Both the position numbers and the translations under genes were made by a program. Of a DNA stretch of 64,000 bases, positions 1 through 64,000 are shown one piece after another (the stretch's first letter is position 1; every line of letters begins with the position of its first letter). The DNA comes from Escherichia phage JES2013: sequence record KC690136. One strand, 5' to 3'. Under the pieces are notes generated by a model. That model saw nothing but the letters and a program-made list of their open reading frames with translations, made no database searches and was not told the origin of the DNA.

Positions 1-247
1 CCCACACATGTTAACAGACCTGCATGTATGCACTTCTGTTATTGTGTGCACTATGGAGGCCCGGCATCTCGCCCCTCGTAGGCGAGTGCCAATGAAGGGC
101 CGACACTACCCATAGTAAGTAATAAATTTAAAACATGGTACTTAGGATCTAATATATTCTACATAAGTTAAGTATATGTACTTTAGTACCATAAGTACTA
201 GATCTTTTATTTTTTATTATTCAGTTATTTTAGTTATATTCTTTATG

Positions 248-307
248 TGTCCGTATCACGGACAGTTAGTGTCCGTATTACGGGCAGTAGTGTCCGTATC
301 ACGGACA
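248..307. repeat. Three phased copies of a 17-bp palindrome TGTCCGTATCACGGACA (middle copy imperfect), operator-like
   Basis: Copies at about 248-264, 270-286, 291-307, spaced 21-22 bp (two helical turns); perfect inverted symmetry in copies 1 and 3. Confidence 0.6.
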
Positions 308-382
308 GTTAGTGGACTCTGTTCCAGAGCGAACATAAAACATACGAATCCTTATAGTACAGATATTTAAGTTTTTACTGGT

Positions 383-733
383 CTAACCAGTTGTTGACAT
401 CCGAATAACCTCTTCTGGTGGCAAAACTTTGGAAAATGTGCATCTTTTACCTCTCCCTTGTGTGGATGTTTCAACCACCCCCGCACACTCTAAAGTTTTA
501 ACGCACGCTGCTGCTTTTGTTTTCTTTATCCCAACATCTGCTGCAATTTTCCTTGTGCTTGGTGTGAAGCGTGAATTTCCTCCAAGCTTATACCAGTTGT
601 GCAGGTAGCAGTATACAATCTTGTCATACAAGTCAAGAACAACAACCTCTCCAGTTGTGTCATTCAAAACTTTTGACATAGACAGTATTTCAAGGGGGAC
701 TTTAAGATATAGCAGCTTATCCCCATCTTTCAT
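383..733 (-). CDS. Hypothetical protein, possible helix-turn-helix DNA-binding protein
   Basis: 116-aa ORF; segment TRKIAADVGIKKTKAAACVKTLECAGVV looks HTH-like; no firm motif. Confidence 0.4.
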   Translation of the reverse strand: MKDGDKLLYLKVPLEILSMSKVLNDTTGEVVVLDLYDKIVYCYLHNWYKLGGNSRFTPSTRKIAADVGIKKTKAAACVKTLECAGVVETSTQGRGKRCTFSKVLPPEEVIRMSTTG

Positions 734-780
734 ATCTCCTGATTCTCCTTGTGTGGCAATTTTCTTTAAAATAGCAGGGA

Positions 781-1335
781 TTACTCCCCGCTGTCAATAG
801 CAAAACTCATTGCAATACGGTATGCTTCTTCTAATGGTAAGAGTCTCCCCCACACATCCCAACCGACATCAAGCTGCCTGCCAAACAACTGTTGTGTGGT
901 TCCGTGAGCATGACCGAACAGTTGGACTGATCCATGAGGCTTTCTGTTCCACTTTGCAAACTGGTAATGGCTCATACAGATCAAATTCTTGTTGTGGCGA
1001 AGCTCGTAATAATCTACAACCTCGTGATAGAACTCTTTCATAATTCTGACAGTCGTCCTTGTGTCATGGTTGCCACGAACAAGAATAATATGTCCGTTCA
1101 ACATATTTAGAATATCCGGGAGTAAGTTGTTGATATTCTTATCATTAGTGCACGCAATATCTCCCAAGTGGAACACAGTGTCTGCAGGTGACACAACAGA
1201 GTTCCACTCGGCGATGATTCCTGCATTCATACTGTCAAGATTGTGATCATACTGAGATCTGTGTTTTTGACATGAATCAAACTCCATGACCCGCTGGTGG
1301 AGAAAGTGTGTGTCGCTTGTTACAAAGTATTTCAT
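781..1335 (-). CDS. Calcineurin-like metallophosphoesterase (putative 2',3'-phosphatase partner of kinase)
   Basis: Motifs SDTHF, GDIA, GNHD, GHAHG; start refined to internal ATG (MKYFVTSDTHF) with GAGGAA SD; 7 nt downstream of kinase stop. Confidence 0.7.
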   Translation of the reverse strand: MKYFVTSDTHFLHQRVMEFDSCQKHRSQYDHNLDSMNAGIIAEWNSVVSPADTVFHLGDIACTNDKNINNLLPDILNMLNGHIILVRGNHDTRTTVRIMKEFYHEVVDYYELRHNKNLICMSHYQFAKWNRKPHGSVQLFGHAHGTTQQLFGRQLDVGWDVWGRLLPLEEAYRIAMSFAIDSGE

Positions 1336-1342
1336 ACATTCC

Positions 1343-1753
1343 TCATTTAAGTTTAATGCAGTTTTTAAGCTGGCGTTCCATACGATCCACAACCCTGTCT
1401 GGAACATCATGAATGCTTTTATTACCGTGGCGGTTTTCAACCACGATCACGGTATAACTATACCCATGACTGATTGCCATGTCAACATATTCCTGCACAT
1501 GTTTTTCTTTTGTAAACGTATTACTTACCACGATACGGTCGTATCCCATACGCATCATATCTTCTACGTTATCTTTGCACCATTTTGCTGCGAGTGTTAC
1601 TTTACTTGCATCCCAGTTGTAATTGCCGTCATCGTCATACCAGAACATGTCGTTCTCAAAATGTGGATACAGACCTTCTAAAGATAGCGCATTTGCCAGT
1701 GTTGATTTGCCAGACCCTGGCAGACCACGCACGATATATAGCATTTTAGACAT
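1343..1753 (-). CDS. P-loop polynucleotide kinase-like protein
   Basis: Walker A GLPGSGKST near N-terminus; start refined to ATG preceded by GGAGG; adjacent to phosphoesterase. Confidence 0.65.
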   Translation of the reverse strand: MSKMLYIVRGLPGSGKSTLANALSLEGLYPHFENDMFWYDDDGNYNWDASKVTLAAKWCKDNVEDMMRMGYDRIVVSNTFTKEKHVQEYVDMAISHGYSYTVIVVENRHGNKSIHDVPDRVVDRMERQLKNCIKLK

Positions 1754-1853
1754 AGCAATCCTCCGTTTTAATTTTAATGATAGTATACCTAACTGTTTTG
1801 TTAATTTCAAGTGTTGACACTAGGTTATTTGTGTGGCAGGATAGACTGACAAA

Positions 1854-2789
1854 ATGACAAATGAGGAACGTATGATGAAGTATTTTAATGCAGACGATCT
1901 AGTTGACAAAGGTCTTGTAACCAGCAGATATTACCCAGATCTTGGATTAAAGATTTATAAATATGCCAGAAAAGTATTTTACAACAATTTATGGCATTTG
2001 TCCCCTCGTTTGCTGGAGTGCCGAGGCATTGTTGTCGGTAATGAAGGAAATGTTGTGGCATGGCCCTTCACAAAAGTGTTTAACTTGGGAGAAAATCACA
2101 CCAACCTGCCTGACAATAAGCTTGTGACGGCGGTAGAGAAAAAGAACGGATTCCTCGGTGTGGTGTCATCTCATAAAGGTGAACTATTGTTCTCAACAAC
2201 CGGATCTCTTGATTCCCCATATTGTAACCTCGCAAAGGAAACCATCCGGGAGCAATGTGGTAATTTAGATCTTATCAAGAAGGTTATGGGCAATGAAAAC
2301 ATGACATTCATGTTTGAAATTTGTCACCCTTCAGATCCGCATATTGTTCAGGAAGATCATGGCGCATATTTGATAGGTTGCAGATATAATGATTCTGGAA
2401 TAATGCTACCAGAAGCAGCTTTAGATGGGATTGCCAAATACCTTGGCGCAAAACGTCCTCACACTGTGCGTGAAATTCCGTTCAGCTATGCAAAAGAATT
2501 GGCTGCAGAAACAAGAGGTGAAGGGTATATGATTCGTAAGCCTTACTACCCTTATGATCTGCAGCTGAAGATCAAGTCTCCATACTATCTGGCACGGAAG
2601 GCCGTAATGAGGGGTAAAGCTTGGAAGATTTGGGATGATGATATCTTTAAACGTGTTGACGAAGAGTTTTACGGCATGGTAAACTTCATTCGTAGCAATT
2701 ACACAGAAGATGTGTGGAACTGCCTACTGGAGCAGGAACGCAGGGAGATACTCGACCACTATTTCCACAACGAGGACTATATGCAATGA
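1854..2789 (+). CDS. rnlA: RNA ligase 1 (T4 RnlA-like)
   Basis: LECRGIVV and VFNLGEN match T4 RnlA LECRGIMF/FFNLNEN; nucleotidyltransferase motif I EKKNG; FMFEIC motif. Confidence 0.8.
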   Translation: MTNEERMMKYFNADDLVDKGLVTSRYYPDLGLKIYKYARKVFYNNLWHLSPRLLECRGIVVGNEGNVVAWPFTKVFNLGENHTNLPDNKLVTAVEKKNGFLGVVSSHKGELLFSTTGSLDSPYCNLAKETIREQCGNLDLIKKVMGNENMTFMFEICHPSDPHIVQEDHGAYLIGCRYNDSGIMLPEAALDGIAKYLGAKRPHTVREIPFSYAKELAAETRGEGYMIRKPYYPYDLQLKIKSPYYLARKAVMRGKAWKIWDDDIFKRVDEEFYGMVNFIRSNYTEDVWNCLLEQERREILDHYFHNEDYMQ

Positions 2790-3136
2790 AGAAGTTGATT
2801 GTGTGGCTGGATGATTTGAGAGATCCGTCAAATTATGGACTCCCAGACGCTGTTTGGCTGAAGAATTCCTCCGAGTTTATGGATTTTATTAACGATAAGG
2901 GAAAGCTCTACAGACGCGTTTCTGAGTGGCATATGGACAACGACCTAGGAGAAGTATTCGAAGGATATGATTGCCTATCCATGTTGGAGGAAAAATTTGT
3001 ATTCGGTAAGCCTCCCGTGGTTGACAACGTGAAGATTTTCGTACATACTTCTAATCCATCAGCGGCTCGTAAATTCATGCTTGCAGCTGACTCGTTTAAA
3101 AAGTTTGGAATAGAGATTAAACAAAACATCTACTGA
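2786..3136 (+). CDS. Hypothetical protein
   Basis: ATG overlaps rnlA stop (ATGA); 116 aa; no recognised motif. Confidence 0.45.
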   Translation: MKKLIVWLDDLRDPSNYGLPDAVWLKNSSEFMDFINDKGKLYRRVSEWHMDNDLGEVFEGYDCLSMLEEKFVFGKPPVVDNVKIFVHTSNPSAARKFMLAADSFKKFGIEIKQNIY

Positions 3137-3144
3137 GGACACTT

Positions 3145-3906
3145 ATGCGACGACTGATTATTATCTCCGGTGCTGGTTTGAGCGCTGAATCTGGTATTCC
3201 CACTTTCCGATCTGGTAGCACTGCAATGTGGGAGAATTTCAGCATCGATGAGGTGTGCAACATCCACACCTTTGCCAAGAACTACTATAAGGTGCATGAC
3301 TTTTACAATGCACGTCGCGTAGCTCTGGGCAGTGTTGATCCTAACCTTGCACATCTTCGGATCGCTGAGTGGTATTCCCGCTGGTCTGGTCGTGTGATCA
3401 ACCTTACCACCAATGTAGATGATTTGCTGGAGCGTGCTGGTGTAAAACATGAAGATATTTTACATGTCCACGGGTATTTGCCTGAAATCACCTACGAAGA
3501 TGCTGAAGGTAATGATGTAATTAAAAATATCGGATACACGGAGGTAGATACAGGCAAGTATACCTGGGTTAAGCCCAATGTAGTGTTCTTCGGTGAGGTT
3601 GCTCCTAAGTATACAGACATGTATGACCTGTTGACATCTCTCACAAGCAATGATATGGTGATCCTGGTAGGTTGTTCTAACACAGTTATTAATTTTAACT
3701 GGGAATTGTTTCCTGCTACTTGTAAAGGCACAAAACTGCTGATTGTAAACAAGTATGATTCGCAGAGTGCAGATGGAAGTGGCATTTCACGTAGCGACCT
3801 TTATCAATATGAGGATCGCGGGATCCCTGTATGGTTTAACGGTGCTGTTGACGCTTTCTCTGATAAAGTATTTATTGAAACTGTAGAAAACTTTATGGAA
3901 CTTTAA
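3145..3906 (+). CDS. Sir2 family (sirtuin-like) NAD-dependent protein
   Basis: GAGLSAESGIPTFR matches sirtuin GAGxS..GIPxFR NAD-binding signature; TTNVDDL matches TQNID motif. Confidence 0.75.
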   Translation: MRRLIIISGAGLSAESGIPTFRSGSTAMWENFSIDEVCNIHTFAKNYYKVHDFYNARRVALGSVDPNLAHLRIAEWYSRWSGRVINLTTNVDDLLERAGVKHEDILHVHGYLPEITYEDAEGNDVIKNIGYTEVDTGKYTWVKPNVVFFGEVAPKYTDMYDLLTSLTSNDMVILVGCSNTVINFNWELFPATCKGTKLLIVNKYDSQSADGSGISRSDLYQYEDRGIPVWFNGAVDAFSDKVFIETVENFMEL

Positions 3907-3919
3907 AAGGAGACCTTTA

Positions 3920-4633
3920 ATGCTGAATACTAAACTGATCGACAACCTGGAAAAACTGTCTCAGCCTGAAAACTACCTTTGGTCTGCCAACTGGGTGGAA
4001 AACTGGAACCGTGTGGCAGCTAAGGTGAAAAAATCATACACACCATTCGAATTACAGCTTAGCTTCATTGAGGAAGAGTTCAATGAAGTTTTGGAAGAGC
4101 TGGAGAAAGGTGATGGTGGAGATCACTTGCTAAAAGAGGCCTGCGATCTTCATGTTGTCACAAGTTATGCCGCTTATCTTGTTAATGACAATCACGAAAA
4201 GTGGTCAAACCTGTTTGATAATCCACGAGGTATTAAGTTCAAGATTGGTGAGTTCTATGATACACTGATCGCTGCGAAAAACACCTCTAAGCAAAGAGCG
4301 TCTGCTTACCGCTTAGCAGAGTTGTCAACAGCTTTGCTGTTCCAGCTTCGCGGCGATGTGTGCGGGATGATGCGTAAGGTTCTCAAATCGAATGACAGCA
4401 AGTTTGCACGGGTCAACCATCTACGGTATTCACACGGTGCCAGTGCAGATATGCCTGCTGAACAACTCATCGAGTTGGAGATTAAAGATCTTGAGCGACG
4501 CTTTGATGGTCGATATGAAGGTTTTGTTGCTAAGGAAGAATTCTACAACGGTAATAAAGTTATCATATTCCTTGACAGTAAAGGTAAGATCATGAAGCCT
4601 TCAAGCTTCAAGGATGTAACAGAGTATATTTAA
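3920..4633 (+). CDS. MazG-like nucleoside triphosphate pyrophosphohydrolase domain protein
   Basis: EEEFNEVLEELEKGDGGDHLLKEACDL resembles MazG EExxE...E.GD...DL metal-binding helices. Confidence 0.5.
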   Translation: MLNTKLIDNLEKLSQPENYLWSANWVENWNRVAAKVKKSYTPFELQLSFIEEEFNEVLEELEKGDGGDHLLKEACDLHVVTSYAAYLVNDNHEKWSNLFDNPRGIKFKIGEFYDTLIAAKNTSKQRASAYRLAELSTALLFQLRGDVCGMMRKVLKSNDSKFARVNHLRYSHGASADMPAEQLIELEIKDLERRFDGRYEGFVAKEEFYNGNKVIIFLDSKGKIMKPSSFKDVTEYI

Positions 4634-4638
4634 CAACA

Positions 4639-4656
4639 TAGCCGGGATCACCCGGC
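4639..4656 (+). terminator. Stem-loop AGCCGGG-atca-CCCGGCT after gene stop
   Basis: 7-bp perfect stem directly after stop of 3920..4633; weak T tract. Confidence 0.4.
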
Positions 4657-4666
4657 TTTACTTGTT

Positions 4667-5005
4667 GTGGAAAGTATGCAAGTGAGGCAGATAGTTATGT
4701 ACAAGCACTCTAGAGATCTTGAAAACGATGCTGTGTTTGGGGATCAGATGAAAGAGTTGGTTAAACTCATAGGCAGGATAGAGGATAAGTTTGACACTAA
4801 GATCTACATCGACAGCAAAGTATTCAACCACAAAATATGGACAAATCTGTGTGTTGGACTACATGGAGATAAAGATGTTGTAAATTTAGTTGTAATTAGG
4901 TTCATAGTGTGGCAGAATAAAACTATAAATTATTACGATCCACACCTGCTTGTTTACCCGATAAAAGACCTATTAGATAAGGAGGACTGCAATGCCGTTA
5001 TTTAA
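4667..5005 (+). CDS. Hypothetical protein
   Basis: ORF in co-oriented block; start uncertain. Confidence 0.35.
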   Translation: MESMQVRQIVMYKHSRDLENDAVFGDQMKELVKLIGRIEDKFDTKIYIDSKVFNHKIWTNLCVGLHGDKDVVNLVVIRFIVWQNKTINYYDPHLLVYPIKDLLDKEDCNAVI

Positions 5006-5261
5006 TCTTGCTAAACCTGTAGAAGCACACCAGTTTGACGGAAGCTCTTCATCAGTATCTGATCTGCAACGGTGGATTGATACAGGTGTGTTTACATCGT
5101 CACCTGTTCGGACCAGAGATCTTCGTCGTATGTGTGAGCTTGTAGAGCCGTTTGGTAACCTAGTCTTGTACCAGGGTGATTGGCTTGTTGATTTTATGGG
5201 GGACTGGTTGGTAATGAGTAAAGAAGAGATGTTTAAAATTTTTAAGGAAGAGGTAGAGTAA
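4992..5261 (+). CDS. Hypothetical protein
   Basis: 89-aa ORF ending at ligase start. Confidence 0.4.
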   Translation: MPLFNLAKPVEAHQFDGSSSSVSDLQRWIDTGVFTSSPVRTRDLRRMCELVEPFGNLVLYQGDWLVDFMGDWLVMSKEEMFKIFKEEVE

Positions 5262-6544
5262 TGCATCAAATCAAAACAACACTGTACGCACTGAACAAAG
5301 ATGGCAGCTACCAACAGTGGAAAGTATTCACGGATGGTGATAAGGTTATCGTAGAGTTTGGCAAGCTTGATGGTAAACTGCAATACAAAGAGACGATCTG
5401 CACACCTAAGAACGTAGGTCGTGCCAACGAGACTACAGCTGAGCAACAGGCCGAGCTTGAGGCTATCAGTAAGTGGGAAAAACAAGTCCGTCTGGGGTAT
5501 GTTGAAAACATGGAAGATTGCGAGCAGGGTGTTGACCTTTTACCCATGCTGGTGCATGACTATCTGAAGCGTGGCAAGGCACTTAAATTACCTTGCTGGA
5601 TCTTGCGTAAGTTAGATGGCCTTCGTCTGCTTGTTGTTTTCCAAAATGGTGAGCCTAAATTTATTTCCCGTGGTAATAAGTCCTACCCTATTCAAGGAAA
5701 GCTTTTAGAGCAACTTCGTTCTTTCCATTCTACCACTGGGATTAAACAACTTGATGGGGAACTATACATTCATGGTCTTCCTTTGCAGAAAATAGTGTCT
5801 CTTGCTAAACGGTGGCGCACACAGGAAGAGATTCAGGCCGAGATCGATAAAGACTATGAGGCAGATAAAAAACGCCGTCATGCCGCAATTAAGGCAGGCT
5901 TATCAACATACAAAAACTTCAACAAGGTAGATATTCCTGTCGATGTTGATCCTGTTCGTGATGATTTGCGTTACGGTGGGTACTGTAGCTACGATCTGGA
6001 GTATCACATTTTTGATATTCCTAGCGACAAGGTGTGGTGGGATCCAGAAACAGAGTCTGGACGCTGCAAGGATCTTATGGATGCAGAGGATACCGTTACC
6101 ACTCTGATGCTTGACCATATCAAGGTTGTTGACGCAGAGCTTGCGTACACAGTTGATCATTGCGAAGAATCTGTTGGTATATTCATGTCCGAAGGATATG
6201 AAGGTACCATTATGCGTAACTTCTGTGGTAAATATGAGTACGGTCAGCGAACATCTGAAGCATTGAAATGGAAAAAGTTCAACGACGCAGAGGTGAAAGT
6301 TATTGACGTTGAGAAAGATAAGAATGATGAAGGTGTTCTTATCTGTGTTGACAAGGAAGGTATTGTTGTTAAAATGAAGATGAAAGGTACGCACGAGGAG
6401 CGTAGCTATGACAGAATGCAGGAAATGATCGGCAAGTTTGTCACCTTCAAATATCAAGCAAGGACAGAAGACAACAACTACCAATTCCCTGTCGGTATCT
6501 GCGTCCGAAATGTTAACCCAGACACTTGGGAGGTGCTGGAATAA
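5261..6544 (+). CDS. ATP-dependent DNA ligase
   Basis: Motif I KLDGLR (KxDG), EGTIMR (motif IV-like), WKKF (motif V-like). Confidence 0.8.
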   Translation: MHQIKTTLYALNKDGSYQQWKVFTDGDKVIVEFGKLDGKLQYKETICTPKNVGRANETTAEQQAELEAISKWEKQVRLGYVENMEDCEQGVDLLPMLVHDYLKRGKALKLPCWILRKLDGLRLLVVFQNGEPKFISRGNKSYPIQGKLLEQLRSFHSTTGIKQLDGELYIHGLPLQKIVSLAKRWRTQEEIQAEIDKDYEADKKRRHAAIKAGLSTYKNFNKVDIPVDVDPVRDDLRYGGYCSYDLEYHIFDIPSDKVWWDPETESGRCKDLMDAEDTVTTLMLDHIKVVDAELAYTVDHCEESVGIFMSEGYEGTIMRNFCGKYEYGQRTSEALKWKKFNDAEVKVIDVEKDKNDEGVLICVDKEGIVVKMKMKGTHEERSYDRMQEMIGKFVTFKYQARTEDNNYQFPVGICVRNVNPDTWEVLE

Positions 6545-6686
6545 TTTAGGTATGTTTAGTAGCCAATTGAATAAGTGTTTTCAATTTGCACCTACATATG
6601 CCCTGATGTATGAACTGTGCAACCTAGCCACACCACACAGTGGTGCTGATCGGGGCTCGTTATGAGTGAACTGGAGAGTATGAAAA

Positions 6687-7157
6687 ATGAAACTTGATAA
6701 AAATGTTCAACGAAAGGCTTTCTTGGATATGATCGCATATTCGGAAGGCACAGATAATGGTAGACAACCTACCAAGGATCGGGGATACGATGTCATAGTC
6801 GGAGGCAAGCTGTTCAGCGATTACAGCAAGCATCCCGGTGTTTACGTTAAGCTAAATGCTAAACTTACCTCCTCCGCTGCTGGGCGTTACCAGGTTTTGG
6901 AGAAGTTTGCTAAACACTACATGGAACAGTTAGGATTGCCAGATTTTGGCCCTGCCAGTCAGGACAAGATTGCGTTGCAACTGATCCGTGAGTGCAAGGC
7001 TCTCGCCGACATTGACGAAGGGCGTATCCACGAGGCTATCCATAAATGCCGTTCCCGCTGGGCTTCGTTACCTGGTGCTGGATATGGTCAGCATGAACAG
7101 AAGATCGAGAAGTTGATCGAGGTGTTTAAAAAGGCAGGCGGTGTTGTCCTTGATTGA
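6687..7157 (+). CDS. Endolysin, lambda R-type lytic transglycosylase/lysozyme
   Basis: Near full-length similarity to lambda R: QRKAFLDMIAYSEGTDNGRQ, GYDVIVGG, AAGRYQ, WASLPGAGYGQ. Confidence 0.9.
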   Translation: MKLDKNVQRKAFLDMIAYSEGTDNGRQPTKDRGYDVIVGGKLFSDYSKHPGVYVKLNAKLTSSAAGRYQVLEKFAKHYMEQLGLPDFGPASQDKIALQLIRECKALADIDEGRIHEAIHKCRSRWASLPGAGYGQHEQKIEKLIEVFKKAGGVVLD

Positions 7158-7160
7158 TCA

Positions 7161-7189
7161 TTGACATAACCACACGGACGTGGTATTGT
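7161..7189 (+). promoter_or_regulatory. Sigma70-like promoter TTGACA-N17-TATTGT with palindrome CCACACGGACGTGG in spacer
   Basis: Consensus -35, 17-nt spacer; upstream of 7221 ORF. Confidence 0.5.
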
Positions 7190-7220
7190 TACCTCATAAA
7201 ATGTTTAGGAGGGTTTAACC

Positions 7221-7427
7221 ATGAAAGATTTTCTGTTGGCAATTTTGTTCATGGCCGCATGTCTGGCCTGTGGTGTCGTGTTTGCAGGTGAAACAGCGTA
7301 TCTTGTCGATGTATACCGGGACAATGGTAAACGTATTTGCCTTTATGAGACAAGCCAAGGTGAGCTCTACGAGCTTGTGAAACAAGGTGAGGCAGGTTCC
7401 TGCCCTCGCACCCATTTCTTTGAATGA
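7221..7427 (+). CDS. Small membrane or secreted protein
   Basis: N-terminal hydrophobic segment FLLAILFMAACLACGVVFAG; directly downstream of endolysin. Confidence 0.5.
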   Translation: MKDFLLAILFMAACLACGVVFAGETAYLVDVYRDNGKRICLYETSQGELYELVKQGEAGSCPRTHFFE

Positions 7428-7437
7428 GGGAGAACAC

Positions 7438-7902
7438 GTGGAAGACGGACGTTTAATGAAGTCTGAACGCAGGCTTATTGTGCAACTGATCCCAGAAACA
7501 GCTTGGTATAATAACCTCCGAAACGCTGTGAAGAAGGGTGAGTGGGATAAGATCCGCAAGAAGTGCTATAGAGAAGCCAACTACACCTGTGAGGTGTGCG
7601 GCGGTAAAGGCAGCAAACACCCAGTGGAGTGTCATGAACTTTACACTTTCGAAGAGGGAGTGATCCGGCTTGTCGGACTGATAGCGTTGTGCCCAGATTG
7701 TCACACATCGGTGCATCCTGGGTTAGCAAATATCCGTGGAAAGTATGCTCAGGCAGTTAATCAGTTGGCTAAGGTGAATAAGATCACCAAAGGTATGGCA
7801 GAGGCGTATTACCGAGACTGCTTTGCAGAGTGGCGTGAGCTTAGTAAAGTTCCAGAATGGAAGACTGACTTTTCGTGGATAGAGGGTTACCTTGATGGCT
7901 AA
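7438..7902 (+). CDS. HNH endonuclease-like protein
   Basis: CEVCGG...ECHE...CPDCH...H cysteine/histidine pattern; GTG start after GAGGGAG. Confidence 0.5.
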   Translation: MEDGRLMKSERRLIVQLIPETAWYNNLRNAVKKGEWDKIRKKCYREANYTCEVCGGKGSKHPVECHELYTFEEGVIRLVGLIALCPDCHTSVHPGLANIRGKYAQAVNQLAKVNKITKGMAEAYYRDCFAEWRELSKVPEWKTDFSWIEGYLDG

Positions 7903-8185
7903 GAGACCTGTAAAAGAGAAATTTGATAAGACAGCTTTTGTATTCGATACACCTTTGGACGATATCATCAGAGGTATGCAAGCTTTGTATCGGAAGGCTG
8001 AATCGGAGCAGCTGTCAGAATCAGAGCTTTACTGGTTGGGTTGGTGGGAGCTTAATCTACCTAAAGCTGAAAGATCTGATCTAAAAACCGTTAAAACGTG
8101 TGCCCAAGAAAATGCTGCACTTGGAATTTACCACAAAAGAAAAAGATCAACAAAAAGCTCTCCAAGAAAGACTAAAAAGTCTTGA
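7892..8185 (+). CDS. Hypothetical protein
   Basis: 97-aa ORF, basic C-terminus. Confidence 0.4.
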   Translation: MMAKRPVKEKFDKTAFVFDTPLDDIIRGMQALYRKAESEQLSESELYWLGWWELNLPKAERSDLKTVKTCAQENAALGIYHKRKRSTKSSPRKTKKS

Positions 8186-8211
8186 CAAATGAGTCTCTGA
8201 TCTGATATTAT
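8182..8211 (+). promoter_or_regulatory. Sigma70-like promoter TTGACA-N18-TATTAT; -10 inside palindrome CTGATATTATCAG
   Basis: Consensus hexamers upstream of 8245 ORF. Confidence 0.5.
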
Positions 8212-8244
8212 CAGTTAACTATTTATTAACTAGGAGAACTAGGT

Positions 8245-8553
8245 ATGCTTAAAATTTTCATTGTTGAAGATAAAGATATCGTCCAGTTGTATGCAAATGA
8301 GAATCACAAAGGTATGATTCTGAAGAAGGCAAAAAACCTTCATGAAAACACAATTCAACCGGGCGATGTAATTAAGATCTGTGGTTATATGATACCAGAC
8401 TCCTTGATGAAAATAACCTACCACTGGGGGTCTAATCCGTTCCTTTTTGAAAAGTATTGGGATGTTGAGTCACTTATTGCAGAGAGTGATGATGCATTCC
8501 ATTACAGCATCCAACCATCTTGCAGAATAACTAACAGGAGGGTCTTTGAGTAG
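8245..8553 (+). CDS. Hypothetical protein
   Basis: 102-aa ORF with AGGAG SD. Confidence 0.45.
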   Translation: MLKIFIVEDKDIVQLYANENHKGMILKKAKNLHENTIQPGDVIKICGYMIPDSLMKITYHWGSNPFLFEKYWDVESLIAESDDAFHYSIQPSCRITNRRVFE

Positions 8554-9685
8554 AGAATATCCACTTATTGAGTCCATAGATTGTCTGGCTGATCTTCTTG
8601 AACCTGACGCTATAGTTTATTATGACTTCGATCAGGTTGCATATCAAGCTGCAGCAAGTTGTGAAAAAAGGACAATTGAGGTAACACACAAAGCCTCCGG
8701 ACGTAAGAAGATGTTTAAAACACGAACAGAGTTCTGGGGGCGGCAGAAGAACACCGTTGGTGGTTGGTTAAAAGCTGAGAATACCAACCGTGAAGCTGCA
8801 TGTAAAAAGGCTGGCAAGGAGTTTATTCCGTGGACACGGGAAGATTTCGATGTCTTGGATATCCAAACCCCTGATCCTGTAGAGAACTGCTTGCACACAA
8901 TTAAGTGTAAAGCTAATGCAGTCCTTAATTATCTCGGTATTCCGGAAGATCGGTGCGTGGGGGTACTTGGAGGCACAGGTAATTTCAGACTAGATCTTCC
9001 CATGCCGGAAAGATATAAAGCCAACCGTAACAATACTCTTCGACCACTGCTGCTTGGAGATGCAAGACAGTATCTCCAAAAGCAGTATAATGCTCAAGTG
9101 ATCAACGGTATCGAGGCTGATGACTGGTTAGCTATCCAGCAATTTGAAGGTTGGAACCACTACCAAAAAACAGGTAAGTTCAACAAGTTTATTATCTCTA
9201 TTGATAAGGACCAAAGAACACTACCGGGGCTTGTGTTCGATCCCATGCGAAACGATAAGGGAGATTTTGTAAGGGAAACCCCTATGCTGATCGATAACGG
9301 TATGGGTAACATCTTCATGAAGCCTAATGGAGAGGTTGGTGGTTACGGAATGCTGTTCTTCGGATACCAAATGCTGTGTGGTGACTCTGCTGACAACATC
9401 AAGCCGTATCAAGGACTTATCGGTAAGGGTAAGTTCGGGGATGCCTCAGCATTCTACCTGCTGTCTCAGTGCAGCACTCCAAAGGAGATGTGGGTGGCTA
9501 TTATTGATCAGTACAAGAAGTGGTTCCCGAAAGGTGTTGTTAAGTATACTGATTTCAATGGTATTGATCGTAGAATTTCCGTAGGTCAGTGGATGAGTAT
9601 AATTTTTGACTGTTTGTATATGAAGCGAACATTCAATGATCAAACAAAACTTGTTAACGTTCTTAGAAATGTTGGAGCAATTTGA
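8546..9685 (+). CDS. 5'-3' exonuclease / flap endonuclease (FEN, RNase H-like)
   Basis: GIEADDWLA (EADD motif as in T4 RNase H) and CGDSADNIKPYQG (GDxxDNIPG-like motif). Confidence 0.7.
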   Translation: MSREYPLIESIDCLADLLEPDAIVYYDFDQVAYQAAASCEKRTIEVTHKASGRKKMFKTRTEFWGRQKNTVGGWLKAENTNREAACKKAGKEFIPWTREDFDVLDIQTPDPVENCLHTIKCKANAVLNYLGIPEDRCVGVLGGTGNFRLDLPMPERYKANRNNTLRPLLLGDARQYLQKQYNAQVINGIEADDWLAIQQFEGWNHYQKTGKFNKFIISIDKDQRTLPGLVFDPMRNDKGDFVRETPMLIDNGMGNIFMKPNGEVGGYGMLFFGYQMLCGDSADNIKPYQGLIGKGKFGDASAFYLLSQCSTPKEMWVAIIDQYKKWFPKGVVKYTDFNGIDRRISVGQWMSIIFDCLYMKRTFNDQTKLVNVLRNVGAI

Positions 9686-10017
9686 TGACTAAAAACTCTG
9701 TAGATAGTGCAATTATGGAAGCTGTTTTTGAGGATGATCATACAACAGGGGCCCTTAAAACAAAAAATACATTCGTTGTTGCCACAGGTATGTGGCGGTT
9801 GTATGAAGATGACACCATTTCATACATCCTGTACACAGATGATTACGCAGATGACCGTGTATGGTCTGCTGTTTTAAAAGAGGATTGTGAGTTGATTGAG
9901 GGCGAGCGGTTATGCATGTTCACCAGTGTGGAAACAGATGTTAAGCTTTGCTCTCTCGTCTTGTTCAAAGATAAGGCTTATGCTCCTGATGAAGGAGAGG
10001 AGGATGAGGAAGCATGA
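9682..10017 (+). CDS. Hypothetical acidic protein
   Basis: 111-aa ORF, acidic C-terminus. Confidence 0.45.
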   Translation: MMTKNSVDSAIMEAVFEDDHTTGALKTKNTFVVATGMWRLYEDDTISYILYTDDYADDRVWSAVLKEDCELIEGERLCMFTSVETDVKLCSLVLFKDKAYAPDEGEEDEEA

Positions 10018-10643
10018 GAGAGCGTCTATTATCCATAGACCAGTCGTTGACACACACAGCTTGCGTTGTATGGGACGATGGAAAGCCTGTTCACAAGGTT
10101 GTGTTACGAACTCAAAGCTCATCTGCAAAAGAGAAGAAACCAGGGACGGTTTCTTTTGCAACAGCTGCTGAGCGTATTGACTGGATCTGCAAACAGGTCA
10201 GATATTATATCCACACGCACGGCGTTGACACCGTGGTTATGGAAGGGCTTTCCTTTGGATCACGCGGGGATGCCACACGTGAACTGGCTGGGTTGTTTTA
10301 CGGTCTTGAAGTTATGCTTTGGGATGCTTTGGCTGATTGTGAAAATGACGGCCTGTTTAAGGTCCACACAGTGACACCAACAACTGCCAAAAAGTTTGCT
10401 CGTAGTCATCTTCCTGAGGAACTTGCTTTTGAGGAGAAGAAAAAGCTTGACAAAAAGACAGGTAAAGAGCATACTGTGAAGAAACCTGTTACGATGGATA
10501 AAAAGTTGATGGTTAAGGCCTGCGAAGTATCTGAACCTGGGTTCCTAGACGGGATCAATTTGGTACAAGGTAAGGCCGATCTCGCAGATGCTTATTGGAT
10601 AGGCAGGGCGCATCTGGAGGGATTATCGCAAAGCGTAAAATAA
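10014..10643 (+). CDS. RuvC-like (RNase H fold) nuclease, putative resolvase
   Basis: LSIDQSLTHTACVV and VVMEGLSF resemble RuvC LGIDPG...AIEQVFM; weak. Confidence 0.4.
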   Translation: MRERLLSIDQSLTHTACVVWDDGKPVHKVVLRTQSSSAKEKKPGTVSFATAAERIDWICKQVRYYIHTHGVDTVVMEGLSFGSRGDATRELAGLFYGLEVMLWDALADCENDGLFKVHTVTPTTAKKFARSHLPEELAFEEKKKLDKKTGKEHTVKKPVTMDKKLMVKACEVSEPGFLDGINLVQGKADLADAYWIGRAHLEGLSQSVK

Positions 10644-11200
10644 GAAAGAAAGCTGTCAAAGCACCCGTTCATAACGGGTGGCTAAAAGATTCTAAGGACA
10701 TAGCCAACTTTCGAAAAGAATTGTCAGAGGAGCAGGATGGTCTTGATCCGATCTTGTGCGAGCCACTTCGTAAGCCTTGTTTAGATCATGATCATCTGAC
10801 TGGTCGTTGCAGGGGTGTTTTGTCTCAGTGCACTAATACCTTTGAGGGGTATGTGCTTAAATACTGGATGAAATACTGTAACGAGTATACAGATTGCAGT
10901 TTATCAGAGGCGTTGCGCCGGATGGCTGACTATTTGGAGAAAGACTACAGCGACTTCCCGCTCCACAAAAACTACAGAGATGATATGACAAAGTTCTTGA
11001 GGAGATGCTCTAAAGCTACGATCATTGCACGAGCAGAATCAGATCTCAATCTTGTCATTAATCCAGAGTGCACCAAGCATGAGGCTATTGAGCTCTACAT
11101 GCAGGAGTTTATAAAGAAAACTGAGGAGAGAGATTTCTATGGGGATGAAAAAGGTATTCAATCCTTGCGACTCAGTCCTGATCAGGATGAAATACCGTAA
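10595..11200 (+). CDS. Endonuclease VII-like recombination endonuclease
   Basis: LCEP..CLDHDHLTGRCRGVLSQCTNTFEG matches T4 gp49 CxxC...LDHDH...RGLLC..CN..EG; 5' end overlaps upstream ORF, true start uncertain. Confidence 0.65.
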   Translation: MDRQGASGGIIAKRKIRKKAVKAPVHNGWLKDSKDIANFRKELSEEQDGLDPILCEPLRKPCLDHDHLTGRCRGVLSQCTNTFEGYVLKYWMKYCNEYTDCSLSEALRRMADYLEKDYSDFPLHKNYRDDMTKFLRRCSKATIIARAESDLNLVINPECTKHEAIELYMQEFIKKTEERDFYGDEKGIQSLRLSPDQDEIP

Positions 11201-11360
11201 CTGGAAAGGTGTTGTTGCAGATCGCTGCGTTACTGAGCCCAATTTATGGTTTGGCTCTACAGAGTATCATAAAGAAGAGCAGTGGTTGATGCGTGCCTTC
11301 GATGTAGACAAGGGCGAATATCGTGACTTCGCTTTAAAAGACATTCTTCAGTTTTACTAA
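11139..11360 (+). CDS. Hypothetical protein
   Basis: 73-aa ORF overlapping end of endonuclease VII gene. Confidence 0.3.
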   Translation: MGMKKVFNPCDSVLIRMKYRNWKGVVADRCVTEPNLWFGSTEYHKEEQWLMRAFDVDKGEYRDFALKDILQFY

Positions 11361-11372
11361 GGAATCTTAACG

Positions 11373-12356
11373 ATGATGACAAAGTTAACTCTTGAGCAAA
11401 TTTTAACACTAAAGCAACAAGGATACACTAATAGACAAATTGCTCGTGAATTTTTAGGCCGTGAGTCACGTGAGAGCTGGATCCGACTACAGCTTAAACG
11501 TGCACAAGAGAATATGTCAGAGATTGTAGGAGAAGCAACGGAGCGCTTCCTTGAAGAGCACAAAGGTGCTAAAGTTTGGGTGTATGATACAGAGACATCC
11601 CCAACAAACGGCTGGTTCTTTGGGCACTATAAGACCAACATTCAAACCTGTGGTATTGAAGTTATGCCCTATATGCTAACTTTCGCAGGTAAGTGGTTAG
11701 ACAGCCCTAGTGTGGTTGACTGCGCTCTTCCAGATTACAAAATGTGGGATGAGGATATTCACAATGATCTCGAATTGATTCAGGATTTGTGGTATTATCT
11801 GGATAAATGCGATGTCGCAGTAGCCCACAATTCAGGTTTTGACTGCGGGTGGGCCAACCAACGATTTGCATTTCACGGGTTGCCTCCAACAAGCCCCTAC
11901 AAAGATGTTGACACCCTTAAAATGATCAAAAAGGCATTCCGTTTGAATGCAAACACTTTGGAGTATGCATGCAAATACTTCCAACTGGCCCGACAGAAAC
12001 TTATTGATCACACATTTGAAATGTGGATCAAGTGTGTCCATGGTGATCTTGAGGCATTTAAACAGATGCGGGAGTATAATGTTGGTGATATCCTGTCTCT
12101 GGAAGGACTGTATTTGCTGGCTCGCCCGTTTGCTAAGCAGCACCCAAACATGTCATTGTACTACCAGGACGAGGAGCCAAAGGTTCGTTGCCCACGCTGT
12201 GGTGGAGAACACCTTCACGAGGAAGAAGCTTTGGCATATACTCAGCTGAGTGCATTTAAAACATACCGCTGTGAAGGTTGTGGATCTGTTGTTCGTGATC
12301 GTAACAACATCCGTACCCGAGAAGAGATGAAAAACACCCTGATTCAGATAATCTAA
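11373..12356 (+). CDS. DnaQ-like 3'-5' exonuclease with N-terminal HTH and C-terminal zinc ribbons
   Basis: Exo I VWVYDTETS, Exo II VAHNSGFDCGW, Exo III YNVGDILSLEGLY; CPRCGG and CEGCGS. Confidence 0.65.
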   Translation: MMTKLTLEQILTLKQQGYTNRQIAREFLGRESRESWIRLQLKRAQENMSEIVGEATERFLEEHKGAKVWVYDTETSPTNGWFFGHYKTNIQTCGIEVMPYMLTFAGKWLDSPSVVDCALPDYKMWDEDIHNDLELIQDLWYYLDKCDVAVAHNSGFDCGWANQRFAFHGLPPTSPYKDVDTLKMIKKAFRLNANTLEYACKYFQLARQKLIDHTFEMWIKCVHGDLEAFKQMREYNVGDILSLEGLYLLARPFAKQHPNMSLYYQDEEPKVRCPRCGGEHLHEEEALAYTQLSAFKTYRCEGCGSVVRDRNNIRTREEMKNTLIQII

Positions 12357-12363
12357 CAAGTAT

Positions 12364-12386
12364 AGGGAGGCGCAAGCCTCCCTTTT
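12364..12386 (+). terminator. Rho-independent terminator GGGAGGC-gcaa-GCCTCCC + TTTT
   Basis: 7-bp GC stem, tetraloop, T tract, directly after exonuclease stop. Confidence 0.6.
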
Positions 12387-12401
12387 CCTTTTGGAGGCAC
12401 T

Positions 12402-13220
12402 TTGAGTAAGAAAGAGTCCAACGACAAATATTACACAAACCCTGAGTATGCAGAATATCTTGTTGGTAAAGTAAAAGATAAGTATGGGAATTGTGCATAC
12501 GTTGAGCCTTCTGCTGGAAGAGGTTCTTTTTCAAAACTATTTTCAGAGATACTGTCGTACGATTTAGTACCAGATCCTGAATTTGAAGGACCAACACCGT
12601 GCATTCAGGCAAACTTCTTGGAGGTGCACCCCAAGGCAGATGTCTTCATAGGTAACCCACCGTTTGGTAAGAATTCATCTTTAGCTTGCAAATTCTTTAA
12701 CCATTGTGCATCATTGCTAGAGCTTGGCGGGGCTATAGCCTTCATCTTGCCACGGACATTTGAAAAAATATTTTTTTCAAACAAACTGGACATGTCTATG
12801 CACCTTGTCTACAGCGAAAGGTGCCCTAAGAACTCGTTTTTACTTAATGGCAAACCTTATGACGTGCCATGTGTTTTCCAAATTTGGGAGAAAAAGGCGT
12901 GCAATAGGGATCCTGTAGATATTGGAGAGAATAAGTTATTTTCTTTTAGCACACCGGATGACTACGACTTCTGTGTAAGACGTGTTGGGTATAACGCTGG
13001 AAAAGTATTGGGTGATGATGATCCAAAATCTGAAGAATCTACATATTTCATAAAATCTTTAGTTGACGGTGTTGACAGAGTGTTTGCTGAATGCTATTCT
13101 TCTTTTCAAGAAGAAGCAGGTAAGACTGCTGGAATGAAGAGTATAGGCAAGAAAGAACTACAATACATTTTGGAGACCCGGTATGATCAAAAGCATAGAC
13201 TTGACCAAAGAACTTACTGA
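12402..13220 (+). CDS. DNA N6-adenine methyltransferase-like
   Basis: Motif I VEPSAGRGSF and motif IV NPPF; TTG start after GGAGG. Confidence 0.7.
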   Translation: MSKKESNDKYYTNPEYAEYLVGKVKDKYGNCAYVEPSAGRGSFSKLFSEILSYDLVPDPEFEGPTPCIQANFLEVHPKADVFIGNPPFGKNSSLACKFFNHCASLLELGGAIAFILPRTFEKIFFSNKLDMSMHLVYSERCPKNSFLLNGKPYDVPCVFQIWEKKACNRDPVDIGENKLFSFSTPDDYDFCVRRVGYNAGKVLGDDDPKSEESTYFIKSLVDGVDRVFAECYSSFQEEAGKTAGMKSIGKKELQYILETRYDQKHRLDQRTY

Positions 13221-13641
13221 TGCAAAAGCTTTTGGTGAGACAGCGGTACAAAGAGGCCAGGCTATGGGACTGGCACTACCTTTCGTCTTAAAAGAGCACT
13301 TTACAGATTTTCAACTTATCAAGGGTGATAAGGGAATTCTTATCCTGGAGCATAAGTTGAGTAAGAAACGCTATAAAGTTGTTTTTAATTCTAAAGCTCC
13401 AACAAAACTGGGATTCAGAACTTACAATCTTAACCCATCCTACACTAAGGGTGTAGGAAGAGTAGAACAACAGCATTTCAGTGCTAGAGCTTCTTTAGCT
13501 CCCTTGATGCTAAATTTTTCAGGGGTGGCTTTAGGATACCTTGACAAGAAAAGAGTTCTTCATGTCCGTTTCACAGACTTTGTAACGCTTTTAGCTAACA
13601 ATGAGGTAGATGAAAAGGGACGTGTAAAAACAAACTTCTAA
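13183..13641 (+). CDS. Hypothetical protein
   Basis: 152-aa ORF. Confidence 0.4.
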   Translation: MIKSIDLTKELTDAKAFGETAVQRGQAMGLALPFVLKEHFTDFQLIKGDKGILILEHKLSKKRYKVVFNSKAPTKLGFRTYNLNPSYTKGVGRVEQQHFSARASLAPLMLNFSGVALGYLDKKRVLHVRFTDFVTLLANNEVDEKGRVKTNF

Positions 13642-13656
13642 TAACGCATAGTATGA

Positions 13657-13860
13657 TTGGAGACCGCAATGACACTAAAGTTAACAGTTCCAGACAGCTT
13701 TTCAGAAAACTTTATCCCAGAAATGATGGATAAGATGCGATCATTGCTTGATCAGATTGAAGAGGCTGTTTGGGAAGACGATGCTGTAGTGGCTAACGAG
13801 CTGGTAGATAAGTGTAAAAGTATTATTGATGCAGTTGAAGAATACCACGGAGGTTTTTGA
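13657..13860 (+). CDS. Hypothetical acidic protein
   Basis: 67-aa ORF. Confidence 0.4.
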   Translation: METAMTLKLTVPDSFSENFIPEMMDKMRSLLDQIEEAVWEDDAVVANELVDKCKSIIDAVEEYHGGF

Positions 13861-14474
13861 TGGATATTATTGTTCTTAACGCCCCACCTAGTAGTGGTAA
13901 GGATCACATTGCAGATCTCTTGTTGGAAGCTATTCCTAACTCACACCATCGTGAGGTTAAGGAGATGCTCTTCAGCGTGGCAATTAAGGCAGCTGGTGTA
14001 ACTCCTCAACTCTGGAATGCACTTTATGACCGCCACTACAAAGAAGAGCCTTGCCCTTTCTTAATGATAGACGGTAAGCATGTTTCTCCGCGAGAGTGGA
14101 TGATCCATTGTAGTGAAAATCTGATTAAACCTATCTTTGGTGAAGATGCTTTCGGTAAGGCCGCAGTCACATCCTTGAAGAAAGATTTCCCTAAAGGTAA
14201 AGGGGTTGTTGTTTACTCCGATGGTGGATTCAAAGAGGAGCTGGCATGCCTTAGTGAGTACGCATACAGCACAGGTGGAGATCTGTTGTTGTTCCGTATT
14301 CACCGTGTTGGATATGACTGGGGAAATGATTCCAGAACCTATCTAAGTCTGGAAAAGAACGGAATAAAAGGGATTGAGTTCGATGTTGTAAATCCTGAAG
14401 GTGCACCTTGGGAATGTGCATCGGAGATTGTGTGCAAGTATATTGATGCTAAAGAGGCCCAAGAAGAATGTTAA
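13857..14474 (+). CDS. dNMP kinase-like P-loop protein
   Basis: IIVLNAPPSSGKDHIADLL resembles T4 gp1 LSGVKRSGKDTTADFI. Confidence 0.5.
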   Translation: MMDIIVLNAPPSSGKDHIADLLLEAIPNSHHREVKEMLFSVAIKAAGVTPQLWNALYDRHYKEEPCPFLMIDGKHVSPREWMIHCSENLIKPIFGEDAFGKAAVTSLKKDFPKGKGVVVYSDGGFKEELACLSEYAYSTGGDLLLFRIHRVGYDWGNDSRTYLSLEKNGIKGIEFDVVNPEGAPWECASEIVCKYIDAKEAQEEC

Positions 14475-15062
14475 TCGGAATTGATGTAGATTTGACACTG
14501 GTAGATTCAGGAACAGCATGGTGGGAGTGGTTGGAGCGTTTGTATGGTCCAGCCAGTAAGACAGTCGTTAAACCTTCTAATGGGCTGATGTATTACGATC
14601 TGTCAAAGTATTGGCCTGATCGCCCCAAAGAAAACATCATAGGACCTTTTGATTTCTGGAGTGATCCGTTCCTCTACGACTTTCTTAAGCCTGAAGAGGG
14701 GGGCTATTGAGGTTATGAAAGATTTGGTGGCTCGCGGTCACAAGCTCGCATTTATCTCGGTATGCAAGAAAGGTCACCTTGCATCTAAATCAAGGTTCTT
14801 AAAGCGTTGGACCAGTGATTTTATGGATCTGGATGATCACACCCAGGGTCACGGCTTCTACGCCACACATTTTAAAGGAAATGTGGCTGTAGATGTTATA
14901 ATTGACGACAGGCATGAATACCTGAACCAATTCGCTTCACGACCTGAAGTTATTAAAATCCTAAAAGATACGCCTTATGAGCAATTTGAGGAGTTAAAGG
15001 TCAGTGTTGACTATACCGCTGATAGCTGGTATAAAATAGGAAAGTTTTTAGAAGGTATTTGA
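14468..15062 (+). pseudogene. HAD-family phosphatase (nucleotidase-like) split between two frames at a poly-G tract
   Basis: ORF 14468-14710 has HAD motif I IDVDLTLVD; ORF from 14649 has HAD core and IIDD motif; frames join at GAGGGGGG near 14693-14701. Confidence 0.45.
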
Positions 15063-15063
15063 A

Positions 15064-15264
15064 ATGGGCAGATGTTCTAAAGGTGGCGATCCTGTAGTCA
15101 GATACGGTGACTGGCTAGAGGTGTATGATCTGGGAGGTAAGCTAGTGTATGCCTCCAGGATCACCCAAGATATGTGCTCTGACATGTTTAACAGATACCT
15201 TGCATTTAAGGCCAACATAAACCCAGACGAAATTTCCAAAATTAAAACAAGGAGAGCTAAATAA
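15064..15264 (+). CDS. Hypothetical protein
   Basis: 66-aa ORF. Confidence 0.4.
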   Translation: MGRCSKGGDPVVRYGDWLEVYDLGGKLVYASRITQDMCSDMFNRYLAFKANINPDEISKIKTRRAK

Positions 15265-16247
15265 TGCTAAAACTGTGCACTGCAAAGATTATTGCTGACA
15301 GCATTTCCGAGAAAGGTAAGCGTATCACCACTTTTGAACTAGAGTATCCTCGAATTATTCACTCAGAGCTTATGACGCACCGAGTGTTCAGCCGAAACGC
15401 CATGTCTTCCCGTGCAGTGCCTGTCGGCAAGATGCTGCAACAGATTGTGGAGAATCCGGCAATGCCAGTTCGCTTCGGTGTAAATAAGCGAGGGATGGAA
15501 GATGGTGGGGAACACGATCAAAAGATCCGTGTAGAGTACACTGACATGGAGTTAACTCCTGAAGAGTTTTGGAAAGAAGCTGCAAAAAACGCCGCTTGGC
15601 ATGCAGAGAAGTTCGCCCTTGCTGGTTACCATAAGCAAGTATGTAACCGTTTAGTGGAGCCGTTTCAGCGCATGAAAACAGTTGTAACAAGCACAGAGTG
15701 GAATAATTTCTTCCATCTCCGTTGCTGGCACGATGCTGACCCTACTATTCAGATGTTAGCGAATTGCATGTGGGAGGCTCTTATGAATAGCACTCCTGAA
15801 ATCCTTAAACCTGGTCAATGGCACACACCATATGTAGAGCACGTTTATTTGGACGGCGAGTTTAACTATGCTGTACGTGACACAGAAGGAAAGCTTTGCA
15901 TTCTCGATACTGGAGAAGCTCTGTCTATTAGTGCTAGTTGCTGTGCACAAGTATCTTATCGAAATATTGACAGCACGTTTGAAAAGGCAGACAGTGTGGC
16001 TAAAAAACTAATTGGTGGGGATCGTATTCATGCAAGCCCTTACGAGCACCAGGCAACACCTATGGATCATGATAACGCAATGGAACGTTTAAACTACTAC
16101 CTGTCTTCATGTGAAATCACACAAGACATTAGTACTTGGCAGGAAGGTGTAACCCATCAAGACCGTGATGGTAAATTCTGGTCTGCCAACTTTTGTGGGT
16201 GGGTTCAGCACAGACAGCTGCTTAATAACCACTTCGTGAAAGGTTAA
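15264..16247 (+). CDS. thyX: Flavin-dependent thymidylate synthase ThyX
   Basis: ThyX signature RHR-x7-S present as THRVFSRNAMSSRA. Confidence 0.8.
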   Translation: MLKLCTAKIIADSISEKGKRITTFELEYPRIIHSELMTHRVFSRNAMSSRAVPVGKMLQQIVENPAMPVRFGVNKRGMEDGGEHDQKIRVEYTDMELTPEEFWKEAAKNAAWHAEKFALAGYHKQVCNRLVEPFQRMKTVVTSTEWNNFFHLRCWHDADPTIQMLANCMWEALMNSTPEILKPGQWHTPYVEHVYLDGEFNYAVRDTEGKLCILDTGEALSISASCCAQVSYRNIDSTFEKADSVAKKLIGGDRIHASPYEHQATPMDHDNAMERLNYYLSSCEITQDISTWQEGVTHQDRDGKFWSANFCGWVQHRQLLNNHFVKG

Positions 16248-16250
16248 TCC

Positions 16251-16267
16251 TATCACAGCGATAGGTA
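16251..16267 (+). terminator. Stem-loop CCTATC-acagc-GATAGG after thyX
   Basis: 6-bp stem directly after stop; followed by TAACTTTT. Confidence 0.4.
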
Positions 16268-16276
16268 ACTTTTGTG

Positions 16277-16305
16277 TTGACTAATAGTATCAGATAATCT
16301 ATAAT
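16277..16305 (+). promoter_or_regulatory. Sigma70-like promoter TTGACT-N17-TATAAT
   Basis: Near-consensus hexamers about 40 nt upstream of 16307 ORF. Confidence 0.55.
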
Positions 16306-16306
16306 A

Positions 16307-16807
16307 ATGGCTCACTTTGTTAGTGAGCCAGAAATGGAGACAGATATGAGTAATGTTATGATTCCTAAAAAGACATTTATTTCAGTTACTTTGGATTTCC
16401 TATCTACCGTTCCCGGGTTTAACGTTCGCACACGAAACGGTCTCCGAGCTGCACTCTTTGCCGTAGGGTTTGATTTAAAAAGTATTGATGTTCTTCGTGG
16501 AAAAAACGTTCGATGCAAAAATAAGCCAACACATTATCGAAAGGCAGATGTATTTGCTGGTGTCATGCGTGCAGACTTTAGATACCCGCAAATGTATAAC
16601 GGTGTAGATATTTTAGATGTAGATAAAGCACCCGGTGAGGCAATGCTTGTTCAAGATCTTCCGTATGATATCCCTGTGGAGGATCGTGTTAATGTAAGAA
16701 AGTATACAAAACAATCTGAAAAGGCTGAAGATATTCATATTGTTGATGAACCTTTCAATTTTGAAGATCTGCATCGCCTGGAAAAATTATTCGGTATTGA
16801 AAGCTAA
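16307..16807 (+). CDS. Hypothetical protein
   Basis: 166-aa ORF downstream of promoter. Confidence 0.45.
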   Translation: MAHFVSEPEMETDMSNVMIPKKTFISVTLDFLSTVPGFNVRTRNGLRAALFAVGFDLKSIDVLRGKNVRCKNKPTHYRKADVFAGVMRADFRYPQMYNGVDILDVDKAPGEAMLVQDLPYDIPVEDRVNVRKYTKQSEKAEDIHIVDEPFNFEDLHRLEKLFGIES

Positions 16808-16817
16808 GGTGGTGAAG

Positions 16818-17048
16818 ATGAGTCATAACTCCAAGTGGAAGGATCTTGGTTTTGCAAGTCGGGCAGAGTATGTTGGTTGGCTTTGGTTCAATGGCCTGAC
16901 AAACGATATTAAAATGTATGATGATGTCTATTATGACGAGTATACAGGTAAAATTATAAATATCTCTGTAGAAGAGGATACTTTTATCCAGCAAGATACT
17001 GATACCTGCCTTGATAAATACGTTAGTGAAGTGGAGGAAGCAAATTGA
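16818..17048 (+). CDS. Hypothetical protein
   Basis: Start refined to ATG after AAGGTGGTG (MSHNSKWKD). Confidence 0.4.
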   Translation: MSHNSKWKDLGFASRAEYVGWLWFNGLTNDIKMYDDVYYDEYTGKIINISVEEDTFIQQDTDTCLDKYVSEVEEAN

Positions 17049-19360
17049 TCACCAAGGTAATTAAAAGCAACGGATGTGAAGTGGCATTCGATCCAGAACG
17101 TTTAAATAAGGCAGCTATTTTCGGTGACGACGGTAACGGCAATTGGTCACACATTGCACTGGATGCATACAAACGACTGTATGATGGATGTACAACCAAA
17201 GAAGTTAACCAAGCTATCATAGACTCCTGTGTTAGCCGTAAAGACGAAGCACATTCCCGTATGGCTGGTCGTGTTCTTATTGGTCAGATTTATAAAGAGG
17301 CTTTTGGAGGGTTTACAAAGATCCCTTCCTTACCATCATTTTACAATACCATGGTTGAGAAAGGGTATTGGGAGGATATGGGATATAGCTTTACCGAGCT
17401 AAACACTTTAGACGCTGTTATTGACCACAGTAAAGATCTCGGTTATGGCTATGCAGTCCTTAAACAGTTTCGCGACAAATACGGGATCAAGGATACTCTT
17501 AAAGACACCTTGTTTGAATCTCCCCAGATGATGTTTATGGGGATAGCAATGGCTGTCATGAAGAATATGCCGAAAGAACGTCGTATCAACGATGTTGTAA
17601 AATTATACACTTATCTGTCCGACTTAAAGATCAATGCCCCAACACCGTACTTAAACGGGCTGCGCACAGGTAAGACAGGGTATGCATCTTGTTGTGTAAT
17701 AAAAGCTGACGATACAGCAAAATCTATTGGTGTGGCACGTGAAGTTGCGTACACAATGACGGTTAACCAAGCAGGTATCGGCTACTATTTATCATCAAGA
17801 TCTGCAGGCGATGGTGTTCGTGGTAACACTATTAAACACATGGGTAAGATTCCATATTATCGAGGTATTGATGCTGGGGTTAAGGAGAACAGACAACAAT
17901 CACGTGGCGGTTCTGCAACAGTATCATTCCTTGCACTAGACCCACAGATTGATGAGCTAATCCGTTTGAGAAACCCTATGACTGTTGCTTCAAAAAGAAT
18001 CAACACCATGGACTACTCTATAGGTATTAACAGGTCGTTTATCAACCGTGTGGCTAAGAATTTAGATTGGATGCTTGTTTCTTATAAGCACGCGCCTCAA
18101 CTGCATGAAGGTATCTTCACCATGTCTATGGAGGAGTTTGATGCAGAGGTTGATCGTATCGCTAAAGATGACAGTATTCCTAAAACATGGATCCGAGCTA
18201 GAGATCTTGCTGTTGAGCTGATCACGCAGCGTACCGAAGTGGGAAGGCTGTACGTATACTGGACAGATGAGATGAATAGACATACACCTTTTAAAGATGT
18301 GATCTATTCAAGTAACCTGTGTGCAGAAATAGCCCTCCCGACAAAAGGCTATTCAGATATGCGTAATATCTTCAAGTACGATGTTGATGATGGTGAGGTT
18401 GCATTGTGCTTCCTGTCATCTCTTGTAGCTGGAAGGGTTACCCCAGAGGAGTATGAGGATGTTGCATACTATACGGTGCTTATGATTGACAATGTTATGG
18501 AAATCATGACATATCCATATGAAAATATGGAGAGCACTGTTAAAAAACGCAGATCCATCGGGGTTGGCCTTACCAATGTTGCACATTTTATTGCCAGCCA
18601 CAAGGTTACTTACGGATCTCCTGAAAGTAAACAGCTTGTTCACGATCTTGCAGAACTTCACAGCTACAGCTTGCATAAGGCAAGTTTACGGTTGGCAAAA
18701 GAGCGTGGTGTCTGCGAGTGGATGCATAAAACAAAATATCCAGAAGGTTGGTTACCAATCGACACCTATAACAAAGAGGTAGATAGCGTGGTGAAAGATC
18801 CTTCTCTTAAACAGGATTGGGAAGGGTTACGTAAAGAAATCATTGAAAATGGTGGGCTACGTAATAGCGTTCTTGAAGCATATATGCCTAATGAAAGCTC
18901 TTCGCTGGCAACAAACACCACTAATGGGGTTTATCCTGTCCGTGAGCACATCATCTTTAAAAAATCGCCACAAGGGCAGGTGCTGTTTATCGTTCCTGAC
19001 TATGATGAGTTGAAAGAGTATTACACCTCGGCTTGGGACGTTGATACTAACGACATGATCGATATGTATGCTGTGATTCAAAAATTCACAGGTCAGGCAA
19101 TCAGCGCGGATTTATACATAGACTACACCAAGTTGAAAGATGGTAAAATTTCAATGAAGGAGCAGCTAGGGTACCTTATCCGTGCCACTAAATTTGGGAT
19201 GAAGACATGGTATTATTTAAACTCTAGGGTTGGTGCTGGTGACTCCTTGGCAGAGGAACTTCATGCCAAGAAACAGGCTGAAGATGAAACCAGAAAGAAC
19301 TACCCTTTGATTGCAGATAGTTCAGTTGAAGATCCGTATTGCGAAAGCTGTGCACTATAA
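17045..19360 (+). CDS. nrdA: Ribonucleoside-diphosphate reductase class Ia alpha subunit
   Basis: 771 aa; ATP-cone-like N-terminus; NLCAEI active-site region; C-terminal CESC; followed by nrdB. Confidence 0.9.
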   Translation: MITKVIKSNGCEVAFDPERLNKAAIFGDDGNGNWSHIALDAYKRLYDGCTTKEVNQAIIDSCVSRKDEAHSRMAGRVLIGQIYKEAFGGFTKIPSLPSFYNTMVEKGYWEDMGYSFTELNTLDAVIDHSKDLGYGYAVLKQFRDKYGIKDTLKDTLFESPQMMFMGIAMAVMKNMPKERRINDVVKLYTYLSDLKINAPTPYLNGLRTGKTGYASCCVIKADDTAKSIGVAREVAYTMTVNQAGIGYYLSSRSAGDGVRGNTIKHMGKIPYYRGIDAGVKENRQQSRGGSATVSFLALDPQIDELIRLRNPMTVASKRINTMDYSIGINRSFINRVAKNLDWMLVSYKHAPQLHEGIFTMSMEEFDAEVDRIAKDDSIPKTWIRARDLAVELITQRTEVGRLYVYWTDEMNRHTPFKDVIYSSNLCAEIALPTKGYSDMRNIFKYDVDDGEVALCFLSSLVAGRVTPEEYEDVAYYTVLMIDNVMEIMTYPYENMESTVKKRRSIGVGLTNVAHFIASHKVTYGSPESKQLVHDLAELHSYSLHKASLRLAKERGVCEWMHKTKYPEGWLPIDTYNKEVDSVVKDPSLKQDWEGLRKEIIENGGLRNSVLEAYMPNESSSLATNTTNGVYPVREHIIFKKSPQGQVLFIVPDYDELKEYYTSAWDVDTNDMIDMYAVIQKFTGQAISADLYIDYTKLKDGKISMKEQLGYLIRATKFGMKTWYYLNSRVGAGDSLAEELHAKKQAEDETRKNYPLIADSSVEDPYCESCAL

Positions 19361-19398
19361 TTTTAAAGGGGCTTCGGCCCCATTTTAGAGGTAGAATA

Positions 19399-20487
19399 AT
19401 GGCTGTATTTAATGCTGAGAACACCGCTCATAAAACTGGTGACTATCCGCTGTTTCTGGGACAGCAAATGGGTATGTACGACTCTATCAACAAAAAATAT
19501 CCACAACTGTTCGAACTGTACAAAAAACAAAAAGAACAAGACTGGGCAGAGGATGAAGTGGATTTGTCGCAATCTATTTCAGATTTTGTAACATGCTCCA
19601 AGTCAACTTATGATGTGATGGTGCAGACCTTGATGTGGCAATGGGAGGCTGATAGCGTTGCGGCAAGATCGATCATCTGCCTCTTTTCACCATTCATCAC
19701 TAATAGTGAGCTTTTCACTCTATTGATGAAACAGTCAGAGATTGAAGTTCTTCACGCACTAACTTACTCAGAGATTGTTAGACAATGCCTCCCCAATGCC
19801 CGTGAGATTATAGAAGAGATTCAGGAAAACCAAAACGTTCTGAGCAGATCTGGCGTTATTGTCAAATACATGCAAGAGCTTGAGGTTATTGGTGCAAAAT
19901 ACCGACTGGATCCTTCTAGTGTTGAAGAAGATATTGTGCGGAAATGCATTCTTAGAGCGCTTTTTGCACTTTTAGCCCTGGAAAGTATTGAGTTTATTGC
20001 AAGTTTTGCATGCACTTTCGCAGTAGCTGAACAGGGTATTTTTGTTCAGGTGGCGCAGCTTGTTCAAAAAATCATGCTTGACGAAATGCTACATTCGAAA
20101 GGTGATTTTGCCATCATTGATATCCTGCTTAATGATCCGGCATGGGAGAAAAGCTTCCTTGAGATAAAAGGGGAGTTAAAAGAGATTCTTGATGAAGTAC
20201 GAACCAAAGAGTACGGTTGGAGTGACTATATTTTCAGCGAAGGAAGAGCGATTATAGGTCTTAACTCACCGTTGCTTAAAGAATGGGTTGACTATAACTG
20301 CTCACCGATTTATGATTACTACGGCATCGACAAAGACTTTGTGCCGCCAACAAAGGACCCTCTACCGTTTATGCAGGTGTGGATGAAACCTTCATTGCAA
20401 CAGACGGCGAACCAAGAAATGTCGAACACTGACTACCGCGTCAACACAACTGTTAATGACGCTGAAGAAGAAATTTGGGAGTTTTAA
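19399..20487 (+). CDS. nrdB: Ribonucleoside-diphosphate reductase class Ia beta subunit
   Basis: Ferritin-like di-iron helices; start refined to ATG after stem-loop GGGGC-ttcg-GCCCC and GAGG SD. Confidence 0.85.
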   Translation: MAVFNAENTAHKTGDYPLFLGQQMGMYDSINKKYPQLFELYKKQKEQDWAEDEVDLSQSISDFVTCSKSTYDVMVQTLMWQWEADSVAARSIICLFSPFITNSELFTLLMKQSEIEVLHALTYSEIVRQCLPNAREIIEEIQENQNVLSRSGVIVKYMQELEVIGAKYRLDPSSVEEDIVRKCILRALFALLALESIEFIASFACTFAVAEQGIFVQVAQLVQKIMLDEMLHSKGDFAIIDILLNDPAWEKSFLEIKGELKEILDEVRTKEYGWSDYIFSEGRAIIGLNSPLLKEWVDYNCSPIYDYYGIDKDFVPPTKDPLPFMQVWMKPSLQQTANQEMSNTDYRVNTTVNDAEEEIWEF

Positions 20488-20490
20488 TAC

Positions 20491-20769
20491 ATGAGCTGTG
20501 AAAAATCTTTTTTCTTTATTATTTACGGTAAAGATAACTGCCCACATTGTGTAAGAGCAAAAGAATTTGCAGTCAGTAAAGGTCTGCCTTTTGTATATAA
20601 GACACTTGGCGAGGGTTACACAAAAGAAGAGCTTATCGAGAAGTGCAGTCCAATCGTACCCAGAACGTTGCCGCAGATCTTCTTAGAAAGCAATCTTGAA
20701 AGTGTCCATATAGGCGGTGCCGACGATTTCATCTCTTTTGTTAAGAATGGTTTTGGAGAGAAAAAGTGA
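20491..20769 (+). CDS. Glutaredoxin/NrdH-like redoxin
   Basis: CPHC active site in IIYGKDNCPHCVRAKEF; sits between aerobic and anaerobic RNR genes. Confidence 0.7.
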   Translation: MSCEKSFFFIIYGKDNCPHCVRAKEFAVSKGLPFVYKTLGEGYTKEELIEKCSPIVPRTLPQIFLESNLESVHIGGADDFISFVKNGFGEKK

Positions 20770-22889
20770 AAGTTGTAAAACGGGACGGTAGAGAAGAGGT
20801 CTATAACGGAATTAAGGTGATCAAGGCGGCAGAGTCCGCCTTACTTGAGTCTGGACATACTGAAGAAGAAGCTTACCGGATCGCCTGCGCGGTTAATGAA
20901 GTTGTTGCTAACAATCTACCAACCGACCAGTGCACGATCTCTGTAAAAAATATCCATATCCTTGTTGAAGACGCTCTTATGGATATGGGTTTAAAATGTG
21001 CAGCCAGAGAATACATCCAGTATAGGCAGACAAGAGATAATAACAGAGAGGCAGGTGGAAAACTGCTTGCAGATATTAGTGGCTTCTTGGATCGCACTTG
21101 TGATGAATTTACAAAAGAAAACGCAAATAAGCCTACCAATCATGTACACACTCATCGTGACCTGCTTGCAGGCATCCTTAGCAAACACCTTGCATCAACA
21201 CAGATCCTGCCAGACCGTGTCTCAGAAGAGCACAATAAAGGCTTCATCCATGTGCATGATCTTGACTACTTGATCAGTCCGTTAACAAACTGTTGTTTGG
21301 TAAATTATCCAGATATGTTGGAAAACGGATTCAACATTGGCAACGCCCATGTCAGTAAGCCGAAGTCAATAGGGGTTGCAACAACAATCCTTAGCCAAAT
21401 CTCTAGTGCAGTAGCTAGTGCTCAATATGGAGGTCAGACTATGAGCCATATTGATCATTATCTGGCACAGTATGCTGAGGCGACCTATGAGAAGAATCTT
21501 AAATTTTGCCAGGAACACTGGTTGCCAGATGCTGAGACTGTTGCAATGCAAATGACAGATAAAGACGTATTTGACAGCATGCAGACTTTGCTCTATCAAA
21601 TCAATACGTTAACCTCTGTCAACGGGCAAACTCCATTCATCACATTAAGTTTAGGACTGGATACCTCGGTCTTTGGTAGAATGATTACCAAAAACTACTT
21701 GAAAGTCCACAAAATGGGTCTTGGTGAAGAACGTATCACACCTGTGTTCCCTAAAGTGCTGTTCTTCCTAGAAGAGGGTGTCAACATGAGCCCTGGAGAT
21801 CCCAACTATGATTTGAAACGATTAGCTCTGGAATGCTCTGCAGAGCGGATTTATCCTGACTTTGTTTCTGTTCCACTAAATCGTAAAGTGACAGGCTCGA
21901 CAGATGGCAAAGTAACGAGCATGGGTTGCCGGAGTTTTCTTAGCAAATACAATGACTTGGAAACAGGCGAGGAGAAATACCTTGGTAGATTTAACTTAGG
22001 CGTTGTTAGCCTTAACCTGCCAATGATTGCGGCAAAAGCTAAAACGGAAGGTGTTGATTTCTTTGCAGTTCTTGACGAATACCTGGATCTTGCATACGAG
22101 GCTCACCTTGTAAGGGTTAACCGTCTAAAAGGAACAAAGGCAGGGCAGAACCCTATCATGTGGTGTGAAGGCGCTCTTGCTCGCCTGGATCCTGAAGAGA
22201 GTATTGATAAACTCTTCTATGACGGGTACGCTTCCATCAGTATTGGGTATATTGGTGTGTATGAAACCTGTCAGATTTTGGGCAGGGAGGGTGACAAGGC
22301 TTTAGCTCTTGGAATACTCCAGCACATGAGAGATGCTTGTGAGCGATACAAGAAGGAAAGTAGACTAGCGTTTAGCTTGTACGGCACCCCTTCTGAGAGT
22401 CTATGCTATAAAGCTGCAACCTGTCTGGATCGTGAATATCCTGAAGTGTTGAAGCATGAGCATGAATACCTCACCAACAGTTTCCATCAGCCAGTATGGA
22501 TAAATAGCTCTCCTTTTGATAAGTGGGAATACGAGGAAGGTTTTGCTATGATCTCCTCTGGTGGCAACATCGGATACGTAGAGACACCAAATCTGAAAAA
22601 CAACTTAGATGCTTTAGAGGCTCTTGTTGACTTCGGGTATAAACACATTATGTATTTTGGTATCAACCAGCCTGTGGATAAATGTCTTAAGTGTGGTTTC
22701 TCTGGTGAGTTCAGTGCAACAGCTAAGGGATTCGTATGCCCGGAGTGTGGAAACCATGAAGAGGGAACGATCAGTGTGATCAGACGTGTATCCGGGTACC
22801 TGTCTAGTCCAAACTCCCGTCCTTACAATAAAGGTAAGCAAGCGGAAGTTATAGAACGGGTTAAGCACTACGGAAGTTGTGGTTGCTGA
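20766..22889 (+). CDS. nrdD: Anaerobic ribonucleoside-triphosphate reductase
   Basis: 707 aa; C-terminal glycyl-radical-like RRVSGYL and zinc ribbon CLKCGF...CPECGN; followed by activase. Confidence 0.85.
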   Translation: MKVVKRDGREEVYNGIKVIKAAESALLESGHTEEEAYRIACAVNEVVANNLPTDQCTISVKNIHILVEDALMDMGLKCAAREYIQYRQTRDNNREAGGKLLADISGFLDRTCDEFTKENANKPTNHVHTHRDLLAGILSKHLASTQILPDRVSEEHNKGFIHVHDLDYLISPLTNCCLVNYPDMLENGFNIGNAHVSKPKSIGVATTILSQISSAVASAQYGGQTMSHIDHYLAQYAEATYEKNLKFCQEHWLPDAETVAMQMTDKDVFDSMQTLLYQINTLTSVNGQTPFITLSLGLDTSVFGRMITKNYLKVHKMGLGEERITPVFPKVLFFLEEGVNMSPGDPNYDLKRLALECSAERIYPDFVSVPLNRKVTGSTDGKVTSMGCRSFLSKYNDLETGEEKYLGRFNLGVVSLNLPMIAAKAKTEGVDFFAVLDEYLDLAYEAHLVRVNRLKGTKAGQNPIMWCEGALARLDPEESIDKLFYDGYASISIGYIGVYETCQILGREGDKALALGILQHMRDACERYKKESRLAFSLYGTPSESLCYKAATCLDREYPEVLKHEHEYLTNSFHQPVWINSSPFDKWEYEEGFAMISSGGNIGYVETPNLKNNLDALEALVDFGYKHIMYFGINQPVDKCLKCGFSGEFSATAKGFVCPECGNHEEGTISVIRRVSGYLSSPNSRPYNKGKQAEVIERVKHYGSCGC

Positions 22890-22893
22890 TACT

Positions 22894-22925
22894 TGACAAA
22901 AGCCACAAGGATGTGGCATATTATT
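22894..22925 (+). promoter_or_regulatory. Promoter-like TTGACA followed by hairpin GCCACA-agga-TGTGGC and TATTAT
   Basis: Consensus -35; spacer about 19 nt; palindrome shared with element at 29863-29879. Confidence 0.4.
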
Positions 22926-22949
22926 GACACACAGTGAGCTAGGAGGTAC

Positions 22950-23069
22950 AGTATGTCTACAGGTATTTATAAAATTTGCAAGTGTGGTTGTCGTTGCAAT
23001 CTTCGTTGGTGCAAGGCACTGGACGATTTTATTTGGCATTGCCCTAAATGTGATGCGGAGTATCTATGA
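22950..23069 (+). CDS. Small cysteine-rich (zinc-ribbon-like) protein
   Basis: 39-aa ORF MSTGIYKICKCGCRCNLRWCKALDDFIWHCPKCDAEYL; AGGAGG SD; stop overlaps nrdG start. Confidence 0.35.
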   Translation, partial: SMSTGIYKICKCGCRCNLRWCKALDDFIWHCPKCDAEYL

Positions 23070-23539
23070 ATATTGCCGGATACACAGAAATATCTTACAC
23101 CGAAGGGCCAGGTATTAGAACTGCCTTATGGGTATCTGGGTGCCCACACGCTTGCCCTGGTTGCTTTAATCAGGCATTTTGGTCAAAAGATAAGGGGAGA
23201 GAGTTTACTGAAGAAGACTTGCAAAAAATCTTGTCAGATTTAGATAACCCGTCTGTGTGCGGTATCTCTCTGCTGGGTGGAGAACCCTTAGCATACTATA
23301 ATGAGCCAGATATTATTAGCCTGATGGAGAAAATTAAGGAAAAATTTGGTGACAAGAAAACTATTCTTGTATATACTGGGTTCACATTTGACCATATCTC
23401 TAGTGATGTTCTTAAACTGGCTGATATCATCATTGACGGTAAGTATGTAAAAGATTTACCAACCAAGAAACCGTTCCGAGGCAGTGATAACCAAAGAATG
23501 TTTAAAAAAGTATCAGGCGGTTGGGTCCAGGTAGACTAG
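23066..23539 (+). CDS. nrdG: Anaerobic RNR activating protein (radical SAM)
   Basis: CPHACPGC matches radical-SAM CxxxCxxC; directly downstream of nrdD. Confidence 0.85.
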   Translation: MNIAGYTEISYTEGPGIRTALWVSGCPHACPGCFNQAFWSKDKGREFTEEDLQKILSDLDNPSVCGISLLGGEPLAYYNEPDIISLMEKIKEKFGDKKTILVYTGFTFDHISSDVLKLADIIIDGKYVKDLPTKKPFRGSDNQRMFKKVSGGWVQVD

Positions 23540-23543
23540 CTGT

Positions 23544-23572
23544 TGACAAAGCTTTGTTTAGATAGGTATAAT
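23544..23572 (+). promoter_or_regulatory. Sigma70-like promoter TTGACA-N17-TATAAT
   Basis: Consensus -35 and -10. Confidence 0.6.
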
Positions 23573-23603
23573 TATCGTAAAATGAAAGCAGAGGAGGTGC
23601 CAA

Positions 23604-23717
23604 ATGGCTAAAAAAGCCTTGAAGAAGGCGTACAAAAAAGAAATTGCGCTTGAGCTCAAGAAAAAACACAAGCGTGAAAAGAAACATCATGAGGATGAAG
23701 AGGGGGTGCAACAGTGA
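23604..23717 (+). CDS. Small lysine-rich protein
   Basis: 37-aa ORF MAKKALKKAYKKEIALELKKKHKREKKHHEDEEGVQQ; GAGGAGG SD; stop overlaps next GTG start. Confidence 0.3.
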   Translation: MAKKALKKAYKKEIALELKKKHKREKKHHEDEEGVQQ

Positions 23718-24064
23718 CACAAGAACGTATCGATTTGGCTAATAAGTTTGTAGATCTCATTTTGCCACGGTTAGTTACTCAACATGCAGACGCTATTTCT
23801 ACTAATCTTGATGGCTTACGCCTAATGCTGAATCGCACAGATGACCCTCGTATTCGGGCTGATTTAGAAGCCTCTGCCAACAAACTGGAAAAGTTCTTGC
23901 AAGTAGACACGCAAGAAGCCTTACACAAGATTATGGTGGAAGGTTTCTCTAAAGAATTTACCATTAAAGAGCTTAAGGAGCTGATCCACCAAGAAGAGAT
24001 GAATATCCGAGTTCAGGCTGTTGCAAGCAGCATGGAAGCGGCTATTGAAAAACTGTTGCAGTAA
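23714..24064 (+). CDS. Hypothetical protein
   Basis: 116-aa ORF, GTG start. Confidence 0.45.
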   Translation: MTQERIDLANKFVDLILPRLVTQHADAISTNLDGLRLMLNRTDDPRIRADLEASANKLEKFLQVDTQEALHKIMVEGFSKEFTIKELKELIHQEEMNIRVQAVASSMEAAIEKLLQ

Positions 24065-24102
24065 AAGTACTTGGCACATCTCAATCTGAAAGGAGTCCCA
24101 AC

Positions 24103-24891
24103 ATGGGTCGAGCTAAAGAAACAAAACGCATGCGTGATGAAGCTAGAGAGGCTCGCAAATCTGATCGCCTGCGTAAGGCTGCTGAGAAATTTGCTGACGA
24201 AAGAGAGCACACCGCTCCAGCTCTCCGACCAATGAATAAGAAGCAGCAAAAGTATCTTGATTATCTAGGGTCACGTAAGATTATCATTGTAAACGGTGTG
24301 TTTGGATCTGGTAAGACATTCATGGCATCTGCCTATGCAGGTGATCTTCTGCGTAAGAACGAGATTGATAAGATCATTGTTGCACGTCCTTACGTTCAGA
24401 CAGGAAAGACTTCAGGATTTAAACCTGGAAATGCAATGCAGAAACTGTGGCCCTATCTTCGAAGCATGATGGACACGATTTGTCGTCGTGTTGGCAAAGG
24501 TGCTTTTGCCGCAATGCTGGGAGACGGTCAGAACAGCCGTATCGAGATTTGTGAGGTTGAAAGCATTCGTGGTCGTAGTTTCGATGAGCGATGCTTTGTC
24601 CTGATTGACGAGGCACAGCAAACTAACCCTGAAGAAATGTTGTCAATTATCACAAGGATCTCTGATCAGGCCACCCTTGTAATTATGGGCGATAATAGCC
24701 AACGTGACATCCCTGGTAAATCTGGCCTTGCATGGGTGACGGATTTCTTTACTCGTCATCCAGATCCTGAGGTTGGAATGATCAGCTTTGATAGTCCAGA
24801 CGATGTTGTTCGTTCCGGGTTGGGTCGTCAGATTGCACTCAATCTTATTGAGGATCGTGCAAATCATATTTGGACCCCTGTTTCCGAGTAA
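24103..24891 (+). CDS. phoH: PhoH-like ATPase
   Basis: Walker A GVFGSGKT, Walker B-like VLIDEAQ, PhoH-like length. Confidence 0.85.
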   Translation: MGRAKETKRMRDEAREARKSDRLRKAAEKFADEREHTAPALRPMNKKQQKYLDYLGSRKIIIVNGVFGSGKTFMASAYAGDLLRKNEIDKIIVARPYVQTGKTSGFKPGNAMQKLWPYLRSMMDTICRRVGKGAFAAMLGDGQNSRIEICEVESIRGRSFDERCFVLIDEAQQTNPEEMLSIITRISDQATLVIMGDNSQRDIPGKSGLAWVTDFFTRHPDPEVGMISFDSPDDVVRSGLGRQIALNLIEDRANHIWTPVSE

Positions 24892-24935
24892 TACAGAAGG
24901 GTGGTTATTCCACCCTTAGATATCTAAAACAGTTG

Positions 24936-24964
24936 TTGACAAACAGGTAAGATTTAGATATTAT
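24936..24964 (+). promoter_or_regulatory. Sigma70-like promoter TTGACA-N17-TATTAT
   Basis: Consensus hexamers; preceded by hairpin AGGGTGG-ttatt-CCACCCT after phoH stop. Confidence 0.6.
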
Positions 24965-24994
24965 TACCGGACAAGACAAGGAGAAGGAGATAGT

Positions 24995-25306
24995 ATGGCT
25001 ACAATACAAGAGAGACTGAATAAAATATACTGCCTGTTTGTCTATAACGGCGAGACAATTTTGGCAAATAAAGGATCCAAGAATGTGTGGATCAAGGACA
25101 GGGGTGGTAATATAATCAACTTAGCGTTGCTACGTGAGCGCCGACACAGATTCTTTATCGAGTCTCGGATTATTGAAAGCAGCACCTGCTACAGAACAGG
25201 CGATAAAGTAATTGTTGACAATGATACGTGGTATGTGGTAGACTGGCAATCATTGAGCTGTGATGCTTCTGACAATCGTAAGTATTCCCTAGTGATTGCT
25301 AAATAA
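24995..25306 (+). CDS. Hypothetical protein
   Basis: 103-aa ORF. Confidence 0.5.
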   Translation: MATIQERLNKIYCLFVYNGETILANKGSKNVWIKDRGGNIINLALLRERRHRFFIESRIIESSTCYRTGDKVIVDNDTWYVVDWQSLSCDASDNRKYSLVIAK

Positions 25307-25366
25307 AGGTAAATGTGAATCAGGTTTAAATAAATAGCTTTCAACTTCCAATATTAAGGATTTCTC

Positions 25367-26416
25367 ATGAATTTAACACCTCGCAGCACCATGGTACACG
25401 GCATGAAAGAAAAACAGAACGGTTTCGAACCTATGAGTAATAAAATGTTTGGTATGCCGGGTGGTATTATGGAAACATACAGCTACCCAACACCTGTTGT
25501 TGACCACGTTCTTTATATCGACGATTTGGAAGACTTACAAGATCATATGTCTCGTCTGCAGACGATCCGTATGGCTCAGCCGGAAGAAAGCATTCGGGTG
25601 ATCATCAATAGCCCTGGGGGTTGCGTGCACATTGCAATGGCTTATCTGCAGGCATTCCGCGAGTCTCAGGCAAGCGTTGTTGCACATGCTGAAGGGATGT
25701 GCTGCTCTGCTGGAACAATCTTATGGCTTGGTTGTAAAGAACGTACTGTGGCTCCGGACACAGAGTTTATGTTCCACTACTATCAAGGTGGCACTTATGG
25801 TAACGGTGTGAACATGAATACTCAGGTCAGCTACTGGAAAAAACGTTTTGAACGCCTGATCGAAAAATACTACGGTGGGGTGCTGACAGAAGATGAGATC
25901 GCATCCATCACAGCTGGTGGCGAAGTGTGGTTGGACGGAGAAGAGCTGGCAGCACGCACTGGAGCTATTATTCTGGATGAAGGCAACATACAACGCATCC
26001 AGAACGGACAAAAACCGAAAAAGCTTCTGGCAAAAGGTGATGAAGAAGGCGTGTTAGGTGAAGCAGGTCTTCCGGAGATTCACCAGTGCACATCTTTAGA
26101 TGAGTTAGTTCATGCTGTTGAATCTGCAAAAGCGGGTGGTTCGAAAGGTGATGTTCACACTGTGTTCCTGAATCTGCAGATGGAAAGTGGCGAGACCGTC
26201 AGAATTGCCCTGGGTGAGATTACTTCAGAAGATCTGCAGAGATTCTCTGTCGTTGAACTTCAGGATATTCTGTCTCAATTGAAGACTACTCTGAACGGCG
26301 GTGAAGAGGTTAAGGTGAAAGATAAGACGCGCAAGCGTCTGGTGGACAATATTATTAAAACAGCAAAAGAGCTCAATGAAAAAATCCTGGGTGCAGGAAT
26401 TGTCGAAGAAGCTTAA
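25367..26416 (+). CDS. ClpP/S14-family serine peptidase-like protein with C-terminal extension
   Basis: INSPGG, GMCCSAGTIL (active-site Ser region) and MFHYYQGG (His region) parallel ClpP. Confidence 0.6.
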   Translation: MNLTPRSTMVHGMKEKQNGFEPMSNKMFGMPGGIMETYSYPTPVVDHVLYIDDLEDLQDHMSRLQTIRMAQPEESIRVIINSPGGCVHIAMAYLQAFRESQASVVAHAEGMCCSAGTILWLGCKERTVAPDTEFMFHYYQGGTYGNGVNMNTQVSYWKKRFERLIEKYYGGVLTEDEIASITAGGEVWLDGEELAARTGAIILDEGNIQRIQNGQKPKKLLAKGDEEGVLGEAGLPEIHQCTSLDELVHAVESAKAGGSKGDVHTVFLNLQMESGETVRIALGEITSEDLQRFSVVELQDILSQLKTTLNGGEEVKVKDKTRKRLVDNIIKTAKELNEKILGAGIVEEA

Positions 26417-26427
26417 ACATTAATTCT

Positions 26428-26450
26428 AAAGCCCTCTTCGGAGGGCTTTT
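26428..26450 (+). terminator. Rho-independent terminator AAAGCCCTC-ttcg-GAGGGCTTTT
   Basis: Perfect stem with tetraloop and T tract after peptidase stop. Confidence 0.7.
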
Positions 26451-26467
26451 ATGATCTGGAGATTTGC

Positions 26468-27001
26468 ATGACTTGTGCTAGAAAACCTGATGAACAACGT
26501 AACGCCTACGATGAGTATGTGACACCGGAGTGGTGTGCAGAAGGGCTGTATGACCTTATTCCGTTCCCAGAAGACTGGACCTACTTAGAGCCTTGCAGGA
26601 ATAGTGCCTCAGGTGTGTTCTACTCCCGTATGCCGTTAGGATCTGCATGGGGAGAAATCCAAGAAGGTGTTGACTATCTGAATACAGAATACAACCATGT
26701 TGACTGTATTATCACCAACCCGCCGTACAGCCTGGCTCGTGAGTTTGTGGACAAGGCGTTGAAAGATGCCGACGTAGTTATTATGCTTTTGCGTCTTAAT
26801 TTTCTGGAAAGCAAGGCCAGATTTGAATGGTGGCTTGATAATGCACCTACCACTGTGATCACAATATCTAAGCGCCCGTCATTCCAATCCAATGGTAGAA
26901 CGGATGGGCAGGCATATGCATATTTTGTATGGGACAAGAAAAACCGTCTAGACTTGCCGCCATTTATGTGGTTGGCACCACCAGAGGCAGATTTGAAATG
27001 A
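26468..27001 (+). CDS. DNA methyltransferase-like (NPPY motif)
   Basis: ITNPPYS catalytic motif IV of N6-adenine/N4-cytosine methyltransferases; short, 177 aa. Confidence 0.55.
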   Translation: MTCARKPDEQRNAYDEYVTPEWCAEGLYDLIPFPEDWTYLEPCRNSASGVFYSRMPLGSAWGEIQEGVDYLNTEYNHVDCIITNPPYSLAREFVDKALKDADVVIMLLRLNFLESKARFEWWLDNAPTTVITISKRPSFQSNGRTDGQAYAYFVWDKKNRLDLPPFMWLAPPEADLK

Positions 27002-27282
27002 AAATGAGTGCTAAGGACAAGTTGCACCAGTTAGCGCTAAAACGTCCTGTAACGCTCCCTGACGAGCTTAACTCCATTTATGATGCGATTGTAGGGGAGA
27101 TACAAAATAAAGCGTTAGCAGGCTTTCTGGGATGCGGATTTTCGATAAATCTACCCTCACATCTCTCAGATTACTTCCCGCATATTGTTGGGGATTTGAG
27201 GGCAGGAGGTCTGCAGGTAGATGTTGTTGGCATCTCTCCAGAGAAAAATAACACGGTTGCCTACTTGACAGTAACCTGGTAG
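26998..27282 (+). CDS. Hypothetical protein
   Basis: ATG overlaps upstream stop (ATGA). Confidence 0.45.
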   Translation: MKMSAKDKLHQLALKRPVTLPDELNSIYDAIVGEIQNKALAGFLGCGFSINLPSHLSDYFPHIVGDLRAGGLQVDVVGISPEKNNTVAYLTVTW

Positions 27283-27317
27283 TTATGTATTGTTGTTCTC
27301 AACAAGGGGGGTCATTT

Positions 27318-27557
27318 ATGTACAAGTCATTTTCAATTTACTCAAGACAGGCGAAACACTACACAGAGATCCTGATTACTCAGAAAAAATCTGTAGAAGG
27401 TGAGTGGGAATATCACCATAAAATGTTGCGTCCAGATTGGGTTTTTGATAGACTTATTGCTATGATCCCTCTTGGAGAAGTATACCCTCTGACAGGTCAT
27501 AGGGATGCTTGGGATTTAATTGATTACATAGATTCATTTAAGGAGCCCAGTGTATGA
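27318..27557 (+). CDS. Hypothetical protein
   Basis: Start refined to ATG after AAGGGGGG. Confidence 0.4.
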   Translation: MYKSFSIYSRQAKHYTEILITQKKSVEGEWEYHHKMLRPDWVFDRLIAMIPLGEVYPLTGHRDAWDLIDYIDSFKEPSV

Positions 27558-27952
27558 AGATTGAGATCACTAAAGAAGGTAAGAAAGTGTCTGGAGACTA
27601 TGCAACAGTAATTCGAGATTTAATGTTTGAAACCACCAAGTTCGGCACATCTAAAGTTGGTCAAACGGTGAGTGTGCAAGGTAATATCACCTCAGGAGAG
27701 AAGATAATCATCGTGATCAAAGGACAAGATCCTGTGGAAGGAACAGTGGGCCGAGGAGGCTACCTGTGCATTTCTGAAGAACCGCGCATGCTGGTTGCTG
27801 ATGACTCCACAGGTAAAAAGCGGGTATGTAACACTGACGAGGTGATGATTATCTATCCAGTCAACCCAGATGATCCTGCAACATGGATTGTGGGGAATGA
27901 AATCTTCTCTTTAGAAGAGTTATCATTCCCAGCTCCGCGCTCTGTTCAGTAA
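27554..27952 (+). CDS. Hypothetical protein
   Basis: 132 aa, begins MKIEITKEG. Confidence 0.5.
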   Translation: MKIEITKEGKKVSGDYATVIRDLMFETTKFGTSKVGQTVSVQGNITSGEKIIIVIKGQDPVEGTVGRGGYLCISEEPRMLVADDSTGKKRVCNTDEVMIIYPVNPDDPATWIVGNEIFSLEELSFPAPRSVQ

Positions 27953-27991
27953 TAATTTATCTTACCAGGGACGGTAGAAGTAGGAGGTAGC

Positions 27992-28225
27992 ATGAAAGTT
28001 AAATTTCTTACAGATTTAGGGTACCCTTCCTTGGTTGACTGCGTTGGTAAAATTGTGGAAGCAAAACGACTATCTGCAAACGATAATGTTGTCATGGTTA
28101 AGGGAAAAGATTTACTATCTGCAGGTGCAGAGTCTGGCAGGATCTCTCCTGACTATACGTATTACCTGTCTTTAAGTAATCTACCAGAACGAGGCGGCAA
28201 AGGCCTTGAAGTTGTGGAGGAGTGA
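27992..28225 (+). CDS. Small acidic protein, paralog family A
   Basis: MKVKFLTDLGYP...VKGKDLLSAGAESG...GLEVVEE; shares motifs with 31616, 31827, 33709, 33950 ORFs. Confidence 0.5.
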   Translation: MKVKFLTDLGYPSLVDCVGKIVEAKRLSANDNVVMVKGKDLLSAGAESGRISPDYTYYLSLSNLPERGGKGLEVVEE

Positions 28226-28230
28226 CAGGT

Positions 28231-28749
28231 ATGCTACTGGTTGATTGGAAAGATTTTTATGGCGATAAAGACCCGAAAGCATTTATATATAAGCCTTGGA
28301 GATACTCAGAGAGTCAAATTGCTGCAATAAACCTTACAGCAAAGCGCCGAAAAATTATTGAAAGTAAATATAGATACGCCCAGCTAGTGGCTGGTGTTTC
28401 TCCACAGGTAGAGGGTTTTGTACTTAAACTGTACGAAAAGTTTATGAATTACGATTTGTCATTCGTGAAGGTGGGCGAGGATTTATCCCCTGGTAACAAC
28501 GTAACTCGTTGGAAAGTTTCGTGTGACAAAAAACTCCCGATCAGTATTGAGGTGTGTCGATACTGGGGGTATCATGATTGTGGATTGTATGACTACCATG
28601 ATGTGGAAATAAAGCCACGCAATCATCTAAGCGACACAGAAAAAGATTACTTGAAGCATGTGATTCTTTCCATGTTTGGAGGGTATATCACAGAGAAAAA
28701 TAGCGAAGACAGAGTATCCTTTCTTAACAGTTTGAACCAGGAGATGTAA
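28231..28749 (+). CDS. Hypothetical protein
   Basis: Start refined to ATG after GGAGGAG. Confidence 0.5.
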   Translation: MLLVDWKDFYGDKDPKAFIYKPWRYSESQIAAINLTAKRRKIIESKYRYAQLVAGVSPQVEGFVLKLYEKFMNYDLSFVKVGEDLSPGNNVTRWKVSCDKKLPISIEVCRYWGYHDCGLYDYHDVEIKPRNHLSDTEKDYLKHVILSMFGGYITEKNSEDRVSFLNSLNQEM

Positions 28750-28750
28750 T

Positions 28751-28987
28751 ATGGCCATAGATACTGTGTTGGTTTGGTATTGCGCATTGACCTTTCTGAC
28801 AATGGTTGTTTTAGCAACTCTTTGCATCATATCTTGTAGAAAAATTAAGTTTGACGACTTTATAACTATAATCACTGCCGCACCTTTTTGGCCTGTCGTT
28901 CTCTTCATTGTTGTTATGTGCTTGGTAGATCACTGTAAAACCGTCAGAAAAATGAAGGAGGCAGATAAGAATGGTAACAGTGACTGA
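28751..28987 (+). CDS. Small membrane protein (two predicted TM helices)
   Basis: Two hydrophobic segments: LVWYCALTFLTMVVLATLCIISC and IITAAPFWPVVLFIVVMCLV. Confidence 0.5.
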   Translation: MAIDTVLVWYCALTFLTMVVLATLCIISCRKIKFDDFITIITAAPFWPVVLFIVVMCLVDHCKTVRKMKEADKNGNSD

Positions 28988-29101
28988 AACTGTTTATACT
29001 GTTCTTAGGGAGATTGCATTCTATACAGACCTTAGTTCAGTATCTTCATGGGAAAAGAGTGTGTATTTAAAATGGTGCGTGAAATTAGAGGGGACCTTCT
29101 A

Positions 29102-29221
29102 ATGTTTCAAGCCATGTTTATTGAAATGCTCTCCGGAGTATTACTGCTGGTAGCCATTTTGGGTGGTGCGGCACTAATGTATAATTATCTTGAAAAAGGA
29201 GACAGCAATGGTAAAAAATAA
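29102..29221 (+). CDS. Small membrane peptide (39 aa)
   Basis: sORF MFQAMFIEMLSGVLLLVAILGGAALMYNYLEKGDSNGKK; GAGGGGA SD; below ORF-track size cut-off. Confidence 0.3.
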   Translation: MFQAMFIEMLSGVLLLVAILGGAALMYNYLEKGDSNGKK

Positions 29222-29393
29222 ATCTTTAGAGCAGGCTGAAAACCTTCTCCACGAGCTGGTAAAGGAGTGGAAAGTTGAATACTCAGATTTTAATGCACGA
29301 GAGGGTGAAGATTATTGGCCTACGGAGCGCTCAGAGGGTGAATGGTATCAAGATTTTATAGAGTGGTTATATCAGACGTGCGATGAGGGGTGA
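29208..29393 (+). CDS. Hypothetical protein
   Basis: Start refined to ATG after AAAGGAG. Confidence 0.4.
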   Translation: MVKNKSLEQAENLLHELVKEWKVEYSDFNAREGEDYWPTERSEGEWYQDFIEWLYQTCDEG

Positions 29394-29851
29394 CGATGTT
29401 TGTTAAATATGTAAAAACGTGCCTCAACAGCCTTGGCAGAGAGCATTGGTACACCTTGCTTGAAAAAGGAGAGATTTTAACAAAATCTGGAAAGATAACT
29501 TTGATACCTCTTGACAGTAAAGACCCGTCACTACTTGTTATAGATGATTACGTTACAGGTGTGACGTTCGAGGTCTCTGTGGAGAGGTTAATACGCAGAG
29601 CTGGCGGCCCTTGTGATCAAAGAGAGTATGTTTTCGATTCCGTTACAGAGAGGGATCATCCGTCTTTAATGTTCAGGATGGTAATCAGAGATATGAGGTC
29701 ATCTATAGATAGGATCGTAAAGGACATTAAGGAACCTTTTAGAGTAAAAGTTAAGAAGTTTTTTGATTCTAAGATTAACATACTTGCCGTTGTGCTAGGC
29801 GTAATTCAACTTCTGTTAATTTTGCACTATTTTGAACTGTTGTCTAAGTAG
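29390..29851 (+). CDS. Hypothetical protein with C-terminal TM segment
   Basis: C-terminal hydrophobic LAVVLGVIQLLLILHYF. Confidence 0.5.
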   Translation: MTMFVKYVKTCLNSLGREHWYTLLEKGEILTKSGKITLIPLDSKDPSLLVIDDYVTGVTFEVSVERLIRRAGGPCDQREYVFDSVTERDHPSLMFRMVIRDMRSSIDRIVKDIKEPFRVKVKKFFDSKINILAVVLGVIQLLLILHYFELLSK

Positions 29852-29911
29852 TGTGCAACAAGGCACAAAGGATGTGCCATAATTAAACAAATTAAGAAAG
29901 AGGTAGAGAGA

Positions 29912-30259
29912 ATGTCAAAGATTAAATCGATATTAATGTGGGTAGCTGTTGTGGCTTTTATAGGGTACTGGGTTTGGGAAACTGAATTAAAAGATATCGG
30001 ATATACCAGTCTTGAGAGCAAGGCGTGCATTGGCATAACCGATGCGTTCAGGCAAAACGCTATGGATCACGAATGTGTTGATGCAGATATAGATGAGAAA
30101 CTGTCTAAGGACAAAGATTTTTACCATGGGCATGCTTTGCTTGATAGTGGTGACACTGTAGAGTTCTGGTCGTGGTTCCGTGAAGATGGAACAATAAAAA
30201 CAGCAGTAAAGATCTCTAACAAAGAGTTAATGCTGTTGCAGCAGAAGGAGGCTCAATGA
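29912..30259 (+). CDS. Membrane-anchored protein
   Basis: N-terminal hydrophobic segment ILMWVAVVAFIGYWVW. Confidence 0.5.
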   Translation: MSKIKSILMWVAVVAFIGYWVWETELKDIGYTSLESKACIGITDAFRQNAMDHECVDADIDEKLSKDKDFYHGHALLDSGDTVEFWSWFREDGTIKTAVKISNKELMLLQQKEAQ

Positions 30260-30543
30260 TCTGGATATCCTATACTGATGGCACCATGCTGTATACTGCA
30301 GGTACCCGATATGAGGTTCAGGAGGACGATAAAAAATTTATCGTAAAAACATTTGACAAGGACGACAACCTTTTGCTAGAATTGACTTACAAGGTTGGAG
30401 AGGTATCCGATATCCAATTGGATTGTGGTCATAAAGATAATCCACTCAAAAAACCTGGAATAGGCAAGGCTTCAGAAGAACGTTTGTCTCGTATTGCAGA
30501 AAGCGTTTCTCCCCAAAAATCTAAGAAGAGGAGTAGAAAATGA
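30256..30543 (+). CDS. Hypothetical protein
   Basis: 95-aa ORF with overlapping start/stop. Confidence 0.5.
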   Translation: MIWISYTDGTMLYTAGTRYEVQEDDKKFIVKTFDKDDNLLLELTYKVGEVSDIQLDCGHKDNPLKKPGIGKASEERLSRIAESVSPQKSKKRSRK

Positions 30544-30740
30544 GTGACAAAATTCTTAAATTTAATACCTACTATGAGAATGATTTGAACGATCTGTATT
30601 ATATAGTGCGTAGCGAAAACCCGAATGTAGTACTGTTTTGCCGAGAACCTTTCAAAGGAGAGGAGATTGAATCTACCATGAATGTGGATCAGATTTCACA
30701 CCTGCTGCTCCTTGGATCATTAAAAGAGGCTGTATTCTAA
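30540..30740 (+). CDS. Hypothetical protein
   Basis: 66-aa ORF. Confidence 0.45.
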   Translation: MSDKILKFNTYYENDLNDLYYIVRSENPNVVLFCREPFKGEEIESTMNVDQISHLLLLGSLKEAVF

Positions 30741-30759
30741 ACCAGGGTGGAGGGTTTTT

Positions 30760-30945
30760 ATGAAGCACTATTGTCTGTCTGGTAGAATGGGTGCAGATTG
30801 TGATTGGGTTTTCTTAAAACTTGTCAGTATTCGAGAGTTCATTCCAGAGGAAGAGCAAGAAAGTGAGCTGATGTCATGGATCAACCATTACGGTAACACT
30901 TTTCGGCATGTTAAGGTGGAAGAGTTGCCAAGCGAGGCTGATTGA
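30760..30945 (+). CDS. Hypothetical protein
   Basis: 61-aa ORF. Confidence 0.4.
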   Translation: MKHYCLSGRMGADCDWVFLKLVSIREFIPEEEQESELMSWINHYGNTFRHVKVEELPSEAD

Positions 30946-30947
30946 CT

Positions 30948-31037
30948 ATGATTGCATCAATATTAACGTTTATGGGTGGCGTGGCATTCGGATTCATTGT
31001 TTGCCTGTTTATAGTGATTATGTCTATGCGAGGCTGA
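30948..31037 (+). CDS. Small hydrophobic peptide (29 aa)
   Basis: sORF MIASILTFMGGVAFGFIVCLFIVIMSMRG fills gap between flanking ORFs. Confidence 0.3.
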   Translation: MIASILTFMGGVAFGFIVCLFIVIMSMRG

Positions 31038-31040
31038 ATT

Positions 31041-31334
31041 ATGAAACTTTTTGAGTGGTTTAAAAAGTTTAAATATAAAGCTGTAGCCATCGTGCCGTGG
31101 TCCATTCAGTGGGTGGACGATGAGGGATTACCAATTCCAGGTGATAAAGACACGGGATACTGGATCATGCTTGAGAACGGGTTCGGTAAACGGAAATATT
31201 CCTGCACGGATACCTCAGGAGCATCTTTTAGGAGAATTCCTGGGTATAAATGTATGATTGTGTGGAAGATGTCTGGTGTACCTCCGGCCAATGCACAATA
31301 TCTTACTACCAATCCAACCACAGAAGAGGACTAA
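31041..31334 (+). CDS. Hypothetical protein
   Basis: 97-aa ORF. Confidence 0.5.
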   Translation: MKLFEWFKKFKYKAVAIVPWSIQWVDDEGLPIPGDKDTGYWIMLENGFGKRKYSCTDTSGASFRRIPGYKCMIVWKMSGVPPANAQYLTTNPTTEED

Positions 31335-31337
31335 GTA

Positions 31338-31619
31338 ATGAAAAAGATTTGCGATACAGATGTGGAGTTCAAGGTGTGTAGTAAGGAGACCTATTGGGAA
31401 GTGAGACAAAAGGTATATTTGTTTGGACTTATCCCATATTGGTCTAAATTCTACTGGGGAGCAGATGAATTAGGGAGATATGCCACCAAAGCTATGGCGC
31501 TTATAGGTATAGCTGAATATATTGCTGCTAGGGACAGGGCTGGAAAAACCTGCTACTACACTGCTGACGAGATTCGTAACAGTGTTTACGTCCCCCAACC
31601 ACCTGAAGGAGACCGTTGA
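31338..31619 (+). CDS. Hypothetical protein
   Basis: 93-aa ORF. Confidence 0.5.
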   Translation: MKKICDTDVEFKVCSKETYWEVRQKVYLFGLIPYWSKFYWGADELGRYATKAMALIGIAEYIAARDRAGKTCYYTADEIRNSVYVPQPPEGDR

Positions 31620-31843
31620 TGAAAGTTAAAGTTTTAGATTCAAGCTTCTATATTGGTCAGGAGCCTTTAGTGGGTAAAGTGTTTACCGCTGTCCCTAACG
31701 AAGATTATCCTGATCTTTTAAAAATAAAGGGCGCAGATCTTATTGCCGCTGGTGCATCTCAGGACTGCTTTGACAGCCAGTGGACCTACAACTTTGCCCT
31801 AGGTGAGGATGTAGAGATAGTGGAGGATGATCATGAAGGTTAA
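31616..31843 (+). CDS. Small acidic protein, paralog family A
   Basis: MMKVKVLDSSFYIGQEPLVGKV...IKGADLIAAGASQD. Confidence 0.5.
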   Translation: MMKVKVLDSSFYIGQEPLVGKVFTAVPNEDYPDLLKIKGADLIAAGASQDCFDSQWTYNFALGEDVEIVEDDHEG

Positions 31844-32087
31844 AATTCTTGACTCTAACGTCTACTTGGGGCAATCCTTCCTGAAAGGAAAGGTCATCCC
31901 TGCGGTATACTTTGAAGGGTTGCCGTGGGATGATCCTGTGCGGCAACATCACAGTTATGTAGGCCACAACGTGGTGTTTATCTTAGGATCAGACCTGATC
32001 ACCGCTGGTGCACCTGAATATTATTTCGGGGAAGAGTCCTATTATGCCTTTGGGGTAGGGTCAGATGCAGATATTGTAGAGCTGTGA
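31827..32087 (+). CDS. Small acidic protein, paralog family A
   Basis: MKVKILDSNVYLGQSFLKGKV...ILGSDLITAGAPEY; tandem to 31616 ORF. Confidence 0.5.
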   Translation: MIMKVKILDSNVYLGQSFLKGKVIPAVYFEGLPWDDPVRQHHSYVGHNVVFILGSDLITAGAPEYYFGEESYYAFGVGSDADIVEL

Positions 32088-32099
32088 TGGGTAACCGTT

Positions 32100-32498
32100 G
32101 TGAAAAATAAACTGTTCAAAGTTACAATGAAAATTCGCGGAGCTTGGAGCGTAAAGCAAGGGCGTATCCCAGAATTTGAGAAAGATTTCTACGTAGTCTC
32201 CACCTCGGAGGAGGCTGCATGCTGGCAGGCTGGCTATGCCTATGCAAGAACCTGGTACGAAGGATACCAGACTGGGGGCTATGACGGAGAAATTATCAGC
32301 AAGGGTGTAGAAGAAATTAATGTGTTGACAAGTGAAAAAGTTTTTGTTATAGTGCATCCAGATTCCAGAGTGAAGCATTACTGGAATGCCAGAACAAAAA
32401 CTTGGACACCGTTTGCAGATTCTGCTACGCCACTTTTAAACCAGAAAGCTCTTGACTCTGCCCCAAGTTATGGGGTTGTTGAAGAAAAGCTAAACTGA
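32100..32498 (+). CDS. Hypothetical protein, paralog family B
   Basis: HPDSRVKHYWNARTKTWTP parallels HPHSNIAYYWDVLNNEWTP in 34309 ORF. Confidence 0.5.
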   Translation: MKNKLFKVTMKIRGAWSVKQGRIPEFEKDFYVVSTSEEAACWQAGYAYARTWYEGYQTGGYDGEIISKGVEEINVLTSEKVFVIVHPDSRVKHYWNARTKTWTPFADSATPLLNQKALDSAPSYGVVEEKLN

Positions 32499-32515
32499 AA
32501 CAGTGAGGTGTCACC

Positions 32516-32806
32516 ATGATGGATTTAATTCTAAATATTGATAACGCAGAAGAATTTAAAGACGATGGTGTAACAAGCATGGGCAAACCATGCTCTGCTA
32601 AGGTTGACTCAAAATGGACCTACAAGTTTGACGGAGAGATCTTCGCAAATGATGAGAAGGTTGTAGATGCTGCAGCCATTTTAAACGCTCTAGGGTACGA
32701 CCCTGTGAATTCTTTGATCAAGGATCCTGTTGAGTTTGCAGAGTATGTTCGAAAAATGGCAGATCTTGCTGTGGATATTTTAAAAACTATCGACAACAAG
32801 CTGTAA
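32516..32806 (+). CDS. Hypothetical protein
   Basis: 96-aa acidic ORF. Confidence 0.5.
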   Translation: MMDLILNIDNAEEFKDDGVTSMGKPCSAKVDSKWTYKFDGEIFANDEKVVDAAAILNALGYDPVNSLIKDPVEFAEYVRKMADLAVDILKTIDNKL

Positions 32807-32812
32807 AAACTG

Positions 32813-32841
32813 TTGACACAACGCTTCAGATTTAGTATCAT
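32813..32841 (+). promoter_or_regulatory. Sigma70-like promoter TTGACA-N17-TATCAT
   Basis: Consensus -35, 17-nt spacer; about 50 nt upstream of the hibernation factor gene. Confidence 0.55.
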
Positions 32842-32888
32842 TGTTTTCAAAGAGGGTTTGGTTCCCTCTTCTTTAAAAGGAACATGTT

Positions 32889-33206
32889 GTGCAAATTGAA
32901 ATCACTGGCAACGTAGAGATCACTGAAGGTATGGTGTCTTTCATTTCCCACAAAATGTCTAAGCTGGAGCGTTTGCACCCCTCTGCCAACTATGCACGTG
33001 TGAGTGTAAAAGTTGAAAATGATCACCAGGAAGTCATGGCGTTCATTTTTGACACTTCCGGAAAAGAAGTTATTGCCAAAGCTAAAGGCAGTAACGCTTA
33101 CGAGGCAACTGACCGTATGGTAGATGTTGCAGCACGTCAGTTGGCTAAATGCGGTGGAAAGAAAGGTAAAGGGAAAGGCAAAGTAAAGATTGACTTTGGA
33201 GAATGA
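32889..33206 (+). CDS. hpf: Ribosome hibernation promoting factor / RaiA (YfiA) family protein
   Basis: MQIEITGNVEITEGM...KLE...VSVKVE...AKAKGSNAYEATDRMVDVAARQL parallels E. coli HPF MQLNITGNNVEITEAL...; GTG start; lysine/glycine-rich tail. Confidence 0.8.
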   Translation: MQIEITGNVEITEGMVSFISHKMSKLERLHPSANYARVSVKVENDHQEVMAFIFDTSGKEVIAKAKGSNAYEATDRMVDVAARQLAKCGGKKGKGKGKVKIDFGE

Positions 33207-33215
33207 GGTGCTACA

Positions 33216-33317
33216 ATGGGCGTGATTAAGAAATTAGTCCCAAATGTAGAGATTGCATGCTTTGAAATTATGTTTGCAATCGCAGTTGTAGTTAATGTGT
33301 TAGGTTACGGCTATTAA
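33216..33317 (+). CDS. Small membrane peptide (33 aa)
   Basis: sORF MGVIKKLVPNVEIACFEIMFAIAVVVNVLGYGY; GGTG SD 5 nt upstream; just after hpf. Confidence 0.3.
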   Translation: MGVIKKLVPNVEIACFEIMFAIAVVVNVLGYGY

Positions 33318-33343
33318 TATCAAATAATTGAGGAGACCTCTAA

Positions 33344-33613
33344 ATGAAAATTAAATTATTCAAAACTGAGCTGGCAGACAAAAACTGTGGACTGGTTGAA
33401 GGCATGATCGTTGAAGCACAACCAGTGGACTACATGAAGGTAGTTCGTGATGCCTTGGGTGAAGGCTTTGATCTGATGGAGCCAGCTCTGCGAGAAGATG
33501 TTATCGAGATGGCTAAAAAGCACACACCTGAAGGCTTGGTGGTGTTTGTTGCACCGGGTAACGGAGAAGAGTTGATTGTAACTCCTGATGTGTATGAGAT
33601 TGTAGAAGAGTAA
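33344..33613 (+). CDS. Small acidic protein (possible diverged family A member)
   Basis: MKIKLFKTELADKNCGLVEGMIVEA...YEIVEE; acidic C-terminal YE[IV]VEE tail. Confidence 0.5.
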   Translation: MKIKLFKTELADKNCGLVEGMIVEAQPVDYMKVVRDALGEGFDLMEPALREDVIEMAKKHTPEGLVVFVAPGNGEELIVTPDVYEIVEE

Positions 33614-33708
33614 TCCTGCTCGGATTAGCATACTTCTCTCAATAAAAAGAAAAGTTTGTAATTATTTGTGGGAAAGGAATCCCCATCTCTTGCCAGAGGT
33701 GATACTAT

Positions 33709-33972
33709 ATGATTGTTTATTTTAAAACTTCAGGTGGATACCCTGATTCTCAAAGCTTGATCGGAAAAACGTGCACAGCATACTCACCTCTTGATGAGGA
33801 GGTAAGCGATATTCTACGAGATATGTATCGGATTGATCCCCAAAAAGCTTTTGATCAAAACCTTGTATTTGTCAAGGGCTCAGACATGAAGTCTTTGGGA
33901 GCATTCCCTGAAGCAGATGATGATGCCGTTTATTCGTTCATGACTCCTTTTGAAGCTATGGTTGTTGGGTGA
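33709..33972 (+). CDS. Small acidic protein, paralog family A
   Basis: GYPDSQSLIGKTCTA...VKGSDMKSLGAFPE. Confidence 0.5.
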   Translation: MIVYFKTSGGYPDSQSLIGKTCTAYSPLDEEVSDILRDMYRIDPQKAFDQNLVFVKGSDMKSLGAFPEADDDAVYSFMTPFEAMVVG

Positions 33973-34309
33973 GAATATGAAAGTACGATTTATTGGTGAA
34001 ACAATTCCTGTGCATCTCCGGTCGCCTGAAGATTCTGCAGATCTTGCATCTCAGAAGGCGAGAGGTTATGATAAGAAAGTAATCTCAAACGCTGTAGAAC
34101 TTGAGGCTACTAGTTTACCTGACCCTGCCGCATTCTTTAATCATTATGGATACTATTTCAGCAATCTGATGAATATCGGTGAGCTTGTGTTTATTAGTGG
34201 TGGAGAAATTGTTAGCAAGCTTGGCGGCGATCCGGATGTCTTTCATGAAACCTGTCCTTTTGCATTTGTGGTAGGTTCAGATGTGGAAGTTATTGAGGAG
34301 GTGCGGTAA
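33950..34309 (+). CDS. Small acidic protein, paralog family A-like
   Basis: FISGGEIVSKLGGDPD...VEVIEEVR; probable true start at internal MKVRFIG. Confidence 0.5.
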   Translation: MKLWLLGENMKVRFIGETIPVHLRSPEDSADLASQKARGYDKKVISNAVELEATSLPDPAAFFNHYGYYFSNLMNIGELVFISGGEIVSKLGGDPDVFHETCPFAFVVGSDVEVIEEVR

Positions 34310-34704
34310 TGGTAAGACTATACCGTGTTGAGTATAGCTCAGATACTGTATACAACGTAAGAAGCAAAGATCGCAGCGACAGAGTGCAAGAAATGTATGT
34401 TCTTGCCGACAGTCCGTTATCTGCAGCGTTCAAGGCAGGGTCTCTTGCATCTCGTTGGAAATTTGAAGGTGGATCTTTCTATGAAGAAACCCTTGAAGAT
34501 TCTGTTGTTATTTCTTCTGCAGAGGTTTCAGATGACTACGAAGGGAAAAAGTTCGTAATGCGGCACCCACACAGCAACATTGCGTACTACTGGGATGTTC
34601 TGAACAACGAGTGGACCCCAGATCTTCAGAAGGCCACTGTGCTAACACCGTTTTTGGCAGATAAGTTTCCACCAGAAGGTAATTTATCCGCACTGTTTCA
34701 GTAA
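34309..34704 (+). CDS. Hypothetical protein, paralog family B
   Basis: Shares HP.S...YW......WTP motif with 32100 ORF. Confidence 0.5.
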   Translation: MVRLYRVEYSSDTVYNVRSKDRSDRVQEMYVLADSPLSAAFKAGSLASRWKFEGGSFYEETLEDSVVISSAEVSDDYEGKKFVMRHPHSNIAYYWDVLNNEWTPDLQKATVLTPFLADKFPPEGNLSALFQ

Positions 34705-34722
34705 TTTTCTTGCACACAGGTG

Positions 34723-34751
34723 TTGACAACGCCAACCCTGTGTGAAATAAT
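34723..34751 (+). promoter_or_regulatory. Sigma70-like promoter TTGACA-N17-AATAAT within palindrome CACAGG...CCTGTG
   Basis: Consensus -35; inverted repeat spans the -35 and spacer. Confidence 0.5.
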
Positions 34752-34780
34752 ACCTTCATCTTAACAAGACAGGAGACCGA

Positions 34781-35041
34781 TTGATGAAGATTAAATTGAA
34801 AAACCTTGAAACGGCAGAGATTCAGGACGGTGTGGATTTCCGTTCTAAAGATGGTGACATCTTAGAGGTAAATATTCCAACCTACGAGCTGATCAAAGGT
34901 TTTGGCAACGTCCCCGAGGAAGGTATCGCAGACGTTCTTATAATGTTAATCGTTAGTGGGACAGTGTTCTTGGGGGAAGGTGAGAACGCTATTGCAATCC
35001 CAAGCCATTTTTATGAAGTAGTTGACGAAGAGGCGCTGTAA
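34781..35041 (+). CDS. Small acidic protein
   Basis: MMKIKLKNLETAEI...FYEVVDEEAL. Confidence 0.5.
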   Translation: MMKIKLKNLETAEIQDGVDFRSKDGDILEVNIPTYELIKGFGNVPEEGIADVLIMLIVSGTVFLGEGENAIAIPSHFYEVVDEEAL

Positions 35042-35392
35042 ATGAAAGTAGAAATTACTGGTTTTGATGTGAATGTGGTTCCGGAAGATATTTTAGCTAA
35101 ACTCCCGGAAGGTTTTGGTAACGGTGTTGTGGTGGATGCTGTTCCTCCTACCAAAGACATTCTGCTGCAGTATGGTGTAGCAGAGGAAGATGTTGATAAA
35201 GTTCTTACAATGATGGCAATCGATCGTGTTGTCGTTGTTAAAGGTCTCGATAATTTTGAGAGTGATCCTCTGATTATTCGTGGAGATGACTACAAAATCA
35301 TCGATAATGAAGGCCAAGAGTTCTATGAGCCTTGTGCAGAAGATATTCTTAACTTATTACTGGAAGCAGGCACCGAAGAGGAGGACGAATAA
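35042..35392 (+). CDS. Small acidic protein
   Basis: MKVEITGFDVNVVPED...; acidic C-terminus. Confidence 0.5.
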   Translation: MKVEITGFDVNVVPEDILAKLPEGFGNGVVVDAVPPTKDILLQYGVAEEDVDKVLTMMAIDRVVVVKGLDNFESDPLIIRGDDYKIIDNEGQEFYEPCAEDILNLLLEAGTEEEDE

Positions 35393-35721
35393 TGAAGATT
35401 GACCCGTTACTGAAGGCTCGTGCAGAAAAAGCGTACACCATTAAGCTGACCAACCTGGTTCCTACTTGTCATCCAGATGTAGGTTGGCCCGAAGGTTTGG
35501 TGGAGGGAACTGTAACAGCTGCATACCTTCCTAACATCAAATACCTCATGGAGATCTTAGAGATGGATGAGGAAACTGCAGAACAGTTCCAGTTGGATAT
35601 GAAACAGAGTGGGACTCTGGTTATTCACGGGTGGTATAATACTAAAGATGCAGAAGACCCTCTGGTAACTTCTAATCTGGCATATGAAATCTTAGGGCCT
35701 TTGAACCTGGAGGAAGACTAA
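35392..35721 (+). CDS. Small acidic protein
   Basis: 109-aa ORF, overlapping start/stop with neighbours. Confidence 0.5.
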   Translation: MKIDPLLKARAEKAYTIKLTNLVPTCHPDVGWPEGLVEGTVTAAYLPNIKYLMEILEMDEETAEQFQLDMKQSGTLVIHGWYNTKDAEDPLVTSNLAYEILGPLNLEED

Positions 35722-36008
35722 TGAAAGATCTGGTTAAGATTAAGATTAAAGATACCAATGGGGAGCTCAGCCATTTTGGAATTAATGATGGTGACGAGCT
35801 GATCGCACACCTGCCTACCAAGGAGGTTGTAAGCAAAGCAGTTGCCGGAGAAGAAGCTGCAATGCAGGCTGCAGGTGTGGATGAAAACTATGTAGCTATG
35901 TGCATGTGCCGAGATCAGGTTGTTCTGTATAAAGCGTATCGACCAAACGGAGCCACGGAGTGGCTTGTATTCCGACCCGAAGGATATGAAATCTTAGAGG
36001 CACTATGA
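35721..36008 (+). CDS. Small acidic protein
   Basis: MKDLVKIKIKDTNGE...GYEILEAL. Confidence 0.5.
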   Translation: MKDLVKIKIKDTNGELSHFGINDGDELIAHLPTKEVVSKAVAGEEAAMQAAGVDENYVAMCMCRDQVVLYKAYRPNGATEWLVFRPEGYEILEAL

Positions 36009-36088
36009 TAAATCTTGCCAAGGTTGCAACGGCACTGTTAATTATTTGCTGGTCAGTAACCTTAACACTGTGTCTTGTATTTCAGTGA
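36005..36088 (+). CDS. Small hydrophobic peptide (27 aa)
   Basis: sORF MINLAKVATALLIICWSVTLTLCLVFQ; ATG overlaps upstream stop. Confidence 0.3.
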   Translation: MINLAKVATALLIICWSVTLTLCLVFQ

Positions 36089-36097
36089 GGTGCTTGT

Positions 36098-36361
36098 ATG
36101 AACATCCTGATGTGGGTTATAGCAGTGGCGTTTGTTGCATGTTTTTGCTGCTGGGTTGCGGTGAGGATTTCTGTAGCTACCCTTCGGAAGTTGGGGTTCT
36201 CAGAATGGGATATTAATATCCTTTCTTTTCGCAATGAGACAATATCAGCCGCCCTGCTTTGTAAGAAATTCAAGTGGGAACCTTGTGAGGTCATGAACTA
36301 TCTAAGAACGGGAGATATCCCTGAAAGATTTAAAAAAGTTCTTGACGGTAAGGATAAATGA
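36098..36361 (+). CDS. Membrane-anchored protein
   Basis: N-terminal TM MNILMWVIAVAFVACFCCWVAV. Confidence 0.5.
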   Translation: MNILMWVIAVAFVACFCCWVAVRISVATLRKLGFSEWDINILSFRNETISAALLCKKFKWEPCEVMNYLRTGDIPERFKKVLDGKDK

Positions 36362-36389
36362 TAGTATAGTGACTAACAAGAGGTGAGGA

Positions 36390-36530
36390 ATGACAGATTT
36401 TACTGAAGCTTTAATGATGGCCTTGTCTGTTTTAGCGCTATCGGTGTGTTTTGGGGCGTTATTCACATCTCTGGTTAAAGTTTTACATACAGTATTATTA
36501 CCCAAGGAGCGCAGTAATGACGAAGATTGA
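36390..36530 (+). CDS. Small membrane peptide (46 aa)
   Basis: sORF MTDFTEALMMALSVLALSVCFGALFTSLVKVLHTVLL...; GGTGAGG SD. Confidence 0.3.
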   Translation: MTDFTEALMMALSVLALSVCFGALFTSLVKVLHTVLLPKERSNDED

Positions 36531-36768
36531 CTTGAATGCTGGCGACCATGTTGTTGTCAAATGCATCGGAGATTATCTTGGATTCACAATCGGCAATACT
36601 TACGAGGCGGTAGTGGCGAAGGTTTATCATGATAAAGTCCTCAGTCTTGTATTTGACTGCGATGATGATGGGGATGACCGATACGTCTGTGAGGTGCTGG
36701 CACGAGACGATAGTGAAGACCAGAAATTCCTGGTTATTGAACTGAACGGTATTTTTGTAGAACGTTAA
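36517..36768 (+). CDS. Hypothetical protein
   Basis: Start refined to ATG after AAGGAG (MTKIDLNAGDHVV). Confidence 0.45.
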   Translation: MTKIDLNAGDHVVVKCIGDYLGFTIGNTYEAVVAKVYHDKVLSLVFDCDDDGDDRYVCEVLARDDSEDQKFLVIELNGIFVER

Positions 36769-36796
36769 TTTAAAACAACATAAGGAGACTCTTACT

Positions 36797-37102
36797 ATGG
36801 CTAAATCTAAAGTTGAACTGTTCACCTCTCTTCCTTCTGACACTGCAGAGCGTGATCGCCTTCGCAAAACAATCGAAGAACTGGTGGAACTCCAACTTCA
36901 GATTAAAGATCTGAAAGATGCCATCAAGGATATCATTCTTGTTGAGAAGCAGGATCATCTGTATTCTCCTAAATTCATCAAATCTCTGGTGGCTACCGAG
37001 TTCGATATTCGATATGAGGCTGAAAAACGTCGAGCTAAAATCGAAGAAGAGGTTGAGCACATGTCCGAGGCAGACATTCTGTTCAAACGCTCTGTAGAAT
37101 AA
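36797..37102 (+). CDS. Hypothetical coiled-coil protein
   Basis: Charged heptad-like sequence; AAGGAG SD. Confidence 0.55.
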   Translation: MAKSKVELFTSLPSDTAERDRLRKTIEELVELQLQIKDLKDAIKDIILVEKQDHLYSPKFIKSLVATEFDIRYEAEKRRAKIEEEVEHMSEADILFKRSVE

Positions 37103-37110
37103 TGACAAAG

Positions 37111-37135
37111 AGAGGGGCTTGGGCCCCTCTTTTTA
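37111..37135 (+). terminator. Rho-independent terminator GAGGGGC-ttgg-GCCCCTC + TTTTT
   Basis: Perfect 7-bp GC stem and T tract after stop. Confidence 0.7.
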
Positions 37136-37157
37136 CTATCTATGAAGGAGATTTGAG

Positions 37158-37484
37158 ATGGGTATACCGATCACTGTAAAAGAATTGAATGAACGTGATG
37201 CAGGTGGTCTATGGCCTGCACGAAAAATACGCTGCGTCTACATGAAAGAGAACCTTGAACATCTTGATCAACAGATCAAGGTCGGTGATATTTTCGAGGT
37301 CTTCTATTCCAATCGTCGCAACTGGGAAACCATTCAGCCTTCTGGTTTTGTTCTTGCCAAACTTGACACTGGAGAAGTGATTATCCCAGGGTTGGATATT
37401 GTCTTCGAAATTATCCAGGAGTGGGATCCGGATAAGATTAGATATGAAGAGTTATTCGGTGAAGGTATTATCAAACCTGTGTGA
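37158..37484 (+). CDS. Hypothetical protein
   Basis: 108-aa ORF. Confidence 0.5.
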   Translation: MGIPITVKELNERDAGGLWPARKIRCVYMKENLEHLDQQIKVGDIFEVFYSNRRNWETIQPSGFVLAKLDTGEVIIPGLDIVFEIIQEWDPDKIRYEELFGEGIIKPV

Positions 37485-37792
37485 GGTGGATTATGTCTAC
37501 AAAGACGGCTAAATACTCCTACATGCCATCAACCTCTGCAGAGGTAGATTTTAGTTTCGATGTGTTTCCACTGTTTGAGGTGGTTCTGGCATACCCAACA
37601 ATACTATCTACTCCGGAATCACTTGTGCCTGTTAAGTTGCAGAACGCCATGCATTCTATGCACTACAACAATAAATGCAGGCACAGATGGTGTCAGGACG
37701 AGGAAAAAGATCTGGATAGTTTGAGAGATTTTGACAGTCACCTTTTGACACCTTTCAGCTACTCCAACCTTGATAAGCCATCATGGGTATAG
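37481..37792 (+). CDS. Hypothetical protein
   Basis: 103-aa ORF. Confidence 0.45.
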   Translation: MRWIMSTKTAKYSYMPSTSAEVDFSFDVFPLFEVVLAYPTILSTPESLVPVKLQNAMHSMHYNNKCRHRWCQDEEKDLDSLRDFDSHLLTPFSYSNLDKPSWV

Positions 37793-37816
37793 CAAAATAT
37801 CAAATTTAAGACACCT

Positions 37817-37844
37817 AGGACGCTCTGTGGCGTCCTTTTCTTTA
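37817..37844 (+). terminator. Rho-independent terminator AGGACGC-tctgtg-GCGTCCT + TTTCTTT
   Basis: 7-bp stem, T-rich tail, just after 37792 stop. Confidence 0.7.
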
Positions 37845-38005
37845 TCTGGTGCACGATTGCATACCTTGGACAGATAATCTCCTTACAGAGCGTTTAAGAG
37901 CTTCCTACAAACAACTCTCTTTTTCGAGCGTAGCGAGAACGCACGTCCGTTTTGACCAAAATCACCATACGCTCGGATTTTAACCAAACCCTCGCGGCGT
38001 TTCTG

Positions 38006-38034
38006 TTGACACATTGCCGCTCCAGTGATAATAT
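38006..38034 (+). promoter_or_regulatory. Sigma70-like promoter TTGACA-N17-TAATAT
   Basis: Consensus hexamers; lies inside track ORF 37952..38365, so that ORF's 5' part is unlikely to be coding. Confidence 0.6.
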
Positions 38035-38054
38035 CCACACATCATTTGGAGAAT

Positions 38055-38156
38055 ATGGAATACACAATGAAAACATTGTCCGAAGTTTTAGTGGTGATCC
38101 TGATGATCATTACGTCCATAGCGGCTGTTGCCGGAATACTCACGGGTGGAACATGA
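38055..38156 (+). CDS. Small membrane peptide (33 aa)
   Basis: sORF MEYTMKTLSEVLVVILMIITSIAAVAGILTGGT; GGAG SD; stop overlaps next ATG (ATGA). Confidence 0.35.
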   Translation: MEYTMKTLSEVLVVILMIITSIAAVAGILTGGT

Positions 38157-38365
38157 TCAACACACATGCATCTGAAGAGACATCAAAAGGAGTGACTATA
38201 TGTCCCTTGGCTGAGCCAGTGAAAGAGGAAAACTTCGATTCTGAAGATTCTCCATCTTCGCTCCAGGTAGACCCTGAGGCTGATGACCTAACGTGGGAAG
38301 ACATCGTAGATATCTGGTTCTCTGTTATGCCTGAGCACGAAGAGTTCAGGGGTGGTAGACTATGA
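38153..38365 (+). CDS. Hypothetical acidic protein
   Basis: 70-aa ORF translationally coupled to upstream peptide. Confidence 0.4.
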   Translation: MINTHASEETSKGVTICPLAEPVKEENFDSEDSPSSLQVDPEADDLTWEDIVDIWFSVMPEHEEFRGGRL

Positions 38366-38486
38366 AGCACCGAGCCCACACAAGTTCCTCATGCTAAAGC
38401 ATGGCCTGAAGAGGCAAACGTGCATAATTCCTGTGCATCGGAACGTATGAAACCTTGTTCACACTCTCATTTCCAGAGGAGATTTT

Positions 38487-38702
38487 ATGAAGATAGAAAT
38501 ATTTGGTGGAGCTGACAACACTCGTGGCCTGATTTACCTTGAATTCGATGAATCATACCTACCAGAGGTGTTAAATATAGACTCTGTTGCGGAGGCTTTG
38601 GGAGTAAACCCTAAAGAACTCCACTCTTGTGCTGAGATCGATGGTTGGGAAGAGACCATGAACATTGATTTCAGTGAAGTAGAGGATGAACCGCTGGACT
38701 GA
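38487..38702 (+). CDS. Small acidic protein
   Basis: MKIEIFGGADNTRGLIYLEFDE...; last gene of rightward block. Confidence 0.5.
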   Translation: MKIEIFGGADNTRGLIYLEFDESYLPEVLNIDSVAEALGVNPKELHSCAEIDGWEETMNIDFSEVEDEPLD

Positions 38703-39541
38703 CACACAATTAGCTGCCCGGCTAAAGTGCTGGAAGCACCTATAACACATCTTTCAACTAAATTTCCCACCACAACAATCACTTACCTCCCATACATGAC
38801 TGTTTGCTTGTTTAGTGAGCAGTCATGCCTTGACATTCTTGCCTATCCTGATAAAATTAAGTTCTTCTCTTTTCTTTTACCGAGTAATTCGGGTTTTCTG
38901 TTCTCTTCGGTTTGAAGGGGTATGGAGATACACCTGAGTGAACAGGGTGAACAACCGAACATTTGGCTATGGCATTAGCATGGCGAAGCGGACGGGTGAC
39001 GAAAGAGGGGCCGGAGGACACCAGTCACTGCCATATGGTATATGGGTGATAACCTGAAGAGTCTGAATAAGTGTTTAAGTACCAGTCAGAGGAAAAGGTG
39101 AATGGTAGCCGAAGGGGGAGGGGGGTTTCTTGTATCTTTAATTTGTATATTATGTATACACTTGTAAACCAATCTCATTTGAATTTGTTTACCACACAAA
39201 GTGGATAGAGACAAATATTACCTATTAAACTTGAATTATTTATAGAAAATACCACAACACTACTTAAGTCTTTGATTTTACACACAAATCCTGCAGATAT
39301 TCACCCTCCATATTTAACATACTTGTAACATATTCCATACTCTACCTGCCCGATCAATTCACCCAACTACATCCCCATATTTTCCCTGTCTGTACTACCC
39401 CTGCCCCGCCGGGAGTCCCGTCATATCTGGCTTTCCAGCAAATATCACACCCACAAATATCATTGCCTGAAGAGGGTTTCGTCCCATAATACATGCCTTA
39501 CCTGAAGAGCGCTTCATATACCCCGTAAATTTTTTAATTGA

Positions 39542-39574
39542 CCCCCTCCCCGCCGCCGGAGGGGTCGGCTTTTC
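39542..39574 (+). terminator. Terminator-like hairpin CCCCTCC-ccgccgcc-GGAGGGG + TCGGCTTTT
   Basis: GC-rich stem followed by T tract in gene-free region. Confidence 0.5.
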
Positions 39575-40120
39575 CCACACAGACCTGAAGAGTCAGCCAG
39601 AAATATCTGAATGGACCCAATTCTGCCCTGTTATGAGCCGTAGCGACTGGAGTGCTGCCAGGCGGACGAAATGGGAATACTTCTCATTCTTATAACAATT
39701 CTCAAATATCGAGGCAGTGAGGCAAATTAATAGGTAAGGCCGTTCACATAGTGGCACAACATTTGCAGTCTATCTGATGTGGTTGAATGAGAATACCTAT
39801 CATTGTGAGAATAGTTATCATTACGGGCAATTTAACATAATACCCATTATGCGCACCACTGGCGATACATACAGGGATTGATAACATGAGTTACTGTTTA
39901 CGCATATAACAATTATATTTCTTATCATTTGTGTGGGATATAGTTAGCAGCCGATAGATTAGATATTGACCTGCGGACTTCTGACCGTCTAGACGTCTAA
40001 ACGCCCACACAACAAGGCTTATACATACATCGCTGAATGTAAACATGGCCGCAAAAATGCTACCATACAAGATTGTAAATTTTTCATGCAGCACTTGACA
40101 AAGAGGAGAAAAACTTGTCT

Positions 40121-40162
40121 GACACTTTAGACATACTGGTGACACAATATGACACTTTAGAC
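40121..40162. repeat. Direct repeat GACACTTTAGAC (two copies, 30 bp apart), followed by iterated TGTTTAC/TGTTCAC motifs to about 40360
   Basis: Exact 12-mers at 40121 and 40151; at least eight (A)CTGTTTAC-like motifs in the next 200 bp. Confidence 0.55.
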
Positions 40163-40449
40163 TTAATTGACATGCCTGACTGTTTACGCTGTCACTATTC
40201 GCGCTATTACTATTCACTCCCTTTACTGTTCACGCTCTTACTGTTTACATGCTTAATGGTTTACATGCTTAATAGACTGCATGTCTAATAGTTTACATAG
40301 CTAACTGTTCACATACTTATCATTTACATGATTGACTGTTTACACAGAGATGATAAGCCATGACATTCGTTTGCATGACAATAATTAACAAGATAACAAT
40401 TGACAAGCTAACAGCCAACAAGCTGACAATTAACTTGTTTACAATAGAT

Positions 40450-40615
40450 GACATAATATAAAAGCAGGGCAACTATTAGAAGATCTATAGTTGCCTTGCT
40501 TGTTATGTCATGATTAACTAAATACAAGGCAACTATGATCTGATTAATAGTTTGCAAACAAACTATCACGGGGGTGATGGTTACTGCTTTTATATTATGT
40601 CGCGACTCCGTCGCG
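40450..40615. repeat. Nested inverted repeats: 18-bp arms GACATAATATAAAAGCAG / CTGCTTTTATATTATGTC around palindrome GGCAACTAT-N10-ATAGTTGCC, plus CGCGAC-tcc-GTCGCG
   Basis: Arms at 40450-40467 and 40584-40601 are exact reverse complements; inner palindrome 40468-40495; GGCAACTAT also recurs at about 40517 and 40634. Confidence 0.6.
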
Positions 40616-41295
40616 CCATGCCATTCGTTTGCATAGTTGCCTTATTGTTACAGATAAAATAATTGTATTGTTAATTATTTCTTATCTTTCTATTAGTCAT
40701 CTAATGATTCCAGTCAATATAGTAATGTACAGTAAACATTAGACGACTAAAGATTTATCTGCTTATAATAACTTACCGTGACAATTTCGGACTGTTTACG
40801 AAAAATGTTGGCACCTAAGCTGATTTATGTTATGCAGTTTACACGAATAATTATTTTATGCAGGTATTGACTATTCCATTATTCTATGGTTGGAATAAAT
40901 ACTTAGCAGACTATAGAATGGTGAGCGTACGTAAATTCTGAGATCTGGCGGCTATAGTTATACTCGATTTTTCACGTAGAGCACGCTTTTGTGGTTATGT
41001 AAGTGTATGACTTATAAAGATTTTTAGTTGTTGACAAGACACTGAAGATATGCATCAGGTTAAATTTTGTGCAATAGCTGCATTACGTGCAATTTTGGAA
41101 GGAAAAACGGGTAAAAATAGCCCTGCTACCACACAATGAAAAGTTATGCAATAGTTATTTTACATGTATATTTGTACAGTGTGTGGGGTTGATGGCTCGT
41201 CAATTATTCCACTTGCCAGGTAGGGCCGTTTATGGTAGGGGGAAGATCAGACAAAAAGAAAGGGGCCTAAGCCCCTTGATAATTCAGTTAAAAAA

Positions 41296-41715
41296 TTATA
41301 ATGATTCGTATATTTCAAAAATCCGATTTGCCAGGTCGTTACGGTACCGGAATTTTTCATCACGTTTGATCATAAGATCTTTATAGCCGTACTCTTTAAG
41401 CACTTCATTAACTTTATGGCGGCACACCTTCATATTATCCTGAGCGTCACCAATAAACCTGTTGCTATGGTGCATGGCTTTAATTTCTTCTTCCAGGACC
41501 AGGGCAACTATGCGGACCGGATCAAGCTGATAGGCGGTAACATCAATGCGGCATTGTAAACGGCTTTTTACGTCTGCCACCGGATATACTGCAACCTCTT
41601 CCCCGTCAACATTGACAATAATTAGTTTACCATCGATTTCGAATCCTTTCGCCGCCGGACCGTGACAAAAAGCGTTATCAAAGCTATATGCCGGATTATT
41701 AGATTTAATGTTCAT
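41296..41715 (-). CDS. Hypothetical protein
   Basis: 139-aa ORF; last gene of leftward block. Confidence 0.5.
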   Translation of the reverse strand: MNIKSNNPAYSFDNAFCHGPAAKGFEIDGKLIIVNVDGEEVAVYPVADVKSRLQCRIDVTAYQLDPVRIVALVLEEEIKAMHHSNRFIGDAQDNMKVCRHKVNEVLKEYGYKDLMIKRDEKFRYRNDLANRIFEIYESL

Positions 41716-41860
41716 GGTGTTTTTACCTCTTAGTTAATTTTCTTACAACTTCCCTTTAAAAAAGAATATAGCAAAACTGCCGATCCTTGTCAATAAGGAT
41801 AGCATAATTTTTATGTGATCAAGGGGCTTTATTGCCCCCCTGACCATGTAACTTGTTGTA

Positions 41861-42124
41861 TTATTTGTTATTCATCCAGTTTTCCCAAGCTGCCTGATAA
41901 TCTGCTTCACTGCGGCGGATCTCTTCTTGCTCTTCAAGTCGGATCTCTTCTTCCAGGTACCCCAGGATATCGGCTTTTTTGGTCTGGCGTAACATCCAAT
42001 CATCTTTTTTACGGGTAAAGATCTTATATGCTTTCTCGCAAACCTCTTTTTTGCTACCTTTTTGGACTTCAAGAACTTTGTAGGCCATGTACTGAACTAG
42101 TTTGAGCTGATCAAGACGTTTCAT
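41861..42124 (-). CDS. Hypothetical protein
   Basis: 87-aa charged ORF. Confidence 0.45.
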   Translation of the reverse strand: MKRLDQLKLVQYMAYKVLEVQKGSKKEVCEKAYKIFTRKKDDWMLRQTKKADILGYLEEEIRLEEQEEIRRSEADYQAAWENWMNNK

Positions 42125-42184
42125 GATGTTTACCTCTTTATGCGGTTCTGATTAGTGGGCCTTTTGGCCCGTGTCATTATCTTA

Positions 42185-42457
42185 TTACTTATGGCGGCAG
42201 AATTCAAGCGTTTTTAATTGATAATCTTCCTCAGCCTGGAGTACGACCGCCTCGATCATTTCGTTGGCATTGTTAAAGCCATAACCTTTAGCGAAATCAT
42301 CCGCGCCACCTTCGTGATCATGTTCTGCGTTCATCGCTTCCACAAAATGGAATTCCAAATTGTTGAGGTAGGGGCTTGATGTTCCGTCCTCTTTTTCGAT
42401 GAGATCCCAAATAGCATTAAAACGTGATTCTACTTCTTGATTAATCCAGCTTGACAC
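42185..42457 (-). CDS. Hypothetical acidic protein
   Basis: 90-aa ORF. Confidence 0.5.
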   Translation of the reverse strand: MSSWINQEVESRFNAIWDLIEKEDGTSSPYLNNLEFHFVEAMNAEHDHEGGADDFAKGYGFNNANEMIEAVVLQAEEDYQLKTLEFCRHK

Positions 42458-42668
42458 AGTGTTTTCCTCTCTTCTGGTTGTTGTGTGGGCACTTTTGCCC
42501 CTTCAAGATAAATGTTACCCCACCCCATGGCAGATGTCAACGGTTTTTATAGTTCTTATATGACAGGCAGGCCCGGTGATTGTCTCCCCCCGTCGCCAGG
42601 TGCCTGCCGTGAAACAAGTATAACAAAAAACAGGACCATTGCAAGCCCTGTTTTGTAGTTTATAAATA

Positions 42669-42860
42669 TTATATTTTTTCGCCTATGTAGTCCGGTCGGT
42701 TTTTCTCTGTCATGCGCTTTAGCAATTCTTGCATGTTGCTTATGGCTTGTAGTGTATCCCCTTCCAGGCTTGAATCGACATAATCAGGATCGTCTATGAC
42801 CTTTCTATGATTATGATAACGCAGTACCGCCAATACCTTTCTGACTTGTTCGATATTCAT
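42669..42860 (-). CDS. Hypothetical protein
   Basis: 63-aa ORF. Confidence 0.45.
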   Translation of the reverse strand: MNIEQVRKVLAVLRYHNHRKVIDDPDYVDSSLEGDTLQAISNMQELLKRMTEKNRPDYIGEKI

Positions 42861-43009
42861 TTTTACCGCTCTTTAAAACAAGGTGCCAACCGTTTCCAAT
42901 AGATCACTGACTGCCAGGACAATACCGATCAGCACATATCTAACCATAAGGGGAAAGAGCGCCAATATTGCCACCACAATCCCCAAGGTGATAATTATCT
43001 TTCTCATGG

Positions 43010-43294
43010 TTAACGGTTCACGTAAGTTTTCCCGTTCACGGTTATGGGCAGATCCTCCAGGTCTGGATCTTCCTTAAGGTCGCGAGCAAGCTCACCGCAC
43101 CGGATACCCTCGAATCCGTAGTACTCTGTTGTGCCGTCCTTAAAAGTTTTAGCGGCAAGGCATAAGCGATAAGTAACCCCGATTTGATTGACGGCATGAA
43201 TATCCGTTAGATTAACCTCTTTTGCCAGCTCTTTAGCCATTACAGGCGCATTAAGTCCAACAACCAGGGCAACCACTGCGATCATCTTTTTCAT
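43010..43294 (-). CDS. Secreted/periplasmic small protein with signal peptide
   Basis: MKKMIAVVALVVGLNAPVMA-KE resembles a Sec signal peptide with AxA-like cleavage site; start refined to ATG after GAGG. Confidence 0.5.
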   Translation of the reverse strand: MKKMIAVVALVVGLNAPVMAKELAKEVNLTDIHAVNQIGVTYRLCLAAKTFKDGTTEYYGFEGIRCGELARDLKEDPDLEDLPITVNGKTYVNR

Positions 43295-43385
43295 TGTGTC
43301 CATCCTCTTTCTGCTACGTTTAAGGCGGCGGTAACCGCCTGTTTATGCTTTGTTGGTTAATTTTCGGGTATAGGTATAAATTAAA

Positions 43386-43601
43386 CTATGCTGTACGCTC
43401 AACTATAACAACGGCTTGAGGGATCTCACCTTCAACCACTATCAAGGCTTTTTTCTGCGTGATAGATATCTTTACCCGCTTCAGCGTGGCGGTAAAATCT
43501 TTCATTTCGTCACGTGGTGTTTTAGTGCAATACCAGATCTCAGGCTTGCCGATCTGTAAGTTGCGTAAAAATTCTGTTTTGCCTGTTTTGTTAGTGATCA
43601 T
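43386..43601 (-). CDS. Hypothetical protein
   Basis: 71-aa ORF. Confidence 0.45.
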   Translation of the reverse strand: MITNKTGKTEFLRNLQIGKPEIWYCTKTPRDEMKDFTATLKRVKISITQKKALIVVEGEIPQAVVIVERTA

Positions 43602-43610
43602 TTGGCAACC

Positions 43611-43715
43611 TCACCCGATACCGTTGGAAGACAAGATCGCATTAGCCATGGTTGCAATCAGGCCAATACCCAGGGCAATAACCAAGATCACTGCATCGAT
43701 TAATTTCTGTTTCAT
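43611..43715 (-). CDS. Small membrane peptide (34 aa)
   Basis: sORF MKQKLIDAVILVIALGIGLIATMANAILSSNGIG in gap between listed ORFs. Confidence 0.3.
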   Translation of the reverse strand: MKQKLIDAVILVIALGIGLIATMANAILSSNGIG

Positions 43716-43792
43716 GGTGTTTATTCTCTTCTGTTAGTAACCTTATTCATGGGGCCGCTACCACAGCCCCAAGGTAAGGCAGCTATGTGCTT

Positions 43793-44038
43793 TTAGTGTT
43801 TCATTCCAACCATCGCGGCACGGATCGCCGTAGTGCTGTACTTGAAGCCGTCCGGGGTCTTATCTTGTCCGGTTAGCTCCAGAAAAAGCATCATATCCCG
43901 CGCCGCATCATTACGATTAGCATTGGCGTTAATAAAGCCTTGGGCCAACCGGTACAATGACTCATCGTTATTAATCCAAAGGCTTACATTCCAATGAGTT
44001 TTGTTTTTGTAACCGTTATAACCTTTATTGCTTTTCAT
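43793..44038 (-). CDS. Hypothetical protein
   Basis: 81-aa ORF. Confidence 0.45.
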   Translation of the reverse strand: MKSNKGYNGYKNKTHWNVSLWINNDESLYRLAQGFINANANRNDAARDMMLFLELTGQDKTPDGFKYSTTAIRAAMVGMKH

Positions 44039-44385
44039 GGTGTTTACCTCTTCTTTGTTCCAGGTGGCGGATCATTCTACCACCTTATGTATTATGCTTT
44101 GTTAGATGGTTGTTTGTTGTCAAACTATTTTACCGATAATCATCATATGCTTTATTTACCTGGCGAATATAACATTCAAAAGCCAAATCAATAGATTTAT
44201 ATTCACGGATATACTCACCATAGGAAACCACATACATTTCTATAGCTTCCTCATATGCGAGGAGAATAGAATCTAAGCCTACGATCTCAGTCTTTGCAAT
44301 AATAGCCATGATTTTTTATCCTCTTTGTGGTTGGTGGGGTTCGTTGCCCCCTTTGATTTATATATTACAGTCTTATATGGTCATG

Positions 44386-44619
44386 TCAACTATTTTCAAA
44401 AAATTTTTCTGCTGTGATATTCTTCCCGGTAGGGTTCGCTACTTTCAAAATTTTATCATGCACTGGACGCCCAAAAGAATAAGCGCCGTACACAGTAAAC
44501 CAATAATCGCCGTCAGGTTGTACTATTACTGCCGCATATGGTACGCCTTTTTCGTTTTTGCTGACAAAATAGATCACGTTGCCATTAATAGCCTCGGCGC
44601 GTTTAATTTGTTCCATCAT
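44386..44619 (-). CDS. Hypothetical protein
   Basis: 77-aa ORF. Confidence 0.45.
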   Translation of the reverse strand: MMEQIKRAEAINGNVIYFVSKNEKGVPYAAVIVQPDGDYWFTVYGAYSFGRPVHDKILKVANPTGKNITAEKFFENS

Positions 44620-44675
44620 GATGATTTGCCTCTCTTTATTTTCATAATTGGGGGGCCTTTTCGGCCCCGCCAGGT

Positions 44676-44960
44676 TTATTTATTGATAGCGTGCAGCGGG
44701 AAAGGTACGCCAGGTTGATAGATAACCTTTACAACCTCATCAGGACAAAAGAAGTTGCAGAACTCACCGCAATAGGCCTCATCCTCTTTCAACTCTTCAT
44801 CAACATACTCAAAAAAGTAGTCGATGCTTGGATAATCTTGACCAGGGTTATAATCAACCATAGTGAGGACCAGTTCAAGATCATTGCGGATGATATGCAT
44901 ACCAGCTTTTAAATACTTCGCTTCCATTTTTACTACATCGCCAGCGGTAACAATAGCCAT
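44676..44960 (-). CDS. Hypothetical acidic protein
   Basis: Start refined to ATG after AGGAG (MAIVTAGD). Confidence 0.45.
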   Translation of the reverse strand: MAIVTAGDVVKMEAKYLKAGMHIIRNDLELVLTMVDYNPGQDYPSIDYFFEYVDEELKEDEAYCGEFCNFFCPDEVVKVIYQPGVPFPLHAINK

Positions 44961-45185
44961 GGTTTTAACTCCTGTTTCTGTTAATGATTGGAGGCATAAC
45001 CCCCCTCGACAACTCTTATTATCCATATTGTAGGGCTTGATGCAAGTACTTCTTTAAAAAATTTTTAAGTGCCTTGGAGGCCGCTGTAACGCCAAAATAA
45101 TAAAGGCCATGCAACCGCATAGCCTTTATGTGATTATATCGCTGCAGGCCCTGCTAGGGGCCTTATTTTGCATCATTTGCCGGAA

Positions 45186-45494
45186 CTATACAGAGAAAAC
45201 ATCGTTCACAATAGCGATCACAATGCCGCCCACCTTGTCACGGTCAACAATGCACAAATCACCATAGATCATGTGGTAGTCTGGATGATCTTTCACGGAA
45301 TAGTCAATGAGCGTTTTCTTGTCGTCCAGCTTTGTAACTTCCATTCTCATAACGATATGAGAATCATCAAAGGCATTATTCCGAAAAGTCATAGCCTGAC
45401 CACCAGGGCACCCAGTGATCTCCACTTCCACACCGTCTACGATCTGACCATCAAAGAAATAAAGATTATTAGCCAGGATAAACATGTTTATCAC
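45186..45494 (-). CDS. Hypothetical protein
   Basis: 102-aa ORF; AAGGAG SD. Confidence 0.5.
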   Translation of the reverse strand: MINMFILANNLYFFDGQIVDGVEVEITGCPGGQAMTFRNNAFDDSHIVMRMEVTKLDDKKTLIDYSVKDHPDYHMIYGDLCIVDRDKVGGIVIAIVNDVFSV

Positions 45495-45534
45495 TCCTTG
45501 TTAACTGCGTGTTATTTTACCACGATTAAAATTT

Positions 45535-45578
45535 ACTTTACTGATGGCCCTGGCGTCAAGGCCATCTAAAAATAAATT
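45535..45578 (-). promoter_or_regulatory. Conserved 45-bp module, copy 1: palindrome GATGGCC-N10-GGCCATC enclosing TTGACG, then TAAATT
   Basis: Near-identical to copies at 49277-49321 and 49898-49942; abuts upstream stop codon; read on minus strand. Confidence 0.5.
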
Positions 45579-45778
45579 TACAGGCCTACAATCTCTTTGA
45601 TTCGTTTAACTGCTGCCTCAGCGCCTTGGGGGTAGAAATTATGGTAACCGATCACGCGAGTGATACTAATCGCAGTTTGATGATCTTCATAATAGCCCTT
45701 GAAGATTTCTTGACCGTCAATCAGCACGGCAATTTTTTCTTCTTTTTTGAAGTTAATAACGCGGATATTGTTGCTCAT
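45578..45778 (-). CDS. Hypothetical protein
   Basis: 66-aa ORF. Confidence 0.45.
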   Translation of the reverse strand: MSNNIRVINFKKEEKIAVLIDGQEIFKGYYEDHQTAISITRVIGYHNFYPQGAEAAVKRIKEIVGL

Positions 45779-45919
45779 TTTGTTTCTCCTTTCTGGTTTT
45801 TGTGTTGGTGGGGATTAGCTCCCCGTTGATTATTATTATCCATATTTCGGACCGGATTGCAACACCCCGGAAGAAAAATTTTTTGAAAAAGTTAGGCCCC
45901 CAGGGATCGGGGGCCGTTA

Positions 45920-46039
45920 TCAGTTACTTACAGCGATAAAATACATCCCTACGCCTAACAATATTTCAAGGGCGATGATCTCAAGCCATACCATAACCCG
46001 GCGCACCTTATCGGTGCGGGGCTTATCCTTGGTTGTCAT
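45920..46039 (-). CDS. Small membrane peptide (39 aa)
   Basis: sORF MTTKDKPRTDKVRRVMVWLEIIALEILLGVGMYFIAVSN; strong SD AGGGGGAG. Confidence 0.3.
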   Translation of the reverse strand: MTTKDKPRTDKVRRVMVWLEIIALEILLGVGMYFIAVSN

Positions 46040-46281
46040 CGTCTCCCCCTTTCATCCTGGTAGTAGTGACGTGGTTTACAATGGCCCCCAGGAGTACCAT
46101 CACCACGCACATCACAAGAAAAATTATCTCTGTCGTTGTTCGATCCATTGTTATAAAATTCCTTAAGATCAGGCCTGAAAATAAAGCGTTCGTTATTGAA
46201 TCCATCACGCCAGGCGGCTGGCTTCAAATCTTCATCAAAGGGATTAATTAACGTGGTATTATTTAAACGGCTGGCCCACAT
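46036..46281 (-). CDS. Hypothetical Asn-rich protein (uncertain frame)
   Basis: One of two overlapping candidate frames between 46040 and 46258; no motif support. Confidence 0.25.
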   Translation of the reverse strand: MWASRLNNTTLINPFDEDLKPAAWRDGFNNERFIFRPDLKEFYNNGSNNDRDNFSCDVRGDGTPGGHCKPRHYYQDERGRR

Positions 46282-46630
46282 ATTTTCTATTCCTCTCAAA
46301 TAGGCGATCCGCCTCAGTTAAACAAATCTCATGGGCGTGATCTCTGGTTTTAGCTTCATCGAAAACCTGTTGTGCAAGGCTGCAGCGTAGGGAGACTGGA
46401 AGATCACTATAATAGGCGTTGACAAATGTTTGCGCGTCATACAGGTCGGAAAATACTTTACCCTTTCTATTATCGCCTTTGTCAACAATTGCAAGGATAA
46501 CAAGTACAATAGTTGCAACCACCCCCAGGAAAATAGATATAATAAACCATAAAAAGGCGGATCTACCCATCTTGCCAGCGATCCAGGCGTTAAACAAGGC
46601 AACTAATACGGCCAAAATAATAAATTCCAT
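46259..46630 (-). CDS. Membrane protein (two predicted TM helices)
   Basis: FIILAVLVALFNAWIAG and FLWFIISIFLGVVATIVLVILAIV; start refined to ATG after GAGGT. Confidence 0.5.
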   Translation of the reverse strand: MEFIILAVLVALFNAWIAGKMGRSAFLWFIISIFLGVVATIVLVILAIVDKGDNRKGKVFSDLYDAQTFVNAYYSDLPVSLRCSLAQQVFDEAKTRDHAHEICLTEADRLFERNRKYVGQPFK

Positions 46631-46694
46631 TCTATGTACCTCTTTTGCAGTTCTGTTTAACAATAAGGCGGCAAATATGCCGCCTGTTACCTGA

Positions 46695-47075
46695 TTAAAA
46701 ATTATCGCCGTAAATCTTTCCGCTTTCTGCCCACACCACCACGCGGGGCATACTATCCCACACGTCTTGTTTTAGATTGAGCGCGTGCAATTCTTCGGTG
46801 GTGCCCATACCAGGCACGGGCTGATTGTATACTGCAAAACGACCACCTGCATAATCATAGGCCAGGGTTAAATCACACTGAATCATCTTTTTGATCATGG
46901 CGTTGAGCATAGCGTTAGCCGCATACTGGTCACGTTTTAAAGGCAACTCTTTGATTAGTTTGCGATAGTTTTCAATGTGATCGCACACTGTTTCACGTGG
47001 AAGATCTTTCATATCCTCGCGAAAGGTAACCAGGTTAAACATAACGGTGTCAATAGCTTTAGTAGTGTTTTTCAT
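46695..47075 (-). CDS. Hypothetical protein
   Basis: 126-aa ORF. Confidence 0.5.
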   Translation of the reverse strand: MKNTTKAIDTVMFNLVTFREDMKDLPRETVCDHIENYRKLIKELPLKRDQYAANAMLNAMIKKMIQCDLTLAYDYAGGRFAVYNQPVPGMGTTEELHALNLKQDVWDSMPRVVVWAESGKIYGDNF

Positions 47076-47166
47076 AATGTTTTCCTCTTTGTTTTGTGTG
47101 GGGCAAACGTCTTGCCCCCCCTTGAGTTTTAATATAGCAAGTTTTTAGATTATTGCAACACTTTAT

Positions 47167-47790
47167 TTATGAAAAACTCATCTCTCCATATTCATCCACA
47201 TCAAACCGCCAATCATTGGCCTCAATAAGGCCGATCAGGTTTTCGGTAGTGAACTGTTCTAGATAGGCCTCCTCCAGGTCTACGTAAACCTTGCGGGATA
47301 GCTCCCGTACCGTCTCGGTGATCAGCTCTTCCAGGTCTTCCACTTTGTTTTCTTGTTTGGCGGTCAGATCTAGCCAGGTGGTATCAATGTATCCGCTTAC
47401 AGTGTTTTCATGGCTGTAATGGCTGTACTTGTCGCGTTCAATACTGGCTGATAACTCGCCATCGTGCATTGTGCCAAACAAGTGACGAATTGATCGGAAC
47501 TTGGTCAGGGCCTTTACTTTACGCAAGAATTTTTCTAAATCCACGTTTTCAGCACTGATTGACGCGCCGTCACCCTGGCACCAAAAGCCGGACCAATGTA
47601 CATCGGTATCTTCAAGGCCGTACTCTGGAAAAACTTGCTCTTTATAATATTCAATTACACTTTCTGCGAAAAAATCCTCTCCGCTGTGTTCTTCTCTTTC
47701 GCGGACCATTTCAATAGCTTTTTCTTTTTGTTCGTCGGTCAGCACGTCGAAAGATAAATTGCAACCTGTGGTAATGTTAACGGTGGTCAT
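47167..47790 (-). CDS. Hypothetical acidic protein
   Basis: 207-aa ORF; no recognised motif. Confidence 0.5.
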   Translation of the reverse strand: MTTVNITTGCNLSFDVLTDEQKEKAIEMVREREEHSGEDFFAESVIEYYKEQVFPEYGLEDTDVHWSGFWCQGDGASISAENVDLEKFLRKVKALTKFRSIRHLFGTMHDGELSASIERDKYSHYSHENTVSGYIDTTWLDLTAKQENKVEDLEELITETVRELSRKVYVDLEEAYLEQFTTENLIGLIEANDWRFDVDEYGEMSFS

Positions 47791-47819
47791 GATATTTTCT
47801 CCTGTTTTCTTTGTTAGTG

Positions 47820-47838
47820 GCGGGAAGTTTTCCCGCCT
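47820..47838 (-). promoter_or_regulatory. 5'-UTR stem-loop GGCGGGAA-aac-TTCCCGCC between promoter and RBS
   Basis: Perfect 8-bp stem; same architecture upstream of 49664 and 50339 genes. Confidence 0.5.
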
Positions 47839-47847
47839 GTGTTTTTA

Positions 47848-47875
47848 ATTATACTTATTGAGATTTACTTGTCAA
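47848..47875 (-). promoter_or_regulatory. Sigma70-like promoter TTGACA-N16-TATAAT (minus strand)
   Basis: Consensus hexamers on the reverse complement, upstream of 47790 start. Confidence 0.5.
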
Positions 47876-48125
47876 CACTATTTTTTAAATTATTGTGGCG
47901 CAAAATGTTTAAAATCTCTTCAACGTCATCAACACGGCGGCAATTTTTAAACGCTACCAATTGCCCCATGATTTTAATCACTGGGCGGCCTTGCCAGTGC
48001 CCCTGGAGAAAGCGCGCCTTGACTTTATCAGTGGAACTATCACGCCACCAAACGGCCTTGTTATTGCAGTAGTAAAAATTATTCAGGACAATATCAACTT
48101 TATCAAAATTTTTTAATTTACGCAT
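47865..48125 (-). CDS. Hypothetical protein
   Basis: 86-aa ORF. Confidence 0.45.
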   Translation of the reverse strand: MRKLKNFDKVDIVLNNFYYCNNKAVWWRDSSTDKVKARFLQGHWQGRPVIKIMGQLVAFKNCRRVDDVEEILNILRHNNLKNSVDK

Positions 48126-48370
48126 AGTGTTTACTCCTTCCTTCTTGCTTTGATGTGGTTAGTATATCCGGACTATTCCAAGGTGTCAAGCTTTAAATAA
48201 AATCACTGTCAATGATATTTTTAACACCATAAAACGGCCCTGGGTGATGTTTTCAGGCTAAGAAAGGGGATTGCATAGGTAGGGGCTTTTGTGGCGTTTG
48301 TGGGGCCAACCAGGGGCGCTATTCGTAGGATAGAAATAAAAAGCCCCGCACAATGGCGGGGCGTTGGTTG

Positions 48371-48568
48371 TTATTTGTCTTTATGGCGGTATCGTTCCGC
48401 TTGTCGTTCACGTTCCAAAAGTAGGCCCGGCAATTTACGATCATAATGATTCCGCCAGATCTTCCCAAATCTTTTTGGCTTATTCAGTTTATTGTTGCGC
48501 TGGCGGCGTTCCGGCAACTCTTCGGAATCATGAGATCGCTTTACAATTTTCTCAAAATTAATCTTCAT
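48371..48568 (-). CDS. Hypothetical basic protein
   Basis: 65-aa Arg/Lys-rich ORF. Confidence 0.4.
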   Translation of the reverse strand: MKINFEKIVKRSHDSEELPERRQRNNKLNKPKRFGKIWRNHYDRKLPGLLLERERQAERYRHKDK

Positions 48569-48930
48569 ATATTCCCACCCTTGCTAACTTCAATATTGGC
48601 CTGAATCGCCCGGATACGGCGTTTTATAACCTCCTGATCCGTGCAATCGTATCCCCAAAAGTCTACAATTTTCGCGCCGCCAGCTTTTAAGCGGTATAAT
48701 GTTTCTTGCATTTTGTAAGCTGGGATCGGTCGCGGTGTTACCTGGTCGCCTTTTTCATCCTTGTACTTGATTATGTAGTCCTCGTTGTCGTTGAATACCC
48801 AAAAAGGGTACTCTGTAAGGGCGTTGCTTTCTTTTTCGTTTTTAGATTGGATCTTGTTTACAATTAAAGCCGTAGCAATAGCGCCAATAATAAAACTAGC
48901 CCCGCTGATCATGTTACTTTCTCCTTTCAT
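48565..48930 (-). CDS. Membrane-anchored protein
   Basis: N-terminal TM ISGASFIIGAIATALIV. Confidence 0.45.
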   Translation of the reverse strand: MKGESNMISGASFIIGAIATALIVNKIQSKNEKESNALTEYPFWVFNDNEDYIIKYKDEKGDQVTPRPIPAYKMQETLYRLKAGGAKIVDFWGYDCTDQEVIKRRIRAIQANIEVSKGGNI

Positions 48931-48987
48931 TGTGTTGATAAACTATCTTTATAGATGGCCCTGTTACCAGGACCACCGAAAAAATAA

Positions 48988-49233
48988 CTATTTCACAATG
49001 CCTACAAAACAGATCCCGCCTTCACCTATATAGGCAATATCGGTAATTTTATAATTTGTCAAGATCCGCGTGTTCAGATCATTAATAAAATCGGTCATCG
49101 CGTTGGTGTAGTTGTCTTCCGTGTCTAAGGCATAATCCCAGGTGTAAACCTTTTTACGTCCGAAGCCTTTTACCATGATACGGGCGCTTTTGGTGTTGGT
49201 AGGGGCATAATATTTGGTGATTAGTGCTGCCAT
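48988..49233 (-). CDS. Hypothetical protein
   Basis: 81-aa ORF; GGAG SD. Confidence 0.45.
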   Translation of the reverse strand: MAALITKYYAPTNTKSARIMVKGFGRKKVYTWDYALDTEDNYTNAMTDFINDLNTRILTNYKITDIAYIGEGGICFVGIVK

Positions 49234-49276
49234 GGTTTTAACTCCTCTGAATTAGTTCAGTGTTAACAGTATAAAG

Positions 49277-49321
49277 TTTACTTTATTGATGGCCCTGAAG
49301 TCAAGGCCATCTAAAAATAAA
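49277..49321 (-). promoter_or_regulatory. Conserved 45-bp module, copy 2: GATGGCC-N10-GGCCATC around TTGACT, then TAAACT
   Basis: Same element as 45535-45578; abuts stop of 49323..49664. Confidence 0.5.
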
Positions 49322-49322
49322 C

Positions 49323-49664
49323 TTACTCGTTTTCTTCCAGCTCCGCAAGCTCTTCTTTTGCTTCTTCTAACTCTGTCTGTAGTTCCTGGTATTCTTCATC
49401 GTCCTCAATATCCAGGCTGTCGATGTAGTCGCTAAATCCGCAGCGGTAAGCGATAGGATCTAGCTCCTTGAGGATACGCGACGGAAGAAAAGAAATGTTT
49501 CCGATCATAATTTCGCCGTAGATCTCGTCTAACCATTCATCATAGTTTTCGTCGTACTTGTCCTCGTCGATTTCAAAGTTATCGATCTTGTTCTCAAGGT
49601 CTGCGATCTGTTTTTTCAGCGCGGCGATCTGCATAGCTTTTTCTGCGGCGGTCATAGTAGTCAT
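49323..49664 (-). CDS. Hypothetical acidic coiled-coil protein
   Basis: 113-aa ORF; preceded by promoter TTGACA-N16-TATACT and hairpin GGGAA-aac-TTCCC. Confidence 0.5.
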   Translation of the reverse strand: MTTMTAAEKAMQIAALKKQIADLENKIDNFEIDEDKYDENYDEWLDEIYGEIMIGNISFLPSRILKELDPIAYRCGFSDYIDSLDIEDDEEYQELQTELEEAKEELAELEENE

Positions 49665-49743
49665 GGTGTTTTCTCCTTTTGTGTGCTCTGGGAAGTTTTC
49701 CCGTTTACGTGTTTAAGTATAGCGATCTAAGTTAGTTTGTCAA

Positions 49744-49863
49744 TTAAAAATTTAAGAAAAATTTTGCAAAACTGTTAGCGCTACTCATTAACATTTGCGC
49801 CAGGATGTAACCAATGATGCAAACGATAATAGTTACCTTTGTGTGCTGGCGTGTAGTACTCAT
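49744..49863 (-). CDS. Small membrane peptide (39 aa)
   Basis: sORF MSTTRQHTKVTIIVCIIGYILAQMLMSSANSFAKFFLNF; SD GAAAGGGGGG. Confidence 0.3.
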   Translation of the reverse strand: MSTTRQHTKVTIIVCIIGYILAQMLMSSANSFAKFFLNF

Positions 49864-49897
49864 CTTTAAGCCCCCCTTTCCGCTCAACTGTGGTTAG

Positions 49898-49942
49898 TTT
49901 ACTTTATTGATGGCCCTGGAGTCAAGGCCATCTAAAAATAAA
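49898..49942 (-). promoter_or_regulatory. Conserved 45-bp module, copy 3: GATGGCC-N10-GGCCATC around TTGACT, then TAAACT
   Basis: Same element; abuts stop of 49944..50339. Confidence 0.5.
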
Positions 49943-49943
49943 C

Positions 49944-50339
49944 TCAGTACGTTTTCAGTACTTTCCCGTCCAACCTGTCTAACTGAATCTCAATAGCTGC
50001 AGAAAACCTATTGTAAACCACATCGCCCAAGGAGTCCAGCCAATCTATAACGTTATACACCTGCTCTTTATTCTTGCAAGTCCGGATCCGTTTCATTACG
50101 TAAGACGGATCAATATTAGTACTCCCGTTGTTGTGGTCATGCGCCTGGCCTGCTGCACTGGTTATAGATTTTACAACCACCTGAAAGGGCTTTAAGGTGC
50201 CTTTTGCGTTCATCTCACGCGCTTTTGCGGCGCGGTTGTTATATGTTACACAACGGCGGCAAATGTTGAATAAATGCATGTCAATAATTTTTTCATCGTT
50301 TGCCAGTTCGTTCATGATGCGGCGTACGTTCTTATTCAT
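49944..50339 (-). CDS. Hypothetical protein
   Basis: 131-aa ORF; upstream promoter TTGACA-N16-TAAACT and hairpin GGCGGGA-aaca-TCCCGCC. Confidence 0.5.
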   Translation of the reverse strand: MNKNVRRIMNELANDEKIIDMHLFNICRRCVTYNNRAAKAREMNAKGTLKPFQVVVKSITSAAGQAHDHNNGSTNIDPSYVMKRIRTCKNKEQVYNVIDWLDSLGDVVYNRFSAAIEIQLDRLDGKVLKTY

Positions 50340-50422
50340 AGCTTTTCCTCTGTGTTGGCGGGATGTTTCCCGCCTTTTGTGTCTAGTTTACTTGAATTTT
50401 GCAGCGTGTCAATAATTTTTTT

Positions 50423-50821
50423 TTATTCGTGGGCACATGTTACAATGTGCTTTTTATAGCCCAGGTGGGCAGCAAGTGCCGCCAAAAACTCATCTTCATA
50501 GATCCAGCCGTTGGCAGTGATCCCCATAGCATTTAATGCGCTCTCAAGTGCTGCGTTAGCTTTATCATAACCGTGACCGCTCGCCTTGCCGCCAGTATAA
50601 CCGTACTTATTGTTCTTGTTGTCGTGTATCCAAAAAACGCAGTAGTTAGTGTTACCGCTGGCGGCGGCATAGTACCGGATCTCCGCTACTTCGTGCAAAT
50701 TATTATCATCGTCCAGGCCAACCAGATTATAAGCCTTGTAAAATCCACGATCACGGCGGCAGTTCTTGACATCAGAAAAAGAGAAGTCGGCATTGTCAAA
50801 ATTAAAGGTTGTGGTTTTCAT
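50423..50821 (-). CDS. Hypothetical protein
   Basis: 132-aa ORF; upstream TTGACA-N17-TATACT. Confidence 0.5.
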   Translation of the reverse strand: MKTTTFNFDNADFSFSDVKNCRRDRGFYKAYNLVGLDDDNNLHEVAEIRYYAAASGNTNYCVFWIHDNKNNKYGYTGGKASGHGYDKANAALESALNAMGITANGWIYEDEFLAALAAHLGYKKHIVTCAHE

Positions 50822-50885
50822 GATTTTATCCTCTTAGTGTCTTTTGTGATTTCAGTATATTTTGTGTCGGGGCGTATGTCAATAC

Positions 50886-51083
50886 TTATTTTTTATTAAA
50901 CCAGTGATTGATCTGACCTTTTGTCAGGGCGCAACGATTAAGCTGTTGCAGGGTATAGCTATGACCGCGACGAAATTTATAAAGGCCTTGCCCGTTGTTG
51001 ATGGTTACATCCACCAGGCAAACCACTTGATCGGTGACCACCTGGCGAGTGTTGCGACGTACTTTGATTCCGTATGCGTTCAT
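50886..51083 (-). CDS. Hypothetical protein
   Basis: 65-aa ORF. Confidence 0.4.
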   Translation of the reverse strand: MNAYGIKVRRNTRQVVTDQVVCLVDVTINNGQGLYKFRRGHSYTLQQLNRCALTKGQINHWFNKK

Positions 51084-51161
51084 GATTTTTTATCCTCTCT
51101 GTTAATTAGTGTGGTGTTGTTCACCTTGCGAGGATAAGAATAACAAGAACTGTCCGAGCTG

Positions 51162-51323
51162 TCAACCATTAGTTAAAATTATTTTTGCCCCTGCCAGGTT
51201 AACCATCATTTTTTCGTACTCTTCTTTATGTTCCAACGCTCCCGCCATAGCCTTTTCAACCAGGGCGATAGCCTCAGCGTCATTAATAGCTACATTTTCC
51301 AGGGGGATCATATTACCTTTCAT
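51162..51323 (-). CDS. Hypothetical small protein (53 aa)
   Basis: sORF MKGNMIPLENVAINDAEAIALVEKAMAGALEHKEEYEKMMVNLAGAKIILTNG; strong SD GGGGAGG; preferred over antisense track ORF 51109..51360. Confidence 0.4.
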   Translation of the reverse strand: MKGNMIPLENVAINDAEAIALVEKAMAGALEHKEEYEKMMVNLAGAKIILTNG

Positions 51324-51590
51324 TTTTGTACCTCCCCTTCAATTGTTACCTATCCTATAGCATAGGCCCACCAGGTTTACAAGCCTTCATTCTCTCCTGC
51401 CTGGTCAGTTAGGTCCTGCCAGGCTGGCCCCGCCAGGTTGCAGCGGTTAGCGCATCAGGTTAGAAAAATTTTTTGAAAAGTGTTGACAGCGGCCCCGCCA
51501 GGTGGCACAATATACCTATCGAAAGGACGGCAGGCACCGGTGACGGGGGAGGCAACCACCGGGGATGGACGCTGCATAAAATGAGAACGG

Positions 51591-51601
51591 TTATCATTAT
51601 C
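51591..51601. promoter_or_regulatory. Fur-box-like motif TTATCATTATC (module 1)
   Basis: Exact 11-mer of the reverse complement of E. coli Fur consensus GATAATGATAATCATTATC. Confidence 0.3.
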
Positions 51602-51718
51602 ATTTAAAAATTTATGCAAAAAATCCTTGCTTTCTTTGTCCTGTGTGATACTATAATAACAAGCCGGGGCAACAGGGGCCGGGAGACAATCACCGGGCCT
51701 GCCCGTTATTCTGCAAAC

Positions 51719-51735
51719 GAGAATGATTATCATTC
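51719..51735. promoter_or_regulatory. Fur-box-like 7-1-7 palindrome GAGAATGATTATCATTC (module 2)
   Basis: GAATGAT-T-ATCATTC perfect inverted repeat; contains AATGATTATCATT, an exact 13-mer of the Fur consensus reverse complement. Confidence 0.3.
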
Positions 51736-51864
51736 AAAATTCTAAATGAGAACTCCTCGCATTTAATAAATTTAATTAGCATGCTAATTACCCTCCGTAA
51801 CAATTTCCTATAAAACAGTATCCCATAAAATATTTCCATATAGAAATTTTAAAAATCCATTTCT

Positions 51865-52027
51865 GAAAACGAAAAATCGATTTCGTCCCCAAAAATTTCA
51901 GGTCGAGATCCGGAACGATTTCCAGAAAATCCGATTTAGAAAACGAAAAACAGATCGAGTACTGAGAAATTTATCGAGAAAAATTTTCAGAAAATTCAAT
52001 CTTTGAAACGAAAAACAGATCGAGTAC
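51865..52027. repeat. Direct repeats GAAA(A)CGAAAAACAGATCGAGTAC (two near-exact copies plus one degenerate)
   Basis: Copies at 51939-51962 and 52005-52027; degenerate copy 51865-51880; AAATCCATTTTAG also repeated nearby. Confidence 0.55.
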
Positions 52028-52339
52028 CTGGAAAGCTGCACTGCAACTTCAAGATAGTGGTTAGATTATTACCATAAAAGGTCAAGGGTAAGTGGAGGAA
52101 GTTCTAGTAGAAGGATGTGAGCATGTGTGGGAAATCTATAATGGTGGCCTGGAATATGGTGCAAACGATAGGATGAGTTATTCAGCTTGTCGCGCCTACT
52201 CTGAAAAATCCATTTTAGTTTTCGATCCATTTTCTGATTTTCTAAGAATTTTAAAATATCCAGCCCGGTGAAATATCAAAAGGAGGAAATCCATTTTAGA
52301 AATCCCCCTTATACTTGATATGCCAGGAATTTTCAAGTA

Positions 52340-52669
52340 TCAGTTGTCTTTGTTTTTAGGTTTGTACATGCGCAGAGGTATGGTCTTTGTAACATTCCAT
52401 TTCCTCAACCCTTCCCAGCTCCAGTTGTGGGCGTGGTATCCGGTTATGCATGCACTACTGGAGTGATCGTAAGCATAAGAGAACGCTAAGCGCACCAGGT
52501 GGGGCCAGTCCTTCCATGGTTGTGGACCGTAAGCTTTTCTCCAACACCGACACAAACTAAATGTCTCAAGGATAGGAAGGATAACAAACCCATACACTGT
52601 CACCAAAATAGTCAGTGCAATGATTGTCAGGAACACATACCCTGCAGTTGAAATGATGATCTCTGTCAT
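52340..52669 (-). CDS. Membrane protein
   Basis: N-terminal hydrophobic stretch TAGYVFLTIIALTILVTVYGFVILPIL. Confidence 0.45.
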   Translation of the reverse strand: MTEIIISTAGYVFLTIIALTILVTVYGFVILPILETFSLCRCWRKAYGPQPWKDWPHLVRLAFSYAYDHSSSACITGYHAHNWSWEGLRKWNVTKTIPLRMYKPKNKDN

Positions 52670-52869
52670 TTGTCGTCCCCTTTCTTACGGATATAGATGT
52701 GAGAACCTGCCTGTATATAAATTTCTCGACCATCTTCTGCGAAGATGTGGAATACACGGTCACCTTCGTACTCAATACGAGATATCTTCATAATGGTCTT
52801 TCCACCTGGGATACGGATCTCGTCCCCCACAGCGATGTTCCATGCAGATTTAAGCTTAAACATCTGCAC
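52666..52869 (-). CDS. Hypothetical protein
   Basis: 67-aa ORF. Confidence 0.4.
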   Translation of the reverse strand: MQMFKLKSAWNIAVGDEIRIPGGKTIMKISRIEYEGDRVFHIFAEDGREIYIQAGSHIYIRKKGDDK

Positions 52870-53101
52870 CCTCCTTTGGGAACTTGAACTCTGGCATAGC
52901 CATATACGCTACAACAGGGTTGTGATCAAAGTAGAACTGACCGTTAATTATCCCGGTTTTACTCACATAGTTACCAGATCCTGCAAGAACAACCTCGCAA
53001 GCTCCGAAATCTACATTGCCATCCTCATCAGCCATGGCTACGATATACTTTCCTAGAGGCATGTTTTTAACGCCGTCTACAAATGTCCACCCTTTGTTCA
53101 T
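52856..53101 (-). CDS. Hypothetical protein
   Basis: 81-aa ORF. Confidence 0.45.
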   Translation of the reverse strand: MNKGWTFVDGVKNMPLGKYIVAMADEDGNVDFGACEVVLAGSGNYVSKTGIINGQFYFDHNPVVAYMAMPEFKFPKEGADV

Positions 53102-53121
53102 ACTTTATCTCCTGCACTTTC

Positions 53122-53454
53122 TTAAGGTAACCAGTAAACAATCTCGCCTTTCAGCTTCATGTCGTTTCCAACATAAATTTCCCAGCCATCCATCTTAGCA
53201 ACTGTAGGCCCAAAGTCATCCGCACCCCTTACCTCTTTCCAGGCTCCGTAGTCAGGTTGCCAGATATAGAATCCACCTTCTTTGTCCCATGCTCCGTACA
53301 CTACGTTTAACAGGTTTCCCATTGCAACAATGGTGGGCCGTGGGAATAATACATCTACAGATGCGCCACAATTTCGGGTATCTTTTAAGTTGCAATCCCA
53401 AAAGATGTCTGCCAGTGTGGCGGCGATAGCTTTACGTCTTTCCAATGTTACCAT
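53122..53454 (-). CDS. Hypothetical protein
   Basis: 110-aa ORF. Confidence 0.45.
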   Translation of the reverse strand: MVTLERRKAIAATLADIFWDCNLKDTRNCGASVDVLFPRPTIVAMGNLLNVVYGAWDKEGGFYIWQPDYGAWKEVRGADDFGPTVAKMDGWEIYVGNDMKLKGEIVYWLP

Positions 53455-53464
53455 GGCACGATAC

Positions 53465-53656
53465 TCACTTGTTGTTAATAAGTTCTAAAACTTTCTGTCT
53501 TACTTTGTCAAGGTCTGTTGATTCAAAAACTGTGCGATATCCCCAACTTTGCCCATAGGAGTGACTGCAATCTCCGTAGCACCATTGCTCAATTTGATAG
53601 TATTCAAGGAAGGGGTGCTGTCTAACTATGATGCCATCCCGGTTAAAAATTACCAT
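53465..53656 (-). CDS. Hypothetical protein
   Basis: 63-aa ORF. Confidence 0.4.
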   Translation of the reverse strand: MVIFNRDGIIVRQHPFLEYYQIEQWCYGDCSHSYGQSWGYRTVFESTDLDKVRQKVLELINNK

Positions 53657-53719
53657 AATACGTCGCTCTCTGTTAGTCTGTGCGTATATTATACACTGTA
53701 GTTTTCAGATGTCAATCTT

Positions 53720-53914
53720 TTACAGGTTACTCCAGTATACTCGGCATTTACATTTCGGGCAATGAGGCTCTTTTATGTAATAACCATCAGTCTTTGGAAC
53801 ACTTTTTGGTGCAGTTTTAAGATTGTACCGAGTAAAACACCGGAAGCAGGTTACCTCTCCAACCTGTTGATCGTTTATCCACTCGCCAGAGTAAAGCTCT
53901 CTCTTGTTTCTCAT
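53720..53914 (-). CDS. Small zinc-ribbon-like protein
   Basis: CFRCF...CPKCKC pattern; start refined to ATG after GGGAGAG. Confidence 0.45.
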   Translation of the reverse strand: MRNKRELYSGEWINDQQVGEVTCFRCFTRYNLKTAPKSVPKTDGYYIKEPHCPKCKCRVYWSNL

Positions 53915-53940
53915 AATTCTCTCCCAAATCCTCTGCAATC

Positions 53941-54111
53941 TTATACCAAAATCTCCAGCCAGAAAGCACACGGGAACACTTTGATGATTGAATCTTTACC
54001 TGGTTCAGCAGTTCTTTTTCCGTAGGGTAGGTAGAAATACCCTCCTGCAGATTCGAACACAGCCCCTTCGGTTGTATCTATCACAGCCAGAATTAAGATT
54101 TTAGTCTCCAT
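53941..54111 (-). CDS. Hypothetical small protein (56 aa)
   Basis: sORF METKILILAVIDTTEGAVFESAGG...; SD GAGGGAG; below ORF-track cut-off. Confidence 0.3.
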   Translation of the reverse strand: METKILILAVIDTTEGAVFESAGGYFYLPYGKRTAEPGKDSIIKVFPCAFWLEILV

Positions 54112-54164
54112 AGTGCTCCCTCTCTCAATCGTTGTGGTGACTATACCATCTCAAAAACCCGCTG

Positions 54165-54662
54165 TCAACACTTTTTGTACTCCACCACGATAATATTCAT
54201 ATCAAAAGTGGCAAGGTTAATAACGTCCTCTACGTGCTCCCACTTCAAACCGCCTATGCCGCACCCGATCTTAGGGATGTAGAATGGTAAAGTCGATCCA
54301 CTGAATACCTCATTGACTAGCTCAAAGCCTTTCAGGATTGAGAAATATTCAGCATTAGGTCCTGGGTAGAACTGAGTATACAGATTGATTCCGTAGACAA
54401 TACCTCTCGGAGATAAGTGCTCCCATCGGGAGAACGCACCCAGTTTACTTAGGCAACCGTGTCTGGTCTCTTTGTCAGCTGCCAATGCTTGAGGGAACTC
54501 ACGGGCAATCTGTTTTGCTATCCCCTTGCCCATTGTGTGGAAGCAGTTACAACCGTGGATCAGGTGACCAGCACCGCTCTTAAAAAGGGAGATTAAATCT
54601 CCCTCTACAGTATCAATAATCACGGTATGCCAGCTCCTCTTCCGCAATTTCAAAAAACTCAT
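54165..54662 (-). CDS. Macro domain protein (ADP-ribose binding/processing)
   Basis: VIIDTVEGDL...GHLIHGCNCFHTMGKGIAKQI and IPKIGCGIGGL match macro-domain motifs; start uncertain. Confidence 0.65.
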   Translation of the reverse strand: MSFLKLRKRSWHTVIIDTVEGDLISLFKSGAGHLIHGCNCFHTMGKGIAKQIAREFPQALAADKETRHGCLSKLGAFSRWEHLSPRGIVYGINLYTQFYPGPNAEYFSILKGFELVNEVFSGSTLPFYIPKIGCGIGGLKWEHVEDVINLATFDMNIIVVEYKKC

Positions 54663-55038
54663 CCCAACCTTGTGGCATATTTGAGTTGCCGAAGTGGCTT
54701 TCATAGTAAAGGTTCTCACCACTTGGGAGATAGAAATCTGTTACCTCGTAGAATCCACAATCGTCGCACTCGCCTTCTTCAAACTTGGCCTCAACCTTAA
54801 TACCGAGGAAGGTGAAAAGTTTATGAATATCTTCAGTTTCGAACTCCCAGTGAATGTTGTTTTCCGCATCGGTGTAGAACTGGATCAGCAGACCATTGTC
54901 CAGTTTACCAAAATACTCTGTGAAGTAACTTCCTTCCCAGAAATCTCTATGACAAATAATATCCATGCGTTTGCCCATAATAATGGTGTGAGCGTTTTGG
55001 GCATCGTCGCGAATCAGTTTTGGCATTTCATAGATCAT
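54613..55038 (-). CDS. Hypothetical acidic protein
   Basis: 141-aa ORF; 3' end overlaps macro-domain gene. Confidence 0.45.
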   Translation of the reverse strand: MIYEMPKLIRDDAQNAHTIIMGKRMDIICHRDFWEGSYFTEYFGKLDNGLLIQFYTDAENNIHWEFETEDIHKLFTFLGIKVEAKFEEGECDDCGFYEVTDFYLPSGENLYYESHFGNSNMPQGWDEFFEIAEEELAYRDY

Positions 55039-55106
55039 CTTAGTTCTCCGGGTTCAACAGGTGGTGGTGCTACAGGAAGATCATAAAACATAGCTATCAC
55101 AGTCTC

Positions 55107-55304
55107 TTACACAGGAATTGCTTCAAACAGGCCGTTATCTATACCGTCCTTCAGATAGAGATTATATTCTATATCGGTATCTGTATAAAGGGCAGCATCC
55201 AGCATTCTATCTGTGAGTCCATCCATTGGGTGGAGAAACCACCACCCACGCCAGTCAAAGTAACAGCCTGGTGCATCTTCTCTTACACGGATTCGATAAA
55301 TCAT
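55107..55304 (-). CDS. Hypothetical protein
   Basis: 65-aa ORF; AGGAGG SD. Confidence 0.4.
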   Translation of the reverse strand: MIYRIRVREDAPGCYFDWRGWWFLHPMDGLTDRMLDAALYTDTDIEYNLYLKDGIDNGLFEAIPV

Positions 55305-55400
55305 GGGCAGTGGCCTCCTGTTAGTTATACATCCCAGTTTTCTTCGTTCATCGCGTCCTCCCGTTATATGAAGTTATAATTGCACACCTTTCAACCTGTG

Positions 55401-55817
55401 TCAACAGAAAACTTCAACAAATTCTTCCACAGTTTTAATGTCGTGGGAAAAAGGTTTACGGCTATAACGGGCAATAGCACTATCAACCACCGCCCGGTAC
55501 TCCAAATCTTCAGAATATTTCATGAAGCATTGCAGCGTCTCTGGGCAGATAGCTAAATAGCTCCACCACCCCTCTTCAGATTGGTAGTCGAATCCCATAC
55601 TCTCCAACCATGAAGCATATACTCCTGCACCCTCTAGCCAGTGGGTATTTTCATCAAGAAATTTATTCACCGACATGTGTGCTTCCAGGCACTCGTCAAG
55701 CTCTTTTCCGTTAACCAGCCATGCACTGACTGTGGCGCATCCGAGGTCTACAGATTGAGTTGACAGGTTGTATTGGTCATAGTTCTCAGGTTTAACAATG
55801 ATATCTTCTAATGTCAT
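55401..55817 (-). CDS. Hypothetical acidic protein
   Basis: 138-aa ORF. Confidence 0.45.
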   Translation of the reverse strand: MTLEDIIVKPENYDQYNLSTQSVDLGCATVSAWLVNGKELDECLEAHMSVNKFLDENTHWLEGAGVYASWLESMGFDYQSEEGWWSYLAICPETLQCFMKYSEDLEYRAVVDSAIARYSRKPFSHDIKTVEEFVEVFC

Positions 55818-55879
55818 TTTTCAGATCTCCTTATACAAAAATGCCCCACCCTTTCGGGCAGGGCTATGTCAGTTAGGTG

Positions 55880-56503
55880 CTAAAAGTATTCATAGAGGTA
55901 TCCATCGGGAGCTGGAATTTTTTCATGAATGTAGTAATCAACACATATTCCGGTTTCTCTTCTACAAGAATTGTGGGATACCCATTCTTTAAGAACGTTG
56001 CCATTCATGTCCAGCCTCCTTACATTTTTACACCGTCTACCGCTGGTGCTTCTATGCAACAGAATATCCTCCGTCTGCTTGTCTTTATTTTCTCCCCAGG
56101 TCGTTAAACGGATATTATCAAAAGAGTACCCTTTGAAATCATCTATCCTGTCACAAGAAGGCTTTTTCCTTTTGTCGTATCCGCTGGCTACCCACTGGTC
56201 ATACAACTCTTTGTAACCGTTCAGGTATAGCCACTCCTTAAACTCTTTTTTGGTGTAAGTCGGAGGAGGGTGACCTCTTTGCTTGCTGTTGCACTTTTGA
56301 GCCTTGTACAACACGCGTATTACACCTTTTTCTGAAGAGTCGTGGGAAAACTGGTCAGCCTCCCTACTGGCCTTCTTACAACACTCTTTGCACTTATTAA
56401 GATGACCGTCAGACATCTTTGGGTGTTTGTAGAACTCGGAGAGGTTTTTCACCTCTCCGCACTTGATGCATCTCTTACAATGCGTAGATTCTACTTTTGC
56501 CAT
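55880..56503 (-). CDS. Putative free-standing homing endonuclease (HNH-like)
   Basis: N-terminal CKRCIKCG...CKEC; [23 protein letters not shown] resembles HNH_3-type motif; overlaps 3' end of SSB-like gene. Confidence 0.45.
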
Positions 56504-57746
56504 ATTGCAGACCTACCGGAGCGAAAGGAATGTCATCACAGAAGTCATACTGTGCTGGATTCTGATCCATCGGGTCATCTTCCTCATCATTTACAGGAGG
56601 AGCGTCTACAGTGTTTTGCTGTGGAGCTGTTTCCTGTTTGGCAGCCTGAGGTTCTTGATGGTCAGTTGACCCAGCACCGTTCTTGATCCAATCGTACAAC
56701 GGCTCAGCCAGATTAGTCAAGACATCTTTTGCTTCTGCAGTAATTGCCGCTGCAAAATCATCAACTTTCGTTTTCTTGTCAATACGGCGACAAGCGTTCA
56801 ACACCGCATTACCGACACTGGCACCTACTTCATCTTCAGTTCGGTTGGTGGCTTGAGCATACTCTTTCTTAAGCTCAATGGTGACTACGTGCAGTGTTTT
56901 AGCCACGCCCAGTGGGTCGTCTACCTTAAACCCGCGATCCAGGATGATCTGCAACGCATTGATGCTATGCCCCGTTTCCACACCGATAGGGTCGTAAGAG
57001 GATTTACGCTTGCCACCAGAGCCTTGAGTGCCGTTCTCTGCCTTAGGAGGATAGGCCTTGAAACCACTGATAATGTTTCCGGTGTCTTTGTCAACAATGG
57101 CTGCAACACGACCACCTACCACCAGGTCTTTAAGCTGCTCATCAGTTACAACCATAGCACCTTCGCCAATCTTGTGGTCATTAACAGTAACCACGTTGCC
57201 AACAATCTGAGTCACATCACCATAGATGCGTAAAACGTCCTGATTGGCATTCTGCTGAGGTTTCTGCTTCTGGCCTTGTGATTGTGCACCTTGTTGCTGT
57301 TTTTGCTGCTGAGTCGCTGCTGGAGCCTCTCCTGCACCCAGCTTAACCATCTTAGCCAGTGAGCCCTTGTAATAGGTCTTACCGTTATGCTCGTTTGCCT
57401 TCAAAGGGATATTTACGATCCATCCTGGCGTTACGGTTTCCCACTTGTCATCAATCTTAACAGAGACAGAGTCTTGATGACCTGGTTTAAGCAGCTTATC
57501 ACCCATGCTGATCCAGACTTCTTCACCACCTTGAAGCAGGTTATCAGAGGAATCCAGTTCAGAAATCAGTAAAGAGATGGTGTGGCTGGATTCAATTTTC
57601 TTACCTTGCCACACAGTGGTTTTAATACCTGTTGTAGGATCAGCACCTTTGATAGGCTTGATGCTAACACGTTTAATCATGCCGTGAGCCAGTAAAACAG
57701 TTTCACGCGGATTCATTGGGTTAGCGAATTGTTGAATAACGCTCAT
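56475..57746 (-). CDS. Putative single-stranded DNA-binding protein
   Basis: Gln-rich linker [20 protein letters not shown]; acidic DEEDDP...YDFCDDIPF like the SSB C-terminal DDDIPF tip; neighbourhood of DNA polymerase. Confidence 0.4.
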
Positions 57747-58111
57747 TATTTGTCTCCTTGTTCTTCGTTAGTGCTTGCCGTGTGTGCGAACCCTGCTTGA
57801 ATTAATTTGTCCTGAACTTGAGCCAACAGGCCCATTGCAAAACTTGTGGTCCCAGAGAGGGCCATCAGCATATCCCGTTGTTGAGCTACCCAACCTAAGG
57901 CATAGTCCAAACGACGATATTTTTCTTCTTCACGCAAAGCTTGGAATAATTGTTCAGCCTCTGGCTGTTGTGTGAGCTCCTGAAGTCTTCCCATGAAAGA
58001 AGAAAGCACTAGCAAAAGAGACACTTGATCTTTACTTAACCCTAAGAAAAATTCTTGAGGTTGTTCTTGCTCGTTCATCGCAACCGACTCTTGATCGTTC
58101 ATTTGTTCCAT
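57746..58111 (-). CDS. Hypothetical protein
   Basis: 121-aa ORF. Confidence 0.45.
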   Translation of the reverse strand: MEQMNDQESVAMNEQEQPQEFFLGLSKDQVSLLLVLSSFMGRLQELTQQPEAEQLFQALREEEKYRRLDYALGWVAQQRDMLMALSGTTSFAMGLLAQVQDKLIQAGFAHTASTNEEQGDK

Positions 58112-58194
58112 TATGGAATCTCCGATTTTATTTGAACAACATAGAAGGAGACACTATTTTAGCATCCCCTTCTGTAAATTACAATAGGTATTTG

Positions 58195-58440
58195 TTAGCC
58201 AATCACTTCGAAAGTTCCCCAATTCCCGTCCAGCAGGCAGGTGATCGGATCCCCATCGTCGTCAAAGATTTCAAAGTTTTCAGCATCCAGGATGTGGCCC
58301 TCGAACACAATACTTTCGTCGCCACCACCAGAGATAACAGCGTATTCCTTACCTTGAGTCAAGTTTTGACACCCTTTGCCACCAAAACCTACTTCAACAC
58401 AACGTACTTTCTGTCCTGCGCGAGCAACTACTTCAGTCAT
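58195..58440 (-). CDS. Hypothetical protein
   Basis: 81-aa ORF. Confidence 0.45.
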   Translation of the reverse strand: MTEVVARAGQKVRCVEVGFGGKGCQNLTQGKEYAVISGGGDESIVFEGHILDAENFEIFDDDGDPITCLLDGNWGTFEVIG

Positions 58441-58457
58441 CTTAAGGTCTCCTGATA

Positions 58458-58778
58458 TTAATCGTCAAGTTCAAAATAGATTTTAACAGCTTCATCGAAG
58501 ATTGGAATCCCGATGTTGTTGATAAGCTGCCAAACTACCATATCTTTACCTGGATCTGGGAGAATGTCAACCTTTCTCCATGCGCTGTATACCCAGTTCG
58601 GACCGCCTTCTGCACTAACTGGCAGATTTTCACCAGCCTCCTGTAGATACTTATACAGCAAAAGATATTCTGGATACTCCAGAACACTGTCCTCTGTAGT
58701 ATATAGCAGTTCACGGTATACTTTTAAGAACCCTGCTGGGGTGATGTTTTCAGTCTTCATTTGCTGCTTCTCCTGCAT
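58458..58778 (-). CDS. Hypothetical protein
   Basis: 106-aa ORF. Confidence 0.45.
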   Translation of the reverse strand: MQEKQQMKTENITPAGFLKVYRELLYTTEDSVLEYPEYLLLYKYLQEAGENLPVSAEGGPNWVYSAWRKVDILPDPGKDMVVWQLINNIGIPIFDEAVKIYFELDD

Positions 58779-59139
58779 TCATCAGATCTGCCATAGCGTC
58801 ACCCACGAAGAGAACAACCACATCGTTTACCGCGTCAGCATCATCTTTGTTGACGTTGCTGAATTTAGGACACACAGCAATAATCATATAGACACCGTTA
58901 CCCACCTGAACTGTCCGTGTGGTGCACATCATGGCGGTATTTGTGCCTTCTTTGAAGGCGAAGCCTTGAAGACGCTCCTCTAGAGTGTTACCGGTAGACT
59001 TCAGAAGCGCCAGCTCGTCCAAGGCATAGATGATATCTCCGGAAGTTAGTGTTGCCTTGCCATCAGACACCATAATCACTTCATCAGCACCGTCAAGCTT
59101 AGAGGCTTCAAAGATATCAATATCCCAAATATTTTTCAT
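58750..59139 (-). CDS. Hypothetical protein
   Basis: 129-aa ORF. Confidence 0.45.
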   Translation of the reverse strand: MKNIWDIDIFEASKLDGADEVIMVSDGKATLTSGDIIYALDELALLKSTGNTLEERLQGFAFKEGTNTAMMCTTRTVQVGNGVYMIIAVCPKFSNVNKDDADAVNDVVVLFVGDAMADLMNAGEAANED

Positions 59140-59411
59140 TACGCTTCCTCGTCGTCTAAGTAATCATCAAGAGAGGTGAAGATTTCACCGAAGTATTCTA
59201 AGATTTCTAGCTCACGTGTGGTGCAGCAAACATAATCGCCTTGGTCGTCCTTAATAGTGGCCTCTTTACCCAGAATATCTACTTCAAGTTCATCGTTCAA
59301 CAGGACGGCCCCTGTGTAAACTTTGTCAGCTGTGCAGTCCCGAAAAGCAGAGTCCTTCTCCAGATAGTCTGGCTTAACCTTGGCTTTAATTCGTTGGTAT
59401 TGTTTGGTCAT
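59139..59411 (-). CDS. Hypothetical protein, paralog family C
   Basis: KPDYLEKDSAFRDCT...KDDQGDYVCCTTRE parallels 59475 ORF; start refined to ATG. Confidence 0.45.
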   Translation of the reverse strand: MTKQYQRIKAKVKPDYLEKDSAFRDCTADKVYTGAVLLNDELEVDILGKEATIKDDQGDYVCCTTRELEILEYFGEIFTSLDDYLDDEEA

Positions 59412-59474
59412 TGTTGTGGTCCCCTTTCGTTTTGATAGGACCATTGTATTAGGTCCTATCGCTGTTGTCAAGTA

Positions 59475-59729
59475 TTAATGTTCAGGTTTTACAAAAACGA
59501 CTTCATTAACAGTGCACCAGACAGAGTCTCCTTCATCATCTTTAAAGGTAAGGCACTGTGCTGAGTTTTCCAGCTCATCGATCTCTTCTTGTGATAAAGG
59601 GGCCCCTTCTTCCAGAAGGGCTTTTACCAGAGGGTTCTCACAAAACTCTGCTTCATAAATTGCACCGACTGTGCAATCTTTAAAAGCTCGGTCATTTGCA
59701 ACGCATTCTGGCTTCAAAGTAATTTTCAT
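59475..59729 (-). CDS. Hypothetical protein, paralog family C
   Basis: KPECVANDRAFKDCT...KDDEGDSVWCTVNE; tandem to 59139 ORF. Confidence 0.45.
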   Translation of the reverse strand: MKITLKPECVANDRAFKDCTVGAIYEAEFCENPLVKALLEEGAPLSQEEIDELENSAQCLTFKDDEGDSVWCTVNEVVFVKPEH

Positions 59730-59805
59730 CTTGGCAGTCTCCTTAGTTATTTAAAAATCACCGATCTGTTTGTGTGAAGCATCTTATATCTAATCTTACT
59801 TCTTG

Positions 59806-60204
59806 TCAATGGCTATTTTCAATCAGCCACACAGGGTCGAGGTAAATTTGTTGGCGTGTTGCCCAATGACAAACTTCATTGTACATCTGAATCTCTTTGT
59901 CCGTCAGTTCACGAATAGGCTCATCTATACCCTCATTTTTGTGGTAATCCCAGTCGGCATCGATTTCCCACAGCCATGACTTGTTGTCACCACGCTTACG
60001 CACACAGAAGTCACCGGGACGGCCTGCCAATGCATTTAAGAACTCGTTCTCCGCTCGCTCTTGGAGAATACTAAGGAGCAAAACGTTAGAACATGACCGT
60101 AGAATATGCTTCAGCTCACAATCATCAATCTCAACTTCAATACGTTGTTTGACTGTGTGGGTACCTTTTACTAACATCCTACCTCCTCTAAACGAACTCT
60201 GCAA
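59806..60204 (-). CDS. Hypothetical protein
   Basis: 132-aa ORF. Confidence 0.5.
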   Translation of the reverse strand: MQSSFRGGRMLVKGTHTVKQRIEVEIDDCELKHILRSCSNVLLLSILQERAENEFLNALAGRPGDFCVRKRGDNKSWLWEIDADWDYHKNEGIDEPIRELTDKEIQMYNEVCHWATRQQIYLDPVWLIENSH

Positions 60205-60382
60205 GGGTTGTGTTGTTCACTGCACCGCAGTAAATGGAGTATCCCAGCCCATTAGAGTGCAGAAACCACGGCGTGCCGAAATTATCTTTCACGTAGACAT
60301 CACCGTTGCTTGTAAAGGGCCAATATTCTTCACCAAGGGTGAAATACCTACTCATACCCTCAGCCAGATACTTTACTTTCAT
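60188..60382 (-). CDS. Hypothetical protein, paralog family D
   Basis: WFLHSNGLGYSIYCGAV...LAEFV parallels 60379 ORF. Confidence 0.45.
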   Translation of the reverse strand: MKVKYLAEGMSRYFTLGEEYWPFTSNGDVYVKDNFGTPWFLHSNGLGYSIYCGAVNNTTLAEFV

Positions 60383-60606
60383 AGGCCCTCTTCAACAGCT
60401 ACAAACTTGGCAAGCAGGGTGGTTCCGTAGATATGATACTCACCGTTTGCCAGATGGGAGATAAACCAGGCAATCCCTTCCTCGTCTTTAATCATCTTGT
60501 TTGCACGATTTTTATCGTAATAAACCTCGTAGGTCTTTCCTTCTTTAAAGAATGACAGGTCTGTCATCTTTTCTTCTACAAAAGTAGCTTTAACCAAAGT
60601 TGTCAT
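60379..60606 (-). CDS. Hypothetical protein, paralog family D
   Basis: WFISHLANGEYHIYGTTLLAKFV. Confidence 0.45.
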   Translation of the reverse strand: MTTLVKATFVEEKMTDLSFFKEGKTYEVYYDKNRANKMIKDEEGIAWFISHLANGEYHIYGTTLLAKFVAVEEGL

Positions 60607-60977
60607 TGATCGGTCTCCTTCTTGTTAAGTCTGAATACTGCAATAATAGCATTCCCAAGGTGCAGTGTCAAATCATTTCCAAGATACCACAACATTCCAC
60701 GGTCATCTTTAATGAAAGGGTAACAATCTGGTGCCTTCCAGACATTGTACACTTTCCCAACCTGAAAGAAATCAGGCCCTGTTGGGATTTTGGTGCCAGG
60801 CCACACTTGGGATACCTGAACACACTCCACCTGCATAATAACAGGAATAGTCATGGATGTAAATGTTTTTGTTGGTTCTACTACCATAAAAGTCTCCTCT
60901 TTGCTTAACAGCACCTCCCTGTGCTGATAGTTTACATTAGTGACAATCACCCCAGTTACGACCACACAAGTATTCAC
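60603..60977 (-). CDS. Hypothetical protein (possible family D relative)
   Basis: DDRGMLWYLGNDLTLHLGNAI; 3' of DNA polymerase gene. Confidence 0.45.
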   Translation of the reverse strand: MNTCVVVTGVIVTNVNYQHREVLLSKEETFMVVEPTKTFTSMTIPVIMQVECVQVSQVWPGTKIPTGPDFFQVGKVYNVWKAPDCYPFIKDDRGMLWYLGNDLTLHLGNAIIAVFRLNKKETDQ

Positions 60978-63714
60978 CTGTGATCTGGAACGGGACTCCC
61001 ATCATTTTAGAAGCTTGCCAGAAGCAATGTACCACCATCTCGCCCACAGGGCTCCAGATAAGTTCAAGCTTTCCGTCATCGTTCAGGATAGGATCGTACA
61101 CCGTGTTTCCGTCTCTGTCAACCACTTCGTTTCCGTTTTCATCCTTGCGTGCCTTTTTGTACTTATGACCGTCGAACACATGAAGTTTGGCCTCCTGCTC
61201 TGCCTTAAATGCTTCCAATTCTTCAATTGTGTCGAAGGTGTACACAGTCTTATACTTCGGTGTGTCAGGTACTTGAAGCTGATATTCGTCATGGTAATAG
61301 ATAATACGACGAACACCTTCATCGTACCACCCACGCTTCACCATTTGGTGGTGCATAAGTATCCCAACTAAGTCACACAGCGATGCACCACCATTCTGTT
61401 GGTATGCATTAAGTAAAGAGTGTTTAGATCGGGTCCAGATGGCATGACCATCAAAAGAGTAGATAAACTTCTTACCCGTTGCTTCCCAGAATTTCTCCAG
61501 ATCCTCTTTACGCCCCTTAAGACCAGGGTTGGCATCCCAAAGTGCATCGATCACCCTTTGTCCCAACTCTGGAGAGATGTCCAGCATATCTGCAACTTTA
61601 TCTTTTTGTGCCCCGTACATAACCCCATACGTGATAGGTTTACCGTCGTTACGAGACACCTCTCTGCCTGCTACTTTTGTATATGCCTCAGCATTGTTTT
61701 GGTGTGCGTCCCCGTTACTTACAACATCATAATACAAGCCGTTGTCGAACTCAAAGGCACCCCAAGCCCCGATAAGCTGCTCTAAGTTGGACCCGTCAAT
61801 ACCGATCTCAAAGTATCCTGGAGGAACACCCCACAAGCTACGCATCTCTTTACCCATAACCACTTTAGGAGAGGGTTTAGGCATGTTTGCACAAATACTG
61901 TGTTTCTGTCTGGAAGTGTTTGTTAATCCAGAGCTTTTAGCAGGAAGCTTATGGTCAATCTTCAAACGTGGGTGATTAAGAAGACCAGTGTCAACCTTAT
62001 CCTCCTTGATTGGATCAAGTACCGATCTGCGGTTTCGCAATGATAACCATAAGACGATATCTTTAGCCATCTCTCCGTTCAATTTTTCAAGATTCGGACA
62101 CAGGTGTCCAAACGTATCTTTCAGTTGCGGAGAAGTAATAAGTGCCCTAGCTTTTCTACGTATTTTCCCGAATACTTCCTTTTTAATCCTTTCGGAGTTA
62201 GGAAAGCTTCGGAACTTGTGCACGGTTGTCTGGAACTTAGCATCAGTTTTGTTCCAGAAGTTGATAATTAGGTCACAATACTCTGACTCTAAAAGCTCGT
62301 CCATATATGCATATACTCGTGCATCAACATCTGCATCAGGTAGAGCTTTCTTCTTGCTGTCTTTAGTTACATCCTTAGTTCTCCACATTGTCGGAAGCCA
62401 ACCAGCACTGATCAGGTATCGCTTAATGTCGTCCTGATTGCTGATTTTCATAGGTATCTTGCAGTCCGGCATTCGCTTCTGCTGTAGATCACTTATTGCC
62501 TGATCCATTAGCTCTTTAGGTAAAGGTTGTGGTGTGGAGGTGCCCTTAATATAACCTCTCAAGAAATCAGCCATCTTGTCGGGGTCTTTGCAGCCCATCT
62601 CTTCGCACCATTTTATCCCCATCTTGCTGACATCTCCTGTGGAGGTAAATGCTCGCTTAGGCGGGGCTTTGAACTCTAAAGCGCTCATGTCTACAGGATA
62701 GCCAAGCTTATCTTTTAACCATTTCCAACCATTATTGGAGATTGTCCCATCTTGGTTAAACGGCTTTTCAGGGAACTTGGGCCGCTGAGACATTGACAGC
62801 TCTTTTAAAGGTAGTTGTGGTTCAACACGATCAGCTATTTCTTTCATCCACGCATCACAACGGTCACGTAAAGCAATAGCTCCATCTATGTCAAAATACA
62901 CACCCTGACGGGCCTGCAGCTCCATCAGGAAGTGCTGCAGCATGCCTCGGCGTAGTGCGTTCTTCCAGGTGATCTTCTTGAACCCTTTCGGCTTCTCTTT
63001 GGCAGGATCGTACATAAAGTTCTGCATGTCAGATTTGCCGTAGAATACACCTTTTGATTCCGCTACCAGCTCTTTCCAGAGCAGCTCCTGGATGATAACG
63101 TCCTCGAATACACGATCCACATACTTCCACAATGGAAGATCGCGCCAGTCATCAATTTGAACTTTCTGGTTACCAAGGGCGTAGCCCCATGCCATAAGGC
63201 CGTGAGGACCAACAGGCTGCATTTTCTTAGTAACCGGGTTGAATACAGAGTCCGGACAACCTTTTGGTAAAGGGCGATCAGGCCACAAGATTCGGCTCAT
63301 CGCCAACGTATCAAACAGATTAACCTGGTGGTCGTTGATAGTCCCCATGCATTTAGGATCACGGAACATATCAAAATGAATACCGGATAATCTTTCCATC
63401 AGCATAAAGTCATAACTGTAGCAGTTATGGCAGTTCAAAGCTGTTGGTGACCAGTCGGAATTTCCTGTAAGCCAACCTTCCAACTCCGAAAAATCTGCTA
63501 TGCGAACTTCAAAATCTTTATAAAGAGTTTTCTTTGCCAGAATAAAGTTCTTAGCCTTCTCTATATCCTCCTCGGAGTAGTGTGTGCGGTCATTTAGAGG
63601 AAGGAACAGCATAAAACGGTTCTTATTCAGCTCTTTAAACAGGCCGCAATGATAATAAAGATCTGGGTCTTCCAAGAGCCCGGAGGCCTCCAGATCGAAG
63701 CACCAATTACTCAT
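60937..63714 (-). CDS. DNA polymerase, family A (T7 gp5-like) with N-terminal 3'-5' exonuclease
   Basis: N-terminus CFDLEASGLLE...HCG parallels T7 gp5; motif B-like KPITYGVMYGAQ; motif C-like YYHDEYQ; C-terminus GRNWGDCH vs T7 GPNWAICH. Confidence 0.9.
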   Translation of the reverse strand: MSNWCFDLEASGLLEDPDLYYHCGLFKELNKNRFMLFLPLNDRTHYSEEDIEKAKNFILAKKTLYKDFEVRIADFSELEGWLTGNSDWSPTALNCHNCYSYDFMLMERLSGIHFDMFRDPKCMGTINDHQVNLFDTLAMSRILWPDRPLPKGCPDSVFNPVTKKMQPVGPHGLMAWGYALGNQKVQIDDWRDLPLWKYVDRVFEDVIIQELLWKELVAESKGVFYGKSDMQNFMYDPAKEKPKGFKKITWKNALRRGMLQHFLMELQARQGVYFDIDGAIALRDRCDAWMKEIADRVEPQLPLKELSMSQRPKFPEKPFNQDGTISNNGWKWLKDKLGYPVDMSALEFKAPPKRAFTSTGDVSKMGIKWCEEMGCKDPDKMADFLRGYIKGTSTPQPLPKELMDQAISDLQQKRMPDCKIPMKISNQDDIKRYLISAGWLPTMWRTKDVTKDSKKKALPDADVDARVYAYMDELLESEYCDLIINFWNKTDAKFQTTVHKFRSFPNSERIKKEVFGKIRRKARALITSPQLKDTFGHLCPNLEKLNGEMAKDIVLWLSLRNRRSVLDPIKEDKVDTGLLNHPRLKIDHKLPAKSSGLTNTSRQKHSICANMPKPSPKVVMGKEMRSLWGVPPGYFEIGIDGSNLEQLIGAWGAFEFDNGLYYDVVSNGDAHQNNAEAYTKVAGREVSRNDGKPITYGVMYGAQKDKVADMLDISPELGQRVIDALWDANPGLKGRKEDLEKFWEATGKKFIYSFDGHAIWTRSKHSLLNAYQQNGGASLCDLVGILMHHQMVKRGWYDEGVRRIIYYHDEYQLQVPDTPKYKTVYTFDTIEELEAFKAEQEAKLHVFDGHKYKKARKDENGNEVVDRDGNTVYDPILNDDGKLELIWSPVGEMVVHCFWQASKMMGVPFQITGEYLCGRNWGDCH

Positions 63715-64000
63715 ACTGTCTCCTCCTGTGTCTTCTCAGCATTCTTTCTTGCAGCTATTGCATCGTCCCTGTTCTTGAAATACCCAAGGCATTTCCTTTT
63801 ACCATCTACATAAATTCTGGCTACCCATCTTTCATGGGTTTTATCCCAATTCACCCCTGAGCAACCGCTGGTGTTATTATACTGCACGGCTCTTCCACTC
63901 TTGTGCGAAAAACCATTATCTTCGAAGAACTTTCTTGCCCACTCTGCCTCTTCAAAAGTTCTGTACTGGCCTAGCCAGACCCTTTCACCTACAGAGTCTG
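63711..64000 (-). CDS. Homing endonuclease C-terminal fragment with AP2 DNA-binding domain (5' end outside window)
   Basis: SGCSGVNWDKTHERWVARIYVDGKRKCLGYFKNRDDAIAARKNA matches AP2-domain pattern; stop overlaps polymerase ATG (ATGA). Confidence 0.5.
   Translation of the reverse strand, partial: DSVGERVWLGQYRTFEEAEWARKFFEDNGFSHKSGRAVQYNNTSGCSGVNWDKTHERWVARIYVDGKRKCLGYFKNRDDAIAARKNAEKTQEETV

Follow-up and report, generated by a model that had tools for sequence, protein, structure and literature searches.

A one-base expansion of a G run splits a deoxyribonucleotidase-like gene in the lineage of Escherichia phage JES2013

The locus described here lies in a 64,000-nucleotide stretch of Escherichia phage JES2013 (sequence record KC690136), hereafter the window, and all of its features run on the plus strand. 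It belongs to a nucleotide-metabolism module. The upstream neighbour of the locus is a deoxynucleoside monophosphate (dNMP) kinase gene (13857–14474; phrog_139, 2.6e-44), the stop codon of which overlaps the start of the next ORF in the sequence ATGTTAA. On the downstream side, a 66-residue ORF separates the locus from the gene of the flavin-dependent thymidylate synthase ThyX (15264–16247; phrog_85, 6.8e-113), which is followed by nrdA, nrdB, grx, nrdD and nrdG.

The locus itself consists of two halves of one phosphatase gene in different reading frames. The first half, ORF1 (14468–14710, 80 residues), begins with MLIGIDVDLTLVD, ends with KPEEGGY* and encodes an N-terminal fragment of a HAD/NT5C-like phosphatase, namely strand β1 with motif I (D6-V-D8-L-T10) and the cap insert. 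From the ATG at 14468, its frame reads CTT AAG CCT GAA GAG GGG GGC TAT TGA through a run of six G residues (14698–14703), which is contained in the string GAGGGGGG at 14696–14703. Alignments and G counts identify the extra G in this run as the frameshifting lesion, other rV5-like phages having five G at this place. The last two codons of ORF1 (GGC UAU) and its premature UGA stop (14708–14710) are out-of-frame sequence produced by the extra G.

The second half is found in the +1 frame relative to ORF1, which is open from 14649 to a stop codon at 15060–15062. From 14703 onward this frame reads AIEVMKDLVARGHKLAFISV...HFKGNVAVDVIIDDRHEYL..., and the downstream segment includes RGAIEVMKDLVARGHKLAFISV followed by VIIDDR. 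The segment (14703–15062) is homologous to residues 79–197 of the intact protein and contains motif II (S97), motif III (K136), motif IV (D146-D147) and the rest of the Rossmann-like core. Its first in-frame ATG (14715), located 4 nt past the ORF1 stop, opens a 115-residue ORF (MKDLV..., 14715–15062), the form annotated in JES2013 (Ec2_0099). The record of Escherichia coli O157 typing phage 4 (KP869102.1) annotates the downstream ORF from a mechanical TTG start at 14649 (137 residues), while ORF1 is annotated as Ec2_0098 in JES2013 and as ECTP4_00574 in typing phage 4.

Removal of a single G from the run creates an uninterrupted 594-nt ORF encoding 197 residues. The frame breaks at residue 78/79, immediately ahead of the helix leading into strand 2, and thus motif I and the cap are left in ORF1 while the remaining active site is in the +1 frame. 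An earlier note on this DNA had described a HAD phosphatase divided between two frames at 14468–15062 and fusible by a one-base change. Its ORF limits are exact, and both its placement of motif I in the first ORF (DVDLT) and of the HAD core with the IIDD motif in the other frame hold, as does the fusion by deletion of one G. It was also right that the frames meet at the G tract, although its coordinates for the tract (14693–14701) are 2–3 nt off.

The repaired 197-residue protein was compared with sequence families and known structures. It matches the Pfam family NT5C (PF06941) with 27.7 bits against a cut-off of 24.8 (E = 3e-6, profile positions 2–167 of 180), which bears out the HAD family assignment that the earlier note had left to a profile search. 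The separate halves stay below the gathering threshold of this family: ORF2, the downstream ORF, scores 17.1 bits, and ORF1 has no match. The repaired protein also matches phrog_420, a family of unknown function (1.2e-46). Compared by sequence with the PDB, the repaired protein had chance-level matches only, and in NCBIfam it had only a weak, sub-threshold HAD match. The family assignment is therefore based on the Pfam and PHROGs matches, on the motifs and on the fold of the model. Residues D6, D8 and T10 of motif I, S97 of motif II, K136 of motif III and D146-D147 of motif IV are invariant in eight homologues, down to 46% identity. The more distant homologues (47–80% identity) are single proteins of 196–201 residues, and six homologues (P0001 and P0004–P0008) have a precomputed PF06941 assignment.

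The AlphaFold2 model of the repaired protein (pLDDT 84.1, pTM 0.77) has a confident HAD core of alternating strands and helices and a cap region (residues ~16–70) of lower confidence. It places motif I on strand E2–6, S97 on strand E92–97 and D146 on strand E143–146. At E ≤ 0.001, a Foldseek search with the model gave 63 matches in the PDB, and the best 50 of these 63 are nearly all HAD-fold enzymes. The top match is a Staphylococcus deoxyribonucleotidase-like protein (PDB id: 3bwv, E = 2.6e-7, TMq 0.64), followed by structures of the human mitochondrial deoxyribonucleotidase (4mwo, 1q92, 4l6a and 1mh9, TM 0.62–0.65) and then by generic HAD phosphatases.

Taken with the motif alignment, the model gives the repaired protein motif I, motifs II–IV and a Rossmann-like α/β core. 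In JES2013 the four motifs are not carried by a single polypeptide, as they are in the five relatives read. The repaired protein shares with members of the NT5C family (PF06941; cytosolic and mitochondrial 5'(3')-deoxyribonucleotidases such as human mdN, 1mh9 and 1q92, and the bacterial deoxyribonucleotidase-like 3bwv) the DxDxT motif, a Ser after strand 2, the Lys, a DD motif followed by an R/P-type sequence, and a Rossmann-like HAD core with a small cap. It differs from them in its low sequence identity (16–17%), in TM scores of 0.62–0.65 and in a Pfam score just over the threshold; the closest structures are deoxyribonucleotidases, but the similarity is moderate. The product of the repaired gene is a HAD-superfamily phosphatase of the NT5C, i.e. 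5'(3')-deoxyribonucleotidase-like, type, and "nucleotidase-like", as the earlier note put it, is a fitting description. By resemblance to the family, and given a genomic context of dNMP kinase, ThyX and Nrd genes, its substrate would be a dNMP.

JES2013 is an rV5-like coliphage, typing phage 4 is an rV5-like Vequintavirus, and the locus is the orthologue of rV5 gp100 (YP_002003602.1). Like its Vequintavirus orthologues, it is positioned between the dNMP kinase gene and the small ORF that precedes ThyX. The DNA identity is ~98%, and the proteins differ by two or three residues once the JES2013 gene is repaired. Unlike the six-G, split (80 + 115 residues) gene of JES2013, the orthologues read have a run of five G and a single ORF of 197 residues, with which the repaired protein is collinear. 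The comparison with related genomes that the earlier note had suggested therefore yields one protein and not two: all five relatives read (rV5, 241Ecol014PP, phiWec193 and O157 typing phages 5 and 14) carry one annotated 594-nt CDS. It is named "HAD-like hydrolase domain" in rV5 (gp100), "haloacid dehydrogenase" in 241Ecol014PP, and 5' nucleotidase or deoxyribonucleotidase elsewhere. Between the repaired gene and five intact relatives there are 6–11 synonymous and 2–3 nonsynonymous codon differences, and no second lesion was found in this comparison. Since the differences are mostly synonymous and no further damage is present, the gene is under purifying selection in the family, and its disruption in JES2013 is recent.

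The sixth G has a very narrow distribution. Alignments show five G in rV5, 241Ecol014PP, vB_Eco_Alma, typing phages 5 and 14 and an IMG/VR contig, and in the run JES2013 has exactly one G more than rV5, 241Ecol014PP and vB_Eco_Alma. A 901-nt query found 118 phage records, and among the matches listed all but typing phage 4 align over 900 nt; with an 86-nt query, 59 other records among the matches listed align over 85 nt. A 44-mer with six G, whose two flanks are each too short to seed a match to a five-G sequence, was found among 50,697 phage records (a collection without the JES2013 record) in KP869102.1 only, while the corresponding 43-mer with five G was found in 103 phage records. The six-G 44-mer was not found in complete E. 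coli genomes, nor was a six-G 30-mer found in IMG/VR, JGI metagenomes or GTDB genomes; a five-G 29-mer was found in one IMG/VR contig and three metagenome contigs.

Besides JES2013, only typing phage 4 and three re-assembled SRA runs have been seen to have six G. Typing phage 4 is 100% identical to JES2013 across the locus, and the exact 80- and 115-residue products are annotated in both. It was sequenced by a group separate from that of JES2013, on an Illumina MiSeq instrument with de novo assembly in Velvet (PMC4429339). The same two ORFs are found in the Logan re-assemblies of SRR1391165, SRR1391163 and SRR8399272, which are 100% identical to JES2013 over 20.3, 7.1 and 13.2 kb, respectively. 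Going by their accession numbers, SRR1391165 and SRR1391163 are presumably runs of the typing-phage project. Typing phages 5 and 14 went through the same MiSeq run and pipeline as typing phage 4, yet their tract has five G and lies in an intact ORF, so the G-run site is not systematically miscalled.

These observations bear on whether the sixth G is a sequencing or assembly error and the true tract of JES2013 has five G with the gene intact, one of three causes that the earlier note had left open. Errors of this kind classically take the form of a one-base change in a homopolymer, typing phage 4 is on record as a "partial genome" built from Velvet contigs, and vB_Eco_Alma shows apparent error-type splits in both this gene and ThyX. 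Against this, six G occur in two separate records and in three Logan runs re-assembled with a different assembler, while five G were read in typing phages 5 and 14 of the same MiSeq run. All ORFs of rV5 and phiWec193 of at least 80 residues were searched with tblastn against the JES2013 window, and in its first ~50 kb the phosphatase gene is the only genuine gene split relative to these two phages. A generally error-ridden assembly was rejected on these grounds, the other flagged splits being antisense or spurious ORFs, and no further real gene is split by the remaining small indels that the DNA alignment showed. With six G recurring in two records and three re-assemblies and with no other genuine gene split in the first ~50 kb, a one-off sequencing error is unlikely, and we regard a true five-G tract in JES2013 as very improbable. 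A real six-G allele is the reading best supported by the assemblies. A mixed population of five-G and six-G genomes, or a site-specific systematic error common to the data sets, could conceivably also be behind them. JES2013 and typing phage 4 are near-identical and were probably derived from one stock, in which case the several sequencings record one mutational event.

In vB_Eco_Alma (OV101294.1, 1008–1602), the same gene is split into 61 and 115 residues by a different one-base insertion, an extra A opposite window position ~14646, and the ThyX gene of this phage (1804–2485) is likewise annotated as two pieces. Together, the two splits suggest assembly error-type frameshifts and not biology. 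Nineteen GenBank records labelled "Campylobacter phage" (MG0656xx, host Campylobacter jejuni) are ~98% identical to JES2013 at 14300–15200; their host label looks doubtful, or else a coliphage was carried in the preparations.

The distribution of tract lengths also bears on phase variation, in which a population would switch between five G (gene on) and six G (gene off). Homopolymer tracts are the usual substrate of this process and a single slip restores the frame here, but the tract is short (5–6 bases) and its two lengths are strictly partitioned by lineage. All assemblies of the JES2013/typing phage 4 clone, and no others, have six G, while 103 records have five. Across the assemblies and records only these two lengths were seen, and a contingency tract is extremely unlikely.

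The sequence around the new stop codon formally resembles recoding sites. In the release factor gene prfB (RF2), a +1 shift takes place at AGGGGG-UAU-CUU-UGA. JES2013 likewise has an SD-like AGGGGG just upstream of the codon preceding an in-frame UGA, and a +1 shift is needed for translation to continue. In contrast to prfB, the arrangement is not conserved in homologues and was produced by the mutation itself, the shift codon UAU lacks +1 re-pairing, and the spacing is wrong by 1–2 nt. G GGG GGC is a formal slippery heptamer for a −1 frameshift, but this route was rejected, as a stop closes the −1 frame after seven codons (RGGLLRL*); reading on into the downstream ORF takes a +1 or a −2 shift. 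Two +1 routes each yield a 197-residue protein. In one, tRNA-Gly slips from GGG at 14699–14701 to GGG at 14700–14702 and the ancestral sequence results; in the other, the shift takes place at UAU-UGA and two residues change, GGY replacing GAI.

Recoding could in principle rescue the gene if the +1 shift were frequent enough to supply working enzyme. In addition to the two routes to a 197-residue product, the insertion creates a prfB-like AGGGGGG-C-UAU-UGA and the gene carries no additional damage. Several features argue against it. UAU re-pairs poorly on AUU, and the SD-like AGGGGG is 1–2 nt, not 3 nt, upstream of UAU-UGA. The zero-frame codon after GGG is the common GGC, and no pause is therefore expected. 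The 101 nt downstream, examined for a stimulatory RNA structure, fold no better than shuffled sequences (z = −0.35). Furthermore, a tract of six G is on the short side for E. coli RNA polymerase to slip during transcription. Conservation, the mark of a programmed frameshift, was not found either: the 103 five-G records, in which those read have one ORF, stand against six G in the JES2013/typing phage 4 clone only. The slippage-based expression proposed earlier as another of the three causes of the split is thus unsupported as a programmed mechanism, and functional rescue by recoding is unlikely. At most a trace of +1 read-through would be expected. That the gene has not decayed further may nevertheless also be compatible with a function kept through low-level +1 shifting. 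A related and very improbable idea is that the six-G allele is not null and that the chance prfB-like context, combined with perfect re-pairing on the GGG-G quadruplet, lets a useful fraction of ribosomes make the full-length enzyme. If so, the six-G run would be a recoding site of reduced output that has only just come into being in a laboratory lineage of phages.

The two fragments might also be thought to join non-covalently into an active phosphatase. The AUG at 14715 is preceded closely by GAGG and stands 4 nt past the ORF1 stop, an arrangement that favours reinitiation, and in the model the break would lie in a loop before helix 79–88, between cap and core. From the sequence around this AUG, the 115-residue C-terminal fragment may indeed arise by termination-reinitiation. 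But none of the homologues compared is organised as two chains, and strand β1 would need to be inserted in trans into the central sheet, which leaves a two-polypeptide enzyme with hardly any likelihood.

The identity of the gene, the lesion, its confinement to one lineage and its recurrence across sequencing efforts are established. Most likely, the split is a real, lineage-specific change from five to six G by which a phage propagated in the laboratory has recently lost an accessory gene that it can spare. A true pseudogene, also among the causes that the earlier note had offered, is accordingly the best supported of the three. The run would have grown from five to six G by a slipped-strand replication error in this lineage. 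Translation would then stop at the UGA nine bases past the G run and release 80 residues comprising the DxDxT nucleophile motif and the cap, and motifs II–IV could be obtained only as the separate 115-residue fragment, by reinitiation at AUG 14715, or by a rare +1 shift. Neither fragment would contain the complete active site, and the enzyme is most likely lost or present at trace level. As the phage is still viable, the gene is dispensable in laboratory propagation.

The event is an ordinary lineage-specific gene disruption; it involves no programmed frameshift and raises no new biological question. Its main value is for annotation. In the two GenBank records the halves appear as hypothetical proteins with no relation to each other, and they should be merged into a single 5'(3')-deoxyribonucleotidase-like pseudogene with a frameshift, the orthologue of rV5 gp100. 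The case also points to an accessory nucleotide-metabolism gene that an rV5-like phage can do without when grown on E. coli O157 in the laboratory, and the JES2013/typing phage 4 lineage can conveniently be recognised by its six-G tract.

Beyond the locus, JES2013 and KP869102.1 are 100% identical over window positions 145–38937. The next ~8.9 kb of JES2013 (38938–47813) are not at the corresponding place in KP869102.1, and the later segments (48597–56997) are 99.7% identical to it, with rearranged pieces. The discrepancy is probably due to contig joins in the "partial genome" record. The exact 423-residue product encoded at 56475–57746 on the minus strand is on record for JES2013 (NC_022323) only, as AGM12588.1. 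As a possible explanation for the missing stretch, tRNA genes were looked for at 38000–48500 of the window and none was found. A passage in PMC7431101 does not fit JES2013 as an rV5-like coliphage near-identical to O157 typing phage 4; a mis-citation is the probable reason.

Other runs of at least six G or C in the window are G6 at 27306, 39120 and 44650, C6 at 41835, 42586, 45000 and 49871, and C7 at 47115. At 27306, 44650, 45000 and 47115 the run falls on an indel that distinguishes JES2013 from rV5 or phiWec193, and none of the runs splits a real gene of at least 80 residues. In phiWec193, ~800 bp (~21630–22426) with its own 177-residue CDS are inserted in nrdD, opposite window position 21625/21626, and the gene is annotated in pieces, while nrdD of JES2013 (20766–22889) is uninterrupted. 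The insert may be a mobile intron or a homing-endonuclease insertion.

Follow-up and report, generated by a model that had tools for sequence, protein, structure and literature searches.

The window that we analysed is a stretch of 64,000 nt from an rV5-like Vequintavirus. The genome carries a family of at least seven short stem-loops, all of them intergenic and on the sense strand. Five lie in the window, at 7.17, 22.9, 27.96, and 29.9 kb on the plus strand and at 60.9 kb on the minus strand, and two more (sites 5 and 6) lie in the rest of KP869102.1. The hairpins begin 5-12 nt past a stop codon, and each has a stem of 5-9 bp that is capped by a loop of the form A(N)GGA(N). The features in the window are as follows, with each hairpin written as 5' arm, loop, and 3' arm:

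7161..7189, plus strand: putative sigma-70 promoter over site 3 (TTGACA, 17-nt spacer, TGn, TATTGT)
7169..7184, plus strand: site 3 hairpin, ACCAC-ACGGAC-GUGGU (from sequence and fold)
10132..10157, plus strand: possible coding-region member, AGAAGAAACC-AGGGAC-GGUUUCUUUU, in ORF 10014-10643 (membership uncertain)
22893..22922, plus strand: putative sigma-70 promoter over site 1 (TTGACA, 18-nt spacer that contains the hairpin, TGn, CATATT)
22902..22917, plus strand: site 1 hairpin, GCCAC-AAGGAU-GUGGC (from sequence and fold, -9.3 kcal/mol)
27962..27977, plus strand: site 7 hairpin, UUACC-AGGGAC-GGUAG (from pattern search and relatives)
29862..29878, plus strand: site 2 hairpin, GGCACA-AAGGA-UGUGCC (from sequence and fold)
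60909..60926, minus strand: site 4 hairpin, CAGCAC-AGGGAG-GUGCUG (from sequence and orthologous variants)

At 7.17 kb, site 3 (CCACACGGACGTGG at 7170-7183) starts 11 nt past the stop codon of lysozyme and ends 36 nt ahead of the ATG at 7221 (ORF 7221-7427). At 22.9 kb, site 1 (GCCACAAGGATGTGGC at 22902-22917, followed by ATATT up to 22922) starts 12 nt past the stop codon of nrdD (22887-22889) and ends 35 nt ahead of an ATG at 22953, which opens a 38-codon, Cys-rich ORF that overlaps the start of nrdG. Site 7 lies 9 nt past the stop codon of ORF 27554-27952, 5 nt ahead of the Shine-Dalgarno sequence AGGAGG, and 14 nt ahead of the ATG of ORF 27992-28225. At 29.9 kb, site 2 (GGCACAAAGGATGTGCC at 29862-29878) starts 10 nt past the stop codon at 29849-29851 of ORF 29390-29851 (a "virion structural protein" according to PHROG) and ends 33 nt ahead of the ATG at 29912 (ORF 29912-30259). 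Finally, site 4 lies 10 nt past the stop codon of the DNA polymerase and 21 nt ahead of the ATG (60887) of a 94-aa ORF, with a Shine-Dalgarno sequence, GAGGAG, 21 nt 3' of the loop's GGA. The genes that flank the hairpins have no functional theme in common (a query at 22954-23065 is not counted), and a search of the whole window against Rfam gave nothing at or above the gathering threshold.

Three of these elements, at 22.9, 29.9, and 7.17 kb, had been noticed in an original prediction from the letters of the sequence. All three are present, and the first two do lie just after a stop codon and ahead of the next start, as it had said. Its coordinates are right for sites 1 and 3 but one base too high for site 2, whose true start is 29862. 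It had also described stems of 6 bp with AGGA or CGGA loops, which holds for an alternative fold of site 1. At site 3, however, the stem has 5 bp and carries a hexaloop, with the inner A and C unpaired, and the loop of site 2 is AAGGA.

Each hairpin is present in the minimum-free-energy fold of its 61-81 nt context, and the GGA sits in the apical loop of that fold in all seven intergenic members and in all of their variants. Six of the seven have an ANGGAN hexaloop; the other, site 2, has the 5-nt loop AAGGA closed by an A-U pair, or alternatively a 7-nt loop atop 5 bp. The arms differ from copy to copy (GCCAC, GGCAC, ACCAC, CAGCAC, TTACC, AGTGGC, and AGAACGGA), while the loop is common to all.

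Could these be chance resemblances among ordinary intergenic hairpins and Shine-Dalgarno-like runs of purines? The near identity that had been claimed for two 21-mers, at 22.9 and 29.9 kb, amounts to 18 of 21 positions with one indel, but by our own estimate such a match between two loci of a 64-kb sequence is no rarity, so by itself it is not beyond chance. A loose search for CACAARGGATGTG that allowed 3 mismatches or fewer returned 41 hits as against 35.2 +/- 5.6 expected from shuffling, and generic hairpins with GGA in the loop (stems of at least 5 bp and loops of 4-8 nt) numbered 42 as against 35.8 +/- 6.6; neither is enriched. What is beyond chance is the ANGGAN class in its intergenic, sense-strand context rather than the similarity of the two 21-mers. 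This is the commonest loop class among sense-strand intergenic hairpins with hexaloops, with 5 of 52 as against 0 of 52 on the antisense strand and about 0.25 expected, and these denominators of 52 are approximate because our ad hoc gene caller over-calls intergenic DNA (18.7% of the window). Genome-wide there are 7 ANGGAN hexaloop hairpins as against a mean of 1.55 per class, which is only tied for the top, and once G·U pairs are allowed the class is no outlier (10 of 887). The genome-wide motif search that had been proposed as a check did find further members, at 27.96 kb, at 60.9 kb, and at two places outside the window; and whereas the existence of only the three original copies was to count against the idea, there are at least seven per genome.

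The pattern of conservation in relatives, as read from their sequences, also exceeds what chance would give. Our relatives are a sample from roughly 115 Vequintavirus genomes. In addition, scans of IMG/VR gave 2 loci with NrdG as the query and 1 locus with the protein downstream of site 2 as the query, and a single metagenome scan yielded 9 loci, of which 5 could be used. The hairpins are constant or covary in over 100 genomes, while the adjoining bases vary. Site 1 is unchanged in most relatives. In one variant (GUCAC...GUGGC) the pairing is kept via a U·G wobble, and in SYGMH1 (GUCAC...GUUGC) the stem is weakened, to -1.1 kcal/mol; a database match suggests that FV3 shares the weakened stem of the SYGMH1 lineage. 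In Mangalyan, whose sequence we read, an insertion begins directly 3' of the hairpin, which leaves the hairpin next to nrdD and removes CATATT. The matches to "nom" and to typing phage 14 stop at the same base, which suggests the same arrangement. Phage nomine has, in place of site 1, a stem of unrelated sequence that also carries the AAGGAU loop.

The other sites give a similar picture of fixed and variable parts. The core of site 2 is constant in all 9 relatives that we read, while its flanks vary; a 9-bp form, UAUGGCACA-AAGGA-UGUGCCAUA, was read directly in six loci, and 84 records have an identity band and a match extent that fit this form. Site 3 has the loop variants AUGGAC and AUGGAU, in ECP32 and S127, on an unaltered stem, and a short-window search at this site matched 119 records. 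Orthologues of site 4 include CAGCAC-AAGGAG-GUGCUG, CAACAC-AUGGAA-GUGUUG, and CAACAC-ACGGAA-GUGUUG. The AUGGAA form was read in two phages, and 68 records have an identity to site 4 of 90.2% (5 mismatches in 51), which is the same as for that form. At site 7, a metagenome contig has UUUGCC-AAGGAU-GGCAGG, with a compensatory change of A:U to G:C and with both N and X altered, and rV5_ev158 has the loop GGGGAC, a single substitution at the first A. The conservation of the possible coding-region member at 10132..10157 is uninformative because the region is 98.6-100% identical in relatives.

We counted at least 10 orthologous substitutions in the loops: nine affect N or X, one affects the first A (the one in rV5_ev158), and GGA is spared. 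By our own calculation, the probability that at least 9 of 10 would fall on 2 of the 6 loop positions is about 4e-4; site 4 by itself has every one of the four bases at N. Given this near confinement to N and X, the constancy or covariation in so many genomes, and the strand bias, we consider a chance origin of the family very improbable. Compensatory changes in the stems replace G:C by A:U (site 4), U:A by C:G (site 5), and A:U by G:C (site 7), and the stems also vary by G·U wobbles, which pair in the sense strand only. Among 12 distinct variants, 98% of stem cells are paired and the closing pair is C-G in 11; seven variants have A, and five have G, as the penultimate 5' nucleotide. The covariation across sites is partly built in, because the pattern by which we found sites 5, 6, and 7 and the nomine hairpin required the motif; only the variants within a site are unbiased.

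The original prediction had offered a shared operator or a shared RNA motif. A DNA operator should keep the same half-sites around a free spacer, but here the arms differ and covary and the central "spacer" is conserved: variable arms with constant loops argue against an operator. Furthermore, G·T positions interrupt the palindrome at the level of DNA. The RNA motif, in contrast, fits the sense-strand orientation, the compensatory and G·U changes in the stems, and the common loop. As judged by how they vary, the hairpins are RNA elements rather than DNA sites. We rejected two other roles for the RNA. Pairing of the loop with the anti-Shine-Dalgarno sequence, or a ribosome standby site, does not suit a loop in which N is free while a non-adjacent A is fixed, and the frame of the small ORFs that could start at the loop's GGAUG is not conserved.

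A -10-like hexamer beside each hairpin had also been claimed, with the 7.17-kb copy in the spacer of a promoter. The latter agrees with the literature: this putative promoter is P090, one of the published predictions for phage rV5 (Table S4, PMC3606486). Promoter and hairpin probably overlap at 22.9 kb as well as at 7.17 kb. The site 1 promoter scores 10/12 plus TG in a consensus scan, and the annotation of phage Gotham has a "promoter, predicted by PhagePromoter" there. Of the 33 predicted sigma-70 promoters of rV5-like phages, 11 are of the extended -10 type (PMC3606486), and sites 1 and 3 have the same elements (TTGACA, a spacer of 17-18 nt, TGn, and a -10-like hexamer), while the other listed promoters have no hairpin in the spacer. 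The pattern that we looked for was a -35 box, a spacer of 16-18 nt, TGn, and a -10 with A2 and T6; sites 1 and 3 (with TGg in both) agree with it, and sites 2, 4, 5, and 7 do not. TTGACA is constant at site 1 in all relatives read and at site 3 in 7 of 7. CATATT is constant except in Mangalyan's insertion variant, and the -10 of site 3 is TATTGT in five relatives and TATTTT in 10C2 and in P090 of rV5. At these two sites the hairpin is no better conserved than the -35 and only slightly better than the -10, and promoter function may account for part of that conservation. At 29.9 kb the claim finds no support: the hexamer varies (CATAAT, CATAAC, CATAGT, or CATGAT), and no -35 is conserved. No -10-like hexamer is present at site 7 or after site 4.

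Perhaps, then, the motif is a by-product of extended -10 promoters, in which the TGn comes from the 3' arm (GTGG or GTGC), with the hexamer next to it, and the 5' arm would be incidental or an operator for a DNA-binding phage protein. In rV5_ev158, the homology upstream of site 3 ends just before ATCATTGACA, so that the conserved block opens just upstream of TTGACA, as this idea would have it. Nevertheless, sites 2, 4, 5, and 7 are hairpins without a usable -35 or -10, and at site 2 the hexamer can be CATAAC, which lacks the final T, while in most relatives CCATA pairs with TATGG and extends the stem. A promoter spacer gives no reason for loop changes to avoid A and GGA, for G·U wobbles that preserve pairing in RNA only, or for arms that vary between sites while the loops are common. 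Mangalyan retains the hairpin and loses the -10, and the matches to "nom" and typing phage 14 end there too. So we think that this explanation is quite unlikely. Our literature search found no Vequintavirus transcriptome with start sites. We also dropped the "late promoter" motif of rV5, TGGTAAAATA, which by eye agrees with the combined 3' arm and hexamer at 7-8 of 11 positions, a loose likeness.

Another explanation is that the hairpins are purely structural, as weak intrinsic terminators or as barriers to 3' exonucleases, and that nothing reads the loop in particular. Their position 5-12 nt after a stop codon would make sense for such elements, as would the retention of site 1 with the upstream gene in Mangalyan, and our scan did flag site 1 as terminator-like. 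U-tracts, however, are confined to the 3' side of site 6, which lies beyond the window, and of the hairpin that replaces site 1 in nomine, a textbook terminator with T11. The bases right after the window's hairpins (AUAUUAUU, AUAAUUAA, AUUGUUAC, AAGUAGGA, and UUAAGCAA) include no U-tract, most members lack one (e.g., UUAAGCAAAG and AAGUAGGAGG), and no hairpin in the window combines a GC-rich stem with a U-tract. Most stems have just 5-6 bp and -4 to -10 kcal/mol, whereas the predicted terminators of the phage have GC-rich stems and UUCG loops. (Murica has an annotated terminator near site 1, but this belongs to another hairpin, within the small ORF.) A structural role also leaves unexplained why 9 of 10 loop changes are on N or X and none on GGA, and we find it improbable.

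A loop with these fixed and free positions closely resembles the binding sites of CsrA and RsmE. In SELEX, CsrA selects RUACARGGAUGU, in which ACA and GGA are 100% conserved and the GGA is in a hairpin loop (PMC4347634); A is picked at the penultimate 5' position. The high-affinity CsrA/RsmE site is an ANGGAX hexaloop straight on a stem. The protein reads A, G, G, and A, which are indispensable, through its backbone and contacts the C-G pair that closes the loop; N and X, which are looped out, can vary. The penultimate 5' nucleotide may be U, G, or A, and pentaloops of the AAGGA and AGGGA types bind with high affinity as well (PMC4005645). In vivo, CsrA binds AUGGA within apical loops (PMC5207318). 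The phage family has the GGA in the loop, the loop on the stem, the C-G closure, and the free N and X. The same A-N-GGA-X hexaloop on a stem, with the same C-G closing pair, A or G at the penultimate 5' position, and variable N and X, occurs in CsrA/RsmA/RsmE hairpins such as the hairpin at the hcnA ribosome-binding site and SL2 of RsmZ, and site 1 holds ACAAGGAUGU, which agrees with the SELEX core at 10 of 10 positions. These comparisons point, tentatively, to the hairpins being candidate binding sites for host CsrA on polycistronic phage mRNA, the reading that we favour, at a little short of an even chance. The phage may in this way tie the expression of some of its genes to a host regulator. 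Searches for a CsrA homologue in the phage, by tblastn and HMM with three CsrA/RsmA sequences as queries, found none (best E about 2-3), so the reader would be the host's protein. The weak stem of site 1 in SYGMH1 and the one phage in which the site 7 loop begins with G count against the CsrA reading, as do the want of a common theme among the flanking genes and the absence of the elements from 40 kb each of a Seunavirus and a Phapecoctavirus relative.

CsrA hairpins are an already known kind of element, and here there are candidate examples on the mRNA of a lytic phage; our literature search turned up no paper that describes CsrA sites on the mRNAs of lytic phages. Unlike the known CsrA/RsmE hairpins, these candidates belong to a virulent phage and lie between cistrons, 9-12 nt past a stop codon, rather than in a leader at the 5' end or in a sponge RNA, and two of them coincide in part with the spacers of putative promoters. 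The flagellin leader, in hag of B. subtilis and by prediction in fliC of C. difficile, has a hairpin, BS1, and a second site, BS2, at the Shine-Dalgarno sequence; the preprint on C. difficile fliC predicts TGACAAGGATGT as BS1 and CTAAGGAGGG as BS2. Site 1 has the same two-site layout, with CCACAAGGATGTGG and then CTAGGAGGTAC at the Shine-Dalgarno sequence, although the leaders belong to other genes of other organisms and to another transcript context (the 5' UTR of a monocistronic mRNA), and FliW is not involved in the phage. CsrA also represses the lysis gene cel of ColE7 (PMC2896534). This precedent is likewise a target of host CsrA on a mobile element and between the cistrons of an operon, but it is a single plasmid site in the Shine-Dalgarno region of cel, while the phage has a dispersed family in a lytic genome.

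Alternatively, the hairpins might be read by an RNA-binding protein or an endoribonuclease of the phage's own, as processing sites or translational operators in the manner of RegB or RegA of T4. Strictly, the constraint on the loop shows merely that something reads A..GGA, and most genes of this phage have no known function. Short hairpins or purine-rich loops in intercistronic phage RNA that are read by a protein are known from boxB of lambda and from the RegB sites of T4. Lambda-type nut boxB hairpins have GAAAA-type pentaloops with boxA ahead, but there is no boxA at the hairpins here. RegB of T4 targets GGAG and requires it, and GGAG occurs here in just two loop variants. The family appears to be confined to Vequintavirus: we found no intergenic member in 40 kb each of the Seunavirus GEC_vB_MG and the Phapecoctavirus-like EF1-1, in both of which nrdD and nrdG overlap. 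This fits a phage reader, and it fits genus-specific use of CsrA equally well. We identified no candidate protein and no CsrA-like ORF. Because the constraint matches an abundant host protein feature by feature (free N and X, C-G closure, and A or G at the penultimate position), a second reader is less economical, and we judge a phage reader to be unlikely, if worth taking seriously.

If host CsrA is the reader, then how might it act? A hairpin that begins 9-12 nt past the upstream stop codon would be just outside a terminating ribosome and could stay folded. Given the fit to the published determinants, a dimer of E. coli CsrA would dock one of its RNA-binding surfaces on the loop. At 7.17, 22.9, 27.96, and 60.9 kb, a second GGA lies 14-33 nt away (32, 33, 14, and 21 nt, respectively), in the downstream Shine-Dalgarno sequence. 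A Shine-Dalgarno sequence normally includes GGA, so the presence of a second GGA says little. The reach of a CsrA dimer between two sites was reportedly put at about 10-63 nt by Mercante in 2009. At these four sites, the second surface could bridge to the Shine-Dalgarno GGA and lower initiation downstream. Bridging from loop to Shine-Dalgarno sequence is seen in the hag leader of B. subtilis, as the C. difficile fliC preprint cites it. Site 2 has no second GGA, and we speculate that bound CsrA might there shield the ribosome-free, AU-rich spacer from RNase E. The outcome would be a handful of phage genes that are tuned to the Csr state of the host. At 22.9 and 7.17 kb, the TG of the extended -10 is in the 3' arm. 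The hairpin would be missing from transcripts that begin at these predicted promoters and could control read-through mRNA alone.

A bolder proposal is that a virulent coliphage genus evolved 7 or 8 dispersed, high-affinity docking hairpins for CsrA, each just out of reach of the ribosome that terminates upstream, and that either the expression or stability of selected cistrons is set by host Csr or the abundant phage mRNA acts collectively as a CsrA sponge that reprograms the carbon metabolism of the infected host. We consider this possible, and we lean against it. If the hairpins do bind CsrA, then a lytic phage would clearly have linked part of its gene expression to a global post-transcriptional regulator of its host, and this would explain why these intergenic stretches rank among the most conserved non-coding bases in over 100 Vequintavirus genomes. 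If CsrA does not bind them, they would still be a conserved RNA motif with some loop-specific reader.

The hairpins also call for some caution in annotation, as two of them overlap predicted promoters, and the annotation of Mangalyan labels the loop of the hairpin a ribosome-binding site. Several of the Vequintavirus phages serve for the typing or the biocontrol of E. coli O157.

All three sequences of the original prediction exist where it placed them, except that the second is shifted one base down, to 29862-29878. They also lie between genes: sites 1, 2 and 3 (the hairpins at 22.9, 29.9 and 7.17 kb) begin 10-12 nt past a stop codon and end 33-36 nt ahead of the next ATG. The 6-bp stem that was claimed for each is present at site 1 (AGGA loop) and site 2 (AAGGA loop), while site 3 is ACCAC-ACGGAC-GTGGT. 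By our estimate, the likeness of the 21-mers at sites 1 and 2 is not significant alone. A search with a loose pattern gave the counts expected from shuffling, and we found no enrichment of generic GGA-loop hairpins. Therefore, our case rests on context and evolution.

These are not the only copies, as a wider search gave seven intergenic members. A strict regular expression found the first extra copy (site 4), and we scanned the remaining genome for six-nucleotide ANGGAN loops on stems of at least 5 bp. The additional hairpins are:

60926-60909, minus strand: site 4, CAGCAC-AGGGAG-GTGCTG, 10 nt past the DNA polymerase stop
KP869102.1 30793-30776, outside the window: site 5, AGTGGC-AAGGAT-GCCACT, intergenic
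KP869102.1 48697-48676, outside the window: site 6, AGAACGGA-AAGGAC-TCCGTTCT, intergenic
27962-27977, plus strand: site 7, TTACC-AGGGAC-GGTAG, 9 nt past a stop and 5 nt ahead of a Shine-Dalgarno (SD) sequence, seen once one G·U pair was allowed
10132-10157, plus strand: 10-bp hairpin AGAAGAAACC-AGGGAC-GGTTTCTTTT within the ORF 10014-10643 (RNase H-like in relatives' annotation)

The last of these shares its loop class with the intergenic family, and the relatives are too alike there to judge its conservation. Site 6 has the longest stem of the family and a U-rich tail. It sits between two tail-fibre genes (KP869102.1 48697-48620, minus strand), with the rV5 "late promoter" P030 (GTGTTAAAATAG) directly downstream, and the SD of the gene that follows is itself AAGGAA.

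Each of the seven intergenic members runs in the sense direction. When genes were called by an ad hoc model, ANGGAN was the most recurrent loop class among sense-strand intergenic hexaloop hairpins, and it accounts for 5 of 52 intergenic hexaloop hairpins in the sense orientation versus 0 of 52 antisense. Genome-wide, ANGGAN merely ties for first (7 versus a mean of 1.55 per class), and it is unremarkable when G·U pairs count, so the counts support the family but are not decisive.

Over bases 20000-32000, the window matches E. coli O157 typing phage 4 (KP869102.1, an rV5-like Vequintavirus) at 100% identity, and 124 more phage records match this region at 80-99% identity. As far as about 38 kb, the plus strand carries genes for nucleotide metabolism and replication; beyond that, the minus strand carries early genes and the replication module. 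Short-window searches found sites 1-4 in essentially all Vequintavirus records (108, 115, 119, and 121 matching records, respectively). The variants below were read from selected divergent relatives.

Site 4 has the loops AGGGAG, AAGGAG, AUGGAA, and ACGGAA, and its stem shows a compensatory change of G:C to A:U (CAGCAC/GUGCUG to CAACAC/GUGUUG). We read the AUGGAA form in two phages, and 68 records match site 4 at 90.2% identity, which is the value of that form. At site 3 the loop is ACGGAC, AUGGAC, or AUGGAU on a constant stem. Site 5 varies as AGUGGC-AAGGAU-GCCACU, GCGGC-AAGGAU-GCUGC, and GGUGGC-AGGGAU-GCCGCU, with a two-sided change in one pair and several further changes that give G·U wobbles; its spacer also has indels. 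Site 7 varies as UUACC-AGGGAC-GGUAG and UUUGCC-AAGGAU-GGCAGG. In rV5_ev158 it is GGGGAC, which is the sole substitution at the first A of a loop, and the stem is lengthened around a GGGA loop. The core of site 2 is unchanged in the nine relatives that we read, with variable flanks. Its 9-bp form, UAUGGCACA-AAGGA-UGUGCCAUA, was read in six loci and has a matching identity band in 84 records, so it appears to be the majority form. Site 1 does not vary except for a U·G variant in one metagenome contig and the SYGMH1 form, which has a wobble and a C/U mismatch (-1.1 kcal/mol; FV3 falls in a similar identity band). An insertion replaced site 1 in phage nomine: after the nrdD stop comes a new hairpin, GAGAGC-AAGGAU-GCUCUC, and then U11. 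The loop is the same as that of site 1 and the stem is unrelated. The U11 might suggest that the hairpins are terminators or stabilisers with a purely structural role, which we consider very unlikely: of at least 10 loop substitutions, nine are at the variable positions (N or X), one is at the A, and none is in GGA (P ~ 4e-4 for the skew).

In a table of 12 variants, 98% of stem cells are paired and C-G closes the stem in 11. The cross-site part of this table is inflated because the motif search that gave sites 5, 6, and 7 and the nomine hairpin already demanded paired arms. The substitution pattern and the strict sense orientation point to RNA, and the G·U pairs lead to the same reading. Of the "operator or RNA motif" that had been suggested, it is the RNA motif that is supported. 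The arms differ and covary around a fixed center, which makes a DNA operator unlikely.

The proposed link to promoters holds for sites 1 and 3, which are credible predicted promoters with the hairpin in the spacer. Site 1 reads TTGACA-18-TGg-CATATT and carries a PhagePromoter prediction in the annotation of phage Gotham; site 3 is P090, one of 33 consensus-type promoters in the rV5 genome paper (PMC3606486), which does not list sites 1, 2, or 4. In every relative that we read, the -35 box is identical at both sites. The -10 is constant at site 1, apart from the Mangalyan insertion; site 3 has either TATTGT or TATTTT. The link fails for other copies. The hexamer of site 2 is not constant (CATAAT, CATAAC, CATAGT, or CATGAT), CCATA is mostly the 3' end of the longer stem, and nothing like a -35 is conserved among the relatives read. 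No -10 was found at sites 4, 5, or 7. In Mangalyan, the site 1 hairpin is kept and CATATT is lost to an insertion whose first base directly follows the stem; the site 1 matches of "nom" and typing phage 14 stop at the same base. Because promoter elements are absent or variable at sites 2, 4, 5, and 7, and CATATT is lost in Mangalyan, the common feature of the family, as judged from these comparisons, is the hairpin and its loop rather than a promoter. It is quite unlikely that the hairpins are promoter by-products or form an operator.

The pattern follows the rules that have been published for CsrA/RsmE sites. SELEX with CsrA gave RUACARGGAUGU as the consensus, in which ACA and GGA do not vary and GGA lies within a hairpin loop (PMC4347634). 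Site 1 holds ACAAGGAUGU, and sites 3 and 4 hold ACA-N-GGA-N-GU. In the high-affinity form, an ANGGAX hexaloop sits directly on the stem: the protein backbone grips A, G, G, and A, while N and X, whose identity does not matter, are looped out; the protein contacts the G of the closing C-G pair; A is selected at the penultimate 5' position; and AAGGA and AGGGA pentaloops also bind with high affinity (PMC4005645). In vivo, the CLIP motif of CsrA is AUGGA in apical loops (PMC5207318). A chance resemblance seems extremely improbable, even though the 21-mers are not convincing as a pair. The elements are probably functional RNA hairpins with a loop-specific reader. We found no CsrA homologue in the phage, so the host's protein is the candidate, and we tentatively suggest host CsrA as the reader. 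A reader or nuclease that is encoded by the phage could recognize such a loop as well, but this is unlikely. No Rfam family matches anywhere in the window, and we found no report of CsrA sites on lytic-phage mRNAs in the literature that we searched.

In the mechanism that we propose, the hairpins would be transcribed within read-through polycistronic mRNA, and they would stay folded because they lie just beyond the footprint of a ribosome that terminates 9-12 nt upstream. CsrA would bind the loop and, where a GGA-bearing SD is 14-33 nt downstream, could bridge to it and damp initiation. This layout recalls flagellin leaders. At other sites, we speculate that bound CsrA might shield the spacer from RNase E or that all sites jointly titrate CsrA. 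As sequences, the hairpins are real, conserved, RNA-like in their substitutions, and a match to CsrA's determinants. We view them as further members of a kind of element that is already known, in an unusual place. The family would be cheap to test.

In some relatives, extra genes are inserted precisely at hairpin edges. In Mangalyan (L024 110-211), the insertion starts immediately 3' of the site 1 stem; in nomine (L008 20400-20470), site 1 is swapped for the same-loop hairpin, a T11 terminator, and a new promoter; and in rV5_ev158 (L006 3970-4660), the insertion is just upstream of the site 3 TTGACA. The hairpins may be module boundaries for recombination or homing. In Mangalyan, the inserted gene has its ribosome binding site annotated 15 nt before the called ATG, at the AGGA of the site 1 loop (L024 111-114); this is probably an artefact of the SD-like loop.

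Between nrdD and nrdG, a 38-codon Cys-rich ORF (22953-23069, plus strand; MSTGIYKICKCGCRCNLRWCKALDDFIWHCPKCDAEYL) is zinc-ribbon-like, and its stop overlaps the nrdG ATG (ATGA). It is annotated as hypothetical in ECP26 and 10C2 and is unannotated in KP869102.1. It is absent from Seunavirus and Phapecoctavirus, where nrdD directly overlaps nrdG.

KP869102.1, which carries a partial-genome label, is the nearest public record, and its sequence order is permuted with respect to the window. A 9.8-kb block in it (16451-26295, versus 37851-47695 of the window) shares 99.5% identity with a different part of the genome, and the compared parts have no counterpart of window 50145-56853 (about 6.7 kb). 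The record may be misassembled. Also, about 20 GenBank "Campylobacter phage" records (MG0656xx, host C. jejuni) share 95-100% identity with Vequintaviruses of E. coli, and their host labels look doubtful.

Finally, the minus strand at 42487-50374 has six promoters of the sigma-70 consensus type (TTGACA-N17-TAnnnT, frequently with an A-rich stretch upstream). Each is followed, within about 5-10 nt of the -10, by a GC-rich stem-loop (e.g., GGCGGGAAAACTTCCCGCC):

42501-42487, minus strand: hairpin after promoter
44084-44066, minus strand: hairpin after promoter
44351-44336, minus strand: hairpin after promoter
47837-47819, minus strand: hairpin after promoter
49705-49688, minus strand: hairpin after promoter
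50374-50357, minus strand: hairpin after promoter

These look like 5'-terminal hairpins of early transcripts, which possibly protect against RNase E.

Follow-up and report, generated by a model that had tools for sequence, protein, structure and literature searches.

Three families of small paralogous proteins in an accessory gene block of an rV5-like Vequintavirus and their possible role in host-specific counter-defence

The rV5-like phages are common therapeutic or biocontrol candidates against pathogenic E. coli, and approximately two thirds of their genes are without known function. The orthologous gene block of phage Bas54 (MaxBurger) encodes proteins that are 95-100% identical to their counterparts in the locus analysed here. 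On E. coli K-12, all genes of the Bas54 block were scored as non-essential or 'intermediate' by transposon sequencing (HIDEN-SEQ; bioRxiv 10.1101/2025.11.20.689424; a preprint, in which sheet S6 is mislabelled). One of them, bas54_0140, was needed against the defence system DS-28, and this requirement was validated by knockout (bioRxiv 10.1101/2025.11.20.689424). The three protein families described below are represented in PHROGs by models that are all labelled 'unknown function', and the paralogy is only partly captured there, as family A is split into three models and family C into five.

Gene content and paralogous families of the block

The source phage is an rV5-like Vequintavirus. Within the window (the whole 64-kb stretch of DNA that was analysed), the block comprises 36 annotated CDS, 33-172 aa in length and without exception on the plus strand (Table 1). 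According to the annotated coordinates, 11 of the 35 gene junctions overlap and 6 more are 0-5 nt apart. The initial annotation, made from the sequence, had described about 35 consecutive small, co-oriented and mostly acidic ORFs, many of them overlapping, and this description was borne out. The median pI of the block proteins is 4.85, with values of 4.05-4.4 for some members, and 25 of 36 fall below pI 5.5 versus 30% of upstream genes (p = 0.001). The dN/dS ratios of block genes against FV3 were approximately 0.07-0.11, and the genes are under purifying selection. Compared with the window, the record KP869102.1 is rearranged.

Table 1. Coordinates of the block, its paralogous genes and neighbouring features
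Feature	Position	Strand	Remarks
Accessory block, 36 small co-oriented genes	27554..38702	+	corresponds to rV5 ORF126-163 and to bas54_0167 to bas54_0135
Family A member 1, 77 aa	27992..28225	+	BLASTP, HMM, hhalign; phrog_5009; predicted SH3-like
Variable segment, six genes	29396..31334	+	absent from Bas54
Orthologue of virion-associated gp133	29396-29851	+	within the variable segment 29396..31334
Family A member 2, 74 aa, pI 4.05	31619..31843	+	AlphaFold model made from its sequence
Family A member 3, 84 aa	31833..32087	+	BLASTP, hhalign; 11-nt overlap with member 2
Family B member 1, 132 aa from GTG 32100	32100..32498	+	phrog_7379; annotated from ATG 32127 (123 aa); orthologue bas54_0157, 100% identity
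Sigma-70-type promoter TTGACA-17-TATCAT	32813..32841	+	gap upstream of the HPF gene; rV5 P144
Short HPF/YfiA-family ribosome hibernation factor, 105 aa, pI 9.0	32889..33206	+	PF02482, TIGR00741
Family C member 1, 89 aa	33344..33613	+	AlphaFold model made from its sequence
Family A member 4, 87 aa	33709..33972	+	BLASTP, hhalign; orthologue bas54_0152, 97.7% identity
Family A member 5, 110 aa, with inserts	33977..34309	+	BLASTP, hhalign; orthologue bas54_0151, 95.5% identity
Family B member 2, 131 aa	34309..34704	+	start/stop overlap with family A member 5; orthologue bas54_0150, 96.9% identity
Sigma-70-type promoter TTGACA-17-AATAAT, extended -10 TG	34723..34751	+	upstream of the family C run; rV5 P150
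Four consecutive family C genes	34784-35041, 35042-35392, 35392-35721, 35721-36008	+	abutting or 1-nt overlap; net charges -6 to -21
Bidirectional intrinsic terminator	37107..37132	.	downstream of ORF 36797; annotated in rV5
Singleton gene, 99 aa	37493..37792	+	orthologue of bas54_0140, 98% identity

All proteins were compared with one another by BLASTP and by Smith-Waterman alignment with shuffles, and hhalign profile scans covered all 278 ORFs of the window. Twelve of the 36 genes are paralogues, and they fall into three families, A (n = 5), B (n = 2) and C (n = 5). The 11-kb paralogue array proposed earlier was a real observation, yet an overstated one, as the remaining genes lie outside any family and the block is not one array. 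The term 'tandemly amplified' was misleading as well: identity between the copies is 23-49%, and divergent phages carry a separate orthologue of each. The 1:1 orthologues in divergent lineages mark the duplications as old, so that this is no recent amplification. A simple one-step duplication of an A-A-B cassette found no support, as both A genes of the first cassette were nearer to 33977 than to 33709 by Smith-Waterman/shuffle comparison.

The five ORFs noted for a common N-terminal block and central motif constitute family A. Their pairwise comparisons gave BLASTP E values from 1e-14 to 4e-3 and Smith-Waterman/shuffle p values from 2e-14 to 1e-2, and the hhalign profile recovered exactly these five at more than 99% probability, with all other window ORFs at 5.7% or less (n = 278). 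Neither the family A HMM nor the hhalign profile recruited additional members from the window ORFs. The paralogue alignment placed three of the starts at 31619, 31833 and 33977 instead of 31616, 31827 and 33950. The family A PHROGs are phrog_5009, phrog_13920 and phrog_13661. Member 27992 is closest to a temperate-phage homologue, mEp021_40/P0031 (49% identity, E = 2e-20), and members 2 and 3 also occur as a natural hybrid, the protein P0011.

The second pair that had been noticed, at 32100 and 34309, is likewise genuine, with a BLASTP E value of 1e-9 and common membership of phrog_7379; it forms family B. For its first member, the paralogue alignment favours the GTG start proposed in the initial annotation. 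An exhaustive HMMER search with family B yielded just five real relatives. Five large repetitive adhesins (Big_9, cadherin-like, MBG) were discarded as repeat-inflated artefacts, as they matched over short repeated stretches.

Family C corresponds to the ORFs described as sharing an acidic Y/D-E-[IV]-[VL]-E-E tail (33344, 34784, 35042, 35392 and 35721). Its pairs were individually sub-threshold; 6 of 10 within-group pairs ranked among the top 21 of 496 (hypergeometric 5e-7). In leave-one-out profiles, the omitted member was always first among the non-members (58-93% probability, E values from 1e-4 to 3e-7). ORF 38487 was rejected as a sixth member, having scored 23% in one leave-one-out run and 2.2% with enriched profiles. 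Enriched profiles detected no further A or C members among the window ORFs (2.9% probability or less). The family C PHROGs are phrog_11868, 12359, 12155, 12457 and 12794, and 116 phages carry member 33344 at 95% identity or more.

The AlphaFold models, built from the 31619 (family A) and 33344 (family C) sequences, both had a pLDDT of 91.8. They depict families A and C as single-domain SH3-like beta-barrel proteins, with a helical insert in C, and their five-stranded barrel topology is superposable on SH3/KOW/PsaE domains. The SH3-like fold is generic and implies no particular function. The two families are not significantly related in sequence (hhalign probability of 1.4%). With L009-enriched profiles, the probability was 13% (P = 0.002), and the alignment ran in register over beta1-beta3; the fold class and the insert position are common to both families.

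Window proteins matched PHROG models end to end, with E values from 1e-32 to 1e-76. Pfam, NCBIfam, PADLOC and PDB sequence searches returned nothing for families A, B and C or for gene 37493, the sole PADLOC-DB match being a weak 'control protein' hit for 38487 (E = 0.0035). A BFVD fold search returned uncharacterised phage proteins only. In temperate mEp021-like phages, a single family A gene occupies an accessory ('moron') slot between Q and holin; the mEp021 paper makes no mention of gp40. In L058, a family B gene is present without adjacent A genes, and the two ORFs preceding it, examined as divergent A genes, do not belong to family A.

The HPF homologue reported in the middle of the block was confirmed by scores above the cutoff for both Pfam PF02482 (7e-12, 46.4 bits, cutoff 23.7) and TIGR00741 (45.1, cutoff 40.9, residues 1-91). 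Its supposed family-type N-terminus was not upheld, since MQIEITG matches the HPF profile from its position 1 and is an ordinary HPF feature. HPF was not among the top hits of the family A and C profile scans, and enriched profiles gave 0.2% and 0.4%; HPF is unrelated to both families. No literature on phage-encoded HPF was found.

Requirement for orthologous genes in a uropathogenic isolate

In the uropathogenic clinical isolate CFE311, insertions were lost in bas54_0152, 0151, 0150, 0157 and 0140 (bioRxiv 10.1101/2025.11.20.689424), which match 33709 (A), 33977 (A), 34309 (B), 32127 (B) and 37493, respectively. Read numbers fell from 142 to 0 for bas54_0152 (log2FC -7.16), from 71 to 0 for bas54_0151 (log2FC -6.17) and from 108 to 0 for bas54_0150 (log2FC -6.77), and these three genes together had zero insertions over 59 TA sites; bas54_0157 was depleted with a log2FC of -2.14 (adjusted p<1e-5) (bioRxiv 10.1101/2025.11.20.689424). 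By their orthologues, 33709, 33977, 34309 and 32127 are thus conditionally essential in CFE311, in Tn-seq of this one strain.

The requirement was confined to part of the block. Insertions in the flanking 0149, 0154 and HPF genes were unaffected in CFE311, and the HPF gene was non-essential, with 18 of 18 TA sites hit. No CFE311 phenotype was found for bas54_0166, the orthologue of family A member 27992, and none on either K-12 or CFE311 for bas54_0149-0146, the family C run. In total, 3 of 5 A genes and 5 of 5 C genes were without a phenotype in CFE311, the sole clinical strain with data (bioRxiv 10.1101/2025.11.20.689424). The CFE311 defence systems that were cloned were only DS-28 and Gao_Tmn, and knockouts were built only for 0063 and 0140 (bioRxiv 10.1101/2025.11.20.689424). 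On the published data for its orthologue bas54_0140, which is dispensable on K-12 and needed against DS-28, gene 37493 counts as an anti-defence gene.

Proposed function of the block and alternative explanations

The CFE311-specific need for several orthologues points to host-specific counter-defence, and the position of the temperate-phage family A gene in a moron slot fits a portable host-interaction module. We therefore favour, at a probability of roughly 0.55, the reading that the block is devoted to host-specific counter-defence or host adaptation and encodes small binders of host proteins. The block would form the accessory tail end of a long rV5-type replication/nucleotide-metabolism transcription unit, and host RNA polymerase would produce host-interaction factors from the sigma-70 promoters. 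Early expression, which the initial annotation presupposed, is suggested only by these sigma-70-type promoters; a search for transcriptome or expression-timing literature on the block found none. The A, B and C proteins, small as they are, may bind host proteins stoichiometrically, the targets being most likely strain-specific components of anti-phage immunity, with a separate target for each diverged paralogue. The trio 33709-33977-34309 (A-A-B) and the other B gene would then serve in a single uropathogenic strain, the singleton gene 37493 would counter DS-28, and HPF would be an unrelated neighbour acting on ribosomes. The earlier proposal of a host-takeover or anti-defence locus is retained in this form, given the CFE311-specific need in the Bas54 orthologues and the activity of 0140 against DS-28; DNA mimicry and the inclusion of HPF in the family are not. 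Several observations speak against counter-defence: conservation of the families within the genus is high, whereas many anti-defence genes turn over fast; most A genes and every C gene lack a CFE311 phenotype; and, with 0152, 0151 and 0150 being neighbours coupled in translation, polarity on 0150 alone might explain why all three lost their insertions.

A more specific version can be offered tentatively. Families A and B might together constitute a counter-defence module (an SH3-like binder and its ~130-aa partner) directed against the immunity of uropathogenic E. coli, with A portable between virulent Vequintaviruses and temperate mEp021-like phages, and family C might consist of CarS-like nucleic-acid mimics of SH3 topology. 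If the A/B module is real, family A would be a portable immune-evasion domain.

The most serious alternative, which we regard as unlikely, holds that the CFE311 requirement reflects non-immune host adaptation (a host factor or prophage exclusion), or else polarity, with only the B gene 34309 mattering and the A genes as bystanders. The genes with a conditional requirement in CFE311 also include tail-fibre and DNA helicase genes (bioRxiv 10.1101/2025.11.20.689424), hence not every hit is anti-defence; moreover, 33709, 33977 and 34309 are adjacent and coupled (4-nt gap, 1-nt overlap), and the L058 family B gene stands without A neighbours. However, insertions were tolerated in the upstream HPF and 0154 genes of the P144 unit, the HIDEN-SEQ authors reported little polarity overall and argued against widespread polar effects (bioRxiv 10.1101/2025.11.20.689424), and the validated anti-defence gene 0140 lies within the block.

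It is improbable that the small acidic proteins, and family C in particular, act as DNA mimics, an example raised in the initial annotation, and titrate host DNA-binding proteins such as restriction enzymes or nucleoid proteins. Their acidity is strong (net charge -21 and pI 4.05 for 35042, -16 for 38487, pI 4.05 for 31619), CarS sets a precedent for a DNA mimic with SH3 topology (PMC2926617), and the absence of a family C phenotype in the tested conditions leaves room for another role. Nevertheless, no Pfam, NCBIfam or PDB match to mimic families (Ocr, ArdA, Arn, CarS) was obtained, and the predicted fold is SH3-like. Ocr-like anti-restriction is further argued against by the exceptional RM sensitivity reported for Vequintavirinae (PMC8594841).

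Still less probable is a ribosome or translation takeover module composed of the A, B and C proteins and HPF. Promoter P144 lies upstream of HPF, one C, two A and one B gene, and the weak structural neighbours of the A and C models include KOW and ribosomal SH3-like proteins. Against this, HPF has no homology to A or C, CFE311 tolerates insertions in HPF but not in the A and B genes, the examined part of the L058 block retains A, B and C genes without an HPF gene, and there is no HPF near the temperate-phage A gene.

That the motifs are a chance likeness among spurious small ORFs is practically untenable: single family C pairs fall below threshold and the similarity between A and C lacks significance, but profile and leave-one-out tests separated members cleanly from 273 other ORFs, dN/dS is about 0.09, orthologues exist in divergent phages and the AlphaFold models are confident, and these tests refute the reading.

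The 11-kb block has thereby been sorted into three families and tied to published but uninterpreted transposon data. The four family members needed specifically in the uropathogenic strain are candidate host-range or anti-defence determinants, and the transposon data point to a CFE311 host factor. If host-specific counter-defence is confirmed, these genes would represent a new counter-defence protein family and could aid host-range prediction or engineering.

Comparison with described systems

The HPF gene product resembles known short HPF/YfiA factors in its full-length PF02482/TIGR00741 match and comparable length; it differs from E. coli HPF in being phage-encoded and in scoring below the equivalog cutoff (53 versus 125 bits). 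The mEp021_40/P0031 protein of the mEpimmI coliphages is a clear family A homologue (its identity to 27992 is given above), whereas its locus is unlike our block, with a single-copy A gene in an antiterminator Q/holin setting and no B or C genes nearby. The CarS antirepressor of Myxococcus is likewise a small acidic SH3-like beta-barrel, and it works purely by partner binding (PMC2926617). Families A, B and C have no sequence similarity to described anti-defence proteins; bas54_0140 and the other HIDEN-SEQ anti-defence genes share with them a small size, dispensability in the laboratory and a strain-specific requirement.

A block of small genes with three paralogue families

The region is identical (100%) to Escherichia coli O157 typing phage 4 (KP869102.1, a Vequintavirus) and shares 90-98% identity with some 120 rV5-like phages; ORF126-163 of phage rV5 are the counterpart of the block at 27554-38702. 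The block comprises 36 annotated CDS of 33-172 aa, all on the plus strand, with 11 overlapping gene junctions and six further ones spaced by 0-5 nt. It forms the distal end of a long unit that also carries RNA and DNA ligases, ThyX, NrdAB/DG, PhoH and ClpP, and it ends where transcription converges with that of a minus-strand block. In the rV5 genome paper (PMC3606486), which does not mention the paralogues, genes 82-163 were described as a single transcription unit with promoters of the E. coli type. The block is presumably expressed early.

Features of the block, with window coordinates (genes named by start), and effects of disrupting the Bas54 orthologues in strain CFE311 (log2FC of depleted genes from bioRxiv 10.1101/2025.11.20.689424)
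Feature	Window position	Evidence or counterpart	Bas54 gene	CFE311
Family A	27992, 31619, 31833, 33709, 33977	BLASTP E 1e-14 to 4e-3		
Family B	32100/32127, 34309	E = 1e-9; both in phrog_7379		
Family C ('YEIVEE tail' ORFs)	33344, 34784, 35042, 35392, 35721	pairwise and leave-one-out profiles		
Consensus sigma-70-type promoter	32813-32841	gap before HPF; rV5 P144		
Consensus sigma-70-type promoter	34723-34751	gap before 34784; rV5 P150		
Terminator	37107-37132			
Terminator	37817-37836			
A gene	33709		bas54_0152	zero reads, log2FC -7.2
A gene	33977		bas54_0151	zero reads, log2FC -6.2
B gene	34309		bas54_0150	zero reads, log2FC -6.8
B gene	32127		bas54_0157	log2FC -2.1
Singleton	37493		bas54_0140	log2FC -5.5
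C gene	33344		bas54_0153	log2FC -2.8, not significant

The initial annotation had described one array of mostly acidic paralogues, linked through an MQIEITG N-terminus to an embedded ribosome hibernation factor (HPF). The repeated motifs are real but fall into three separate families, which together account for 12 of the 36 genes. The family A profile, searched against all 278 window ORFs of 55-200 aa, recovered exactly five above 99% (next best, 5.7%), and the alignment set three of their starts at the MKV codons 31619, 31833 and 33977. The family B alignment reaches the upstream GTG at 32100. Single pairs within family C are weak (p 2e-4 to 6e-3); six of the ten within-group pairs rank among the top 21 of 496 (hypergeometric 5e-7). 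When each member was left out together with its orthologues, it returned every time as the first-ranked non-member, in near full-length alignments (58-93% probability, E 1e-4 to 3e-7). Chance similarity as the source of these groupings is refuted. The other 22 tested block ORFs yielded no new member against A and C profiles enriched with divergent orthologues (≤2.9%). The acidity was borne out and is moderate, a pI below 5.5 being found for 25 of the 36 products (median 4.85) and for 30% of upstream genes (p = 0.001). An M[KQ][IV][KERD] N-terminus opens 12 of the 36 block genes and 1 of 89 elsewhere. The ORF at 32889-33206 is, as proposed, a bona fide short HPF/YfiA protein; in the alignment to the HPF model its MQIEITG begins at position 1, and the protein shows no relation to families A and C.

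Two adjoining small ORFs (64 and 75 aa; pairwise BLASTP E = 1e-4) on the minus strand at 60188-60606 are, by sequence, a probable further paralogue pair. One opens with MKVKYL, as in family A, membership of which was ruled out by the profile (3.3%). Just 3' of the block, a non-coding stretch at about 38900-41300, where the GC skew changes sign, matches the 'non-coding' box in rV5 and, in phage Bas54, an intergenic region of about 2 kb between bas54_0134 and 0135, which tolerated zero transposon insertions in HIDEN-SEQ; the stretch probably acts in cis as an essential element. In the deposited 'partial genome' KP869102.1 the order differs by a rearrangement from that of the window, the 8.9-kb segment 38938-47813 lying at record positions 17500-26295, while the Vequintaviruses FFH2 and navn are collinear with the window.

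Predicted folds and evolutionary history

Families A and C were modelled with AlphaFold2 from alignments of paralogues and orthologues, and both models reached a pLDDT of 91.8. The family A model (31619) contains strands at residues 2-5, 21-23, 33-37, 56-61 and 65-69 with a short helix at 38-43, and the family C model (33344) has the same five-strand order, with three helices (residues 30-60) between strands 2 and 3. The sequence profiles of the two families showed no significant relation (1.4% probability); with enriched profiles the value was 13% (P = 0.002), strands 1-3 being in register. A common origin of A and C is plausible but unproven.

All three families are narrowly distributed, with 35 (A), 8 (B) and 53 (C) clusters in searches of 5.8 billion proteins, nearly all from contigs as large as Vequintavirus genomes; an exhaustive HMMER search added a single distant family B relative. 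Two divergent rV5-like lineages from metagenomes retain the block gene order. The first, L009 (29-97% identity to window proteins), has five A, one B and five C genes and HPF; the second and more divergent, L058, has one A gene, one B gene preceded by unrelated genes, and four C genes, with no HPF in the fetched locus. An IS605-family OrfB/TnpB (Cas12f-like) gene is inserted within the L058 block at 8532-9644. For every window paralogue L009 has a separate orthologue. The duplications are thus old, have been kept stably, and are not recent as 'tandemly amplified' would imply. All genes are under purifying selection in comparison with phage FV3 (dN/dS 0.09 for A, 0.065 for B, 0.09 for C and 0.106 for the remaining genes).

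A 70-aa metagenomic protein, P0011, is a natural hybrid of the first 47 residues of 31619 and the last 23 of 31833, and this sequence is evidence for unequal recombination between the adjoining family A copies (31619-32087). A similar chimera, P0086, carries the C-terminus of 35392. The order A-A-B occurs twice (31619-31833-32100 and 33709-33977-34309); pairwise similarities do not fit duplication of a single A-A-B cassette. Temperate mEp021-like coliphages have a lone family A gene (P0031, mEp021_40; 46 IMG/VR loci; 49% identity to 27992), placed between the genes for antiterminator Q and the holin.

The most conserved block gene is 36797-37102 (dN/dS 0.01; identity of 86% in L009 and 73% in L058). 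Its charge-rich 101-aa product is labelled 'transcriptional regulator' in RefSeq and has a weak GapR-like match (E = 0.04), and the Bas54 orthologue was of 'intermediate' fitness; this gene may encode a regulator and not be an accessory one.

Transposon phenotypes of the Bas54 orthologues

Transposon sequencing of Bas54, identified from its locus tags as phage MaxBurger, was reported in the HIDEN-SEQ preprint (bioRxiv 10.1101/2025.11.20.689424). The block orthologues are bas54_0167 to 0135, and the segment 29396-31334 is absent. A virion-associated protein gene (29396-29851) and five neighbours are wholly missing; this protein, possibly packaged or ejected, is therefore dispensable in Bas54, though its gene lies within the accessory block. 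Identity to Bas54 is 95-100% for most block genes but only 52-56% for 28231 and 28751; 28231-28987 is a local divergence hot spot adjoining the deletion-prone segment. The 28231 orthologue is annotated 'putative glycosidase' in BASEL, for which Pfam support was not found.

On K-12, all block genes were non-essential or 'intermediate', HPF being hit at 18 of 18 TA sites (bioRxiv 10.1101/2025.11.20.689424). In the uropathogenic isolate CFE311, five genes (95-100% identical to ours) were conditionally essential, each with an adjusted p < 1e-5 for K-12 versus CFE311; 0150, 0151 and 0152 jointly span 59 TA sites. HPF, 0154, four of the five C genes (0146-0149) and the remaining three A genes were unaffected. 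This functional evidence comprises pooled transposon data from one preprint and one clinical strain. The preprint text does not discuss that the A and B genes were depleted; the systems cloned from CFE311 were DS-28, a predicted two-gene defence system, and Gao_Tmn only, and 0140 alone of the block, together with 0063 (MoxR ATPase), was validated as required against DS-28 (bioRxiv 10.1101/2025.11.20.689424). In Extended Data Table 8, sheet S6 (labelled K-12 vs CFE303) duplicates S7 (K-12 vs CFE311), both generated from the '311' wig file; because they are identical, the CFE303 results are missing from the stored supplement.

Proposed function and relation to known loci

The description in the initial annotation was partly confirmed, and its general reading as a host-takeover or anti-defence locus is partly supported. 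We favour, with a probability of about 0.55, a host-specific accessory block whose products would act on host proteins, most likely those of strain-specific immunity. Through their divergence, the SH3-like paralogues would differ in binding specificity, and the B proteins would serve as partner or effector. It seems rather unlikely that the CFE311 requirement reflects non-immune host adaptation, or polarity leaving only 34309 important; the preprint authors argue against widespread polarity (bioRxiv 10.1101/2025.11.20.689424). DNA mimicry would suit the acidity of the proteins and has a precedent in CarS (PMC2926617), but homology is lacking and Vequintavirinae are exceptionally susceptible to restriction-modification systems (BASEL paper, PMC8594841), and we consider it improbable. 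That A, B and C form a translation module together with HPF is highly doubtful, since HPF insertions had no effect in CFE311 and the fetched part of the L058 block is without HPF.

We found no paper describing families A, B or C, which PHROGs captures in fragments only. New details are the proteins themselves with their modelled SH3-like fold, the twofold A-A-B arrangement, and the connection to Tn-seq phenotypes that had gone unremarked. The locus has clear limits and lends itself to direct testing, but would not greatly surprise a specialist; its kind is familiar, that of a phage accessory/counter-defence gene block.
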